Shown here piece by piece: positions 1-64,000 of a stretch of DNA of 64,000 nt. The notes beneath the pieces are model-generated. The model worked only from the letters and a program-made list of their open reading frames with translations, did no database searches and was not told the DNA's origin. Location of the stretch: assembly GCA_002104945.1 (NCBI GenBank), contig MCFH01000007.1:1178001-1242000 (forward strand). The letters are read 5' to 3'. The position numbers were made by a program, and so were the translations under genes. How positions within the stretch are numbered: position 1 is the stretch's first letter; each line of letters starts with the position of its first letter. This DNA is from Piromyces finnis finn. Taxonomy: Eukaryota; Fungi; Neocallimastigomycota.

Positions 1-3000
1 ACCGTTATTATTGTTCTTTCCATTATAAACCATTGTACCATTACTTCCTTTGGAACTATTGTTGCTTATATAATTAATTTTATTCATCATATTATCATTA
101 TAGCCTGAACCATTATATCCATTTTGTGGCACGAATGGATTATTATTTAACATTGATGAATTAATTGATCCATTACCGTATATAGAATAGGAAGAATTTG
201 AATTGTATGGCATATTATTGTTTTGACGATTTTTCATTATATTATTACTGGATGTATTGGTTTTTTTATTGTCTTGATACACATCATCATCAAAATCAAT
301 AAAATTATATTTAGCTAAGAATCCCCAACCAAGAAGCTTTTTCTTAGTCTTACTGTGGGTGTCATTAGGTTTATTATCTAAATTTGTAGTATTTGATGAT
401 AACGATATTGGTGATGTTTTATTGAACAGCATATTATTAGAATGATTATTAGTAATTGAATTCAAACTAGCATTATTTTTATTTCCTGAAGTAACTGGAA
501 TTGCACTTTTATTAATATTTAAAAGTGACTTAGTTGTTGTATTATTTATTGATGATGTTTGACCTTCATTAATATTGTAAAGATTAGTATTAAGTTTAGT
601 ATTTGGAGGTTTCTTATCCGATTTCCAACCTAGATTAAATCCAAAATCAAAATCTACATTTTCAGATGAAAACAAACTAGTTGAATTTTTATTCTCATTT
701 TCAGTATTAAGCCATGGATTTTTAGCATCTGAAATTGAGCTTTTTTTTCCGTCAAATGATTTATCTATTTTTGCATTTATAGAGGATTTATTTTTATTAG
801 ATAATATAGAAGAAATACTTTCTTGATTTTTATTTTCATTATCAAAGAGAGTTGAATAAGCAAATGGACAAGATACACTTGACATAGAATAACTTCTTGT
901 TTTTCTGCATGAGAGGTTTGATTTATTACTAGTTGTACTATCATCTGTATAACTGGAAAAAGATATTGTATTTGAAAATGAATTAGTTGTTGTGTTGGAA
1001 TCTTTTAATCTTTCAGTCAATTCAGAAGAATTTGATGAAATAAAAGAATTAAATTCTATATTATTTTCTTTTTTATTTTGGAAATAGGTATCATTATTAA
1101 GAGAACAGTTCAAAGAAGAAAGGAAAGAGTCATCTTTAAATAAAGTCGAAGAACTACTGGTAAAGTCATTCAATGTAGAAGTACTTCCCTTACGTATTCT
1201 ATCAGTAGGTTTAGGTTCTTCTGCTTCACTTAGATCATCTAATGTCATACTCCTTAAATTATTCATATCATCTTTTGATTTCTTCTTTGAAAGAGAGTAA
1301 TCAGAATAAGATGAGATAAGAGGACAAGATTGTCGTCTAGAGGAATTATTATATCTAAGTTGAAAAGAGTTTATAGATTTTATATTCATTAAATCGTTAT
1401 TTCCAAAGGTATCAAAGGTATCTTGACTATCATTTTCCCATTCATGATCATTTAAATTAGAATCTGCAAAGAGTGAATCTACAGAAATTGAAAAAGATCT
1501 TCCTCTGGAAAAAATATTTGGGTAATTATAAAAGCCTATACTGTTTTCTGTTGAAATATTTTCCTTATCATAAAAACTAGTTATTGATGAGTTATCTTCA
1601 TCAAAAATAGATGTAGCTAAACTCATATTACCATTTTCATTCGATATACTTTTAATATTATTATCGCTACTACCTCCAATCGATTTCCTACTATTATCAT
1701 TACAACCATTATTATTGCTACTTTTTTCATTTAATTTATCTATAATACTAATAGAGTCTATATCATTTTTGCTTTCTTCTTCCCCTATTATTTTCGTTGC
1801 TTCCTCGATGCTAGCAGTAACCATGGAAGAATAGTTTGTTAAATCACTATTACTCATACTACGTTTTAATTCAATAGGCATACTTCCATTTTTACCATTA
1901 TAATCTATAAAATTTAGAGTACTAGAAGAAGAATTACTTAATGTAGTATTAATAGCAGATAAGGAATTACAAGATGAAGAACTAGAAAGTGCATAATTAT
2001 TTATAGATCCTGACAAAGAAGCACTATTTGCTAATTTTGAACTATCGACAGGTGTTGTATATCCTGAATTATCTATTTCATTTTTAGTTTCTAGTATTAA
2101 AAATTAGAGAAATATGTATTAATATGATTTATTGTTAAATATATTTATAATTTAAAGGAGGTTCTATTTACCTTTACATATATCATATATTTTAGTTGAT
2201 GGTGTTGATGCAGAAGATATTTGAGTAGATACACTTTTTTGAACTTTTGAATTATTAATTTTATTAAAACTATAAGAATGCCCATCACCACCGTTATATT
2301 GATTTACCATAGTAGAATTAGAAGAGGGTGAAGATAAAGAAGAAGAAGAAGCAGATGAGGTAGAAGAATAAGATAGTGATGATGCTATTGATAAGCATGA
2401 TAATTGAGATGGTGTAGTAATTTCATTAGGTATATTTAAATTAAAATTATTACAAGAATGATTCAAGGAAGGTAATGAACCTCTTCTACTATTATTAGAA
2501 GCGCAGAAATTAGTAAAAATATCATATGTGCAACAAATACTATTTCTGTGAGAACCAATACCCGAAGTACTACTTCGATAAGGTAAACTTTCAATAATAT
2601 TGTTTTTCCATAATTCGAAATTATTTGAAAATGGGGAATAAGCCAAACTAGCATAACTACTATCTTCCTTCTTAGGATCATTAATAGAATCTTCACCAGA
2701 TTTACTAATTAATAATTTTGATAGCTTTTCTCCTTTTTTCTCATTTTGATCTTTTTTCAATAAAATCTTCATGTCTTCAATGTCACTACCTTCTTCTGTT
2801 CGGTCTTCGATAATGCTAGGCATTTTAATTATATTACTATTATTCAATTCATGTAAATGAATATTTTTATTATCAATAAGATCACTACTAATAAAATCAC
2901 TTTCTTTCCCTAAAAATTGATAATCATCATTTTTATTACCAATAACCCCTAATAATTTTGACTTTTTCACTGAACTGGTAGATGATTTATGATATAATGA

Positions 3001-4021
3001 AGGAATAATTGATTTATTAAATTCTTTATTTTGACTTTGCTTAATTAACTTATTCTCATCAGCATTTGACTCAGAATTCAAATCACTATCACCATTTTCA
3101 GTTATATTATCTATTAAAAATACAATTATCTAATTAGTTATATTTATTACTACAATTCTATATTAAACTATAATTATGTTTAATAACTTCTCATACCATT
3201 ATTTTCTTCTTCATCATTCTCTGATAAACCTTTTTTATTCTTATTTTTCTTCTTCTTATTTGATTTTTTAATTTTTGAATTATTATCTTTTTCATTTTCA
3301 TCATTATTACGTTCATTATTATTGTTGTTGTTATTATTGTTACTTCCATTATTGTTATTATTTATCTCGTTATTATTATTATTGTTGTTGTTGTTGTTTT
3401 CATTATTACTGTAATTATCATTATTATTATTTTCTTGATGATTATCTTGATTTTCTAAATAATTATCATTTAAATTAATTTGATTACTATGTTCTTGGTT
3501 CTTGATATATTTGAAAATTAGGTAATTACTTGTATTTTTGTTTTTATACATAGAACATAATAAAGATATTTCATCTATTAAATTATTTAATAATCAAAAA
3601 AAAAATTAATTTCCATTAAATATTTTTATTAATTATAATACAAACAATAATAATTACCTCTAGTTTCTATAGCTTCATTATAAATAAATAAAAAATCATT
3701 TATATATCTTATAACAATATTTACAAATATTGATGTAATAAATGAGGATAGCATACAACTAGATATAAAAGTTGTTATTATTGATTTTAAACTATCCAAT
3801 TGTTTATATAATAAAGAATAACTATCCTTCAATTTATTATCATCATTATCAAATGATATTAATTCTAATAGATTAAACTCTAAGGAGAGTATTTTTTTCT
3901 CTTTTTCTTTCATATTTATTATATTCATTTTCATAATTAGATTATTCGCTAATATATTAGAATATTCGATAGTTTTATGACTTTTAACTAAATAATTAAC
4001 TTTTTCTGTATTGAGAAACAT
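1..4021 (-). CDS. Uncharacterised Ser/Asn-rich low-complexity protein, spliced; 3' end beyond window edge, 5' end uncertain
   Basis: Track ORFs 3629-4021, 3180-3551 and 2164-3081 join in frame through GT-AG introns at 3575-3657, 3111-3196 and 2091-2171. The frame then appears to continue from 2090 to base 1 (read in part). Several basic-Ser motifs (RRGSLP, RKGSTS, RRQSCP). No family recognised. Confidence 0.75.
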
Positions 4022-7000
4022 TTTCTCCTTGTTTATATCAATAACAATAATATCTATGTTTTTATATAATATTAATATTATCTTTTACTTTAAAGCATAT
4101 ATTTCCCCTTTTTTAAAATATTATTGTTGATTAAATATGATAGAAAGATTTTTTTATTTAATAAAGTTATTATTTTTATTATTAGTTTAAATAATAGTAA
4201 TAATAATTTGGTTTAATTATTCTTTTGTACTTTCGTATTTCAAATAAAATAGTAAATAAAAATGGTTTATATTATATATATCATGTATATAATTTAGTAT
4301 TAATTGATACTTTGAAAATATTAATTTTCTTTTCCTCTTTTCTTTTTTATCTCTATGTCTGTAAGTATTCTTGCAATTGTTATAGGTACTGTTTTTATTA
4401 TTATTTTTAGAAGTTTTCTAAAATTAAAAATTACTACACACTTAAAAAAATAAAAGTAGTTATTTTAATATAATGTGAAAATAAATGTATATTTCCTAGA
4501 TTTTGTACTATTAAAATGATATGAATATAATGCTGATAAATAAAAAATATTAAAGTACTAAATTAAGAATTTATAAATTTTTATAAATAAGTACTTTAAA
4601 TTGTCTTTTTTTTAAAAAAAAAAAATAATTATTGACCATATGATAAATTATTAATATTGATTTAAATATTGGATAGTAAAATACAAATTTTTTAATTTCA
4701 ACAAAATAAAAAATACTAAAAAAAATACATTATATATTAATAAATGATAAATGTTGTTTTACTTTTATAATTATTATTATTAATATTATTATTATTATTA
4801 TGTTATTTTATTATAATAATATGAATTTTTTAATACATAAATTATTATTTAAAACGATAAATATTTTTAAATATTAATTATGTATTATCAAAAGTAAAAA
4901 TAATGTATACTTAAAACATTATAAATGTTTATTCTATATGTAAAAAATTAATTTAGTAAATATTTTATATTTTACTATTATTTTATTTAATATTATAGAA
5001 TATATTTAATATGTATTACCTTATGAAAATTTTAATTTAAAATTCTTTATTAATACTATCTTTCAAATTCATTTCTTATATAATTAAAAAGAAACTGTAA
5101 AAAGAATGAAATTATTCTTTACACTTTATTTTTCCTTTTTTTTAAAAAAATAAAAAAGGAAAGATAGATAGAAAGAAAGAAGATAGAACTTTGAATGAAT
5201 TTAATAAAATCTTGTTTTAAAATTTCTTTTATACTTTCAATAAAAAGAATAGTATTAAATATTGAAAAGTTTTTATTATTTCATTTATATTTATAATTTA
5301 ATAATTATTTTGAAATAATTGCTTCTATTTTTTTTTTTTTTTTTTGATAAATATAATATAAATTTCTTAATTAATGTTACAACGCTTTTTTATATCAATT
5401 ATTTAAATACTTAAGTAAATATTAAATAATAATTCATTTAAAACTTTTTTCTTTTTTAAAATGAAATGAGTTGATATTGAACTTTCTTAACTTAAAATTT
5501 GATATAAAATGAAATAATTGCTTGTGGATTTTACAATTAAAAAATTACTGTTTTGCTTTTGTAGCAATTATTTTTTTATGGTTTAGTTGTGTGATACGTT
5601 AAAAAAATATTAAAAAAAATAACAAAAATTATAAAAATAAAAGTTTTTATTATCAACTATTATAAGAAGGAAAAAATTACAGTTTATTATTAGGATTAAT
5701 AAAATATTTTTGAATAGTTAATAAAAAAAAATTAATAAAAAAATGGAAAAAAAAACTTAATTTATTAATGAAATAAATTTAATATAAAAAAATTTTTTTA
5801 ATTTAATCAAATTAAAAAAAAAGTTATTTTATCAAATTAATAACATATAATAAAATATAATGAAATATGTAATGAAATATATTAAATTTTCACTTAATTA
5901 AGTTATTTAAAAAATAATTAAATTTAAAAATATTAAAATATGAAGTATAAAGAGATTAAATAAAAATATTAAAATGAAATAAAACTTAGTTTTTCATTAT
6001 ATAATGATTAATAATATTTACAATACACTTTTAGATTATAAGCAATAATAAAAATTATATAAAAAATAATAATAGTTAAATTATGTATAATATTTAATTT
6101 ATATATATTAATAAGTATGACCATAATTATTATACAATGATTACTTATTCATAACAAGAATAAATTGATTTACTTATAATTTTCTTAATTCTAAAATAAA
6201 TATTATTTAAAAATACGTATTTCTAATAAGAAATTATTGTATTTTATACTAATAGAAATATTTAAAGAATTTAAATTATTGTTTAATAATGATAGATATT
6301 ATGCATAATTCATATTAAATTAAAGGAAACTAACCTATTTTTATATATTATAAATAGCATAAAAGTATTCAAAAAATGCATAAAATAATAGTTTTTATTA
6401 TTCTATAGTTCAAAGCTTTTATTTTATATTTAAATTTTTTATAATTGATAATTTATAAATTTTCTCTGTTATAAATTATAAAAGATATTTATCTTAATCG
6501 ATTTTGTATTAAACAAAAAAATTATTTATGTTCTTTAAACTAAACATGAAATAATCTTTAAAGTATTGATTAAATTTAAAATAAATATAGAAATAAATAT
6601 ACCAAAATGGCATTATACTTTAAAATACTTGTTATTTACCACATAAAAATATAATATAATTATTTATTATAATAAATATTGTTACACCTCTATCATTTTT
6701 AATATACATTGAAAATACTATTGATTTAACAAAAAATTATTAAAATTTCACTCAAATTAATTCAATGTAAATATTAAATAATACTTAATAGCTTTATTAC
6801 AATAAATTAAATAAGAAATATTATATATTTATTATGAATATTTAACTATTTTATATTAATTTTATTAAAGTAATTTATTAATTAAAAAAGAAGTATAATA
6901 TTAGTTATATATTAGCTGTTGTATTTACTATATATTTCTGTTTATATTGAAAAAATGAAATATATTTTGATATTAAAACTTTTAAAACTTTATATTTAAT

Positions 7001-7538
7001 TACAATTTATTTTATTGTTCTAAACTCATAAATATAGATATGGTATTCAATTTAAGACATTTTATTTTTATAATAATTTTTTTTTATTCTTTTATTTAAT
7101 AAATATTCATTAGAACTTTATCCACCATTATCATTATAATTACAACATTTTATATCATTGATACTTTTCAATATAAATGTATTTTCATTATAATTAAGAT
7201 TATATAAGAAAGTTTACATATAATAATTGTTCATATTTCCTAACTAAAAAATATATATATAATAATTATTCAAATCTTTAATATTTAATTAATAAAGGCT
7301 AATCAATAGCAAAGAATTTCAATTTTCTGTTTTCTAAAAAATCGAAATAATTGAAAAATACATATATTAATATTATATAATATATGTAAAAAACAATTTA
7401 TTTAAATATATAATTAATTTGAATACAATTGATGGTACAATGTATTATACTTTAATATAATCAAATTAATAAACCTTTTTAAATTATTTAATTATTACTT
7501 TTTTGGAAATTAAATAAATTTTTTATATTAAATTCTAT

Positions 7539-7569
<31 letters not shown>

Positions 7570-9273
7570 TTTTAAATAAGTTACATGAAAAAAAAATACT
7601 AAAGGAATAAATGGATACTTAAATATTTTTATTTTTAAAAAATTAAATAAAATAAGGAATAAAATATAATAGTCACACACACTTTCCTCATATCATTTAC
7701 GTTATAATTTTATTATTATAATTATATATCTTTTTTTTTATTAGAAAAAAAAATTAAGATTAATTATTTTTTGTATAAAGAAAATTTAAAAATAATACAT
7801 ATATAAATATTAATATATGTATTATTATTATTCATGAATTAATGCTAAATTAAAACTAATAACCATTAATAGACAACAAAAAAAATGTAAAATTTACACT
7901 TACTTATTAATTATTAAAAATATATATTCACTAATAAAATTTAAATAGTCTCAATTATAAAAAATAACTAATTCCTACTTTCTAAATAATTTTAAAATTC
8001 AATTTAAAATACAAGATTTTATTGTTTTTTGTTTAACCCAAAGCGAAACATCTACTACTATTATTAGAAGTACATATATTAGATGAGTTAATTTATTATT
8101 GGCACGCCCATTTGAATCTCTACCACTGATAGGTTGAGCCACGGTATTGCACGCCTTCCTCAGTTTTAATAGAGAATTAAATTTATTGCGGACAAAATTG
8201 TATTTATTTTATCAAAAAATTAAATTTTTATTTCCTTAATCCCAACTTAAAATTACAACTATACTATTGGTTAATAAATATTTTAAATATATATGATTGG
8301 ATAAAAATATAAAGGGTTAAAGAAAATTTTTAAATTCTTAAAATTTAAAAAAAATTGGTTTATTTATATTTATTATTTTGTATTATTAGCTCGTTTATAT
8401 AATTCAAAGTATTTTATATATTTATTTATTTATTGTAGTTTCTGTAAAACTGAATTAGTACATTTAATACTTATTATTTATTATTTATTCAAAAAAAAAA
8501 AAAAAAAGAAAAAATTTTAATTATTATCTTTGTAATTAATATTTCATCATGTAATCTTTGTTATATAGTGCGCTAGTTTAAGAAATATAGAGTTTATTAA
8601 ATACATAATGAAAACTACAATTAATCGTTTTTATTAATGAATATAAAAAAAAAATAGTTTTTTTTTTGTTGTTTGTAACTATTTCTTACCATCAAAAGAA
8701 ATAATAAAATTATGTGTGTATTAAATTTACAATAAAAATTAAAATTTTGTCTCCATTTTCAATAAATAATTGAATTAATATTTTTGTTATTATAAAGAAG
8801 CAGAATCATTAAATGTTATTTTGAATATGCTGATAAGATGATAAATATAAAAAAAGTAATAATTATTCAATATTTCTAATACAAAAAGGAGTTAAGGTGT
8901 TATTTTATATTTGATAAAAGAATATAGTATAATGAAATAATGGATGTTTTATTTATTAATTAATATATATTTTAAATTTTATATACACTTTTTTCCATTA
9001 TAATAATCATAAAATTTATTTAATATTAACAAATTTCTAAAAAAATTAATTTAATAAATAATTATAATAATAAAAAAGAATATTAAAACTAACTTGAATT
9101 TATAAAATTCAAAAATATAATTTATTTAAAAATATATTATTAAAAAATACATTTCCAATTATATGTTTTTATTTAATTAATACTTTTCTTAAGTAGTATT
9201 AATTTAATAATAATAATAATAATAATAATAGTAATAATAATAATTAAAATATTTTTAATCAAATTAAGAATCC

Positions 9274-9460
9274 ATGGAACAACAATCAGCATCAACAGAA
9301 GTTGTATTGGCAACAGCTGGTTATGATCATACAATTAGATTTTGGGAAGCTTTAAGTGGTATCTGCTTAAGAACTGTTCAACATCCTGATTCTGTAATAT
9401 CTTATTATTTATAATTTATGTGAAATAATAAATAGTTATAAATACATAAAATTCTTAATT

Positions 9461-9495
<35 letters not shown>

Positions 9496-11386
9496 CATTT
9501 ATAATTTATATGCTATTATTTTATAATTGACATTCTTTATATATTTTTGTATATCTATGTTATTATAAATTCTATAGGTAAACAATCATTTATTTTTTTT
9601 AAAAAATTTGAAAAATAAGATATAGTTATATTAAAATGGATTTCAATAAATTTAATTTTAAAAATGAATATTGAATAAATCATTCAAACAATTGAATTGT
9701 ATTTAAAAAGTAATTTTTATTAACAATTATTTATAAAAAAATAAACAACAACAACAACAAACAGGTTTAATTATAATACATATATTGGGCAGTAGTAATT
9801 CAAAAATATCTATAGAAATTAGTTCAATTATATACAAATTATTTAATTATTTTTATACTTAATCATAATTTTTCATTCAGTGTGAGAAAATATGTTTTTA
9901 ATGTTAAAAATTAATCAGAAAGTTCCATGTAATTTTTAAAGGAACAATACAATCTTTTCAAGCATATAAATTCAACAATACTTTAAATAATAAAAGTTTA
10001 TACCATTTAGTTGAATATATATTATTTATTATTCCTCTTTAATTTTTTTATATTATTTAGATATTTACTTTAATACAAAATCTAAAATATAATTTTTATT
10101 TTGAAATTGCAATTTATTAAAAAATTAAGAAAAAAAAGAATGATTATAAAGACGTTTCCACTACCTAAATGAAATAATAAAATAGATTAAATTCATACAA
10201 ATTAATATTTTTAATGTTTTTAATTGCCAACATTATATACTAATATATATTAAAATATTGATGATAATAGCAAGTAAATAGATTAGCTATTTCCCCTGAT
10301 AAAAGATATTTAGCAGCAGCTGGTATTACTTATATTTTAATATATATAATAGTTATAAAATTTTTAAATACTAACAATTATGTTATATTTACTTGAATAT
10401 TGTTGTGAAGGTAATCCACATGTTCGTTTATACGAAGTCCAAACAAATAATCCAAATCCAGTACGTTTTAATTTTCAATTGTTAAATTTTCATTTTTTTG
10501 AATTAAAATAAATAATTTTCAATATTTTGTTTTTACCTTTCTTAATTTAATTAATAAAAGGTTGTTAATTTTGATGGACATACTGGTAATGTAACTGCTA
10601 TTGCATATCAATCTGCAGGTAGATGGATTGTTACAGGTAGTGAAGATGGCACTATAAAGATTTGGGATGTTAGGTAATTTTATTATTATAATTATTATTT
10701 TAATTAAATATTAATGTATATAATAATTTTAAAATAATAAAAAAAAAATAATAGAGCACCAGGGGTTCAAAGAGATTATGAATTAAAAGTACCTGTTAAT
10801 GATGTTATTATTCATCCTAATCAAGGTGAACTTGTTTCTTGTGATCAAAGTGGTTCCATAAAGGTTTGGGATTTAAGTGAAAATCTATGTACTCATGAAT
10901 TAGTAAGTTTTAATGTGGTATTTTTGATGTAATAATAATTAAACTACTCAATATTTAAATATTTTAAGCAAATGATATATACTTAAATTTTGTGATTTTA
11001 ACCACATTTTTATAGTTACCAGAGGAAGATGTTCCAGCTCGTTCTGTATCTATGGCAGCTGATGGTTCTATGCTAATTTGTAGTAATAATAAGGTAATTA
11101 TTAATGTTATTATTTTAGAAATTTAAATATATACATCAAATAATATTTTTATATATTATTATTAAGACAAATTAATAATATATAAATTATCTATATTTAA
11201 TATATTTATTAGGGTAATTTTTATGTATGGAAAATGAAAGAAAAAGGTGATTTAACTGAACTTGAAGCAGTTCAAAAAGTTAACGCTCATAGTAAATATA
11301 TCACAAAATGTGTATTAAGTCCAGATACAAGGTAATTTTTAGTTTTTCTAGTTAAGTAAATAGAACAATAAAATCAAAAAAATATG

Positions 11387-11418
<32 letters not shown>

Positions 11419-11859
11419 TATCATTATATATATTAATGTTGTATTTTATTTTTGATAATTATTATAAATTGATTAAAAAAAATTTTTTTTTCTACATTAT
11501 TACTATAGATCATTAGCAACATGTAGTGCAGATAATACTGTTAAAATATGGGAAAATGTTAATAATGATGGTCAATTTTCTTTAACAAAAAAATTAGTTG
11601 GTCATCAAAGATGGGTTTGGGATTGCTCATTTTCTGCTGATTCAGCTTATTTAATAACAGGTAAATTATATATAAATAGGCAAATAATATAATAATTATA
11701 GAATATATATTATATTTATTTTAATTTTTATTTTTATTAATAGGATCATCTGATCACACAGCAAGATTATGGGATTTAAATACTTCTGAAACTATTCGAA
11801 CCTATAATGGACATCAAAAGGCAGTCGTTTGTGTTGCCTTACATGATGTTAGTTTATAG
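9274..11859 (+). CDS. LST8: TOR complex subunit LST8 (WD40 repeat protein)
   Basis: Exons 9274-9393, 10271-10322, 10411-10460, 10561-10673, 10755-10902, 11016-11093, 11213-11331, 11509-11660, 11744-11859 join in frame with GT-AG ends. Translation [57 protein letters not shown]...[31 protein letters not shown] is typical LST8. Confidence 0.97.
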
Positions 11860-13901
11860 GTATTACTTAATAATATTTATAAATATATCTTTTTTATATT
11901 ATAATTTTTAATAATCTTAAATTTTAAATTAAAATAAAAGTTTAATATACCATTATTATTTTAAATAATAATAATTTTTTTTGAAAAATTATAAATATAT
12001 TTTATTTTAATTAGGATTATTTATTAAAATATTATTTGATTCATTTAAAATTTTTCAAAACAAAGAAAAAAAAAATTAATTATACCTTTTATTTTTTATC
12101 TAAACTTTAATGTACAAACAAACAAACAAACAAACAAACAAATAAATAAATAAGTAAATAAATAAATAAATAAATAAATGTTTAATAAAAGTTATGTTAT
12201 TATATTGGTTTTATTATTTATATTTAATTTTGTCAACTTTAATATTGCTAAGTAAGGGTTAAAATTTATTATTTGTTAAAGTAGTATAAATTTATATGTA
12301 TTTAAATATTTAAAATATGGCTTCCGTAATAAATTTAAATATGTGACAAGTACTTATATAAATATTAAAATATTAATTTTTAAATTATAAGTATTTCACT
12401 TATAAAAAGATAAATACTAATCTTCATGTTCTAACTAACGATAGCGTTATATATTAACTTCTTTAATGATAAGGATCTTATTTGTATTCTAAAGTATTCT
12501 CTTACTTGGTGAATAGTTATCCAAAAATATGGAACAAAAATAAATGATTTAACAAAATAAACATGAACAAATATGATATAAAAAATAAAAAGAATAAAAT
12601 AGTTATTATAATATATTTGTTATATTTGTTTGCTCATTTATATCATTTTTTATATTTATTAATTAATCAAAAAATATTATATTAAATTTTGTTAAATGTT
12701 AGCAAAAAATTTCCATTAATATTTAATAATATTTTATTGTTAGCAACTATTATTTTATTTAATAATTTCTTCTTTTAAAATAGAAACAATACTATTATAA
12801 TTCAATGAGGAAATAATGCATCTAGATTAACAAAAATTGCTGTTATATTTTTTAATTAATAATTATAATTTTATAATATAAATTTATTAAAATCTTCAAA
12901 TGAATTTTTTTTTTTAAAAAAAGTTATTTAGAAAAAATATCTTTATATCTTTATATCTTTATATATAAATAAATAAATAAATTTATTTTCAAAAAAAAAA
13001 AAAAAAAAAAAATAAAATATAAAATATATATAATAAAAATCATAAAAATACAAGTTTCTATAAAAGAAAGAAGAAGAATTAAATAATAAAATTGTAAAAG
13101 TTAAAAATTTTAACATTTTTATTTTACATAAATATGAATCAAATGTTATCTACATTTTCAAATTCAAATACTTTTAGATCTAATATATCGCAGTTAACTT
13201 TAAGTTCATTTTCAACTCTTATTAAAAATATAGTTAATTCCAATTGTATTAGTAAAATAAATATTCATAAAAGAAATTACATTTATTTTAAATGTAATAC
13301 TTCTTGGAACAATAATTTAAGAGAAAATAAATTTAATTCCTTTTATATTAATAAGAAATTATTTTCATTTAAAAATAATATTCATTCAGGTAACTTTTAT
13401 GATATATTTAATATCCCTGTTTTTTTTTATAATAAATATTTTTATTAGTTATAACCTTATGAAAATAAGTTGCTATATTAATATCTATTATATTGTAAAA
13501 GAAACATATATTTATTCATAATAAAAAAAATAACTTTTTTTATTTAAAATGGTTTTAACATTTATTTGAAATATATTAGAAATTCAAAATATATATTATA
13601 ATTGTTTATATATATGTAAACAACAATATTATTACTAATGTATTACAATGATATATAACAATTATCAAAATAATGATATTTAGTTATTTATGCCAATACA
13701 TTTAAAAAAAGTGATAAAGTGACAATTTTATTTTTTTAAATGACTATTTTAATATAATTTTCACTACTCTTTATTTAACTATTTAATTTGTGATTGGTTT
13801 AATTTCCTAATATATGAAATTTTAAAAATTTAAAATTTAAAAATAATATAAATTAAATTCAAAAGTTAATTTATTCATATAATTTTTAAATTTTCTAATA
13901 A

Positions 13902-15383
13902 ATGGAAGGTTCAAAGAGAGCTTCTTGTACTACAATTCTTGTAGGAAAAAATGCCACCTATGATGGTTCTACAATGATGGCTCGTACTGAAGATTCAAGT
14001 GCTGGAAATTTTTGTTCAAAAAAACATATTGTTGTAAAACCTTCTGAGCAACCTCGTCATTATAAATCCGTTTTGTCAAAATTTGAGATAGATCTTCCAG
14101 AAGACCCACTTCAATATACTGCAATGCCAAATGCAAATCCAAAGGATGGCATTTGGGGTGAAGCAGGAATAAATACTAAAAATGTAGCCGTATCTGAAAC
14201 AGAAACAATCACTTCGAATGCATTAGTATTAGGTGCAGATCCATTAGTTGAAACTGGTATTGGTGAAGAGGATATATTAACAATAACTTTACCTTACATT
14301 GATTCAGCAAGAAAAGGTGTCGAAAGACTTGGCTCAATATTAGCTAAATATGGTACATACGAAATGAATGGAATTGGATTCCAGGATGAAAATGAAATAT
14401 GGTGGCTTGAAACTATTGGTGGTCATCATTTTATTGCAAAGAGAGTGCCAGATGATTCCTATGTTGTTGGTCCAAATCAACAAGGAATAAAAACATTCGA
14501 TTTTGTCGATGCTTATGGAGAAAAAAAGAATCATATTTGTTCAAGTGATTTGGTTGAATTTATCGTTAATAATAAATTAGATTTATCATTTAATTCATCT
14601 AAAAACTTGAAATGCGAAAGAAATTTTGATGTTAGAGCTGCACTAGGAAGTCATACAGATTTTGATAAAGTGTATAATACCCCAAGAGCATGGTTTATGC
14701 ATAAATATTTAAGTCCAAAAAAATATAAATGGGAAGGTCCAAATTCAGAATTCACACCAGAAAGTCTTGATTTACCATGGTCTTTAGTTCCAGATCATAA
14801 AATAACTGTTGATGATATTAAATATCTTATGTCATCCCACTATCAAGGTACTAAATTCAATCCATATGGAAAGTATGGTGATTTGTCAGAAGCTGGGAAA
14901 TATAGACCTATTGGTATTAATAGAACCAATTTTGTAACACTTACTCAAATAAGAAGATATATGCCAGACGAAATCAAATCTCTTGAATGGATTGCTGTTG
15001 GTTCTTGTATTTTTAATGCTTTTATGCCTCAATATTCAAGAGTTAATGATTCTCCAAAATATATTAAAGAAGTCACTGATGAAGTTACTACTGAAAATTT
15101 CTACTGGATCAATAGAATTATTGCTGCTTTAGCTGATACTCATTATAGTGATGTAATGGTATGGATTGAAAGATATCAGAAAAAAATAGCTGCTAAAGGT
15201 CATGAATTTATTAATAAATATGATAAACAATATCAAGAAGGAAATATTTCAAAGACATTTTTAGATGATGCTAACAATGAAATCGCAAATTTTGTTAAAA
15301 AAGAAACTTCTGACCTTTTAGGAAAAGTATTATATACTTCAAGTTTAAAAATGAAAAATGCATTTTCAAGATCAGATGCTTAA
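13902..15383 (+). CDS. Peptidase family C69 dipeptidase (PepD-like), intronless, bacterial type
   Basis: 493-aa single-exon ORF. N-terminal CTTILVGKNATYDGSTMMARTED with the Ntn-type Cys at residue 9; GIWGEAGIN, YNTPRAW, YRPIGINR and C-terminal MKNAFSRSDA resemble Firmicutes dipeptidase A. Confidence 0.92.
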   Translation: MEGSKRASCTTILVGKNATYDGSTMMARTEDSSAGNFCSKKHIVVKPSEQPRHYKSVLSKFEIDLPEDPLQYTAMPNANPKDGIWGEAGINTKNVAVSETETITSNALVLGADPLVETGIGEEDILTITLPYIDSARKGVERLGSILAKYGTYEMNGIGFQDENEIWWLETIGGHHFIAKRVPDDSYVVGPNQQGIKTFDFVDAYGEKKNHICSSDLVEFIVNNKLDLSFNSSKNLKCERNFDVRAALGSHTDFDKVYNTPRAWFMHKYLSPKKYKWEGPNSEFTPESLDLPWSLVPDHKITVDDIKYLMSSHYQGTKFNPYGKYGDLSEAGKYRPIGINRTNFVTLTQIRRYMPDEIKSLEWIAVGSCIFNAFMPQYSRVNDSPKYIKEVTDEVTTENFYWINRIIAALADTHYSDVMVWIERYQKKIAAKGHEFINKYDKQYQEGNISKTFLDDANNEIANFVKKETSDLLGKVLYTSSLKMKNAFSRSDA

Positions 15384-15797
15384 ACGAATAATATTCATTT
15401 TAAAAATTCTATTGTTAATATGATATATTTATATACAAAATAATAAAATCATAAAAATTAACATAATATAAATATTATTAGCAATACTATTAAAGAATTA
15501 TTATAAATAAATTATAATAATCAAAGTAAATTTATAATATTTAATAAGTAGAAAAGAACATAATTAATAAAAAACTTTATTTTTAATTATTAGAATTATG
15601 TATATTTTTCTGTTAATTTTATTATTATTTTATATTTTAAAATATATAAAAAATTAAAGTAAAAAATTATAAATAATCCTGTTATTTAAAATTTTGTATT
15701 ATAAAATTTAATTTACTAATTTTAGTTATGTATATACTGTTCTTATTAAAAAAAAAATATTAATATATAAACATAACTTATTTTATAATAATATTAT

Positions 15798-18700
15798 TTA
15801 ATTTTTGGAAAAAATCCTCATAATATTATTTAAATTGAAATATTGATTATAAAAATTAACATATTCGTTTATACTTTTCAATTCATCATCATTATATATT
15901 TCTATTTTTTTTGAAGTACAATTACATATGTATGAATTATGTAAGATGCATTTTGTATTTGGAATATTTATAAAATATTTATATCTAGTATTCCCATTTT
16001 TGGAATGAATCATATATATAATATATGAAAAGTAACCAAAAAATATAATGAAGCAACTTACAAAATTTGAATAAAATTGAATTATTTGTGAAGTTCCCAA
16101 ATTATTTTTAAATAGTGTATATAATGTAATCTATAATTTTTAGTATACATAAATGAAAATGATAATAGATATAATTTTGTTATGTATAATTTGAAAAAAA
16201 AAAAAAAAAAAAGAATCAATATAACTAATATATTAATATTATAAATAGTATAATTTATAAAAACTTTACATTAAGAATTGGCTCAAAGAATATCCATATA
16301 ATACATAAAATACCTATTATTTTACAGTCAACAAAGATATATCTTCCATTACTAATCAACTGATATTTTAAAATATCATAAATTAAAAATATAAATTGAA
16401 CTATAGTCATTAAAAACATAATATAATTGGATGGACATATGTGATGAAAATAATTGTTTATCATGAGTTCACTAGATAAAGATTTATTCCGTGCAATAAT
16501 ATAATATACTATTGATGGTATTAAATATAGAATAAAAGAAATATATGTTGTTATAATATTATAGTAACATAATCTCAACATTTTCTCAAACTTGTTTTTT
16601 ATCTTATCTTTTTTAAAATTAAAATTAAAAGGTGTTAATGGATTTAATAATAATTCATTAACTTTTTCATTTGAATTACATTGATTTGGATAAAGATTAC
16701 TATATGAATCACAATAACCTTGATTAACATTATTATTTGAATTATGCTGATTTAAATTAAGATTACAATTTGAATTATGATTTAAATTATTGTATTGTAA
16801 TGTTGATAAATGGGATTGAGAACCATTTGCATTAGACATTATTTGAGAACCATATATATTTTCATATGAAACATTACTTTCTACTCTTGATGGTAAATTA
16901 TCGGTACTACTTCTATTATTATTTTTATTTCCAATTTTTTTATTTGAAATGATATCTTTATGACAACAATTTTCATTACTAGCAAAACCTTTAAAATTAT
17001 TTTTAATTACAGAACTTAATTTATTTTTATTTGAGAAAAACAAATTTTCACATATTTGAGTAGAAAGTATATTGTTTAAAAGAATATAATCTACTCTTCC
17101 AGAATTGAATTTAATAGTGAAAGTGGAAGCAATTATTAATTTTATTGTGAAAGGTGTATATATTAATAAGAACCCAATAGATAACAAAAGAAATTGTAAA
17201 AAACAATTACTTATACTATTTGATATTATATAAAAGTTACTGAAATTTTTTATAATACATCCCATAGATATGGAAATCATGGACACTAATCCGAAATCTT
17301 TTATTATTAAAACATTAGCATTAGATAATATATATAAAGTAGAAATTGCCATGATTATACTACTTGTAATTGTAATAACTTTAAATATATTTTCATAATG
17401 ACTATTTAGTATTATTAATAGAAAATAAGGAAATTAGAAAGAAATATATACTTTAAAACAATTTTAAAAATTATAATATTTTAAAAATTACTTTTCTGGT
17501 CCATAATCCAATGTGAGACAGTCATTTCCTGTATATCCTGCAAGGCATACACATACATTAATATTCGGATCATTGACATTCATATGAATATTTTCAGGTT
17601 TTATACATTTCTTATTACCAATTAAACAATTATCATTACAATTTGGAAGTTCACATGTATAAAAATTATTGCTATCAATAACTTTAATACTGTCTCTACT
17701 ACAATCATTAATTTTTAATTTAATATTTAAATAAGTTTCCTTCAAAATATTTAATGTATTATTTTTAGCTTTTATCTTTAAATAATAATATCCAGCATCT
17801 TTACATAACACTTGTAAAAAATTAATATTGTTTTTACCTATTTTTTATTTAAGAAAAATTAATATTTTATTCATATCTATTTAAAATTCTTTATTATTAT
17901 ATGTATGATAAGCAATTACCTCTATTAAAAATATTTTCAGAAGTAACAATTGAGTAATTAGGAACTTTTTCATTCCTATCATAATCATATAACTCTATGG
18001 TGATTCCAATATCAGAATAAAATTTTTCTAAATCTTCAACAATATTATTTAATTTATCTTTAAGAATTATTGAAAAAGATGTTGTTTCTCCAGAGTATAT
18101 TTCAATTCCATTTTTGATTTCATTATTAGTTAAACCACCTATATTATTTGAATTTTCAATTTCAAATTGAGTAGGATGTGTTGCAAAATCAGGTCCATGA
18201 GAATTAGCTTTATTATTTTTAAATTCATTTTCATTTGATTTCATTTTCAATAAATTATGAATGTAATATATTCTATCATTAGGTTGTTCAAAAAAAAATA
18301 CACCACCTGCAACTCCAACTGAATTATTAAAGAATTTATTTTTTCTTATATCTAAATTATATTGGAATTCTATTCTATTATTAATAAATGCAACACCTCC
18401 AAAATAACCAGCTTTATTATATTCAAAATTTGATTCTATTATTGATATTGATTTTTGATATTTATATTCATTACTAGTATCTTCATTTAAATAGAGAATA
18501 GTACCTTTACTGTGACATATATTTGAAGTAAATATTGAATTATTTATATAAATATTATTATTTTTTGTATCATTAAAAAAGCTAAGTCAAATTAAAAGAG
18601 AATTTATTATAATAAAAAATATATGAAAGTAATAAAATTTAGTATATATAATATAGTTTTGTTAATTAAATCAAAAAAATTTTATTTACAAGATTCCAGA

Positions 18701-20945
18701 TGAGTATGATTCATTGTTCATGAATTCAGAATAATCTATATTAATATTTATATTATTTGCCATTGATATAAATCCGTAATCATTTTTACTTCCATTTTCA
18801 TTATTTTTGAATATGAAAGATTTAAATTGAATATCAATCTTATAAATATTTAAGCATAATATATATAAATTTTATTAAAAGGTTATATAAATTAATGTAA
18901 TATTTTTGTTAGAATTATATTTTAGAAATTATTATAATAAAATTTTAATGATGACAAAAAACAAAAAGGTACATTATTTGATTTAGTTTTTAAAAATGGT
19001 CCATTTGAAATTGAATTATTAACATATCCATGATTCCATTCAACATTAATAATGTCACCTTCCATATAAATGACATTTCCATTTGATTTAATATTTGATA
19101 TGTTTACATTATCGAATAAAGTGAGTTTACCTTCTAAATTCATTTTTAAAGATATTAAATAACATTCATTTTTTTCTCCATAAATATTAATATTATTTAT
19201 ATTTACATTCTGTAATTCAAGATTTTTATAATATATTGGTATTACTGACTTATAGAAAGTTGAAATATTTTCAAGGGTAACATTTTTTAAATATAATGCA
19301 GATTGTTCATCAAATAAAGATGTTCCAATTAATCTTATAAAATAACAATAGGTAATAATAATAAAAAAGTATTTATTTAATAATAAAATATTTAAAACAA
19401 TGTATATAAAAGAGTTATAATAATAATTAATATAATAAATAATAATAAGTTTACTTTATTCCACGAATTATTGTATTAGAAATATAATTATTACTGTATT
19501 TTGTACCGGAAATAGTTGGAATATAATTTTTATTATCAATATTTTCAAAAATTGAATTGTCAATAAACATTTCAATGTTTTCCCCATAAAACAGTGGACT
19601 TATATCTAATATGAAGTCAAAAAGTGAAAAACGAATTTAGTAATAAAAAAAAATTAGTGTTAAAAGTATTGTTAATATTTTTTTTTTCTATTCTTCAAAA
19701 TATATATACTTTTAAAATGGGATTCAGAAATACATATTTTATTGGCACATTTTGTTCCACTTGCAATATCATATATTAGATTGCCGATTTTATTATGAAC
19801 ATTATTGATTGTTACATTTTGAAATCTATATATAAAGTAATAAAATTGTTTATTATAGATAATTAATATTAAGTGTAATCTTGAATAAAAAATTATTAAA
19901 CTACTTTATTAAATTTCCAGAAGCTTTCATAAAAGGAACTACAGAAGCATCAACTTTAAAATCATTAAATATTGTATTTTTTATAATTAATTCTCCATAA
20001 TATTTTATATATACAAAAGATGCCCTACTAGAACTTGACGATGAAGATATTTTTGTAAATTTACCTTTTATTTTTTTATTATATATTTAAATATTAGTAA
20101 TTGAAAACTACACATAATTGTTACATATTTAAATATTTACAATTGTTATATTCAATTTTCCCGAAAGAAATTTTTGAAATATCATCACAATTATTGAACT
20201 CTGAATTGGAAATTAAAAAACTTAATTGATGATTTAATGTTTGTTCATTTTTAGTAGAGAAATGTAAAACACCAGATCCTTTGATATCACTAAAATATAT
20301 TGATTGTTCAATTATAGTAGTAAAAAACTTAACCTTTTATTTTCATATATAAAATAGTTTCAAAAAATATTTATTTTGTAATAATTACATAAATTTGCAT
20401 GAATCAAGTGTAATGTTTATTTTATTATCATTACTTTTTATTAATGAGCTATTTTCTGCTTCAAAAATTAAAAATCTTCCATTTCCTTTTTCAAAAGTAC
20501 ATTTTTTGAAAGTAATAGAAAAATCCGAACTAGTAACACGAGAATAAAAAATAGAATTTAATTGTTGTGGATCTTGAAAATCATAAAATTTTATATTCTC
20601 AAATTTTATTTTCTGTCCTGTATACTCTTTGAAATTTATAGAAAAATAAAATCCATTTTTTCCTAATTTAATTTCAGTACCTTTTTCTTCCTTTCCATAT
20701 AAAGCAAAATCAATATTACCAGGAATATCAATTTGAAAACCTTGTTGATAGTTTAAAGAGGATTCTATTACATTTTCTGTTATATATACATTGATAGTTT
20801 TTGATATTAAAGAATATTTTTCTATTATACTTGTCAAATTGTATATTGTGTATATTTCATTAGGAATATATATATCAATTGATAAGCATTTATTCAATAT
20901 AATTAAAATTAGTGTAATTATTTTAGTATATTTACATAGCATCAT
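15798..20945 (-). CDS. Large-ectodomain 7TM receptor (class C-like GPCR; signal peptide, beta-helix/pectin-lyase-like repeats, EGF-like module)
   Basis: Signal peptide at 20945 (KIITLILIILNKCLS); Asn/Ile/Phe-rich ectodomain exons; EGF-like CELPNCNDNC...CVCLAGYTGNDC (17488-17811). Intron 17402-17491 leads into six hydrophobic segments (ORF 16255-17352); intron 16131-16269 joins in frame to ORF 15798-16100, supplying a seventh segment and a CILHNSYICNC tail. Internal ectodomain junctions not all resolved. Confidence 0.8.
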
Positions 20946-21345
20946 AATATATTATGGAGAGAATGATCAATGTTTTTTTTTTTTAAAATACTTGAGATAT
21001 AATTAAGAAACTATGCAATAAAATACATTTAAATTATTAGGATCATTAAACTTAAAAATTTTATTTAATAAAATATAAATTTTAAAAATATAAAAAAATT
21101 ATTAAATAAACTTTTTTTTTTTTTAGATTATGTAGAAATAAAAGAAGCTATTTATTATTATAAATCAATATTCTTCAAAATTACAAAAAAGAAAAAAATA
21201 CACATTTATAAGTAATAAGTAATTTTTAAAATCTATATAATTTTTATCATACAATAATGTAAAGAATAAAAAAACAAGTGGATAAAATCCTTTTGGGTAT
21301 GAAAGTTATATGGAACCAAAAGTCTTATATTAGGGAAGTGCCGAA

Positions 21346-21372
21346 TTAAATTTCTATAAAATAGAAATTTAA
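21346..21372. repeat. Perfect inverted repeat, 12-bp arms, 3-nt spacer
   Basis: TTAAATTTCTAT-AAA-ATAGAAATTTAA. Confidence 0.85.
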
Positions 21373-21479
21373 AGTAATTTAGCATACATCAACAGATACA
21401 AAATGTATATATTTAATCAAAAATATTCAAAAATGTATGATTCATAATACAACCTAAAGTATAGCTATAATTGTAATAT

Positions 21480-21517
21480 TTCTCCAATTATTTCCATTTT
21501 AGGAAATAATTGGAGAA
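21480..21517. repeat. Perfect inverted repeat, 16-bp arms, 6-nt spacer
   Basis: TTCTCCAATTATTTCC-ATTTTA-GGAAATAATTGGAGAA. Confidence 0.9.
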
Positions 21518-24347
21518 ATATATTAAAAATCAAAATCATTAATAAATTAAGTTATATAGAATAAGTATTATATGCTGTAAAAATAAAATAATACTTTGTT
21601 GTATAGAGTAACGCAATTAATCATTGAAAAGCATATTAATTTATTAGTATTTCCTTTATTATGAATTTTAAATATAATTATTTCTAATAATAATAAATAA
21701 GTATTCCAAATATATAAAAAATCACCATTTATTTATCTATTTAATAACCATTTAAATTACTTATTAATAAATATAAATTTATTTATTTTTTATTTTTTAT
21801 TCATTTACTTTCATAAATTGCAATTATTTTCCTTTTTTTTACCCGATTTAGGAATTAAAGAATTTTTAAGGAGATCTTTTAATGTACCATATTGCAATTG
21901 CAATATATTATATTAAATAATATTAAATAAAAAATGTATTTACTATATATGGAAAAAATATTTATTTTAAAAATTTTTAAATTTAATAAAAAAAATTACA
22001 CAGAAATTCTAAATATAAAAATTAAAAAAACTTTATTGAAACTAATAAGCATAAAAAAGAAAAGTAAATTAATGAAAGATTAAAAAACAGTAACAAGGAA
22101 AGAAAATGAAAAAAGTAACAACTTTTTAATTTTCTAATAATATAATATTTTAGAAAGAAATGAAATAAGCCACTATTTTGTATTGATTAAATAATTATTA
22201 TTGGTGTATATTGAAAATAAATATTTTTATTTTTATATAATATGTAATATTTTAAAAATATAAATTAATTTTAATTATTTTTAATCATTGAATAGTGATT
22301 AAACAATTCATTTAGTTTATTAATTAAAATATTTTCAATTTAAATAATAATTAACGAGTAAAGGTCCTTTTAATTTAGGTTTATAAGATTCTTTCTGTAT
22401 TTTAGATATTATTCTAATTAAATCCATAATAATATTTTTAATTATTTTAATAAATAAATGAAATATTGTTGAATATTGAAGTTAAATAAACATATTATAT
22501 TGAAGTAAAAAATTATATAATTATTAAGTTAAATAGAACGATGACTTTTTTTTTATAATAAAAGTGGTGGTTAAATTATTTAGTGATAACGAAATGTCTT
22601 TTGTGTTGTTATTTTTTTTCTCAGAAAATCATTGAAATTTTATTTATATTAATTAGTTATTAATAATATATAAAAATGAGTGGCAATTAATATAAATATT
22701 TATATATTATGATATATTTAATATATTTTACTAATTAATTTTAATATATCTAAAAGTATAAATAAAATATATATAATAAAATTTAATTAGATTTTGTGAC
22801 ACAATTAAAATTTCTTTTTTTAAACTTTTTCAGTTATTGGAAAATAATATGTATGAAAGAGGTCTATTAAGAGCTTTTTGAAATAATAAATTATTTTAAA
22901 AGATTTTTTAAAATTAAATAGTTGTGATAATTATTATAATTATAATTATTATATGTAAGCATTCATAATTATAATATTTTTTCTTTAACAATAATATAGC
23001 TATTATTTATATTAATATTATTATCATTACTCCTTTTCATTGTTATTAATCATTCATTTACATAAATATTTTTTTTTAAAAAATCAATATTATAAATATT
23101 CAATAATATATATTAATTTATAATTTATAATGGATTAAAATATTATTTATATTAATTAATATATTAATATTTTAATATTTTTTATATTTAAACAAAATTT
23201 ATCTTTTTTTTTTTTTTTTTTTTTTTAAAGTTTATATTAATAATAGTAAAAAGAAAAGTATTTTTTTTTTTAATTTTTATATAGATTTAATATTAAATCT
23301 TTATATATCAAGAAAAATATAGTTATTAGAATTAGAACATATAAGTTTTATAAACATTCTGATTTCTTCAACCTTTATATTACATTGAAAGGAAAAATTG
23401 GAGAAAGAAAGAATGAAATTTTAATAAAGAAAATACTTCAAAAAAAAAAAAAAATAATAATAAAAATTAGAGAAAAACATGTGCAAAGGATAGTAAGTAA
23501 GAAAAAGTATAAAATTATAATCAAACTAAACAAATATTTATTCTGAAATTCTAAAAATTTATTCTTTCAATATATTGAAAATCAAAGTTAAATTTAAATT
23601 TATTAAAAACATTGAATTGTTTTACAATAAAAACATTATAGAAAAGGTATTTAAATAAAAATATTAATATAAAAAATAATAAAAAAAAAAACATAAAATT
23701 TTCTGTGAAATATAAGAAAATAAAAGAAGAAAAACTATCATATCCACTCATTTAAATTTCTTTTTATAATTATTATAATATCATTATGAAAATGCACATT
23801 CCATATTAATAAAAGAAAATTATCGTAAATACTAATAACTATAAATATAGGGTAATATATTAATAATTTGAATTAAACAAAATAGTTTTCTCTTTAATAA
23901 TTTCCTTGCCTTTTTAAAGTTTTAATATCAATAAGTATACCCAAATTTATCTATATTATAAAGATAATAATTATAAAAAAGAAAACCAAAAATATTATAA
24001 ATTAATTTTCGGAAAGAAAAATCTAAGTACTTTACTTATTTTCATGAATAACATTGTTATACTTTAACTCTAAAGACTTAGTATTTCATAAAAGAAAAAT
24101 AATTGGTATAAGATTTATTTTTATTTAATTAAAAATAATAATTTAATGTATTAACTTTCATTGATATATTATTTATATATTTATATAATTTTTTTTTTTA
24201 TTTTTTTAGGTATATATTTCAATATAATAACTATATCCATATTTAAAGTAAAAAAAGGAAATACTTGATATAAAATTACCTTTTTAAAATAAAATATTTT
24301 AAAAATATAAAAATTATAATAATATAGAAAAATATATAATATTTGAC

Positions 24348-27300
24348 ATGGGTAATGAAACAAATATTAGCAACTATAAATGGCAAATTTGTTATAAAAA
24401 ACCATTATTTAATGGTGAAGAGATAGAAAATTTTGCAATATGGAATTCTGATTTAAACTATTTAAATGAAGTTAAAAATCCAGTAGATATTCTCATTATT
24501 CAATACCATGCTTTTTATAGATCAATATCTAATAATGGAAGCTATGACAGTTTATCAGTAGATTCTGGACCAATTGATTCTGTAACATTGGATATTGATA
24601 ATTATAATGGAAAACCACCAATGAGTGCATATACAAAAGATAGATTTATAGCTAAAAATATCAGTAATGAAGCTCTTCTCAGTAAATTAGATTCCAATAA
24701 ATACAGTCAAAGTAATTTAGAAAGAATGGATAATTCAAATCTTCCTCAATCAGATTATAATACTAATTTAACAGGTTTCAATAATATTAGTTTATGTGTA
24801 GATACAGAAGTACTTTATGGTTCGAAGCGTATTTTAGTTGATGTTGATATTTCTGAATTTATAAGGTCATATGCTGGAAAAATTACTACATTAACAATTG
24901 GTAAATATATCACTAAAAAAATTAAAAAGCTCATAGATATCAGTTCCATTAATTGGATATGGGGTTTCTATTTTTCTAACCTTCAGAATCTAATTGATAA
25001 ATATGGTATTGAAAATTGTCAACAATTTCTTTTTATTTTTAGAAAAGCCTTTCCATACTATGCAATATTTACTGACATAAAAAAGTTAGATGTTTTTGAA
25101 GAAATAAGAGATTTAATTCATGGAATCATATTATATAATGTTGTTTTCCATCAAGATGGTAAGCAAAAATCAAGATGGGAATGGGGAAATATGAAATTTC
25201 AAGATTATATAGCTGCTTTAAGAAATGAAATTAGTTTAAGAACAGATTTTATAGTTCTTGATGCTGAAGTATTACCTCCAGAAAAGAACCAAAGTTTTCA
25301 TCACTATCAAAGACGTCGTTATTATCGTAAATGGATTATGGGTAATAACTTTAAGGGTTGGATATCATTTGACCCTGAATTTAATTCATTAAAGTGTATT
25401 GGTCCACCAGAATTTCCACTTGTTAATGATTTGGATATTTATGAAATGTGTACCTCAACAGAAGTTAAATCTTGTCGTAATTTGATATTAAATATTTTGC
25501 CTCAATTAGATTGGAAAGATAAATTATTAAATCATTATATATGGAAAAAGGTGCTTCGTGAAACTGATTTCCCAAAAGACATTACTGATCGTATTCCATC
25601 TATTAATAATGTTACCCAAATAGAGCTTTCAGATGTTCTTATTTGTCAACCATCAAAACCAGAATTGCCATCAATTAACGATGTTATTGGAAAAACAAAT
25701 AATCAAAAAACATCAAAAAAGAGTAATAGTGATTTACTGTGGAGTGAAAGTGGAATCGAAGGTTCATCTAATCATTTGTGGAAGCAAATTAATCAAACAC
25801 ATAGAGTCTTTAGTACTACAGCTATTGGCAAAACTTATGGTAATGAACGTCGTAAACAAGTTGAAATTAAATTGATTGACATTATGATTAATCTTCTTGA
25901 AAAGAATTTATTAAAATCAATTAATGTATCAACTTCTGGTAATACTAATCAATCTATGTCCATTATTAATAATTCAATGGTATCCCTATCTGATGATGAA
26001 TATGAACTTCAACCAGAAATGGAAGAAATCATTGACTTTATTGATTCCATTATCAAAAATCCTTCTCCATTAGTTGTTCGTATCCTTAACGAGGTTTTCG
26101 GTGGTTATGATGTTGCTATAGAACATTTTAAAGAATTAAATGAAAATCTTTTAAATAATAATATTTCCATATATATTGGTACCAATTCATCATTCATATT
26201 AAAAGAGAATCCTGATGAATTGCCATATAAAAAGGTTTGGGCTATTATGGGTTTAGATGATAATGAAAAATTATATATTTTTGTTCCGGAAAATTGTCCA
26301 AATATTGTTGAATTAGTAATTAATTGCTATTTTAGAAGATTCTTTTATCATGACTCTGGAAAATGTTTACTTTTAGAAAGTTTAATAGTTGCTCAAGAAA
26401 ATCCGGAATATTTGCCTATCTCTCATCGTGTTTTCTATGAAATTGAAAACAGTTCCTATTCAGAATTATTCTATTTTATTCGTAATACTTATTTAATTCA
26501 AAACTCTATGGAAAACAAGATTCAAAATCAAATTGAAAGAGAGTTACTTTCTGCTTATGCTAGTTATATTTGTGATTATTCCCATCACTTATTAGTAGAA
26601 AAATTTGATTATTATGATAAAATAAAAGAACAAGTCAAAATTGGCTATGAACCTCTTCATGAGCCAGAAAAAGAAATGTACGATTTAGTTGCATATTGTT
26701 CATTAGATCCTTTGGGTGATCGTTTAATCAAAGAATTTAGTAAACGTATCGAAAATTCAATGATTAAAAATTGCTATCCAGCAAATTCCTCAGAAGCCTT
26801 AGCATTATCTTATCTTTTTATGCTTTTCTGGAAAGCATGTCGTCGTGTCGCATGGCTGAACATGGAATCTTCATTAATTACAATGAACCCAAGTTTCATA
26901 CCAGATTACGACCAAGTTGCTGTAGCTATGGAAATGATTACTACTCAATCCAATTTAAATATGATGTTTGATTTGAACAGTCATCAATTAGCTAGCTACA
27001 TGCATCCAATATTGAGAAATAATGTCAAAGAAAGTAGAGAAATAAAAGAAAATTTAGTTGTTGAAAGCATGGATAAGGGTACTGATACTAAGAAGGCTAG
27101 ACAATTAGCTAATGCCTTCCTTTTCGTTTATCCTGTTATTATAGATTTAATTCTTGTAAGGTGGATTGGTTCTGGTATTTTTATTAATGGCTACATGGAT
27201 AATACTACTAAAGACGTATTAAACTTTATCTTTATCTTTATTTTCCCTGTTTGTGGTGGTTTAATGAACTCAATTGCTAGAACATGTACATTTTATTATT

Positions 27301-30300
27301 TCTACAAGTCATTTTCCTTAATGACTGCTGCATTCTTAAGAAGATATTCTGCTAGTTTAATAATTTTATCTATTGTTAGTATTGGTATTGGTATTGCTTC
27401 CCTTTTCAGAACCGGTTATGATATTACATATATGTTTTTATTTATGATTTATGCATTTTTATTTGGCCATTATTTAATTCTTTTCTCAATTCTTGGTTCG
27501 ATTAAAGATATTAATATTTGGATTTTCAAAAATAAAGGTCCAAGTATCGCATTACTTGGTTCCGCTATTCTTTTAATTCCAAACTTATTTTGTTACTATA
27601 TATTTAATGATTCTACTCATTCCAAGCTTATACTATCAATATATGATATTGGTTTCATTATTTCTAATCTTTTTATGCTCTTTGGTTATCGTAGATTATC
27701 AAGAAATTATCTTAATTTCACCAACAAAATTAAGATTCCAACTAAGGAGGAAATTCAAGAATACTATGCTATCGATAATCCAAAACCAACAATATTTGTT
27801 GATGAAACTCAAAAGAATTACATGAAACGTATTGCATTATGGGAACGTTCCGCAAGAATCTACTACATGAATAAAATTAATAAAGCTAAAAAAGCTGTTA
27901 AAAAAAACAATAATAGCATTATTCATGAAAGACTCAAACAAAAACCATATGAAGAAGAATTAATGGGATGGTATATTCAACGATCTGGTTCAACTGCTCC
28001 ATTAAAGTACAGTAATGAATGGGATACTATGTTAAAATGCGCATTAGAAGAATTAAAGAAAAAGATTCAAGTAGAAAAGATTAATCGTGGTGATTTATTA
28101 TTTGATTTTGAGCGTGTTGTTATATACTTTGGTATCTTTTATTTTATCTATATTTTTATTGATAAATGGGCTCTTTTATTCCTCGAAGGAAAACCATATC
28201 TTTTCTTACCAAAGAGATTAGCTGCTAAAAAAGAAATTCCATTTGAAGATTATCTTAATGGTTCTCTTTATGCAACTCTTTTCATGTTAATATGTTCAGG
28301 TTTCCTTGAATTAACTCTTTCACGCGTTTTATCGTGTAAGAATAAAGAAAAAAATAGTCGATTAGGTTGGTTTACTTCAAAGGAAATGATCAGTCAATAT
28401 AAGAAAGATGATATTTATGTTTATAAAAATGAATTAGTTAAATTCCTATTAGTTATTATTGTTATGCTAGGTGGTATGACAGGTATTATCTTATTTCTTC
28501 ATGGTTACAAACGTAGTGTATTAGAAACCTATGGTATTGTTGCTTTTGGATTTGTTGGATTTTTAATCGGGCTATATCACAAACTTTTCTTCTATTCAAG
28601 AGAATGTGAAGTTCGTTTGAATAAGTTTTTGATTGTTATTGTCATTTTATGTATTGGATTTTCAGCATTCCTAAAGTATTATTGTAAAACACTTTTCTAT
28701 TCATTCTATGCCACTTGTGTTGGAGGTTGGCTTTTTTGCCTTTGTACTGTATTCATTTATTATGGTGGTTTCAATTCTGATGTTCATTATTCAGTTAATC
28801 TTTCTCCACATTTAGCCTCCTCTGGACAACGTTTCATAGGTCAGAAAAATGATTTATTAGCGAGAGAGAATTTAGAAATTTATTTAAGAAAAATTCCATC
28901 TAAAAATTTCATTACTCCATCAGAAATTCTTTTAAAAAGTGTTTATGCAATGATATTAGATGCTAAAGATCGTTTTAGAAATCTTTCCTCTAGAAATATA
29001 TTAAAAATTTGTTTCCCAGACTCTGAAGATTTACTTCAAAATATTTATGAAAGTTTCTATAATGGTTCAATTAAGGTTAAAATTGCTCCAGAAGAAACAT
29101 TTAATATCAGGGGTCAACGTTACTGTGCAATATCTTTTAAAAATAAGGTTAAGAATGTTTTAGATATATATACCTTTTTACCTCCTATTGCTAATGATTA
29201 CATAGGGGATCAAATTGATCCAAAACTTATTGAATGGGTAGCTTCATCTGTTATTCATGAATATGCTGAACAAAATGCTGGTTACTCACATGCAGAAGCT
29301 GCCATTTTAGAACTTTTAATTAAAGATGGAGAGAAATTAAGTGAATTACCAATTCGTTATCAATATCAAATATGTGTTTCAGATAAACGTGAATTAAAGA
29401 AATTAATTTATGGTTATGTAGAGTTAGAAAAGAGAAAAGCTTTGTTGGATATTGATATTGATTGTGAGTGGGAAAAATTACAACGTAATACCAAACTTTT
29501 CCTTATTCAACTAAATACAATATGGTACAAGTATATCAATAGAATCTCAAAAAAATATAATATTGAAAGTATTAGTATTAATGGTAAGATTCCAAGTGAT
29601 TTAACCAAGCTTCTTCACAAAAAGCATAATAATAACATGAAAATTAATCAAATTATTGCATTTTCAGTTCTTTCCATTTATGTTGCAAGAAGAGTTGGTG
29701 ATTTATGTTTAAATGAAAAACTACCAAAGGAAATTATGGTTCATAAACGTTCTCTCAAAAAGCAAGCTTCAAAAGAATTATTTAATCGTAGATACAGTAT
29801 TTCTCGTTCTATAAGTCGTAAATTACCAAAGAAAGATAAGAGAGAAAATAAATATAATGTCACCAGTATAACAAATACACGTAGTAAATTTGTCGAACAA
29901 TTAGAAGAATTAGAATTCATTATATATTTAGCTTTCACTGGTGATAATCGTTTTGGTCGTGAATTTAGTACTACTAATCATTTCTATATTACACGTTTAA
30001 TCCTCTCAACTATCTTTAAGATTTCCACTAAAATAAGATGGATTCTTACCAAGAAATTTTATTTAAATGAAAAGAATATCAAGAATTTATTAGAAAGAAT
30101 GAAGAAAGGTAGTTTCCGTGATCATTACTACAATAAAGAAAGACAAATTGTTAGAATTGATTCATATAATACCTCATTAAGTAATGTTGTTAGTTTAGTG
30201 GAAAGTAATCGTGAAGGTTATCTTATTGCTACACGTTACTTCCAAAATAAAGCAACTGCCGATTGGAAACCAACATCAAAAGATAAACCATTCAGTATTG

Positions 30301-33227
30301 GTTTTTATAATCGTAAAAATGGTCAATTAATTAAAGAACATATGTTGGATAACAATAAAAATATTTCTTCCACTATCTACTACGAATATTCCAATGAGCA
30401 TCAAGCTTTCCCAAAAAAGATTTACAAGTTACACGGTGAAATTAGTAGTGCAAATTACCGTGATTTCATTCAAATCAGTAAGTCACCAGAGCTTTATGAA
30501 GAACAATACCTTACTAGTAATGAGCTTTCCCTAATTACTATGTCAATACTTCATGTCGTCAGTAGTAGTGGTGAAAAAATAGATATTCAAGTCAATTATA
30601 CTTATGATCATGCTAATACTACATTGTCTTATGCTCAACACCTCTTTACTACTTATAAATGTATGAGTGAAATGTGGGTTATGGTTGTATACTATTCTGA
30701 AAGATGGAGAAATGACGATTTTGGAAAAGATATTCCACCAAAGTTAAAAGAAGTTCATTTTTGCCGTTTAAGTGATCCTCAAACGGAATTTGTTACTGAA
30801 TTCGATTACTCTCATCCACAACATGTCAAAAATAAGACAACTATGCTTTCAAAAGATTCTAAATTTAATCCAATATCTGTTCCAACACCGAAAGAAGTAG
30901 CTGAAGATCCATATTTCCTTTTAAAAAGACGTCCACCACAATCCTATTATTTCAGTAATGAACTTCTCACTTCTCGTCTTAAAGAATCTAAATCCTTCAA
31001 CCCATTTTCAAATACATCAAAGCATTCCTTTTATACTAAACCATTTAGTACTGCTCGTAGTCGTCAAGAATTATGGAGTTTTTGGAGAGCTGGTAATCTT
31101 CCAGGTGTCTATGCTCGTGATATTGATGAAGACATTTTACGTAAAGAAAACGCTCTTAAATCTTATTGGAAGCATCGTGATATGGGTTATCGTGAAAAAG
31201 CTCGCAAAGACCTTCAAAAAGAAAAAGAAGTTCTTGATGTTATCTTAATTGTTAATGATATTCCAACTATCCGTTCTAACCTTCACTTACGTTTCAGTGA
31301 TCTAGCAATTTTGGCCACTGGTGGAGATGCAACTGAAATTTCATCCTCAAAAGATTTGGTAGTACAAAATGCCAAGAATTTTGCTGCCAGTCACAGCATG
31401 TCTTACTTCTCTACTATTTCACATTCTAGATCAAAAGTTGCTAAACCTAACGTTACATTATTATCAATTAATCGTGGTCATACAATTACTATTAGTGAAG
31501 ATGAAGGCAATGATGATATTTTAGATGTTGTCAATTTAGATAGTGGTACATGGCCAACTGGTGGTGGTGGTGTTGGTAGTTGTCGTAGGGATTTAATTGA
31601 TTATTTAGACCGTATTCGTTGGACAGCTATTGTTGAAATTGGTGGTGCTGAATTAGTTCAACGTGATTATCAAATTGAAAGAAACATCACTTCTATCCGT
31701 TATCTCCCTCTCTGGGATAATGATTTCTCTTCACCAAACGAAAATGTCTATCGTGAACATGATTATCTTTCATTACGTAGAAAAACACAAGCAACCAGAG
31801 ATAATATTATTCAATCTATTTTCATTCCAATGGTTAAACTTCTTATTCAAGGTATGATAGAAACCAAATTTACTGAAGATAACTTGGACTGCTATGAAAA
31901 GCTTTTCATTGATATGTACCTATACTTCCAAAAATGTGATTGGTCAATCTCATGGAATCATAAAAAAACACAAATTGTATGGTTAAAAACATGGTTAGAA
32001 TACTGTGAAAAGGAATTAAGTAAGGGCAACTCTTTAAGTGTAGAAATGCCAACTGTTTCTGAAATAGATATGCTCTTCTCTCTTACCACACGTTTATTAT
32101 TACCAATTACTGCTGAAATTCCAAATATATCTGTTTTTCATGCTTCTCACCATGGTGTTCAAGCCATTATTGGCGTTGTTGCCAAAGCTTTATATAAGTC
32201 AAGACTAATTATTTGGGATCATGGTATATTATGGCGTGAGCGTCTGTTTGGTTTATGTTATAGTGATACTATGCCAAGATTTATTCAAAACGGTTTTGTT
32301 GGATTAACGCGCTTAATTTCTTATTTAGTCTATAGTAAGGCTGATTATATTACACCATGTACCAGTATTCAAAATGTTACATGGGAAGAATGGTTAAGTG
32401 GTAAAAAATATAATAATCAAAGAAAAATGATTGAAGCTCGTGAAAAAATTTATCCTATTGTTAATGGTATGAATGTTGCAAAGTTTAATCCAAATCCAGA
32501 ACGTGAATTTTCAACACCATTAGCAGTTATGCTTTCTCATATTAGTTCTGTTAAGGATATTCACAATGCTATCTATTCAGCTAATATTATTGTTAACAAA
32601 ATGGGTATACATAGCTATAAACTTCATATTTATGGTTCTCTTCAAAAAGATCCAAATTATACTGCTGAAACACTTAATCTTATTTCTTCTTTGAATTTAA
32701 CTGAAAATGTAATTTTGAAGGGTTTAGGTAATCCATCCAATGTTCTTCCAACTGGATGGGTCTTTGTTAATTCTTCCATTACTGAAGGTTTACCATTGGC
32801 TATTGGGGAAGCTGGTTTATGTGGATTACCTGTAGTATGTACAGATGTTGGTGGTTCTCGAGAAGTTGTTTCTGATCTTAAAAATAATATAGTCTATGGT
32901 AAGATTGTACCACCACAGAAACCAAATCAATTAGCCATTGCTCAATTATCTGTCCTTTGTATGACAGATGGTCTACAACAGATTGTAAATAAAAAATCAA
33001 AAGATACATTAACAATTGAAGAATTAATAAAGAAGGGCCAAGATGCTATTGAAGCACGTATGAAAGATCCATTAATAAAAGAAAGTCGACGTGAATTAGG
33101 TCTTCTATTAAGAAAAAGAACCATTGAAAAATTCTCAATCACAAGATACTGGAGACAACATGAACAATTATTATGGTTAGGACATTTATCCAATAAACGT
33201 GAAAAGCTAATGAATATGTACAGTTAG
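24348..33227 (+). CDS. Giant membrane-embedded GT4 glycosyltransferase, Gtb3/PelF-like (candidate galactosaminogalactan-type exopolysaccharide synthase)
   Basis: 2959-aa single-exon ORF with two multi-TM blocks (about aa 925-1120 and 1255-1480). C-terminal PelF-like segment HASHHGVQAIIGVV...LIIWDHGILWRER and GT-B motif NSSITEGLPLAIGEAGLCGLPVVCTDVGGSREVV (EX7E glutamates at 32784 and 32808). DSGTWPTGGGGVGSCRRDL...YQIERN...LPLW resembles the conserved block of fungal Gtb3-type proteins as I recall it. Confidence 0.85.
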   Translation: MGNETNISNYKWQICYKKPLFNGEEIENFAIWNSDLNYLNEVKNPVDILIIQYHAFYRSISNNGSYDSLSVDSGPIDSVTLDIDNYNGKPPMSAYTKDRFIAKNISNEALLSKLDSNKYSQSNLERMDNSNLPQSDYNTNLTGFNNISLCVDTEVLYGSKRILVDVDISEFIRSYAGKITTLTIGKYITKKIKKLIDISSINWIWGFYFSNLQNLIDKYGIENCQQFLFIFRKAFPYYAIFTDIKKLDVFEEIRDLIHGIILYNVVFHQDGKQKSRWEWGNMKFQDYIAALRNEISLRTDFIVLDAEVLPPEKNQSFHHYQRRRYYRKWIMGNNFKGWISFDPEFNSLKCIGPPEFPLVNDLDIYEMCTSTEVKSCRNLILNILPQLDWKDKLLNHYIWKKVLRETDFPKDITDRIPSINNVTQIELSDVLICQPSKPELPSINDVIGKTNNQKTSKKSNSDLLWSESGIEGSSNHLWKQINQTHRVFSTTAIGKTYGNERRKQVEIKLIDIMINLLEKNLLKSINVSTSGNTNQSMSIINNSMVSLSDDEYELQPEMEEIIDFIDSIIKNPSPLVVRILNEVFGGYDVAIEHFKELNENLLNNNISIYIGTNSSFILKENPDELPYKKVWAIMGLDDNEKLYIFVPENCPNIVELVINCYFRRFFYHDSGKCLLLESLIVAQENPEYLPISHRVFYEIENSSYSELFYFIRNTYLIQNSMENKIQNQIERELLSAYASYICDYSHHLLVEKFDYYDKIKEQVKIGYEPLHEPEKEMYDLVAYCSLDPLGDRLIKEFSKRIENSMIKNCYPANSSEALALSYLFMLFWKACRRVAWLNMESSLITMNPSFIPDYDQVAVAMEMITTQSNLNMMFDLNSHQLASYMHPILRNNVKESREIKENLVVESMDKGTDTKKARQLANAFLFVYPVIIDLILVRWIGSGIFINGYMDNTTKDVLNFIFIFIFPVCGGLMNSIARTCTFYYFYKSFSLMTAAFLRRYSASLIILSIVSIGIGIASLFRTGYDITYMFLFMIYAFLFGHYLILFSILGSIKDINIWIFKNKGPSIALLGSAILLIPNLFCYYIFNDSTHSKLILSIYDIGFIISNLFMLFGYRRLSRNYLNFTNKIKIPTKEEIQEYYAIDNPKPTIFVDETQKNYMKRIALWERSARIYYMNKINKAKKAVKKNNNSIIHERLKQKPYEEELMGWYIQRSGSTAPLKYSNEWDTMLKCALEELKKKIQVEKINRGDLLFDFERVVIYFGIFYFIYIFIDKWALLFLEGKPYLFLPKRLAAKKEIPFEDYLNGSLYATLFMLICSGFLELTLSRVLSCKNKEKNSRLGWFTSKEMISQYKKDDIYVYKNELVKFLLVIIVMLGGMTGIILFLHGYKRSVLETYGIVAFGFVGFLIGLYHKLFFYSRECEVRLNKFLIVIVILCIGFSAFLKYYCKTLFYSFYATCVGGWLFCLCTVFIYYGGFNSDVHYSVNLSPHLASSGQRFIGQKNDLLARENLEIYLRKIPSKNFITPSEILLKSVYAMILDAKDRFRNLSSRNILKICFPDSEDLLQNIYESFYNGSIKVKIAPEETFNIRGQRYCAISFKNKVKNVLDIYTFLPPIANDYIGDQIDPKLIEWVASSVIHEYAEQNAGYSHAEAAILELLIKDGEKLSELPIRYQYQICVSDKRELKKLIYGYVELEKRKALLDIDIDCEWEKLQRNTKLFLIQLNTIWYKYINRISKKYNIESISINGKIPSDLTKLLHKKHNNNMKINQIIAFSVLSIYVARRVGDLCLNEKLPKEIMVHKRSLKKQASKELFNRRYSISRSISRKLPKKDKRENKYNVTSITNTRSKFVEQLEELEFIIYLAFTGDNRFGREFSTTNHFYITRLILSTIFKISTKIRWILTKKFYLNEKNIKNLLERMKKGSFRDHYYNKERQIVRIDSYNTSLSNVVSLVESNREGYLIATRYFQNKATADWKPTSKDKPFSIGFYNRKNGQLIKEHMLDNNKNISSTIYYEYSNEHQAFPKKIYKLHGEISSANYRDFIQISKSPELYEEQYLTSNELSLITMSILHVVSSSGEKIDIQVNYTYDHANTTLSYAQHLFTTYKCMSEMWVMVVYYSERWRNDDFGKDIPPKLKEVHFCRLSDPQTEFVTEFDYSHPQHVKNKTTMLSKDSKFNPISVPTPKEVAEDPYFLLKRRPPQSYYFSNELLTSRLKESKSFNPFSNTSKHSFYTKPFSTARSRQELWSFWRAGNLPGVYARDIDEDILRKENALKSYWKHRDMGYREKARKDLQKEKEVLDVILIVNDIPTIRSNLHLRFSDLAILATGGDATEISSSKDLVVQNAKNFAASHSMSYFSTISHSRSKVAKPNVTLLSINRGHTITISEDEGNDDILDVVNLDSGTWPTGGGGVGSCRRDLIDYLDRIRWTAIVEIGGAELVQRDYQIERNITSIRYLPLWDNDFSSPNENVYREHDYLSLRRKTQATRDNIIQSIFIPMVKLLIQGMIETKFTEDNLDCYEKLFIDMYLYFQKCDWSISWNHKKTQIVWLKTWLEYCEKELSKGNSLSVEMPTVSEIDMLFSLTTRLLLPITAEIPNISVFHASHHGVQAIIGVVAKALYKSRLIIWDHGILWRERLFGLCYSDTMPRFIQNGFVGLTRLISYLVYSKADYITPCTSIQNVTWEEWLSGKKYNNQRKMIEAREKIYPIVNGMNVAKFNPNPEREFSTPLAVMLSHISSVKDIHNAIYSANIIVNKMGIHSYKLHIYGSLQKDPNYTAETLNLISSLNLTENVILKGLGNPSNVLPTGWVFVNSSITEGLPLAIGEAGLCGLPVVCTDVGGSREVVSDLKNNIVYGKIVPPQKPNQLAIAQLSVLCMTDGLQQIVNKKSKDTLTIEELIKKGQDAIEARMKDPLIKESRRELGLLLRKRTIEKFSITRYWRQHEQLLWLGHLSNKREKLMNMYS

Positions 33228-34085
33228 GATAATTAGATTTAAAAAATTTTTAAAAAAAGAAAAAAAAAAAATTAACATAAATATATCACATAATTAATTA
33301 AAAAAAATATTACCATTTTTTATAATCATTAATACTATAATTAAATTATTATATCTATTCACAACCATTTTTTATAATTAATATTATTAAGTTATTATAT
33401 TTATTCATATTTTATAAAATATTTATTGTATTTATTTATAATATTTTAATTTTTGAGATCTATTAAATAAATTTATTAATAAATAAATTATTTCTTTTCT
33501 TATGCATATCTTTTTAATTTTAATAAAATTTTAATCAATTAATAATATATATAATAATTATATATTAACTGAAAGTAATATAAAATAATAAAAAATAAAT
33601 ATAAAAGGAATAAAATTAGATATATAAAAGCATTTCAAATGTTTTATTATATATATTTTCTTTGTCAATGGTATATATCCTATTATTATGTATATATTAT
33701 ATCATTATTATTTATTAATTTATTAATTTCTTTTTTTTTATTTATTTTTTTATTTATAAATACAAAATAATTAATTTTTTTCTTTTATGACTATATATAT
33801 AAACATAAATATATTTATATAATAAGAAAATTGATAATAATGTTTTCTATTATGGAAAAAAATATATAATAAATTATTGACTTTTATATTTTAATCCTAA
33901 ATTTCAATACAAACCTCTAATTAATATATAATTATAATTAAAAAAATTATTCAACTAAAACAAAAAAATTAATAATATATTGATTAGAAAATAAAAAAAA
34001 AAAAAAAAAAAAACTGAAAAACAATTATAAATATTAAAAGAAATATAAAAAAAAAAACATTATATTTATATTAATTAATAATTTA

Positions 34086-34943
34086 TTATTGTATTAAACA
34101 ACAACATTTACTGGTTTTTTCTTGTTTTCCATTTGATTCTATTTGTGCTGATTTTGTGATAACTTCAGGTTTAGGGGTATTAATATCTTTTTCTTTTTGC
34201 GCTGTATTATCTGAAGCTTCTTTATTTTGTTTTACATTAGGAAAAACTATTTCTACGTTTTCATGGAATAAATTAGATGAAACAGTAGGCTGTTGAGTAT
34301 TTGTCTGTTCTGATACCTTAGATTTATATTGGCCTGATAAAATAGCTCTTAAAAATCTAGGATAACTTTCTGTTTTCATCATTTCAAATGCTTTATTCAT
34401 CGCAGGTAATAGAATATCAGGATGTAAATTGTTTCCATCATATATATATTGAGTTAAGCGGGATCTAATAACTTGGGATAAGTTTATTTCTTTAGGTGCA
34501 CCAATTTGTATATAGCTACGTGAAATATCTTGTAATATATATGATAAATATTGTCTATCACCCTCTTCTAATTGTTTTGTTTGTTGTTGATGTGCTAGGT
34601 TTTGCTGACTAGAGTAATCTGATTGCAAATTTCCATTTTTTATTTTATCGAATTCAAGGTATCTACTTCCTTGATTAGACGACGATTCTTGATCTTCACT
34701 ATTTCCTGCTGTTAATTTATTAAAACGCTTTAAGGCTTCTGTTCTATAAATGCATGCTTCTGAATAAAAATCTACGTTATCGTGACTAAGTTCTGTTAAA
34801 CAAAATGCACGATAATCAGCATAACTATATGGTGGTGGGAATTTATTAGTTAATATTCCTCTAAGTGGATATTTTGAACGTTGTTCTGACTCCTCATTAT
34901 TACCGACTTTATTTGTTGATGTATTATTACCATCTCCATCCAT
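34086..34943 (-). CDS. RGS-domain protein (regulator of G-protein signalling) with C-terminal CaaX box
   Basis: 285-aa single exon. PPPYSYADYRAFCLTELSHDNVDFY...YIQIGAPKEINLS...AFEMMKTESYPRFL is an RGS box; C-terminus KCCCLIQ-stop. Confidence 0.9.
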   Translation of the reverse strand: MDGDGNNTSTNKVGNNEESEQRSKYPLRGILTNKFPPPYSYADYRAFCLTELSHDNVDFYSEACIYRTEALKRFNKLTAGNSEDQESSSNQGSRYLEFDKIKNGNLQSDYSSQQNLAHQQQTKQLEEGDRQYLSYILQDISRSYIQIGAPKEINLSQVIRSRLTQYIYDGNNLHPDILLPAMNKAFEMMKTESYPRFLRAILSGQYKSKVSEQTNTQQPTVSSNLFHENVEIVFPNVKQNKEASDNTAQKEKDINTPKPEVITKSAQIESNGKQEKTSKCCCLIQ

Positions 34944-36858
34944 TATAAAAACTGAATATTTATTCTTTATTCTTTAAATATATATATATTTATTTATATA
35001 TATAACTATTTCAATATTTTTATAAAATATTAAAATTCTCCAATCTTTTTCTTTTTTTTTTTTTTTTTCTTATTCTTTCTATATATAAACTAGTAAAGAT
35101 ATAAAAATAATATTTCAAGATATTTTCTTTATTTAATCTTCCTATTATTTTTAAAAGTACATATATATATTGTATATTTGAAATAGATATAATTTCCGAT
35201 TTATTGGTTTATCAATAATACCATTATATAAAATGTAAAATATATATAAAAAAATAGTTATAAGTAAAATATAAATTATATATCTTTAAAATAATTATAT
35301 TTAATAATAATTAGTATTAAGTGAAGTTAATAATATGTAATAACGATGTCATTTTATATTTTATTAACTTATTGATATTGCAAACTTATAAATTTGTTTT
35401 TGTTTTTTGAAAATTTTTTTATGAATTTAAAAAATTTTTAAAATTTATTTCTTATATTAATATTTGAAATACTTATTACAACTACTAATTAATATAATAT
35501 CTTTCTTTCAATAATCTTTTATGCTTTCACTTCAAGATAATCCTATTATGAAATGAATATTTTTAATGGATTATATTAAATTAATAAATTAATGAATTAA
35601 ATAAATATTCCAATTTTTAATTCAGTTATATCTTGTTTCTTCATATATATAATTATGAATTTTTGAAAAACTCGTATATTAGTCATTAACTATTTTAAAA
35701 AAAATTTACAAGTATTTTTATTTTTATTATATTTTATCTCTAATATTTATGTAATATGAATTTTTAATAAAATTATTAATCCTCTTTTTTTTTTTCCTTT
35801 TTTATTGAAATCTCGATATTATTTTTAAGACAATAATAGTATTTACAAATAAATCATTATATTTAAATAAGATCGGTCTTTAATTGTTCAAAGTTAATGA
35901 TTCATAATTCTTTATTACAATAATAGGTTTTATTTTTATAAATAATTTATTATATTTTATATGATATAATTATAGTAATATTATTTTGGAACTTTCTAAT
36001 GAATAAGTAATAATAAATAAAATGATATTTAATTACTTTTCTTATTATCAATTCTATATTCAATAATTCAATAATAATAATCTAAATGTTTCTTAGAAAC
36101 TTATTATAATCACAATTCTTACTTTTTTTTAGACAAAATTTTATATAATAATTTCTCTGTATTTTTTCTTTACTTTTTTTTTTTTTTTTTGAAAATGAAT
36201 ACAAACTTTATTAATAACAAAATTATAATTAGATTCTATTTTTCATTTAAATAATAATTATTTTAATTACTACCAACCACTATAATATTTGTTCAAAAAA
36301 TAGATTTTATTATAATTTTATTACATAAATAAAAAAAAGCATTATAACAATCATTTATCTCATATATATAATTGTTATTTTATTTTTCTTTATATACAAT
36401 TAAAATTTTATTTGTTATAATTATAAAAAATATATATGCATTAAATTTTCTTTATTTTTAACTTTATATTATTTCTCCTTAAATTCTTAATATTTATAAT
36501 TATGGATTAAACATAATTAAAACATAAATAGATTAAACTTAATTCTATATAAATGAAAATACTATACAATTTAAAATTTAAAAATTACAAACCATATTTT
36601 TATATAACAATTTTTTTTTTAGAGTATCAATAATTTAAATTTTTATTATTATATGAAAAAAATAAAAAAGTTTATATATATAGTTTTAAAATTGACTAAA
36701 TTTTTATTTTTTTTTGTTTATGTAATCTTTTAGTTTTTCAATTTTAAGTTTAATATTTTTTATGTTTTGTATTTAAGAAAGAAAAAAGCATTATTGTTGT
36801 TAATACACTATAAATAATTTTTTTTTAACTTATTTATATGAAGTAAATGAATACTAAT

Positions 36859-36903
<45 letters not shown>

Positions 36904-37622
36904 TTAGATTAGTTTTAAATAAGAAAATAAAATATCAAGATTTTATTATATGTTTTTTTAATATACTCTTTCTATAAATAAAAATCATTATACATAAATA
37001 TTTATTATCAATTAAATAATTAACTTTATTTTTATAGTAAAGTTTATATTATCAATAAAAATTTTCTAAAATTAGAATTAAGTTATAAGATTATTATTAT
37101 ATTGGTATTATCTATATCATATTAATATAATTAATCCCATTCACTTTATCAAAACAATAAAAAAACTTCTATTAAAATAAAAAAGAGCTGTATATAATAA
37201 TGATTTTTTTTTATACTTATATATTTGCTAGACATAATTTATTGATGATTTATATATATATATATATATATAAAAATTGAAATAAACTAAATATTTATTA
37301 AATAAAATTTAAATATACTAAAAAAAAAATTGATTTAATGCTTGCTTAGGAATATAGAGTTTACTTTTTGTTATCATTATTTATTTAATATTTTTTTATT
37401 CTTATTATTCTTATATTGTTTTGATTTTAATTTTAATTTATTAGAACAAAAAAAAATTCAATTGATGTTTTTTAATTATCTTTTTAATATTATTATTACT
37501 ATTTTTAATAATAATAATAAAACCAATTTTTAAAAGCTTATAAAGAACTTAGAACATTTGTTTCTATAATTTCTTTTTTTTTTATAAATATTAGTATAAT
37601 TATAAGCAATTAAATTTTCTAT

Positions 37623-39345
37623 TTAAACAACAGTTAAAACTTGTCCACCTTCATAAATAGCATCAACATCAAGCTCAATTGGTTGATAGACGCTACCAAC
37701 TAATTAAATTTTATATATAAACTTTAATCAATATATATTTTCAATTAATTAAAAAAATTTATATATACGAAAAAAGTTGTTTTTTTTTTTTTTTACCTTC
37801 AAAACAGAACATCTTTTTATTGTTATTATAATTAATAATATATATATATATATTTTATTTAATTCATATGAAAATCAACTAATTATTATATATATTATTA
37901 TTAATAATAATATTATTTAATGATGGTTATTACATTTGGGTAGCTTTCTTCACCAAAATCAGCCATTCTTTTTGATTTTTCAATCCATGGATTCCAAACA
38001 ACAATATCTGGTAAAGTACATTTTTCAGCGATAATATCATTCTTAAAACCGGTTTGTAATTTAAATGATTTTTGATTTACGTCATAATAAATGCTATCGA
38101 CTTCTTTTTGGAAAACAATTTTTTGTCTGTCTTCCATCTTCTTTTCGCCATTACCTTCTGGTGAAGTATCAATATAGTTGTAATTTTTTAAACCATGAAC
38201 ACCGGCTTCAGTTAAATCCTAATAATATAAAAAATTTTAATTTTATTTTATTTTTTTTATTAGATAATTAAATACATTTATTCTGTGAATTATTATTTAT
38301 ATAAGAAGATATAAATTTTAAATAGTAAAGCTTAATTATAATGTACCTTAACATTAAAGTAGGTGTGTAAAAGGGTATTGAATAACCATGGTTCATTACC
38401 AGTATTCTTAATCTTTATCTTAGTACTTAATGATTTTCCTTTTTGTAATAATAATTATTTGTTTTATATAATATTTTTTAAATATGCGTTTAGAATATTT
38501 ATTGTTATTTTTATAATTATTCTTATTTTACCATCTAAAAGGACGGTATAAACTAATTTAAATTGGTGTGGCCAAATTTCAAGATATTTTTTGTTAATTT
38601 CCTTGTCGGTTAAAACTATTAATATTGATGAATTAATAATGCTTAGATATTTGATATATATATATTATAAATTAAAATAAAATATATATATAAATAAAGA
38701 ATATTATTACTAAATGAAACTTCCTTTCTGTCAGGAGTGTTAATATTTATACCACCCCATTTCCAAGTAGAAATTCTAGCAAAACCTATTTTAATTTGAT
38801 ATATGTTATTAAAAAAAAAAATCTCCTTTAATTATTAAAATTTAAACAATAAAGGAAATATGTTACCATGAGATGGGAGGTCTGTAGTTAGTTTAGTATT
38901 AAATTGAGGGAAAACTATAGGAATACCACCACGAATGGCTTTAGAGCCATTTAAAATAGCTTTTTTACTTGTATTAAAATTAAAGAATTAAATTAAAAAT
39001 ATTGATTTAGTATAAAGACACAATTTCAAAAATAATTTTTTCTAGTTAATAATGAATGATTAATTTTTTTTTTACCTTAAGAAAATTCTCTCTTGACCTT
39101 CAACAATCCATGAAGTTAAAGTAGCGCCATACATGTATACCTTTATTATTTAAATTTATTAATATTTATTACTATCTTCATTTTTATATAAATATTTAAG
39201 ATAATGAAAATTTTTAAAAGTTATTGACTATTTTTTTTAAAAAAAAAATAAATAAATAAATTACCTCAGCAGAAGCGATAGTGTTGTTAATTTTAACTTT
39301 AATTAAATTACCGTTATCGTCTCTTATTAAATCAATTCCACTCAT
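37623..39345 (-). CDS. Glucose-6-phosphate 1-epimerase (hexose-6-phosphate mutarotase, aldose 1-epimerase superfamily)
   Basis: Exons 39265-39345, 39076-39140, 38867-38967, 38711-38785, 38532-38615, 38347-38438, 37934-38218, 37797-37812, 37623-37698 join in frame. Motifs YGATLTSW, KAIRGGIPIVFPQF, HGFARIS, IWPHQF, LHTYF, VVWNPW, MFCFEVG. Confidence 0.93.
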
Positions 39346-40202
39346 TTTCTACTTTATTTATAAGAAATTTTACAAAATATTATAATAAATGGATTATACT
39401 TCAAATTATTTTACCTAATTTTAAATAAATAAAATAAAACTAAAAATATATATAATAATAAATTATAATAAAAAATAAGAAACATAAAAAAATTAGTTTT
39501 CTATATAATAATGATTATAATATTATAATTTTATAATTCTTAACATCTACTTATTTATTTATAAGTACTGTATTATTTTTTTTTAAATGCATTACAAGAA
39601 AAATACTATTAAACTTAATTAAATTAATTTATGATTGGCAACAGAAAATCAAATTTTGAATTATTTTATCTAATTAATTTAGATAAAAAATAATTACATA
39701 AATGAATGATTTAATATAAAATAAAATTTATTAAATAATATTTTTCATTTTATAGATAAAATAAAATAATTTAATCTTAAAAAAAAAAAATAAATTCTAA
39801 TTTCAAAAAAAAAGGACTTTTTTTTTTGTATTTTGAATTAATATTGGTAGCTTTTTACAATATATATTATTGATTTTAGCTTTTATTACTACTATTATTG
39901 TTATTATTATTTTTATTATTATTATTATTATTAAAATATTAATTATTATTAAGAAAAATATATGTATATATTTTAAATAATAATAGTACTATACTACCTT
40001 TTTATAAGAAATATTAATTTATAAAAATTAATTTTATTTTAAAATAACTTAATATTTTTATTTAAAAAAAAATTTCTTTTATTTAAATATACTATTACTG
40101 CATAATTATAAACCTATATTTATTATAATATACTATAACTTTTTTATAAAAAAAAAAAAAACATTAAATTAAAATATATATAACAATTGTTTAAAACTTT
40201 AT

Positions 40203-41197
40203 ATGGATAATAAAAGTAACAGCAATATAAGTAATATTGACCATCAAATTTTAGAATTCCTGTATTATGAATCAATAACTTTAACTATTGATTTTGTAGA
40301 AAATTATGTATTAAAAAATACTGATAATAATAATAAAACAATAAATAATAAAGATAAAGAAAGAAATTCAAAAAAAAAAATAGATGATATAAACATAGTA
40401 ATTAAATGTAAATGTTAATATAATCAGTTTTTATTATGGTTATTATTATATTTATCTATTTATTTATTTAAACATATCAATGTATATAATATATAGCTTA
40501 TTTAGATTCTCAAAAAATTACATTTAACAAAGAATTATTATGGAAAGGGAAATTATGTTCTTTGGTTAGTATGACCTTTAATCTTTCATCTCATAAAGAA
40601 GTGAGTGAAAATTTTATAAATTTGTTTTTGAAAGTTTCTCAAAAATATATTAAAAAATTGAGTCAAACAGATTTTTGGTATGAACTTTTTCTGCTAATCC
40701 AAGTTCAGGTAATATTATGATAAAATATACATCTACATAAATGAATATATGTAAAGTATATATATTAAATAAATAATAAAATCAATAAAATATTTAAGAT
40801 AATTATTGAATTGAATGGTTCTATAAAACGACCAGTACCCATAATTACAAAAGCTGTATTCAATGAATATCAAAATCATGAAATAATTTCATTAATGCCT
40901 ATTCATACACTGAAAAAATATTCAATAAAAAAAAATGAAATATTGAAAGAAGTAAATAATATTAATAATTCTTATTAATAATAACTTAAAATAAAATTAT
41001 AACATCTAACACTATAATTTTTTTTTTCAATTATCTAAATAAAAACAAAATATTAGATGGAAAATAGCAACATGAATGAATTAATTATTAAGTATTCATA
41101 TAATCAATTTTTAGAAAAAATGACTTTTTATTTTAAATATTTATTAAAACATTTTAAAACTCCAAATCTTGTATTAAATAAACCAAAATTTTTATAA
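40203..41197 (+). CDS. All-helical protein resembling the TRFH (TRF1/TRF2 dimerisation) domain, no Myb domain seen
   Basis: Exons about 40203-40407, 40506-40708, 40799-40951, 41057-41197 with GT-AG ends. By-eye similarity to human TRF1 TRFH: LIQVQIIIELNG vs LIKIQAIAVCMENG; KYSYNQFLEKMTFYFKYLL vs HFSYNHMMEKIKSYVNYVL. Confidence 0.6.
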
Positions 41198-42182
41198 TGA
41201 AAAGTTAAAAATAATCAAATATATTGTAAAATCTAAAATCTCATAATTCAATCTTATCAAAAAAATAAAATACTATGAAATTTATAATTAAAATTTCATC
41301 ATTAATAAAATATACATAATAATAAATTTTTCATAATTAATTTCAAAATTATTAATAATTATTAATAATTTTCGAACTTTCATCAATTAATAATTGATTT
41401 TTTATTATAATTAAACATAGACGTTACACAAAGATATTTAATTGAAAAAATAATTTTAAAAAAGGAAACCAATAAAATTAAAGAAAATTATTTCTTTAAA
41501 AATTAAAAAATAATCAAGTAAAAAATAAGAAAGAAACATTTGAATTATTAAAATACACTTTTAATCATATTTACTTAAAAAGTTTTATATGTATTATCAG
41601 TGCTTTTGTTATTATTACATATACTTTAACATCTGTTTTTTTTGTTTTCTATCCTTCATTTTATCTATAATATGAAATAAAAATATATAATAAATTTAAA
41701 AATATATTTAATAATTTTTAAATAAGGATTGATTAAATTTAGATAAAATGGTACAATCTTTTTATTTAATTCTTCAAATAATATAATATTTTTTACTTCA
41801 TTGAAGAGACAAAAAAATAATATAAATATCACATAAATTCTTTATTTTAAAATAATAAGAAAAAGAAAAGAAATTAAGAATATATTGATATCTTTTAATA
41901 TTTTAATAAATCGAATAAATAAGCATATTATTTAAAAAGTTTATTCCCAAAAAGAAATTGTATTCTGTATTTTTTTATATCTTGAATGTCCAATTATCAA
42001 AAATAATAAATCCTTTTAAATATTTTACCTTTTCTATATATATAATAAAAGCCAATAAACTGTTGGACGCAAACATAAATAAATATAATTCATTTATTTA
42101 TTAATATATGAATTATAACAAAATTTAATTAATAACAAAATTCATTAAAACATTTAAAAATATAAGTATTAATTTTTATTAA

Positions 42183-44233
42183 ATGGAAAGATTTTTTAAT
42201 TTAAATCAAATCAACGTTCAGAATAATATAATTGAAAAAAGAAAACCTACAATAAGGATATTAGTACAAATAGACGAAAATCATTTAGAAAATAATGTAA
42301 TATCATTTAAAGATTTATTTCAAAATAGTACCTACATTCACAAAAAAAATAGCAATAAGAATAAAAGTATCAAACAAGAAAATTTTGGAAAAAGTCATAA
42401 TATTTCTCCAGAAAATAAAATAGGTAATTCAGTTTCAATTAGTAATTCAAATAATGAAATAAATAATTACAATAAATGTCCTACAGACACCAGTATTAAT
42501 ATTGAAAATAATATAATTCAAACTTTTGAAAATAAAAAAAATAAATTGAATGCAAATTCATTAATTCCTAAAAAAAATCAATATAAAATAAACAATTTAA
42601 ATTTATTTATTGAATCAGAGGAGAGAATAGATTATAATAATGAAATAATTAATATTGAAAAATATAATAATGATGAAGATGAAGAAGACGATGATGTTTT
42701 AAAAGGCATAAGGAAATTTAAGCAAAAAAAAAGAATAAGTAATATTGAAGAAACACATGAAAAGGACGAAAAAAATACTGAAGAAATAAAACCGCTTGAA
42801 TATGAAAAACTTAAACAGCAAGAGAATAAAGACGAATATATTAATGAAATTGAAAATATAATAATTAATAATAAGCCATTAGATATCAAAAGAGCATTGT
42901 ATTTACGTGAAATAATAGAAAAAGAAAAATATACGGAATTAAAAAAACAAGTAAATATAAGCTAAATTTTAAATTGACTAAATATTATTATTATTATTTA
43001 CAAAGTACGTTTATAATATATTAATAACATATAATATACCATATAAAAGATGTCTAATTGGAAAAAACGTAAATTCTATGAATATGATAAAAATGATCCA
43101 TTTATTGATGATAGTGAAGATTATATTATATACAATTCATCAAAATTACAGAAAATTGAAAAACAAAATTTTGTAGTATGGTCAGGAATATATGGAAAGC
43201 ATAAAAGGTTTCATTAAACTTTTATATTAAAAGAATATAAAAATAATAAATATAATATTAATATTAGGTTTTTAATAATTTTTAAATTTTATATTTTGTT
43301 TTAAATATCAAAATAGAAAAAGAAATACAAAAATTAAGCCATTAGAAAATGATATTAAAGTTTCGAAAAATGAAAACAATAAAGTAAATAAAATTGAACT
43401 GGTAAAACTATTCTTTTTCTTCTTATATAATATTGTTATTATATTATTATGTAGATTCAAATCATTAAATTTTAATTTACAATATATATATATATATCAG
43501 TTACAGATACCGAGTACATTATACCCATTAGATCCAAAATTAGAAATACATATGAAACAATTAAAAAATCAATCTGATAAATGTATGTACTAATGTAAAA
43601 TTTACATTATTTTTTTTATATTAGTATTAGTGTTGTTAGTGTTAACATTGTATTATTGTATTATTGTTTTTTCTTTTAATAATTGTTTTAAATTGTTATT
43701 AAAATATAATTTTATTGGGAAATATAGGCAATTGGAATAGTTTTGAATCATTACCCGAAACATTACTACCAGTTTTGAAAAAGGTATTAAAATTAGCAGA
43801 TAAATATAACCAACTAAATATGAATTTTTATGGACATCTTAGACTTATTCTGAAAAATAAATTTAATGAAGATATTAATTATCTGAAGGTAAATATATGA
43901 AAACTAATAATAAATATATAAAAATAAACATTTAATAATTATAATTATATAAAATTTTATTTGAATCAAGAATTTTATTGAAAAAGTTGTATTAGAGGAA
44001 AAAATATTAAATTTAACAAACGAACAAAGAATGCATATACAAGCATTAAAAAAAATTATTGATCAATATAGAATTAATATTGTAAGTTAAAACTTTAAAA
44101 CAAAAAATATATATATTATATTAAAAATAATAAAAAATATATTAATATTTTTATTACCAAATAAATACAATATTTATTGAAATATAAAAGAACAAAAATT
44201 GTATAAAATTAAACAATCATGAATCAAAAAATG

Positions 44234-44308
<75 letters not shown>

Positions 44309-46926
44309 GTAATAAGGATGATATTTTTTTTTCAAATACAAATATTAATAATAATAAGATAAAAAAAGCAATAAATATTCCAATAAAATTTTCATGGGAT
44401 AAGTATTCAAGAATAGCTTTATTTAATATTATTAAACTAAGTCTGGATAAAGAAATATTAATTTCAAAAGAGCAAGCATTAGATTCAAAAATTCAAAGAA
44501 ATAGGAATAAAATTGTTATAAAAAAAATGTGTGAGGATTTGATTCCTTTATGGCCTGAATCTACAATGAAAGTAATTACACTTATACGTGAATATAAATA
44601 TGCTAAATATAAAAAAGAAAAAATGGAATCACGTTTCGTACAAAAAAAAAGTAAATTCAGAAAAGATAATACTTCATTAAATAATATTTATGTAATTAAA
44701 ATCATTGAAAAATCAAAACAACAAAATGATGATCTTATTTTACCAAAATTTATTAAATCAACATCAATATGTTATCCTAATCATGATAAGTATTATCAAA
44801 GAAGTGTAAAGGAAATTAATAACAATACTCAAAATATAATACGGAATGAAACTGAAGAAAATAATATTGAAGACTATAGTAATAAAAATAATAAAAATAT
44901 GTGTTGTAAAAAGCCAGTTTCAATAAATAAATTTAATGAATTGATAAATCATAATCAATTATTATCATGTAAATTAAAAAATAAATCAAATTATCAATTT
45001 GATGAAAAAATTGAAAATTTGAGTCAGGAGAGTGATAAACTTGAAATTAAGAATAATGATAGTATAAATAGAAATAAAAAATTCTTTGATATGAATATAT
45101 CAAGAAAAGAGAAAGAAAATGATATATCTCAAAGTTTAAGTTTGGATTATGAAAATTCATCTGATTTTAACACAAATTATAACCCAAGAATAAATCAAAA
45201 ATTAGAAAGGAATAATTCAATAGAAATTGGCAAAAAGCAAAATAAAAATAAATTTGAAAATCAAAACTCAGATGATAATATTTCAAAAATTTTAGAAATA
45301 TTGAAAATAGAAATAAATCAATTGAAAGATATTATATATTTTTTACAAAATCATACAGATTTAGATGTTTCAGATTCAAAATTGATTTTCCTTTCCTCGC
45401 TAAAAGATTATTTCAATATGATTCTAAATAAGATTTTAAATCATTCTGAAAACGGAAATTCTTTATTTAATCTTTTTGATCTTATTCTCTCAATAAATCC
45501 AAAAAAAAGATCTAAAACAATGAGTTTGAAACGATCAATATTAAAACCAAAATGTTTATTGTCAAATACAAAAAAGATAGTATTATCTAAATCAGAAGAT
45601 AAAAATCAAATGAAATCTGAATTACCAAGCAATGATAAAAGAGCTATGCATATTATTAACAAATTATCAAGTAAAATTAATTACAAAAGTGAGGATCTAT
45701 CAATAAAATCTATTAAACCAGTAATTAATATAAGTCCTTCAAAAAACATTTCTTTAAAAAGAAAACCTTCAGAAATAATTAACTCACCATTAAAAAAAAT
45801 AGTTAAAGTATCTAATAATAAAGAATCAATAAATAATGAAATAATAAAGCATAATTCTAACCAAGAACATACTGAAAATTTTATTAAAGATGATTTAATT
45901 AATTCATATAATATAAAATGTAATTTAAATAAAGTAAGTAATTCAAATGGTGATAAAATAAATCAAAAGGAAATTAAAGAAGCTTCAAAGAAAGAAAATG
46001 GTCTAAATAAAATAAACCAAGAAGGAATTAAAGAAATTACCAAAAACGATAACAGTTCAAATAAAATAATCCATGAAAATATTTTAATGAAAATTAACAA
46101 TTTAAATAAAAAAAGTGTTTCAAGGGGAATTAAAAATGAAAATAAAACAGCAAGTTTTGAATTACAAGAAATATTTCCAGAAGGACAAATTTTGAAAAAA
46201 GATAATATGAATCTTAAAAATGGGCCTAAACCGAGAGCCTTTAGTAGAAGGAAACCTGTACAAAATAAATTGCCAGTGACTAATATTAATAATAGAAATA
46301 TATATTCAAATAAATCTATTATTTCTTTTTCCTCCTCTGATAAAAATAATAATAGCGATAGCGATAATGTTAATATTAATAATAAGGTAAAAGAGCATTA
46401 TATTCTACCGTTACCAAAATCCAAAGTAACTACGACAAGTAATAATTCATCATTACATCATTTAAATTCAATGTCATTTTCCTCATCAAAAAAAAATAGT
46501 ACAGTTACACTTAATGAAATTAAAAATGAAATTAAGATTCCTATAACGTCGATATCACATAAGCTTAATGAATCTCAATCAAATAAAATATCAAATAGTA
46601 TTTATAAACCAAATTCTTCTATATCAGATATAATTAATATTGTTAAATCTAATGATTCACCGCCTAAACTTAACTTAAAATCTAATAAAGCAAATAAAAA
46701 TAAAAATTTTGATTTAACATATGAAATCATTTCAAAAAAAAGTGGATCTCTTGATAAAATATCCGTTGAACGTAATTTTCCATCCTCTATAGCAAGTAGT
46801 AAAATAGATTCCCACTCAGAAAATTGTTTAAATTTAAAAAAAGTTAATAAAAATAATGGCTCTGAACCCAACCGATTAGATATTATTATAAATAAATACG
46901 GAATACTTAAAAAAAAACATCAATAG
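42183..46926 (+). CDS. Ubinuclein/Hpc2-like HIRA-complex subunit
   Basis: Exon from 43050 encodes the HUN motif YEYDKNDPFIDDSE. Later exons give LPETLLPVLKKVLKL and FSWDKYSRIALF...MCEDLIPLWPESTM, resembling the ubinuclein middle domain. The last exon (from about 44191) includes a poly-Asn (AAT)n tract and is in frame with ORF 44527-46926. Confidence 0.75.
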
Positions 46927-47050
46927 TAACAATTATTCACCAAAATAAAGGAATGGAATTCATAATAACTAAATAAATGTATATGTATATATATATAATT
47001 TTATTTAAAAAAGAAAAAAATATGATATATTTGTAAAATAATTATAAATA

Positions 47051-47156
<106 letters not shown>

Positions 47157-47420
47157 ATATAATTTGTACAACACTAAATAAAATTAAAATTTTCTTAAAA
47201 TTTAATATTTCAATAAATATTATTTTTTTACTACTTGTTATAACATTTTAAACATAAATTTAAAAATATATACCACATGTTTATAATGAAATAAAAGCAA
47301 ATTTTATTTGTTTTAAAAAATTAAATTAAATTAAATTACAAAATTTTTAAACATTATATATTTCTATTTTTATTTTTATTTTTATTTTGTATATATGTTA
47401 TTAATTTTATATGATTTATT

Positions 47421-50400
47421 ATGAGTTTTGGTGGACATTCATACAATTTTGATGTATTTAATACCAATCAAAAGAATAAAAATGGATTTAGTTATTCTAA
47501 AAGGTCTCCTTTTCAAAGGATAGATAATATGGATATTGATATACCTTCAAAAAATGAAAATTCTTTTCCATATCAATTCAATTCAATGAATACAAATTAC
47601 CAAAATTTTCATCCTAATAATCCCTTTCAAAAAGAAATTCATCCTTTGAGTTTTCAAAATTCCTCAAATTATATAAAAACTAACACAGTATTTAATTCAG
47701 AAAATAAATCAAACAACCAATTTCATTTTTCAAAAAATACTGAAACTCAGAACTTCTCAATTATTTCCAATAAAAATAATAATTCAAATTTCTCAACAAA
47801 TAAACGTATTAAATTTTCAATTGATAAATCCACAAGTTCTTTTCCAAACTCATTAAATTGGAATTTTCAAAAGCAAAGACAAGACAATATTAAGGATACA
47901 TTTAAAACACCAGCAAGTCTGAATTCTAATTTTCAAAGAAATAATTCAAGTGTTAGTAAATTTAACATTTACACTATCAATAGACAAAATGATATTCTCT
48001 CTTCAAATAAATCATTAGAACATTCATTTTTAATAAGGCAACAGGAGCGTATAGCTATAAGAGAAAATAATAATAGCAATGGTAATTATATATACAATAG
48101 TAGTAATTTCAAAATACAATTAATAATAGGTTAATATTTATTCTAATATTCAATTTTATATAAGTTATTCAGAAATTTTCATATATAAATTATATTTTGA
48201 AAAAAATAAAAAATATATTAAATATACCACTAAAATTACGTAAGTTATATATAATACAATTTTAAATGTTTATTATACAAAACCATAACTAAAAAATATA
48301 AATATTTAAAAATTATATTTAATCAAAGTTAATCTATCTTTAAATATTAATTGGAGTTTAATATTTGCTATTATTGTGACGACTTTAATATTTTATTTAA
48401 ATGATAGTCCAGGAATGATTATAAAGAAATTTTTACAGCAATATAATATTAATTTTAAAAGTGAAAATTTTATAAATATAGGAATTACTTTTTTATTAAT
48501 AATAATATTTTGTAAGTATTATTAATATGTGATATTTATTAAACATATTAATTACTGATATTAACTATATTAATTGTTCATATACTTCTTAGGGAGTCAG
48601 GGAAAAAAAATATTAAATTCTACAATAAATTATATATTAGTAATAACAGTTGGAGTTTTTATTATTAACACTCTATTTATAAAGCCAAGTATAATTTATA
48701 ATTTCGATAATAATAATAAAAATCTATTAAATATTGATAAAAGTAGTGATTTATTGAATTTAAATTTAAAGACATACAATGAATATTTTAGTAAGTTGAA
48801 TTTTAAATTCATACATTTAGTTTATTAATTATTTTGTTTTATTATTATTATAAAATATTAATCTTATTTTATGAATTTCATTATTTGTTAATAATAGATA
48901 ATTTTATTCATAATAACTATATCAGTAGTTTAATTGATTTCATAATTTACAAACCAATAAGAAGAAATGAAGATAGAAGAAAAATAAAGAATATAGAAAA
49001 AAAGTTATTAAAATTTGAAAATAATATCAAAATTATAAAAAGTCGTCTTAATTATAAATCAAATAGAATTCATGAAATTTCGAAAATTCATGAAGATAAT
49101 AAAAACTCATTTGAGATTATTAATTACTATCTAACTATTTATGAAAATATATTTAAATATAATTCCTTACATTTGGAACAACAAAAAGCCATATTAAAAC
49201 AAATTGAGAATAATTTTAATTATCAGTTTGAAAACATTATAAATACAAGAAAAAAACTAGATAATCTTTCAAAGAAAATTGATGATTTATTTTCCAAATC
49301 CAGAAACATGCTCAATAATGAAATTGGTAATGTCGAAGAAGATAAAATATCTTTTATTGAAAATTACATAAGAGAACTGGATAATTTATTTCCTCCACAA
49401 ATTTTAATTACTTGGAATCAAAATAATAACGAAATTGAGTTTTCGACTGATCTTTATAATACTATTGGTCAGCGCTATTTCTCAAAAAAGGTAAAAAAAA
49501 AATGATTTCAAAATAAAAAATAATAATAATAATGATAATAATAATACCGAAACTTATTATTAATATATTATAACTATTATTTATTATTATTTATTGTCTT
49601 TGTTATTAACTGTTGTTGTTTTTATTACTTTTTTAAATAGGATTATAATAAACATTTCAATGTACAATATCCAATTGCTCCTACCCTTCCATTAAAAGAG
49701 TTTTTATGGAAAAATAAAGAATTAGTTGAAGATTTAATGTTAAAAAATTTTAATACGTATACTAGCAAGAAATCGGAAATAATAATTCAATTAAAAGAAA
49801 ATATTGATTATTTTCGAAAACAATTTAAAAACAATGAAAATATCATATTGAGTTCTATAGACAAAAATGAATTTTTAAATTCAATTAAATCTTTTATTAT
49901 TTCAGATGTAAAAAATAGAATTAAAGAAAAAGAAAGAAATCATTCATTACAAAAATATAATCAATATTCAACTCATTCTATTCCTGATTATTCAACTGCT
50001 TTATATGGAGCATCCATAATTGAATCATTAACCACCAAAACTCAACCAATTACTAGTGAAAATCATATGATTAATAGATTGCACATTATTAATAATCCAC
50101 CACTTTTAGCATTAGAAAATTCATTATTACCAAATAGCTGTTGGGCAATGAAAGGTATTTTAATAATATTTGATTTAAGCACTTTTTTTTTTTTTCCTAT
50201 AATCATTTAATTTTCTTATATATGCATTTATATAATATTCTGATCTTTTCTAATTAAAATTTTATATACAGGAACAAGCGGTTCAATAGGTATTGAACTT
50301 TCACATTTTATATATCCAACATCCATTACAATTGAACATTTACCATCATGGAATACACGAGATCCAATGTCTGCTCCAAGATCAATGACGCTTGTTGCAA

Positions 50401-50804
50401 TTTCAGGAAGTCAAAACGTTCTAAAAAAAATAGATAGTAATAGAATAAAGAATATTAATGAAATTAAAAGCAGCAGCAACAACAATAATATTAATAATCA
50501 GTTTTTAAACCAAAATGAAGAAATAGAAAACCATAAAATAAATATTAAACAATATTTAAAAAAAGTTGAATTTCCATTAATATTAGGTACATTTCAATAT
50601 AATATAAGTGGACCCCAATCCTCACAAACATTTCCATTAAATCAAAATGCAATAAATCGACTTAAACTTTATGACACGAAAATAAATAAAGTTCAACTTC
50701 AAATACATAATAATTGGGGTAATGAAAATTACACATGTATATATAGAATTCGGATACATGGTGATGAACCTCAAACGTCACAATCACCATTAATGCCATT
50801 ATAA
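47421..50804 (+). CDS. SUN-domain nuclear envelope protein (Sad1/UNC-84 type)
   Basis: Low-complexity N-terminus, hydrophobic segments (about 48350-48680), coiled-coil region. C-terminal SUN motifs PDYSTALYGASII, PNSCWAMKGTSGSIGI, ITIEHLP, SAPR, LGTFQY, NNWGNENYTCIYRIRIHG split over GT-AG introns. Confidence 0.92.
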
Positions 50805-51030
50805 TTTTACCATTTTACTATAATCCATTTTTGGCTTTAATTATTTAAATAAAATTGGATATTTAAAAAGAAAAATATAAAAAAATAAAAAATAAATAAA
50901 TAAATAAAAATAATATTTTTTATAATATTTTGATATTTTTAAAATTTTATAATTTTACATTATTCTTTAAATAATTTATATTTTACTTTATTTTTTTTTT
51001 TTTTTTTTTTAGCTTTTAATCCATATATAT

Positions 51031-51072
51031 TTTGTTTGTTTGTTTTGTTTTGTTTTGTTTTGTTTTGTTTTG

Positions 51073-51103
<31 letters not shown>

Positions 51104-51104
51104 T
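51031..51104. repeat. (TTTG)/(TTTTG)n microsatellite
   Basis: Tandem units between the convergent 3' ends of the SUN and AKTIP-like genes. Confidence 0.9.
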
Positions 51105-51381
51105 AATTTTTGACTTTGTCTTTAATTAGTTAGTACTTAATATTTTATAAAAGGAAATTTATAAAATTGTTATGTTATATATTCTATACAGTATTACAAA
51201 ATATCCTTCCATAATAATATTATTATAAGTGAATTTATTATCATTTAAATATATATATTCCATTATTAAATATTGAAAAGAAAAAATTTTTTTTTCGATT
51301 TTTGAAAAAATGAGGATTTATAACAATAAAGATAAATATTATTTTCTACCATCAATAGCACATTTAAAACGATAAACAATT

Positions 51382-52847
51382 TCATCTATATTTGTTCTTT
51401 CATCTAAAATTGACATATCGTTCTAAAATTATATATATATATATAATCATTAAGATTTTCTATTTGTGTGTTTGAAAATATTTATAACAAAATAAAATAA
51501 AATAAAAACTTACATAAATTTCTAAAATTTGTTTCTTGTTCTTCTCAAATTGCTCATCATTTATTTTTTGAAACTTGATAGATTCACTTGTTGGATTGTT
51601 TTCATATAAAACTTCATCGGAAATAGAATTATCAACACAATCCTTTACAAGCTTTAGGAAAAATTCTTGATTATTATTATATCTAAAAATAATTTAAATC
51701 GAATTTAAAAATACATTTTAATCTTCTTAAAATATCTAATATATTAAAAAAAAAAAAAAAAAATTACGTTTCCCAAGCATGTTGATTTGAAATCTTATCA
51801 CTTTGAAATTCTAAAAATGTTCCTTCGTTACTTAAAGCATCATTTAAAACATAAAGTAACTTTAAAACAGAATGTTTAATATTAATGCTTTTGTTATATA
51901 TTGGATTGAAATAACCAACTTTATTGACTAATGGATGATAAATATGTGTGTTAAACTGAATAACAGGATTAGCATTTCTATCCGTATTTATATTGAATCA
52001 CATAATTAAAATTAAAGGTTAAGGCAACTAAATATTTTATATAACTTATTTAATATATTACAATGTTAATAAAAAATATGAAAAGGATATTCAGAGAATC
52101 TAACATTGAACTTAAATACACCTCCTTTGTAAAAACCTTCGTGAATGAATATTACACCTACCCATTCTATTAAATAATAAATCCATATAATTTTAATTAT
52201 TAAAAATTGTATTATTTTAATTAAATTCTAATAATTAATATTGAATATAATAATATAATTTGAAGAAGAAAAAGAAAGAAAGCTTATTTACTGTAAATAT
52301 CATTTGATTGATAAATAAAAATATTTTTACATTTTAAATTTGTTAAATTTTTTCTATTAATTAAGATTATGTGAAAATAGTGAAAAGTTTTTAAATATAA
52401 TAAAATAACATTAGTACATTTTTATACTTTAATTGAATTTTTATGAAAAAAAAAAAATAATAATAACAATTTAAATTTAATAATATATATTTTAAATAAT
52501 AATATTTCGTTATATTTATGTTTAATGAAAAACTTACAATTCCATTAAAATGTCATTTCTTCTAATTAAATTAGTAAAAGTTGTTTCATTATTATTGTTT
52601 CCATGAACAATAGTTCCTGAAATTGTTCTTGGTGGAGGTGGTGGTGAATTTAATTGTAAATTATTCTGTAATTATTTAATTATTTTTTAACATATTAAAA
52701 TGTAAAAATTAATAATATTATTAATTGTGTTATTAGTATATAATGTTTAAACCTTTATTTTATAATTTTTTAAGAAATATTATAGTAATTATCATAAGAA
52801 TTATAAAATAAAAAAAAATAATAAAATAAAAAATAAATTACATTCAT
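51382..52847 (-). CDS. AKTIP/FTS-like ubiquitin E2 variant (no catalytic Cys)
   Basis: Exons 52842-52847 (6 nt, tentative), 52538-52665, 52292-52353, 52091-52166, 51768-51983, 51514-51682, 51382-51422. Translation includes KWVGVIFIHEGFYKGGVFKFNV and PVIQFNTHIYHPLVNKVGYF; no Cys follows the HP motif, as in AKTIP/FTS. Confidence 0.8.
51984..52090 (-). other. U12-type (minor spliceosome) AT-AC intron, 107 nt
   Basis: Starts ATATCCTTTT (52090-52081), contains branch site CCTTAAC (52024-52018), ends TAC at 51984. Removal gives in-frame TCT GA|G GAT AGA AAT; retention hits TAA. Confidence 0.88.
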
Positions 52848-53503
52848 GGTTATTTAACCTTTCTTCCAATATCAATATTTCTTACTATATTAATGTTTCA
52901 AAGGTTTTCCAAAATAATTTAATTTAATATCAATAAAATGTTTATAAAATTATTACTAATTATTACTATATAATAATAAGAGTTATTACAAGCTGATTGT
53001 TATAATATACAATTTATTATTATTTAAATTTATTTTTGTTGTTATTTATTGTTTTTTTTTTTAATTTGTTATTGTTTTGATTGCTTTTTTTTATTATTAT
53101 TTTATAATTTTTGTTGTAAAATAAAAAATAAAAATTAAATATTATTTTTTATACTCTAAAATTATTTAATATTAAATTTTATTAATTATTAAATTTAAAA
53201 ATTTTGTTTTATTTTTTTAAAAATTATTAAGTTTGTGTTACATTAAAGTATATCATTAACACCAAATTTGAAAATTTAGATTTATACTACTTTTCAATTC
53301 TATAACAAAATAACTATTTCTATCTTCCATTCCATCTAAAGTATATAATAATAAAATAACAATAATCTTATAATAGTTACATTATATTATTAATTAAAAT
53401 TATCTATTTATCTATTTAATCATAAGCCCCCATTTTAATAATAAAATTATCAATGAACAGTATGATTTTTTTCATAGTAAAACTATAGTTTAACTAATTT
53501 TCA

Positions 53504-53506
<3 letters not shown>

Positions 53507-53562
<56 letters not shown>
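53507..53562. repeat. (ATT)n microsatellite
   Basis: About 18 tandem ATT units, intergenic. Confidence 0.9.
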
Positions 53563-53563
<1 letters not shown>

Positions 53564-54405
53564 TTTAACTATTCATTTTATAATATAATAGTCATCATAG
53601 AATCAATATTTTTAATTTTTTAAACTACTATATAAAAGTAATAATTATAAATTCTATTTTGATATAATATTTAATATGTTTTAATCATAATATCTTTCTT
53701 TGGTAAATATAAAATATTAATAATCCATTAAAAAGTATCCTATATTCTTTATTTATTGAAAAGAAAATTATAAATTAGTTTTTATAATAAGCATATTTTC
53801 TAAGAGCTACTCATTAATATATATAAAATGTAATAATTTATATTTTTTCTAATTTCATTTTCATAATTAATTTTTTCTACTTATGATTTTATAAAAATGA
53901 AAGATTTTTTTCCACAAAAATTAAAGGTTTAGATTTTAATATTTAAAACCTTTCTTGTTTTTATTTTATTAATATTTTACTAATTTTTATTTATAATATA
54001 TCATATTTTTATTTCATTATTTATATTTTTAATGAATATATATTTAAATAAAATAAAATTATTGCCATTAGCTTAACACATTTCTTATATAAAAAAGATA
54101 TTTTTTTATTAATAATATTTATTATACTATTGTTACTCAAATCTAACCTTTTGTGTAACTATTTATTGAATTTATATTTTTTAAATCAAAATAAATAAAA
54201 AAAATTATTAAATAAATATGTATATATGTAAATCTTTTTATTTACATTTACATATAGATTAAATGGGTATATTAAAAAGATTACTTAATATTATTACTTT
54301 TTAAAATAAAAGTTTTGATAAATTACTACAAGATTAATAATTTAATTACAAAAATATGATATATTTTAAAAAAAATGTTTTTTTTGCATATTACTTTTTC
54401 CTATT

Positions 54406-54845
54406 CTAACTCAATTTTAATTTTGGATTATCTATTAAAAGTTCAACAAATGGTTGCCAATCTGTATCGTTTCCTAAATTTATACTTTTAAAAAATGCAC
54501 CAGCGGCTGCTTCAATTTGACCGGTATGTAGAAAAGAAAATGCAAGTAAGTGTTGACTTTCTCTTTTTGTTCTTTCATTACGTAATGCTGGTGTTATACA
54601 TTCTATGACAGAATGATAATCTTCTAATTTATAAAATCCTCTTGCTGCATATAACCAACCAATAGAGTCTAAAATAATGAAAGTAACAAACAATTAGTAT
54701 ATATATAATAATAAATATTTTAGTAATAGAATAATCAATTACATAATGTTTTTATATAAAATATACCTTTTGGACAAAAACCAATTTTTTCTTGTAATCT
54801 TTCTCTAACAGACTTTCTTTGTGCATTATAATCATCATCATTCAT
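54406..54845 (-). CDS. Small TPR-like helical protein (113 aa)
   Basis: Exons 54767-54845 and 54406-54668 join in frame across a GT-AG intron. GWLYAARGFYKLEDYHSVIECI and SQHLLAFSFLHTGQIEAAAGAFFKSI follow the TPR small/large residue pattern. Confidence 0.75.
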
Positions 54846-57642
54846 TTTTATTTCCTTTTTATTATTTATATATATCTTATATACTTTTACAAATTATTTA
54901 TTTATTTTTTTTTTTATATTTTCTTGCCTATAATAATAATAGATTTTGATAAAATTAAATATTTTGTATTTATTAATTAAAAAAATAAGTAACATTTATT
55001 ACAGTTCTATAATTTATGTATATGTTTACATTATAAGAAATATTTTAACTTTTTTTAAATTTTTTAAAAAAGTAGTCTGAGTTTTAAAATACTATATAAA
55101 ATATTTATTCTTTATTATTTCATTTATACATTTTTATTTGATTTTTATGTTAATATTAATTAATTAAATATAATAATGATAACTTTTTTATATTAAATGT
55201 CTTTTAATGTGAAAATAGAAAAGAAGTTTTATAAAAAATTAAATAATCTTTCATTTTTAGTTAATAATTTTCTTTCCACTTAAATTAATATAAACTAATA
55301 ATATGAAAAATGATGTTTAAACAGAATGATATTATGTACATTTTAAAATTAAAGTAATTCCGATAAAATGATCTTCTTATATGATTATTAAAAAGAATAT
55401 TTATCATATATTTATATATTAAATTTTTTAATCTATTCAATTATTAAAAATATAAGTACCTACAGAATTTTCATTTTCATTTTTTTTTTTTTTTTAAAAA
55501 CATGATATTACAAGAAGTATAAATATAAATAAAATCATCCTTACTCAGTATAATAGAATAATAAGTTCTAATTTTTTTAAATATACAACATTAATATTAA
55601 AATGTATTATACATATGATAAAGACTGTTATTAACAAAATTAAAGTTATCTTTCCAGATCATTTTATTTGCTAAATATTACAAATAAGGACTTAATATTA
55701 TTTGATAAAATTACACAAAATTTTATTGGATATTTATTAACACATAATGTGTTAACTTTTATCAATAACAAAATTTTATTAAATTTTAAACATAAATAAT
55801 AATCCATTTTTATGAGGATGAATTAAATAAAAAAAAATGATAAGTCAAAATTTCATTGGTTAACAGTTAATTAAATTACAAAAAAAAGAATATTACAAAT
55901 TATTAGTTAATAAATACATTATGATAAGTAAATAGATGTAATATTAATTTAATATGACTTTATTAAGCTTTTAATAAAAAAATAATCATATTTTAGCTTA
56001 TTAGCAATTTACCTATATATATAACTTAAATTTACATATACAAAATACAAAAGTAAGTAAAAATAAAAGATACTTTTTTCATACAGCTACTTGGTGGCTT
56101 GATTTATAATTTTTTCCATAATTATAAAAATTTTAAAATTTTTAGATCTTGAACTTAAAACATGAATTATATGGATAAAGTTTTATAATACTATTTTTTA
56201 TATTTATTTTATTTATTATTCCAACCTAATGACATACAATTAATTATGCAAATAAAAATCAATTAGATTATTATAGAAAGTCAACATCCATAAACCATAT
56301 AATTTATATCATTCTTTTTAATTTTTAGAAAATAAAAATACTTATAATTGTATATTTAAAGTAATATATTGTAAATATATTTATTAAATGAATAGGTTTT
56401 AAGTGATATTAAAATGTAAATCTATGATATTACAATTAGTATTGCAAAAAAAGCAGCCAATATATTTTTTGAATCAAAGATTTGATTGAATTTCTATAAT
56501 TAATAAAGTTCCCATTAAATTAAAAGCTTAATTACTTTATTTTAATTAAATTAAATTAATATACATTATGTTTTAATATATAAAAGGATATATAAATAAT
56601 ATAATACGATATTACAAAAAAGTTTGAAATAAATAATAATAATAAAAATCAAATTAAAGAAATTTTTATTTAATCATATTAATATTTATATATAATAGGA
56701 ATATATAATAATATTTATTATTATTAAATAAAATAAAATATAAGTATATTATATTAACAATAAGCAAATTAATTTTTTTATACAAAATATTTTATATTAT
56801 TAATTATTTAATTGATTTTAATAATATAATATAATATAATATATCATATGAAATAATAATCTATAAATTAGTTATATATAACCATTACATTATCATATTT
56901 AATAGATAAAAAATAAAACAATTGATAGAATTATAAATAATGAATAAAGGAATATATTATTAATTATATAAATCATTTATTATTATATTAATTTTGTAAT
57001 TCGTTTTTTTTAAACTTAATTTTTTTTGTTTTTATGGATTTGTTTGATTACTAACAATTATTGTTAGTGGTGCTCTATACCACCAAGTTTATAAATTATT
57101 TTTTTTTAAAAATACTAGATTTTTATTTATATTAATTAGAAAATATAGAAAATTTTATTATTAATACTTAATAATACAAGGGAACATATATAAAATATAA
57201 AGAGTATTAAATAGAATTGTAGTGAAATAGCAAAATTAAAAAAGATTATTATTCATCATGTAAATATGATTATCCATTTCACTAGTAATTTTTCCCAATC
57301 ACTTTTTAGTTTATCATATATAAAAATTTCATGATTGGATATAATTAAATATTATTGGTGTATTTATCACATTTTGTAATTTTAATACAATATATAATAT
57401 TGTCTAAATAAAATATTTGGAAATCAAATTTTTTATTTAAAAGGATAAAAATTACCCTTTTTTTGTTTTTTTTCTTCACAGAAAATTAATTTGTAAGTGA
57501 AGTATAAATAGCATATATTAAGATTAGAAAAAGTTATAAGTAGTTTATTAAAAATGAATATTGATATTAATGAGTATTTATTATAAAAATTATAAACAAT
57601 ATATTTTATATTTATATAGATTTATTAATTCATAAATAAGCA

Positions 57643-59010
57643 ATGGCTGAAACTTTCCTTTTTACTTCTGAATCTGTTGGTGAAGGTCACCCAGGTAAAT
57701 ATTTAAATCAGTAAATAAATTAATATTATTAAAAAGAAAAAAAAAAAGTCAATAATTGAATATATGTATAAAAGCAAAGTATATTAATAAATATTAATAT
57801 TAATATTAAATAGATAAGATCTGTGATCAAATTTCTGATGCTATTCTTGATGCCTGTCTTGCTCAAGATAAGTTCTCTCACGTTGCTTGTGAAACTGGTG
57901 AGTTTATTAAAATGAAAAATATTAAGAATTTCTAGTAATAATTAAATGAAAATATATTAATAAAAATTTAATTATTGTTATCAACATAACACAGCTGCCA
58001 AGACTGGTATGATTATGGTCTTTGGTGAAATTACCACTAACGCTCAAATTGATTTCCAAAAGGTTGTCAGATCTGCTATTAAGAAGATCGGTTATGATGA
58101 TTCTTCCAAGGGTTTCGATTACAAGACTTGTAACGTTTTAGTTGCCATTGAACAACAATCTCCAGATATTGCTCAAGGTCTTACTCAAGTTTCCACTAAC
58201 GTCGAAGATATTGGTGCTGGTGACCAAGGTATTATGTTTGGTTACGCTACTGATGAAACTCCAGAATTAATGCCACTTTCTCACATGTTAGCTCACAAGC
58301 TTAACCTTAAGTTAGCTGAACTCCGTAGAGATGGTACTCTTCCATGGTTACGTCCAGATACCAAGACTCAAGTTACCGTTGAATACAAGATTGAAAACGG
58401 TGTTACTACTCCATTAAGTGTTCACAATGTTGTTATTTCTACTCAACATGCTCCAGAAATTACTACTGAAGAATTACGTAAGGAACTTGTTGAAAAGGTT
58501 GTTAAAACTGTTATTCCAGCCAACTTATTAACTGAAAAGACTATTTACCACATGCAACCATCTGGTAAGTTCATTATTGGTGGTCCACAAGGTGATGCTG
58601 GTCTTACTGGTCGTAAGATTATTGTCGATACTTACGGTGGTTGGGGTGCTCACGGTGGTGGTGCCTTCTCCGGTAAGGATTGGTCTAAGGTTGACCGTTC
58701 TGCTGCTTACGCTGCTAGATGGGTTGCTAAGTCTTTAGTTAATGCTAAGTTATGTCGTCGTTGCTTAGTTCAAATCTCATACGCTATTGGTGTTTCTGAA
58801 CCATGCTCTATCTTTGTTGATACCTACGGTACTGGTGTTAAGTCCAATGCTGAAATCTTAGAAATCATTAAGAAGAACTTCGATCTCCGTCCAGGTGTTA
58901 TTGTTCAAGAACTCGATCTCTGGAGACCAATTTACCAAGAAACTGCTTGTTACGGTCACTTCGGTCGCTCTCAATTCACTTGGGAACAACCAAAGGAACT
59001 TAAGTTCTAA
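57643..59010 (+). CDS. SAM2: S-adenosylmethionine synthetase (methionine adenosyltransferase)
   Basis: Exons 57643-57694, 57814-57897, 57995-59010. [31 protein letters not shown] and GGGAFSGKD signatures; C-ending codon bias typical of a highly expressed gene. Confidence 0.98.
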
Positions 59011-59690
59011 GTTAACAATGTGGAACTCATTAATTAATAATATAATACATACAGATCATTATGAAAATATAAAGAGGTTTCAACATTTCTTTATACTATC
59101 TTTAAAAAAATACAAAAGATACAAACAAAAAGCTATTTCATTTTTCAATTAATATTTTATTAAATTAATTTATTAAAAAATTATGTATATTTTCATATTT
59201 AATATTAATCATAAATAATAGCAATTTTTTTTAGATATAAAATGTAAAAAATTAAAAAATTTTGAAATAGAAGTTAAAAGTAAATATAAAATTCATCCTT
59301 TAATATTTTGAAGTTGCAAATAAGAACAACATGCAAAATAAAAATGTAAATTTAGAATAAATTTAAAGGATGGAAAATGAGAATAACTAACTTTAAAAAA
59401 TTTGCAAATATATTAAAAAAACAAAAAAAAAAACGAAAAACAAATAAAAATAAAAATATATAAATATAATAAATATAATAAATAATTGTTATTAGAGAGC
59501 TTTGTGTTTAAATAAGAAAAAATAAAAGTTTAAAACTATTTATAATTATGAAATCAATATTAAAATTACTTGAAATGTTAGTTTTTAAAATCAATATAGA
59601 TTAGTTTATGTTCCGTTCACAGGATTCAATGTTAGTATCTCTTCGAATAAAAACATTATGAGCTCATTGGTTAGTTTAGTAGATGCCATT

Positions 59691-60242
59691 CCATTTGATA
59701 AAAATTTGTCCCTTAAACCAGCTATTAAAAGCTCTTTGTGTATGATTATTCTAGTGTGTGAAGTAAAATATTTAAATTCCTTCTTGAGGGAAGAAGTTTT
59801 AACAAAACTATAGACACTTTTTCAAGAAAGCTGACGAATCAGTTCCGGGAATGAGAGGTTTATATTTAGGTTTTCACAATTCGTGTCAAGCTTCACTTGA
59901 AAACTTCTCTGGAAAGTATATTATTTCTATTTATACTTTTAGTCTCTGGACCCCTCTTGGGAACGTGCCTTCATTTATTTAATAAATGTAGTTTCTCAAG
60001 GGGGTCTACTCATGCTCATGGTACTGAGAGAGTAGAAAGAATTAAATCCAAGTATTGCGCAATGGATGCTTGGTGCCCTCTTAGGAACGTGCCTTCATTT
60101 ATTTAATAATGGAGTTTATCAAGGGGGTCTACTCATGCTCATGGTACTGAGAGAGTAGAAAGAATTAAATCCAAGCATTGCGCAATGGATGCTTGGTTAG
60201 TCTTTAAGGGAAAATTATTAGGACTAAGCTCATGGTACTGAG
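59691..60242 (+). mobile_element. Rearranged, degenerate LINE remnant of the same family as the downstream element
   Basis: 59691-59720 nearly matches 63971-64000 (RT region); about 59808-59950 nearly matches about 61718-61859 (endonuclease region). The order is inverted relative to the intact copy. Confidence 0.85.
59952..60197 (+). repeat. Two-copy tandem repeat of about 123 bp, plus a partial third copy at 60228-60242
   Basis: Units 59952-60074 and 60076-60197 (CCCTCTT.GGAACGTGCCTTCATT...GGATGCTTGGT), differing by a few substitutions and one indel. Confidence 0.92.
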
Positions 60243-60844
60243 CGATTAAAAAACATTTTATTCATCGAATTAAGTATTTGATGAATAAGTTGAATGTTTG
60301 ATATTCAGGTAAGTTTGTATAGTATTTAATTAGAAGAGTAATACATTTTGTTGCTGTATTTTTTCTTTTATTCATGTATTCATGTAGTACTACTCTTCTC
60401 TTGTAAGAATCCAATGTAGTCAACTTTAGCATTTGCATTGTACTTTTATATTCATGTAGCTATTGTTGTATTGTTTCTTGTAAGAGACTGATTCACTCTA
60501 CATCATGTAAAAATACTATTCACAAGCTTTCTGGTGTCGACATTCTTGATTCAAATTTTTTACCAATTTAAATATTTAATGAAAAGTAAAGTCAAACAAG
60601 TTTAGTGTCAAAAAGCGATTCGAATTTACTAACAACAAACCAAAACTAGAATTTTTAAAGAAAATTTACAACTAGAATTCAAAAAAAAAAAAAAAACTTT
60701 AAACAAAGCATCGTAACAATTTTTGTACTATCCAGTACTTTTAAGAAGAGAGAGAGAGACAGATTTTTTTTCCATACACGTTATATTTATAATTTTTATT
60801 AGTATTTATTTTATATTCAATATTTTTAATTAGAATTTATTATC

Positions 60845-63800
60845 ATGTCAGTCCTTTATATTAAAGACAAGAATTATATCAGACGTGGTACCCGGTCTTA
60901 TGGTATCCCCTTAAATGATATTCGCTCCTTCTTTATCCGTGGTATTCGATCATGGTCAGTAAATATGCTATGGGAAAAACTCGAGGTTATTCTAGAAGAT
61001 AAATTTAATTCAGTTATTAGTGTTAAATATTTTCAGACTTTCAATGATCACTTTTTCTTAGTCAAGGTTCATGGTTCATCGAAAGATTGTATTAAAATCT
61101 TACACATGTTAAAGAAGAAACTTTCAGTTACCTCAATTTCCTTTTCAGCTCGTAGTAGAAGGAATCACAAATACACTTTTTCCACTCTCAAACGTAAAAT
61201 TTTAGTTTCTAATAAACATCAACATTCTATTCAACAATCATTTCAACAATCAGTTCAACAATCTCATCAACAATCCGATCTTCAACTAGATCTTCAACAA
61301 GATCTTCAACAAGTTTCCAATCATGAAAATATTCCAGATCTACAGCAAACACAATTTCAATCTCAACATTCAACAATTAATTCTAATAGCTCTATCAACT
61401 CTGATAACAGTTCAATAGTTGATAGTTCTTCAGTTTCACAGCCATCTAGTAATAGTTCTACTTATTCCTCTGATGCATCATCCATTAATAACGATGACTT
61501 TAATAATAATAATAATAGCAACGATTCTTCCTCATCCAACAAGCCTGATAACTTTTCTTTTTGTCTTAGTTGGAACACCAATGGGTGGAATCACGAAAAG
61601 AGAGATAGTATTAGCTATTTCACAGCTATTTTCAAACCATTATTTTTATGTTTCCAAGAAACTGGTAATGGTTCTGGTTCGAATACAGATTATCCTTGTC
61701 GTGTTACTTTGCGAAACTATAGACACTTTTTCAAGAAAGCTGACGAATCAGTTCCAGGAATGAGAGGTTTATATTTAGGTTTTCACAATTCGTGTCAAGC
61801 CTCACTTGAAAACTTCTCTGGAAAGTATATTATTTCTATTTATACTTTTAGTCTCTGGAATAGATTCAAATGCTCGATTGGAAATGTTTATATGCCTCAT
61901 AGTCATCACAACATCTATGTTGATCATGCAAAGTTAGAAGTTCGCTTGTGGTTACAAACTCATTCATCCCATCCATCGATTCTTGTTGGTGATTTTAATA
62001 TGTCTAAAGTAAAATTATCCAACTGGTTATCAACTAATGGATTAGGAGATTGGGAAATTCTTCCGCTTAGAGGGTCTACTATCTCTTGGACTCGAGGTGA
62101 TCAATCTTCCGACATTGACCATGCTCTTATCAATTCGAAGATGAAAGATCTTATTCACTCAGGATCATTTATAAATAATTTTTATCCTGTGTCAGACCAT
62201 AAGCCACTTCTTATTAATGGTAAAATTATTCCTATGGAAGATTTTTCTAATGACTTTAATGTTCCTAAGAAAATTCTGAAATGGAATAGATTAAAATGTA
62301 TTGAGGAAAAGGAATCTATTCTCAGTCATAATAAATTCCAAATACTTTCAGCAAAATTCAACGATCCTAATGTTTCTACAGATGAACTTTCCAAAGAGTT
62401 TACTTCAACTGCTTTTTCAATTGCAGACGAGCTCAGTATTACTTCAGCAAATAATGTTATAAAGTCTTCATTTCATATTTCACAACAAATTTTTAATCTT
62501 CAAAAAATCAAAATGAAGTTGTATAAGAGATTTAAAAAAGAAAGAATTTATGATATAGATGAATTTATTAAAAGAATTAAAATCTACCGTAAACTCATTG
62601 ATTACATCCACAAAAGATGTAATGAATTTAGGAAGCAAGAATATCTTCATTGGATTAAAACAGGATGTGAGTATATGAAGAGTCATAATCCTAAGAAGGC
62701 CTGGAAATGGATCAAGAAAACTGCAAAAATTGGAAAAGATTCTTTCTTTATTGCTCAACCAATTAAAAATAAAAATGGAGAATTAGTTGTTGCTACAGAA
62801 GAACAACTAGATGTGTGGCATGATCATTTCGAAAATCTTGCATCAGACCCAAGTGGTATAAGTCTTGATTTGGAGCATTGGTATGAAGAACCAACGAATA
62901 AACGTTTTTCACTTCCTATGCTTGATGAGTGGGATATCAACCAAGATATTAGTATTGATGAAGTCAAGTCAGCTATCCTCACTACTCCAAATTATAAAGC
63001 ATCAGGTCCGGATGGTATTCCAATTGAATTTTACAAAGCATTAGTTCCATCAAGTAATGATTCTAATAATGCTACAGATAATAATTCTTCTGGTAATGCT
63101 ACTTCAGATAATGATGCTCATGGTTTAAATTTTATTCTTAAATTATTCAACCGTATTTGGGATGGAGATTTCCCCAACTCATGGAATGAATCCAGTATTG
63201 TTTCTATTCCTAAGAAGGGAGATTTGACAGATTGTGATAACTATCGAGGTATATCACTTATCAATAATGGTATTAAGTTGATTTCCAAAATTGTCACCAC
63301 TAGAATCTCAGAATATGGTTTAAAGAATAATTTCATTAGACCTGAACAATTTGGTTTTCGAAAAAAGGAAGAAAGTATTAGTCTTTTCATTTCAATCCAA
63401 GAAATATGCCGTAGACGTCAATTAGATAATAAAGAGACATATTTGGCCTTTTTAGATCTCAGGAAAGCATACGATTCAGTCCCAATCGGTAATATTCTCC
63501 ATAAATTAGATTGTTTAGGAATCCGAGGTAAGAGTCTACAATTTATCAAAAATTTATATTTAACATCTAAGGCTAATGTCAAATTAGATGGACAATTCTC
63601 GAAATCTTTTGATGTGAAGAAAGGAGTCCGTCAAGGTTGCCCTCTTTCTCCTATTCTCTTTAATCTCTTTATTAATGATATATTTAGAGAGTGCGAAGAT
63701 CTAGGAGTCAGTTTAGGTGACACTCGATGCTGTGGTGGACTTTTTGCAGATGATATAGTTATTTGTGCTCCAACAAGAGGATGCTTAAAAAAGATGCTTA

Positions 63801-64000
63801 GAAGAGTTAATGAATGGGCCTTGTATAATGAAATGGAATTTGGTATCCAGAAATGTTCAACGATGGTGATTCGTCCTGAATCAATAGAAAATCAGAACAA
63901 GAGAGATCCAACATTTTACTTAGCAGGACAACCCATTCCAACTACTGATTGCTATACTTATCTTGGTGTTCCATTTGATAAGAATCTGTCCCTTAAACCA
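60845..64000 (+). mobile_element. Non-LTR retrotransposon (LINE), single ORF with AP endonuclease and reverse transcriptase; runs off window
   Basis: Frame from ATG 60845 read with no stop to 64000 (1052 codons). Endonuclease motifs SWNTNG, FQETG, GDFN, IDH, SDH; RT motifs KASGPDGI, IPKKGD, NYRGISL, EQFGFR, FLDLRKAYDSV, GVRQGCPLSPILFN, LFADD, YLGV. Confidence 0.97.

Follow-up and report, generated by a model that had tools for sequence, protein, structure and literature searches.

A gene of the gut fungus Piromyces finnis that probably encodes a giant single-chain polysaccharide synthase of the Pel type

Overview

A gene in the gut fungus Piromyces finnis finn probably encodes a giant plasma-membrane polysaccharide synthase in which a PelG-like exporter and a PelF-type GT4 transferase are carried on one chain, and whose product would be rich in GalNAc or GalN. 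The gene lies within a stretch of 64,000 nucleotides (the window; positions 1,178,001 to 1,242,000 of contig MCFH01000007.1, assembly GCA_002104945.1, forward strand). In bacterial Pel systems, polymerisation and export are carried out by separate PelF and PelG subunits. The fungal protein, read from its N terminus, would comprise a cytosolic N-terminal region, a 12-helix MOP domain homologous to PelG, a cytosolic middle region in which a beta-rich domain follows a conserved metal motif of zincin-like type, and a retaining GT4 transferase (Table 1). On the cytosolic side, the GT4 domain would build the polymer from a UDP-activated sugar, which may then exit as a chain through, or alongside, the PelG-like domain.

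Table 1. Features of the gene and its predicted product, with positions in the window
Feature	Residues	Position	Strand	Basis
Whole gene, single exon		24348..33227	+	ORF listing, full-length orthologues, run contigs
N-terminal region, predicted cytosolic	1-~900	24348..27047	+	Conservation; no database match
12-helix membrane domain, PelG-like	923-1470	27114..28757	+	Hydropathy, AlphaFold model, structure matches, hhalign
Zincin-like domain, predicted cytosolic	1518-1665	28899..29342	+	Middle-region model and fold matches
HExxE-x6-H-x6-E motif, candidate metal site	H1637, E1638, E1641, H1648, E1655	29256..29312	+	Alignment, pattern search
Beta-rich domain	1921-2229	30108..31034	+	Model secondary structure
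Helical linker before the transferase	2235-2390	31050..31517	+	BLAST coverage, P0030 alignment, model
DUF3492, N-terminal Rossmann half of PelF-type GT-B transferase	2397-2672	31536..32363	+	Pfam PF11997, E 2.6e-16
Glycos_transf_1, C-terminal half of GT4 transferase	2723-2863	32514..32936	+	Pfam PF00534, E 6e-17; NCBIfam PelF
EX7E catalytic motif (EGLPLAIGE)	E2813...E2821	32784..32810	+	Motif search, conservation in 102 sequences

The gene and its transcription

The ORF listing of the window gives one uninterrupted frame of 2,959 codons plus a stop, with an ATG start and zero in-frame stops. Orthologues are 2,966-3,026 amino acids long and 79-89% identical, with alignments spanning 100% of the protein. 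Because the orthologues align across the full length, the start and end of the ORF are right and no intron need be invoked. An earlier reading of this DNA, made from sequence only, had described an intronless ORF of 8.9 kb, and that description is upheld by both the ORF and its full-length orthologues. The gene encodes an intact 2,959-residue membrane enzyme.

Contigs from four transcriptome-sized runs in three studies, the RNA nature of which is presumed, span the ORF and a neighbouring RGS gene, with the intergenic DNA absent. Over the region compared, contigs of these runs cover 30000 to about 33236 and end just beyond the stop codon. At least 97% of the words sampled from the ORF are present in the contigs of three of the four runs, and a fraction of 0.74 in those of the fourth (X4). 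The start of one contig, calculated from its length and placed position, falls about 98 nt before the ATG. Going by the contigs of these presumed RNA runs, the gene is apparently transcribed.

The C-terminal transferase

Membership of family GT4 is indicated by Pfam scores of 62.1 bits to PF00534 (cut-off 26.4) and 57.4 bits to PF13692 (cut-off 27). Both glutamates of the EX7E motif, and likewise the phosphate-binding lysine K2736, are invariant (100%) across 102 members of the family, among them bacterial PelF, and G2407, G2408 and V2409 of the Gly-rich loop GGGGVG in DUF3492 are 97% conserved in the 102 sequences. The top NCBIfam model is PelF (NF038011, an equivalog), which scores 101.9 bits against a cut-off of 100 over residues 2584-2871; the match spans only model positions 164-456 of 489, whereas PelF proteins from bacteria match the model over its whole length with 145-193 bits. 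All of the giant proteins tested, Gtb3 among them, likewise have PelF as their top NCBIfam model. PelF in the strict sense is a stand-alone cytosolic protein of ~500 amino acids that occurs with pelD/E/G, and here the PelF-like part is instead the C-terminal domain of a 2,959-residue eukaryotic membrane protein. A sequence search of the PDB returned no PelF-like structure, the top match being a TagF-like polymerase (E 7e-4). The sequence-only reading had proposed a PelF-like GT4 C terminus with an intact EX7E motif. The domain pair of DUF3492 and Glycos_transf_1, with PelF as the top NCBIfam model, agrees with the first part of this proposal, and the conservation of both glutamates at 2813-2821 agrees with the second.

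The membrane domain

The multi-TM core that had been proposed is confirmed by a hydropathy scan, which predicts 12 membrane helices, six at residues 923-1112 and six at 1257-1470. Helices 6 and 7 are separated by a conserved loop of 145 residues. An AlphaFold model of the domain (pLDDT 81.8, pTM 0.80) was compared with known structures by VIA-align. It matched 13 MOP transporters with Z 17.3-21.2 across 368-396 residues; a fourteenth MOP structure, MurJ 5t77, gave Z 13.9, and the next unrelated chain Z 8.1. In a Foldseek search with the same model, all of the top 17 matches are MOP proteins. Among the matched structures are flippases, with WzxE at Z 17.7 and MurJ at Z 18.4, and also exporters of the MATE family. 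As modelled, the membrane domain has the fold of the MOP superfamily (MATE/MurJ/Wzx).

When the profile of the domain was aligned by hhalign with PelG-like proteins that are encoded directly after bacterial pelF, a probability of 94% and a score of 67 were obtained over 413 collinear columns, and reversed and shuffled controls scored 10-34. The Pfam model for PelG, PF16933, does not match the membrane domain. Neither the fold nor the hhalign match distinguishes PelG from other MOP families. Taken together, the MOP fold and the collinear match to PelG-like proteins whose genes adjoin pelF suggest that the protein is a PelG-PelF fusion, a reading that is new here.

The N-terminal and middle regions

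The N-terminal 880 residues have no match in Pfam (28 members each searched), in a PDB sequence profile search or in Atlas features. The region is conserved in gut fungi, chytrids, Creolimax and Corallochytrium, and it is not detectable by BLAST in ascomycete Gtb3.

The middle region was modelled with a pLDDT of 75, and a profile search of the PDB gave no match to it. Its first domain matches the M35/aspzincin structures 2x3a, 1g12 and 1eb6 with Z 6.8-7.3 and rmsd 3.2-3.7 over 122-130 residues, which is weak when taken alone, and matches the zincin-like 3e11 with Z 5.9. No sequence-level match and no stand-alone homologues were found for this part. In place of the HExxH of zincins it carries HExxE-x6-H-x6-E, in which the H, E, H and E are invariant across 36 aligned sequences. 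By pattern search, the HExxE...H...E motif is present in both fungal clades described below, in Fabomonas and in others, and is not found in Gtb3 of Aspergillus or Podospora. The weak fold match and the motif suggest a putative zincin-like module between the PelG-like and PelF-like parts. The beta-rich domain that follows has only weak likeness to single-layer sheet or RHS-YD type folds in structure comparison, and an Atlas shape search gave weak RHS-like rows. In the linker, helices are modelled at residues 2235-2299 (its first ~65 residues), and model confidence is low from about residue 2328. Across the giant family much of the linker is conserved, also in Gtb3: BLAST detects the final ~200 residues of the middle region both in Fabomonas and in Gtb3 of ascomycetes.

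Phylogeny and origin

The Gtb3 of Aspergillus fumigatus is a synthase of galactosaminogalactan (GAG) of about 300 kDa. For comparison with the gut-fungal protein, P0030 of Aspergillus alliaceus was taken as a genuine Gtb3, because its gene adjoins Agd3. The two proteins align at 32% over the C-terminal 800 residues, from residue 2170, and weakly, at 20%, over the membrane domain. In a tree rooted with bacterial PelF, support of 100/100 was obtained for PelF, for the giant eukaryotic proteins as a whole, for a clade with Gtb3 (clade A) and for a clade with the gut-fungal protein (clade B). Clade A joins Gtb3 with chytrid and mucoromycote members, and clade B joins the gut-fungal protein with those of chytrids, Gonapodya, Creolimax and Corallochytrium. 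Blyttiomyces and Dinochytrium have members in both, and because chytrids hold both clades, the two separated before chytrids diverged from the other fungi. Sequences of gut-fungal composition fall only in clade B among the 150 top-ranked cluster representatives; gut fungi have at least two further paralogues of the gene. The placement in a separate clade with 100/100 support argues for an old paralogue lineage. As judged from the tree, the gene and Aspergillus Gtb3 represent anciently separated sister lineages of one giant-synthase superfamily and are not orthologues. Of the earlier description as a Gtb3/PelF-like synthase, the giant membrane GT4 enzyme with an intact motif stands, and orthology to Gtb3 does not.

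The absence of introns had been thought to reflect a horizontal or retro origin. A recent transfer from bacteria or a retrocopy would explain why an ORF of 8.9 kb lacks introns although the genome has them, and the orthologue of N. californiae is also intronless. Such an origin is nevertheless extremely improbable, given that the giant eukaryotic proteins all group in a single clade that excludes bacterial PelF, that relationships within clade B broadly follow those of the organisms, and that flanking genes are syntenic across three genera (a 186-residue ORF and the RGS gene in Anaeromyces, the RGS gene also in Neocallimastix). The composition of the gene (GC 29.5%, GC3 18%) matches that of its neighbours. 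Introns also occur in relatives: the Anaeromyces orthologue is split into two ORFs by one apparent intron, a paralogue also appears to have one intron, and chytrid homologues have 1-2.6 kb of introns. The gene has been inherited vertically rather than imported by a recent transfer, and it is simpler to suppose that a long-resident gene lost its introns.

Genomic context

The partners of gtb3 in the Aspergillus GAG cluster had been reported as unrecognisable in the window, and the same result was obtained here among its larger ORFs and with Agd3. The 20 other ORFs of at least 90 residues, a set that covers short exons of intron-rich genes only in part, give no match to an epimerase, CE18, GH114 or GH135; those with matches hit Peptidase_C69, RGS, Sad1/UNC and SAM synthetase. 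A tblastn search of the window with Aspergillus Agd3 gave no match. No GAG-cluster partners were found at three orthologous loci, covering 10 kb on either flank at two (L002 and L006) and about 2.3 kb upstream only at the third (L003). The description of the gene as stand-alone therefore holds for the window, but only locally, as published data show CE18 and GH114 to be abundant in the phylum. Many Agd3 (CE18) homologues are listed in Neocallimastix, Piromyces and Anaeromyces (PMC7229062 supplement); the gut-fungal CE18 data were taken from this supplement, and a homologue search with Aspergillus Agd3 yielded so many orthologues from Aspergillus and Penicillium that it was uninformative on gut fungi. 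GH114 is one of the best-represented CAZy families in anaerobic fungi, for which a GAG-like polymer has already been speculated (PMC6054980). Within the literature searched, there was no paper on Gtb3/PelF-type synthases in chytrids or gut fungi, and nothing relevant on galactosamine in Neocallimastix walls.

The product and alternative readings

By analogy with its relatives, the enzyme would make an alpha-linked exopolysaccharide rich in GalNAc or GalN. The proposal follows from the two characterised relatives that bracket it, PelF and Gtb3, both of which make alpha-1,4 GalNAc-rich polymers (PMC9860509; PMC9030451), and from the many GH114 and CE18 genes of gut fungi, in which no synthase of the Gtb3 clade was seen among the top 150 representatives. 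The bracketing argument presumes that specificity has been conserved over more than a billion years. The gene is the best candidate for the maker of the polymer on which the GH114 and CE18 enzymes of the phylum would act. A synthase of the same architecture could instead have diverged to another polymer that has nothing to do with GH114 and CE18, such as an alpha-glucan, a GlcNAc polymer or a heteropolymer. This is a possibility of some weight, if clearly a minority one: clade B is old and separate and has extra conserved domains, GT4 enzymes use many donors, and no clustering with GalNAc-specific enzymes was seen at any locus examined. The products of PelF and Gtb3, on either side of the gene, argue against it, as does the abundance of GH114 and CE18 in fungi in which no other candidate synthase of the family was seen among those representatives.

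If the membrane domain were a flippase for lipid-linked sugars, as its structural likeness to WzxE and MurJ beside MATE exporters would allow, the enzyme would build a lipid-linked glycan or glycolipid and not a free polymer. This is unlikely, in that the transferase is closest in sequence to PelF proteins with a PelG-like neighbouring gene, the Pel system is regarded as synthase-dependent and without a lipid carrier (PMC8892547), and Pfam finds no polyprenyl-phosphate transferase domain in the protein. It is decidedly doubtful, too, that the gut-fungal gene is orthologous to Gtb3, with galactosaminogalactan proper as its product. The overall size and layout, the alignment with a cluster-located Gtb3 in both transferase and membrane domain, and the published CE18 and GH114 families of the phylum would fit such an orthologue, but the two proteins fall in different 100/100 clades with chytrids in both, ascomycete Gtb3 has no detectable counterpart of the N-terminal region or of most of the middle one, and no partner gene was found nearby. 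A single-chain synthase with a GalNAc/GalN-rich product is the preferred reading.

Significance

The GAG system has been treated as confined to Pezizomycotina, with Trichosporon added by transfer, and the possibility that it came from bacteria has been left open (PMC4817252). The tree presented here places Gtb3 as one branch of an old eukaryotic family, the sister clade of which extends to unicellular holozoans. A wider proposal, which is put forward tentatively and is doubtful as a whole, is that PelG-PelF giants originated long ago within eukaryotes, with two or more early-fungal lineages, and that the lineage of this gene, which also includes unicellular holozoans, makes the alpha-1,4-GalN(Ac) matrix polymer acted on by the strikingly numerous GH114 and CE18 enzymes of gut fungi. 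If so, cationic adhesins of the GAG/Pel type would be ancestral to fungi rather than an acquisition of Pezizomycotina, and the conserved zincin-like HExxE module would be a working catalytic or regulatory part of the synthase; the metal-motif domain is flagged here as testable. The size of Gtb3 has hindered structural analysis (PMC9860509), and a PelG-like membrane part with a PelF-like end offers a concrete model in which the Pel synthase core is a single chain. The gene and its paralogues are obvious candidates for the makers of the substrate, and if they are, they would bear on the attachment of gut fungi to fibre and to partner organisms.

Comparison with known systems

The transferase shares with bacterial PelF the pair of DUF3492 and Glycos_transf_1, the EX7E motif, the conserved lysine and the Gly loop. 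The membrane domain, which has the MOP fold, can be aligned collinearly with PelG-like proteins whose genes adjoin pelF, and the Pfam model of PelG does not match it. The bacterial core consists of separate proteins, PelF of ~500 and PelG of 500-620 amino acids, with the genes in the order F then G, whereas the gut-fungal protein is one chain in which the G-like part precedes the F-like part, with about 1,800 extra residues. Equivalents of PelD and PelE are not recognised in it, and the bacterial PelF clade excludes it in the tree. With MOP transporters (MATE, MurJ and Wzx) the domain shares 12 helices in a 6+6 arrangement, although sequence identity is only 7-10%; these transporters stand free, whereas the gut-fungal domain is embedded in a synthase and has the conserved 145-residue loop.

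With M35/aspzincin peptidases (deuterolysin, AsaP1 and the Grifola peptidyl-Lys peptidase) there is a weak fold match over the motif-bearing helix, and the gut-fungal motif lies at about the position expected of their HExxH. It differs in being HExxE, in a Z of only about 7 and in its predicted cytosolic location within a synthase.

Aspergillus Gtb3 differs in that BLAST detects no counterpart of the N-terminal 880 residues or of most of the middle region, that the HExxE...H...E motif is not found in it, and that its gene is clustered with agd3, ega3, sph3 and uge3, none of which was found in the window of the gut-fungal gene. The two are nonetheless alike in giant size (2,890 residues for P0030 against 2,959), in a multi-helix membrane domain at the same relative position, and in a conserved linker that leads to a PelF-type GT4 C terminus, and both belong to a common eukaryotic superfamily that is monophyletic against PelF.

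The synthase gene and its neighbors

The giant synthase gene is real and intact. A single ORF of 2,959 aa with 0 internal stops was listed at exactly the position where the sequence-only reading had placed an intronless gene (see the table). The other features claimed for it were recovered as well. A hydropathy scan of the supposed multi-TM core gives 12 membrane helices, six at residues 923-1112 and six at 1257-1470, parted by a basic 145-residue loop. The C-terminus is indeed PelF-like: of the NCBIfam models, PelF scores highest, with 101.9 bits (cut-off 100), and is matched over positions 164-456 of its 489. Pfam finds nothing in the first 2,300 residues. The EX7E motif is intact at residues 2813-2821, and its two glutamates are kept across 102 relatives, bacterial PelF among them, as are K2736 and the Gly-rich loop. 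The window is very AT-rich (GC 12-32% in 2-kb bins), and its gut-fungal origin is sound, because the best protein matches of the synthase all come from Neocallimastigomycota.

Features of the window and of the encoded synthase
Feature	Window position	Synthase residues	Strand	Basis or remark
Peptidase_C69 gene	13902-15380		+	single ORF; E 1e-163
186-aa ORF	20385-20945		-	syntenic with Anaeromyces
Synthase gene	24348-33227		+	single ORF
HExxE-x6-H-x6-E motif	29256-29312	1637-1655	+	sits on weakly zincin-like domain
DUF3492		2397-2672	+	Pfam
Glycos_transf_1		2723-2863	+	Pfam
RGS-domain gene	34086-34943		-	domain match
SAM synthetase exon	58009-59007		+	domain match

Another ORF of the window has a Sad1/UNC domain match, and the GC content of the SAM synthetase exon (40%) is clearly above that of other coding sequence in the window. 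In Aspergillus, the partners of gtb3 are uge3, agd3, ega3 and sph3. As claimed, no such partner was recognised here: the other ORFs of at least 90 aa match no epimerase, CE18, GH114 or GH135 enzyme, and Aspergillus Agd3 finds no match in the window by tblastn. By these searches, the gene stands alone locally. At the gut-fungal and chytrid loci inspected, the synthase was never clustered with GH114/CE18-type enzymes. In the orthologous Anaeromyces locus (L006), an aldose 1-epimerase (mutarotase) gene lies at 26347-28276 (-), about 7 kb downstream of the synthase and past the RGS gene.

Expression

Sampled words of the ORF are present at 74-100% in four runs, drawn from three studies of a single organism; the contig sets of these runs amount to 20-45 Mb, the size of a transcriptome. 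Within window positions 30000-35999, contigs extend over the ORF as far as about 33236 and also over the RGS gene (about 34025-34968); every run has zero or near-zero depth at 33600-33999 and 35000-35199. A 7,316-nt contig, matched on its minus strand to 30000-31565 from its own position 1, is calculated to reach about 98 nt upstream of the ATG. Transcription is therefore very probable rather than certain, since the pattern fits RNA assemblies, yet the RNA status of the runs is a guess.

Contigs of all four runs break at conserved words at 31536-31565 and 32745-32776. Two other sequences join at 31536/31539, one of them deeper than the synthase; these are probably paralogous synthase transcripts that share the Gly-loop word.

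The family and the origin of the gene

Full-length orthologs with 79-89% identity occur in Anaeromyces, Neocallimastix, Orpinomyces and rumen-type metagenomes. A second gut-fungal paralog group is about 40% identical and a third about 33%, and many chytrids and Creolimax have full-length relatives at 28-36% identity. When the transferase domain was searched exhaustively with HMMER, giants of 2,400-4,400 aa ranked first, and source names place further giants in Corallochytrium, Fabomonas, Cyanophora, Gonapodya, Bifiguratus and many Ascomycota. Proteins the size of PelF (about 500 aa) surfaced only at 28-31% identity. These shorter proteins are PelF by NCBIfam from end to end (145-193 bits), and each giant tested, including Gtb3, likewise has PelF as its top model. 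The family is already in public databases under "hypothetical/DUF3492" entries, and a literature search found no paper on Gtb3/PelF-type synthases of chytrids or gut fungi. Two members are annotated with a further domain at one end, transportin in a Siphonaria protein (P0022, 3,632 aa) and MFS in one from Physocladia (P0027); both are probably merged gene models instead of real fusions.

In a careful IQ-TREE phylogeny of 58 transferase domains, with PelF as the root, PelF (100/100) and all giants together (100/100) are recovered as groups. Clade A (100/100) holds chytrid members from Blyttiomyces, Dinochytrium, two Phlyctochytrium species and Chytridiales JEL0842, then Bifiguratus, then Ascomycota with Gtb3. 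Clade B (100/100) holds Creolimax and Corallochytrium, then Gonapodya, then chytrids and the three gut-fungal paralog groups, including the Piromyces synthase. Because Blyttiomyces and Dinochytrium have members in both clades, the split came before chytrids parted from other fungi. In the set of the 150 best cluster representatives, strong gut-fungal amino-acid bias was found in clade B sequences only.

The suggestion that the lack of introns reflects horizontal or retro origin was not borne out, with tree, synteny, composition and the introns of relatives all against it. Transfer from bacteria is opposed by the monophyly of the giants apart from bacteria and by a clade B that broadly fits organismal relationships. 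A foreign origin is likewise opposed by synteny, as the downstream RGS gene keeps its position in two other genera, Anaeromyces and Neocallimastix, at 72-74% identity, and the 186-aa ORF on the upstream side has a conserved counterpart in Anaeromyces (35% identity), and by a GC of 29.5% and GC3 of 18%, inside the range of neighboring genes. The N. californiae ortholog is also a single ORF, the Anaeromyces ortholog is in two ORFs with one apparent intron, one Neocallimastix paralog has one apparent intron, and two Dinochytrium homologs have 1-2.6 kb of introns. The economical reading is intron loss in a resident gene.

Domain architecture

The AlphaFold model of the membrane domain, from a 46-sequence alignment, is a confident one (pLDDT 81.8, pTM 0.80). 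The first 17 Foldseek matches are all MOP-superfamily transporters, at modest E-values (about 7e-3). In a VIA-align comparison with 48,161 chains, 13 MOP structures (MATE1, NorM, MurJ, WzxE and others) score Z 17.3-21.2 over 368-396 residues, and a fourteenth, MurJ 5t77, scores 13.9; an unrelated chain comes next, at Z 8.1. Of the Pel proteins, PelF acts as transferase and PelG as the subunit for transport in the inner membrane (PMC8892547). At two bacterial pelF loci, the next gene encodes a weak PelG Pfam match in one case and an unannotated 526-aa protein in the other. With hhalign, the membrane-domain profile matches these two proteins at 94% probability and a score of 67, over 413 collinear columns that include all helices, against control scores of 17 (reversed), 10-17 (column-shuffled) and 28-34 (block-shuffled). 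Pfam's PelG model does not match the membrane domain. From these profiles and models, the synthase is read as a putative PelG-PelF fusion with the G-like part first; another MOP subfamily would also be compatible for the membrane domain. On a bacterial pelF contig (L010, 235-1239), a half-transferase paralog of 334 aa, whose one match is DUF3492, is encoded directly upstream of PelF.

The transferase depends on nucleotide sugars from the cytosol, and with 12 helices in the chain the three large soluble regions are all predicted to lie on that side of the membrane. Searches with the N-terminal 880 residues against Pfam, PDB sequences and Atlas features gave nothing. The middle-region model is multi-domain and usable (pLDDT 75, pTM 0.50). 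Residues 1518-1665, between membrane domain and transferase, resemble M35/aspzincin peptidases (Z 6.8-7.3, rmsd 3.2-3.7 over 122-130 residues) and a zincin-like protein (Z 5.9), a likeness that is weak when taken alone. H1637, E1641, H1648 and E1655 fall inside the matched stretch and are invariant in 36 sequences. A pattern search for HExxE-x(4-9)-H-x(4-9)-E finds it in both fungal clades, Bifiguratus, Arthrobotrys, Fabomonas and others, and not in Aspergillus or Podospora Gtb3. No stand-alone homolog of the zincin-like part was found; the leading guess is a metal-dependent catalytic or regulatory module. Residues 1921-2229 are beta-rich and weakly like RHS or single-layer-sheet folds.

Predicted product and comparison with Gtb3 and Pel

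By analogy, the product would be an alpha-linked, GalNAc/GalN-rich polymer, because PelF and Gtb3, which bracket the synthase in the tree, both make such polymers (PMC9860509, PMC9030451), and because of the published abundance of partner enzymes: GH114 is abundant in anaerobic gut fungi (PMC6054980), and many Agd3/CE18 homologs are listed for Neocallimastix, Piromyces and Anaeromyces (PMC7229062). Those parts of the idea are thus already in print.

For comparison, the Aspergillus alliaceus protein P0030 (2,890 aa) was taken as genuine Gtb3, since its gene and an Agd3 gene (CBM87/CE18) are head-to-head neighbors, the arrangement that gtb3 has in A. fumigatus. It has 32% identity to the synthase across the last 800 residues and 20% (E 3e-17) across the membrane domain. 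By regional BLAST, the whole giant family has in common the membrane domain and the ~200 residues just ahead of DUF3492; the N-terminal 880 residues and most of the middle region are matched only in chytrids, Creolimax and Corallochytrium. The claimed likeness to Gtb3 and PelF is correct. With Gtb3 in clade A and the synthase in clade B, the synthase belongs by sequence to a paralogous lineage and is not the ortholog. A more exact description places it in an ancient, uncharacterised sister lineage of Gtb3, with a predicted PelG-like export domain fused to a predicted PelF-like polymerase.

Follow-up and report, generated by a model that had tools for sequence, protein, structure and literature searches.

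An AT-AC intron with U12-type signals and a distant branch motif in the AKTIP/FTS-like gene of the anaerobic gut fungus Piromyces finnis

The AKTIP/FTS-like locus

The region described here is a window of 64,000 nucleotides (the whole stretch of DNA that was analysed) from the Piromyces finnis scaffold MCFH01000007.1 (GCA_002104945.1), in which position x of the window corresponds to record position 1178000 + x and the GC content is 20.5%. The initial annotation, which was made from the letters alone, had guessed at an anaerobic gut fungus as the source, and P. finnis is such an organism. The minus strand of the window carries the coding sequence of an AKTIP/FTS-like E2-variant protein of 246 amino acids (51339..52847; BCR36DRAFT_409885), which was delimited from transcript pieces, translation, identity to the public protein model P0011 and the locus range. 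Transcript contigs place its seven coding exons at 52847-52842, 52665-52538, 52353-52292, 52166-52091, 51983-51768, 51682-51514 and 51422-51339, all on the minus strand. The fourth and fifth of these exons are separated by an intron with AT-AC ends (51984..52090), which is the subject of this report. Apart from it, the gene has six introns, all of the ordinary GT-AG kind, with the donors GTAAGT, GTAAAT or GTAATT. Those within the coding region of the minus strand lie at 52666..52841 (GTAATT..ACAG), 51683..51767 (GTAATT..TTAG) and 51423..51513 (GTAAGT..TTAG), as seen in transcript contigs and the sequence, and at 52354..52537 (GTAAGT..ATAG) and 52167..52291 (GTAAAT..ATAG), as seen at contig joints and in the sequence. 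In addition, the contigs run upstream of 52884 on the minus strand into a 5′-UTR exon at about 52990-53020 (...CAGCTT|GTAATA), which implies a 5′-UTR intron of about 105 nt between 52885 and approximately 52990, the position of its donor being approximate.

The gene lies tail-to-tail with a SUN-domain gene (Sad1/UNC, 902 amino acids), whose last exon is found on the plus strand at 50367-50804. The 3′ flank of the AKTIP-like gene holds a pentanucleotide repeat, (CAAAA/AAAAC)n, beside a poly-A run at 51020-51110, and upstream of the gene, at 53500-53575, there is a long (TAA)n microsatellite; both simple repeats are ordinary for the P. finnis genome. Look-ups of two neighbouring ORFs were without a match. 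The window also holds an intronless peptidase ORF.

Identity of the encoded protein

AKTIP, also known as FTS (Fused-toes), is the E2-variant subunit of the FTS-Hook-FHIP complex. When an exon piece of the P. finnis gene was compared with 1.84 billion proteins, three matches were obtained, and one of them, P0001, became the full-length reference for the later searches. The exons flanking the AT-AC intron match the Pfam family UQ_con weakly but collinearly, over profile positions 30-53 and 61-80, and PF00179 (the UBC/E2 fold) is precomputed for P0011. The best solved-structure match to a profile of the gut-fungal proteins is an AKT-interacting protein (8qat_D, E 8.1e-9), behind which the best active E2 follows at E 2e-6, and the same profile also finds an acoel "AKT-interacting protein-like" sequence at E 3e-8. 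The P. finnis protein shares with AKTIP/FTS the UBC fold and the HPLV motif together with the lack of the E2 active-site cysteine: the stretch HPLVNKVGYFNPIYNKSINIKHSV is free of cysteine, the E2 active-site position that follows HPLV is not occupied by a cysteine, and the first conserved cysteine downstream of this motif is C178. The AKTIP-like identity proposed initially is upheld by the structure match and the missing catalytic cysteine, which support the label "AKTIP/FTS-like E2 variant". One difference lies directly behind the intron site, where the (D/E)-Y-P motif has been lost from the gut-fungal proteins: they read SE|DRNANP versus E|YPEYPP in Gigaspora. A Logan transcript contig (P0014, 252 amino acids from a 1.1-kb transcript-derived sequence) encodes a protein 49% identical to that of P. 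finnis, with the gut-fungal form of this loop (FSEHQK, lacking the Y-P motif); it may stem from a gut-fungal lineage that branches deeply or from a paralogous gene.

Excision of the AT-AC intron from transcripts

The AT-AC intron is 107 nt long and lies in phase 2, splitting glutamate codon 91 as GA|G. The exon upstream of it (...KWVGVIFIHEGFYKGGVFKFNVRFS, minus strand) ends with GA at 52092-52091, and reading on past 52091 gives E-Y-P-F-H-I-F-Y followed by an in-frame TAA at 52066..52068 (SEYPFHIFY*), so that intron retention would end the protein after nine extra codons. No GT donor occurs in the sequence between the exon end and this stop, in agreement with the original observation that the exon runs into a stop with no good GT donor. 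Joining 52091 to 51983 gives GA+G, a glutamate codon, and continues the frame into DRNANPVIQF...HPLV, also as first described.

RNA data bearing the gene were found in four runs from three studies, and their contigs were aligned to positions 51100-53000. Contigs from all four runs skip exactly 51984-52090 and join 52091 to 51983, the very junction at which splicing had been predicted. The boundaries of the skipped segment read GT..AT on the plus strand, which is AT..AC on the strand of the gene, and the junction is unambiguous, as its two sides have no letters in common. Contig depth within 51984-52090 is zero, and no intron-retaining form was seen in the contigs of the four runs. Every other intron of the gene is also missing from these contigs, which identifies them as spliced mRNA. 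The AT-AC intron is therefore excised precisely in vivo.

An artefactual skip, whether from template switching of the reverse transcriptase, from a join made by the assembler or from a deletion variant of the genome, is given next to no credence here. It would draw on the fact that the evidence consists of assembled contigs rather than raw reads and that the kind of the runs (labelled "RNA?") is a guess, but contigs from which all introns are completely gone speak for cDNA despite the guessed label. The identical junction recurs in four runs of three studies, and the absence of shared letters on its two sides leaves no repeat for template switching. Moreover, an independent transcript contig from Anaeromyces (L005) has the homologous join and encodes exactly the AT-AC-spliced protein, the join brings back a conserved protein fold, and both its position and its signals are conserved across genera.

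A second way of splicing this region, from a weak GT at 52111/52110 to the AG at 51979/51978, had been named beside retention as an outcome that would speak against the AT-AC intron. It would keep the frame and delete FNVRFSEDR, and no contig has such a form. The GT in question is made up of the G of an AAG at 52111 and the T at 52110, which corrects the earlier description.

U12-type signals in the intron

The defining signals of U12-type introns are a 5′ splice site /ATATCCTT and a branch-point sequence like TCCTTAAC (PMC3584512). Both are present in the P. finnis intron. Its 5′ splice site, ATATCCTTTT (52081..52090, minus strand), contains the U12 consensus /ATATCCTT without deviation and is invariant in five gut-fungal orthologues and Gigaspora. 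The branch-site motif CCTTAAC (52018..52024, minus strand; context TTGCCTTAACC) is nearly perfect, GCCTTAAC at 52025-52018 differing from the branch consensus at one of eight positions. The candidate branch adenosine is that at 52020 or 52019, and the intron ends in an AC at 51984..51985, the first AC or AG 3′ of the branch motif, 34 nt past CCTTAAC and after a spacer that holds neither dinucleotide. The initial annotation had placed this AC at the same distance, with no AG between, and every motif it had listed was found again in the sequence.

By themselves, sequence statistics prove little for this intron. In the window, with its GC content of 20.5%, ATATCCTT occurs five times against 6.7 expected and CCTTAAC five times against 3.8 expected, so that each motif singly is at chance frequency and the sequence argument rests on their co-occurrence where the reading frame needs an intron. 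The joint chance of finding both motifs at the needed place is roughly 1e-7, an estimate from the observed motif rates. The tail of the intron is A/T-rich, as are all introns in a genome of 20% GC, so that the presence or absence of a polypyrimidine tract before the 3′ end does not discriminate here. Other U12 introns in the window were sought among the remaining matches to [AG]TATCCTT and dismissed, as these are antisense to ORFs, lie within a coding ORF or have no branch motif.

U12-type AT-AC introns reportedly occur in animals, plants and early-diverging fungi, in work associated with Hall and Padgett and with Tarn and Steitz. The P. finnis intron is like them in its /ATATCCTT donor, its TCCTTAAC-like branch motif and its terminal AC, as well as in its non-0 phase, its deep positional conservation and its precise excision. 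It differs in the placement of its branch motif, which is 35 nt away from the 3′ end instead of the usual 11-13 nt or so.

Conservation in gut fungi and beyond

Orthologous loci were compared from Piromyces sp. E2, Anaeromyces robustus, Neocallimastix lanati and N. californiae (two loci). The comparison of position and phase that had been proposed at the outset places the AT-AC intron in the same glutamate codon and in phase 2 at six loci of five Neocallimastigomycota genomes, and likewise in the glomeromycete Gigaspora rosea. All of these orthologous gut-fungal loci have GA|ATATCCTTTT, a branch motif of the form CCTTAAC or C(C/T)TTTAAC and a terminal AC. The remainder of the intron has diverged among these orthologues, and the CCTTAAC-type motif is the only block of the intron body that is conserved across genera.

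The Gigaspora intron (positions 1683-1781 of locus L010, QKWP01000671.1) has the codon and phase of the P. finnis intron and reads ...ATT GA|ATATCCTTTTTTT...AATGCCTTAACATTTTTTCTAATAC|A TAT CCA GAG.... It begins with ATATCCTTTT and contains GCCTTAAC, followed by 14 more nucleotides up to the terminal AC, and by these letters it is a textbook U12 AT-AC intron. As the same intron occurs in Gigaspora, it predates the gut fungi and is common at least to them and Glomeromycotina. Both the Gigaspora intron and the exon after it start with ATATCC, so that a direct repeat of 6 nt spans the intron.

Other relatives differ at this site. The chytrid Cladochytrium replicatum has no intron there, one further relative is intronless as judged by its length, and the acoel AKTIP-like gene lacks an intron at the P. 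finnis AT-AC codon and has a GT-AG intron eight codons downstream. A scan of metagenomes gave four loci without an intron at the site, one with an intron elsewhere and one (L016) with a GT-AG intron at the AT-AC position and phase. This last intron (L016:~260-355; contig Ga0302312_10067444, GC 0.58) lies in an AKTIP-like gene that reads GAG AC|GTATTTGG...TTGTTAG|A TTT CCC, within the codon before [YF]-P, and has the codon position and phase of the fungal U12 intron; it may have arisen by conversion of a U12 intron, or the agreement may be coincidental.

An origin of the intron from coding sequence, by intronization or splice-site capture of ancestral E-Y-P-F codons, was also considered, since the read-through E-Y-P-F falls exactly where relatives have (D/E)-Y-P. 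This idea is refuted by Gigaspora, where the same AT-AC intron is present and the Y-P is encoded by the exon that follows, and it is further weakened by the fact that any phase-2 AT-AC intron reads x-Y-P.

Taken with the transcripts, the conserved position and the two conserved signals, from gut-fungal genera to G. rosea, identify 52090..51984 (minus strand) as an old U12-dependent AT-AC intron in phase 2 of glutamate codon 91 of the AKTIP/FTS-like gene, a reading to which a probability of roughly 0.9 is assigned.

Rare AT-AC introns of the U2 type exist, and the P. finnis intron might be removed by the major (U2-dependent) spliceosome. Such a possibility is in keeping with the six ordinary GT-AG introns of the same gene and with the finding that terminal dinucleotides alone do not set the class of an intron (PMC3584512). 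It is nevertheless very improbable, as the 5′ site is a perfect ATATCCTTT rather than a U1-type consensus and the U12 branch motif is conserved in five gut-fungal genomes and Gigaspora. Minor snRNAs are, in addition, reported for P. finnis in the text of a published survey (PMC10639083).

Spacing between the branch motif and the 3′ end

Within the U12-dependent reading, the distant branch signal is the one feature that stands out. The optimal distance from a U12 branch site to the 3′ splice site is 11-13 nt, and this distance has been called an important factor in recognition (PMC3584512). Measured from the second A of the branch motif (52019 in P. finnis) to the intron end, the distance was found to be 35 nt in P. 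finnis, 34 nt in both Piromyces sp. E2 and A. robustus, 42 nt in N. lanati and 52 nt in N. californiae, while G. rosea has 15 nt. The P. finnis value is about three times the optimum, and the gut-fungal range is 34-52 nt. Since the orthologous Gigaspora intron has 15 nt, the lengthening of the spacer took place in the lineage of the gut fungi.

Either the splicing machinery of these fungi is relaxed in this respect or the real branch lies elsewhere. In the latter case, the intron would still be of the U12 type, with a lariat adenosine about 10-20 nt from the AC, and CCTTAAC would be a docking or recognition element for U12 or conserved for another reason. The conflict between a spacing of 34-52 nt and the 11-13 nt optimum (PMC3584512) speaks for a branch of this kind, and the A/T-rich tails offer many adenosines that might serve. 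It is nonetheless unlikely, because no closer branch-like motif with an A 8-25 nt from the 3′ end has fewer than 3-4 mismatches in eight positions in any gut-fungal orthologue, the tails are not conserved between genera whereas CCTTAAC is, and Gigaspora has the same motif at the canonical distance of 15 nt.

With CCTTAAC retained as the branch signal, the spacers themselves give some indication of how the 3′ end may be chosen. They contain one AC or AG, where the frequency of these dinucleotides in the bodies of the introns would predict about 6.3. The Poisson probability of this depletion is estimated to be near 0.01, and as the sequences are related, it is merely suggestive. Four of the five copies in the comparison use the first AC or AG past the motif, and such use over a relaxed distance fits a scanning-like choice. 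It is accordingly proposed, tentatively and at somewhat less than even odds, that the gut-fungal minor spliceosome has relaxed the spacing to 34-52 nt and takes the first downstream AC or AG by a scanning-like rule. A hairpin that would shorten the spacer was tried as another solution and rejected, as the tails fold at -0.2 to -3.1 kcal/mol, mostly no better than shuffled sequence. No discussion of branch-to-3′-end spacing in gut fungi was found in the main-text portions of the two published surveys of minor introns that cover these organisms (PMC10639083; PMC11347168).

Proposed course of splicing

The steps of U12-dependent splicing as described for animals and plants (PMC3584512) suggest, by analogy, how the P. 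finnis intron may be removed. The U11/U12 di-snRNP would bind ATATCCTT and CCTTAAC together, after which U6atac would take the place of U11 on the 5′ splice site. The lariat would then form on an A of CCTTAAC, and the first AC downstream would be used as the 3′ site in the second step.

A scan of the 64-kb window with Rfam gave no match to any family, minor snRNA genes included. For the organism as a whole, the text of Larue and Roy reports both minor introns and minor snRNAs in Neocallimastigomycetes including P. finnis (Larue and Roy, 2023; PMC10639083), and 129 minor introns are given for N. californiae in that of Olthof et al. (2024; PMC11347168). As far as these texts go, the published sets concern the same organisms and the same class of introns and reach the same conclusion, with which the retention of a working minor spliceosome in P. 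finnis, as supposed in the initial annotation, agrees.

Public gene models

Gene callers restricted to GT-AG introns had been expected to mis-annotate this gene, which is not the case in P. finnis itself and holds for some of its relatives. The spliced product of 246 amino acids is letter-for-letter identical to the public P. finnis model P0011 (hypothetical protein BCR36DRAFT_409885), so the public annotation is already right and includes the AT-AC intron.

The public Gigaspora model P0016, by comparison, splices GTGAAG..CCAGAG (L010 1696-1791), 13 nt downstream, and inserts one extra residue. Scored with the family HMM, the AT-AC reading of the Gigaspora gene reaches 125.4 bits versus 117.4 bits for the public GT-AG model, an advantage of 8 bits, and it brings back the family spacing P-x-x-Y-P-x-x-x-P. 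On this comparison of sequences, the public G. rosea model mis-splices the AT-AC intron. In N. californiae, the model LY90DRAFT_702200 (L003:1755-1908, MCOG01000082.1) joins ...GAATAT to AAA... and reads S-E-Y-K, which corresponds to AT..AG boundaries with a shift of 2 nt. AT-AC boundaries at the same locus (1755-1904) would give S-E-D-K, and the nearest transcript-derived relative, P0004, has SEDR; the junction of this model is therefore probably mis-modelled. The error in Gigaspora and the probable one in N. californiae mark places where callers biased towards GT-AG still fail.

Significance

The retention of a minor spliceosome in these fungi is not new, having been published in 2023-2024, and the intron described here leaves the picture of minor-spliceosome distribution unchanged. 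No paper naming the AKTIP-like gene as a host of a minor intron was found. The intron adds one more transcript-verified U12 intron, at a position common to Neocallimastigomycota and Glomeromycotina. An intron that is orthologous in both groups but spaced at 15 nt in Gigaspora and at 34-52 nt in the gut fungi makes the rigidity of U12 spacing testable, and the stretched spacer, dated by the comparison with Gigaspora, is the point that could merit a genome-wide look.
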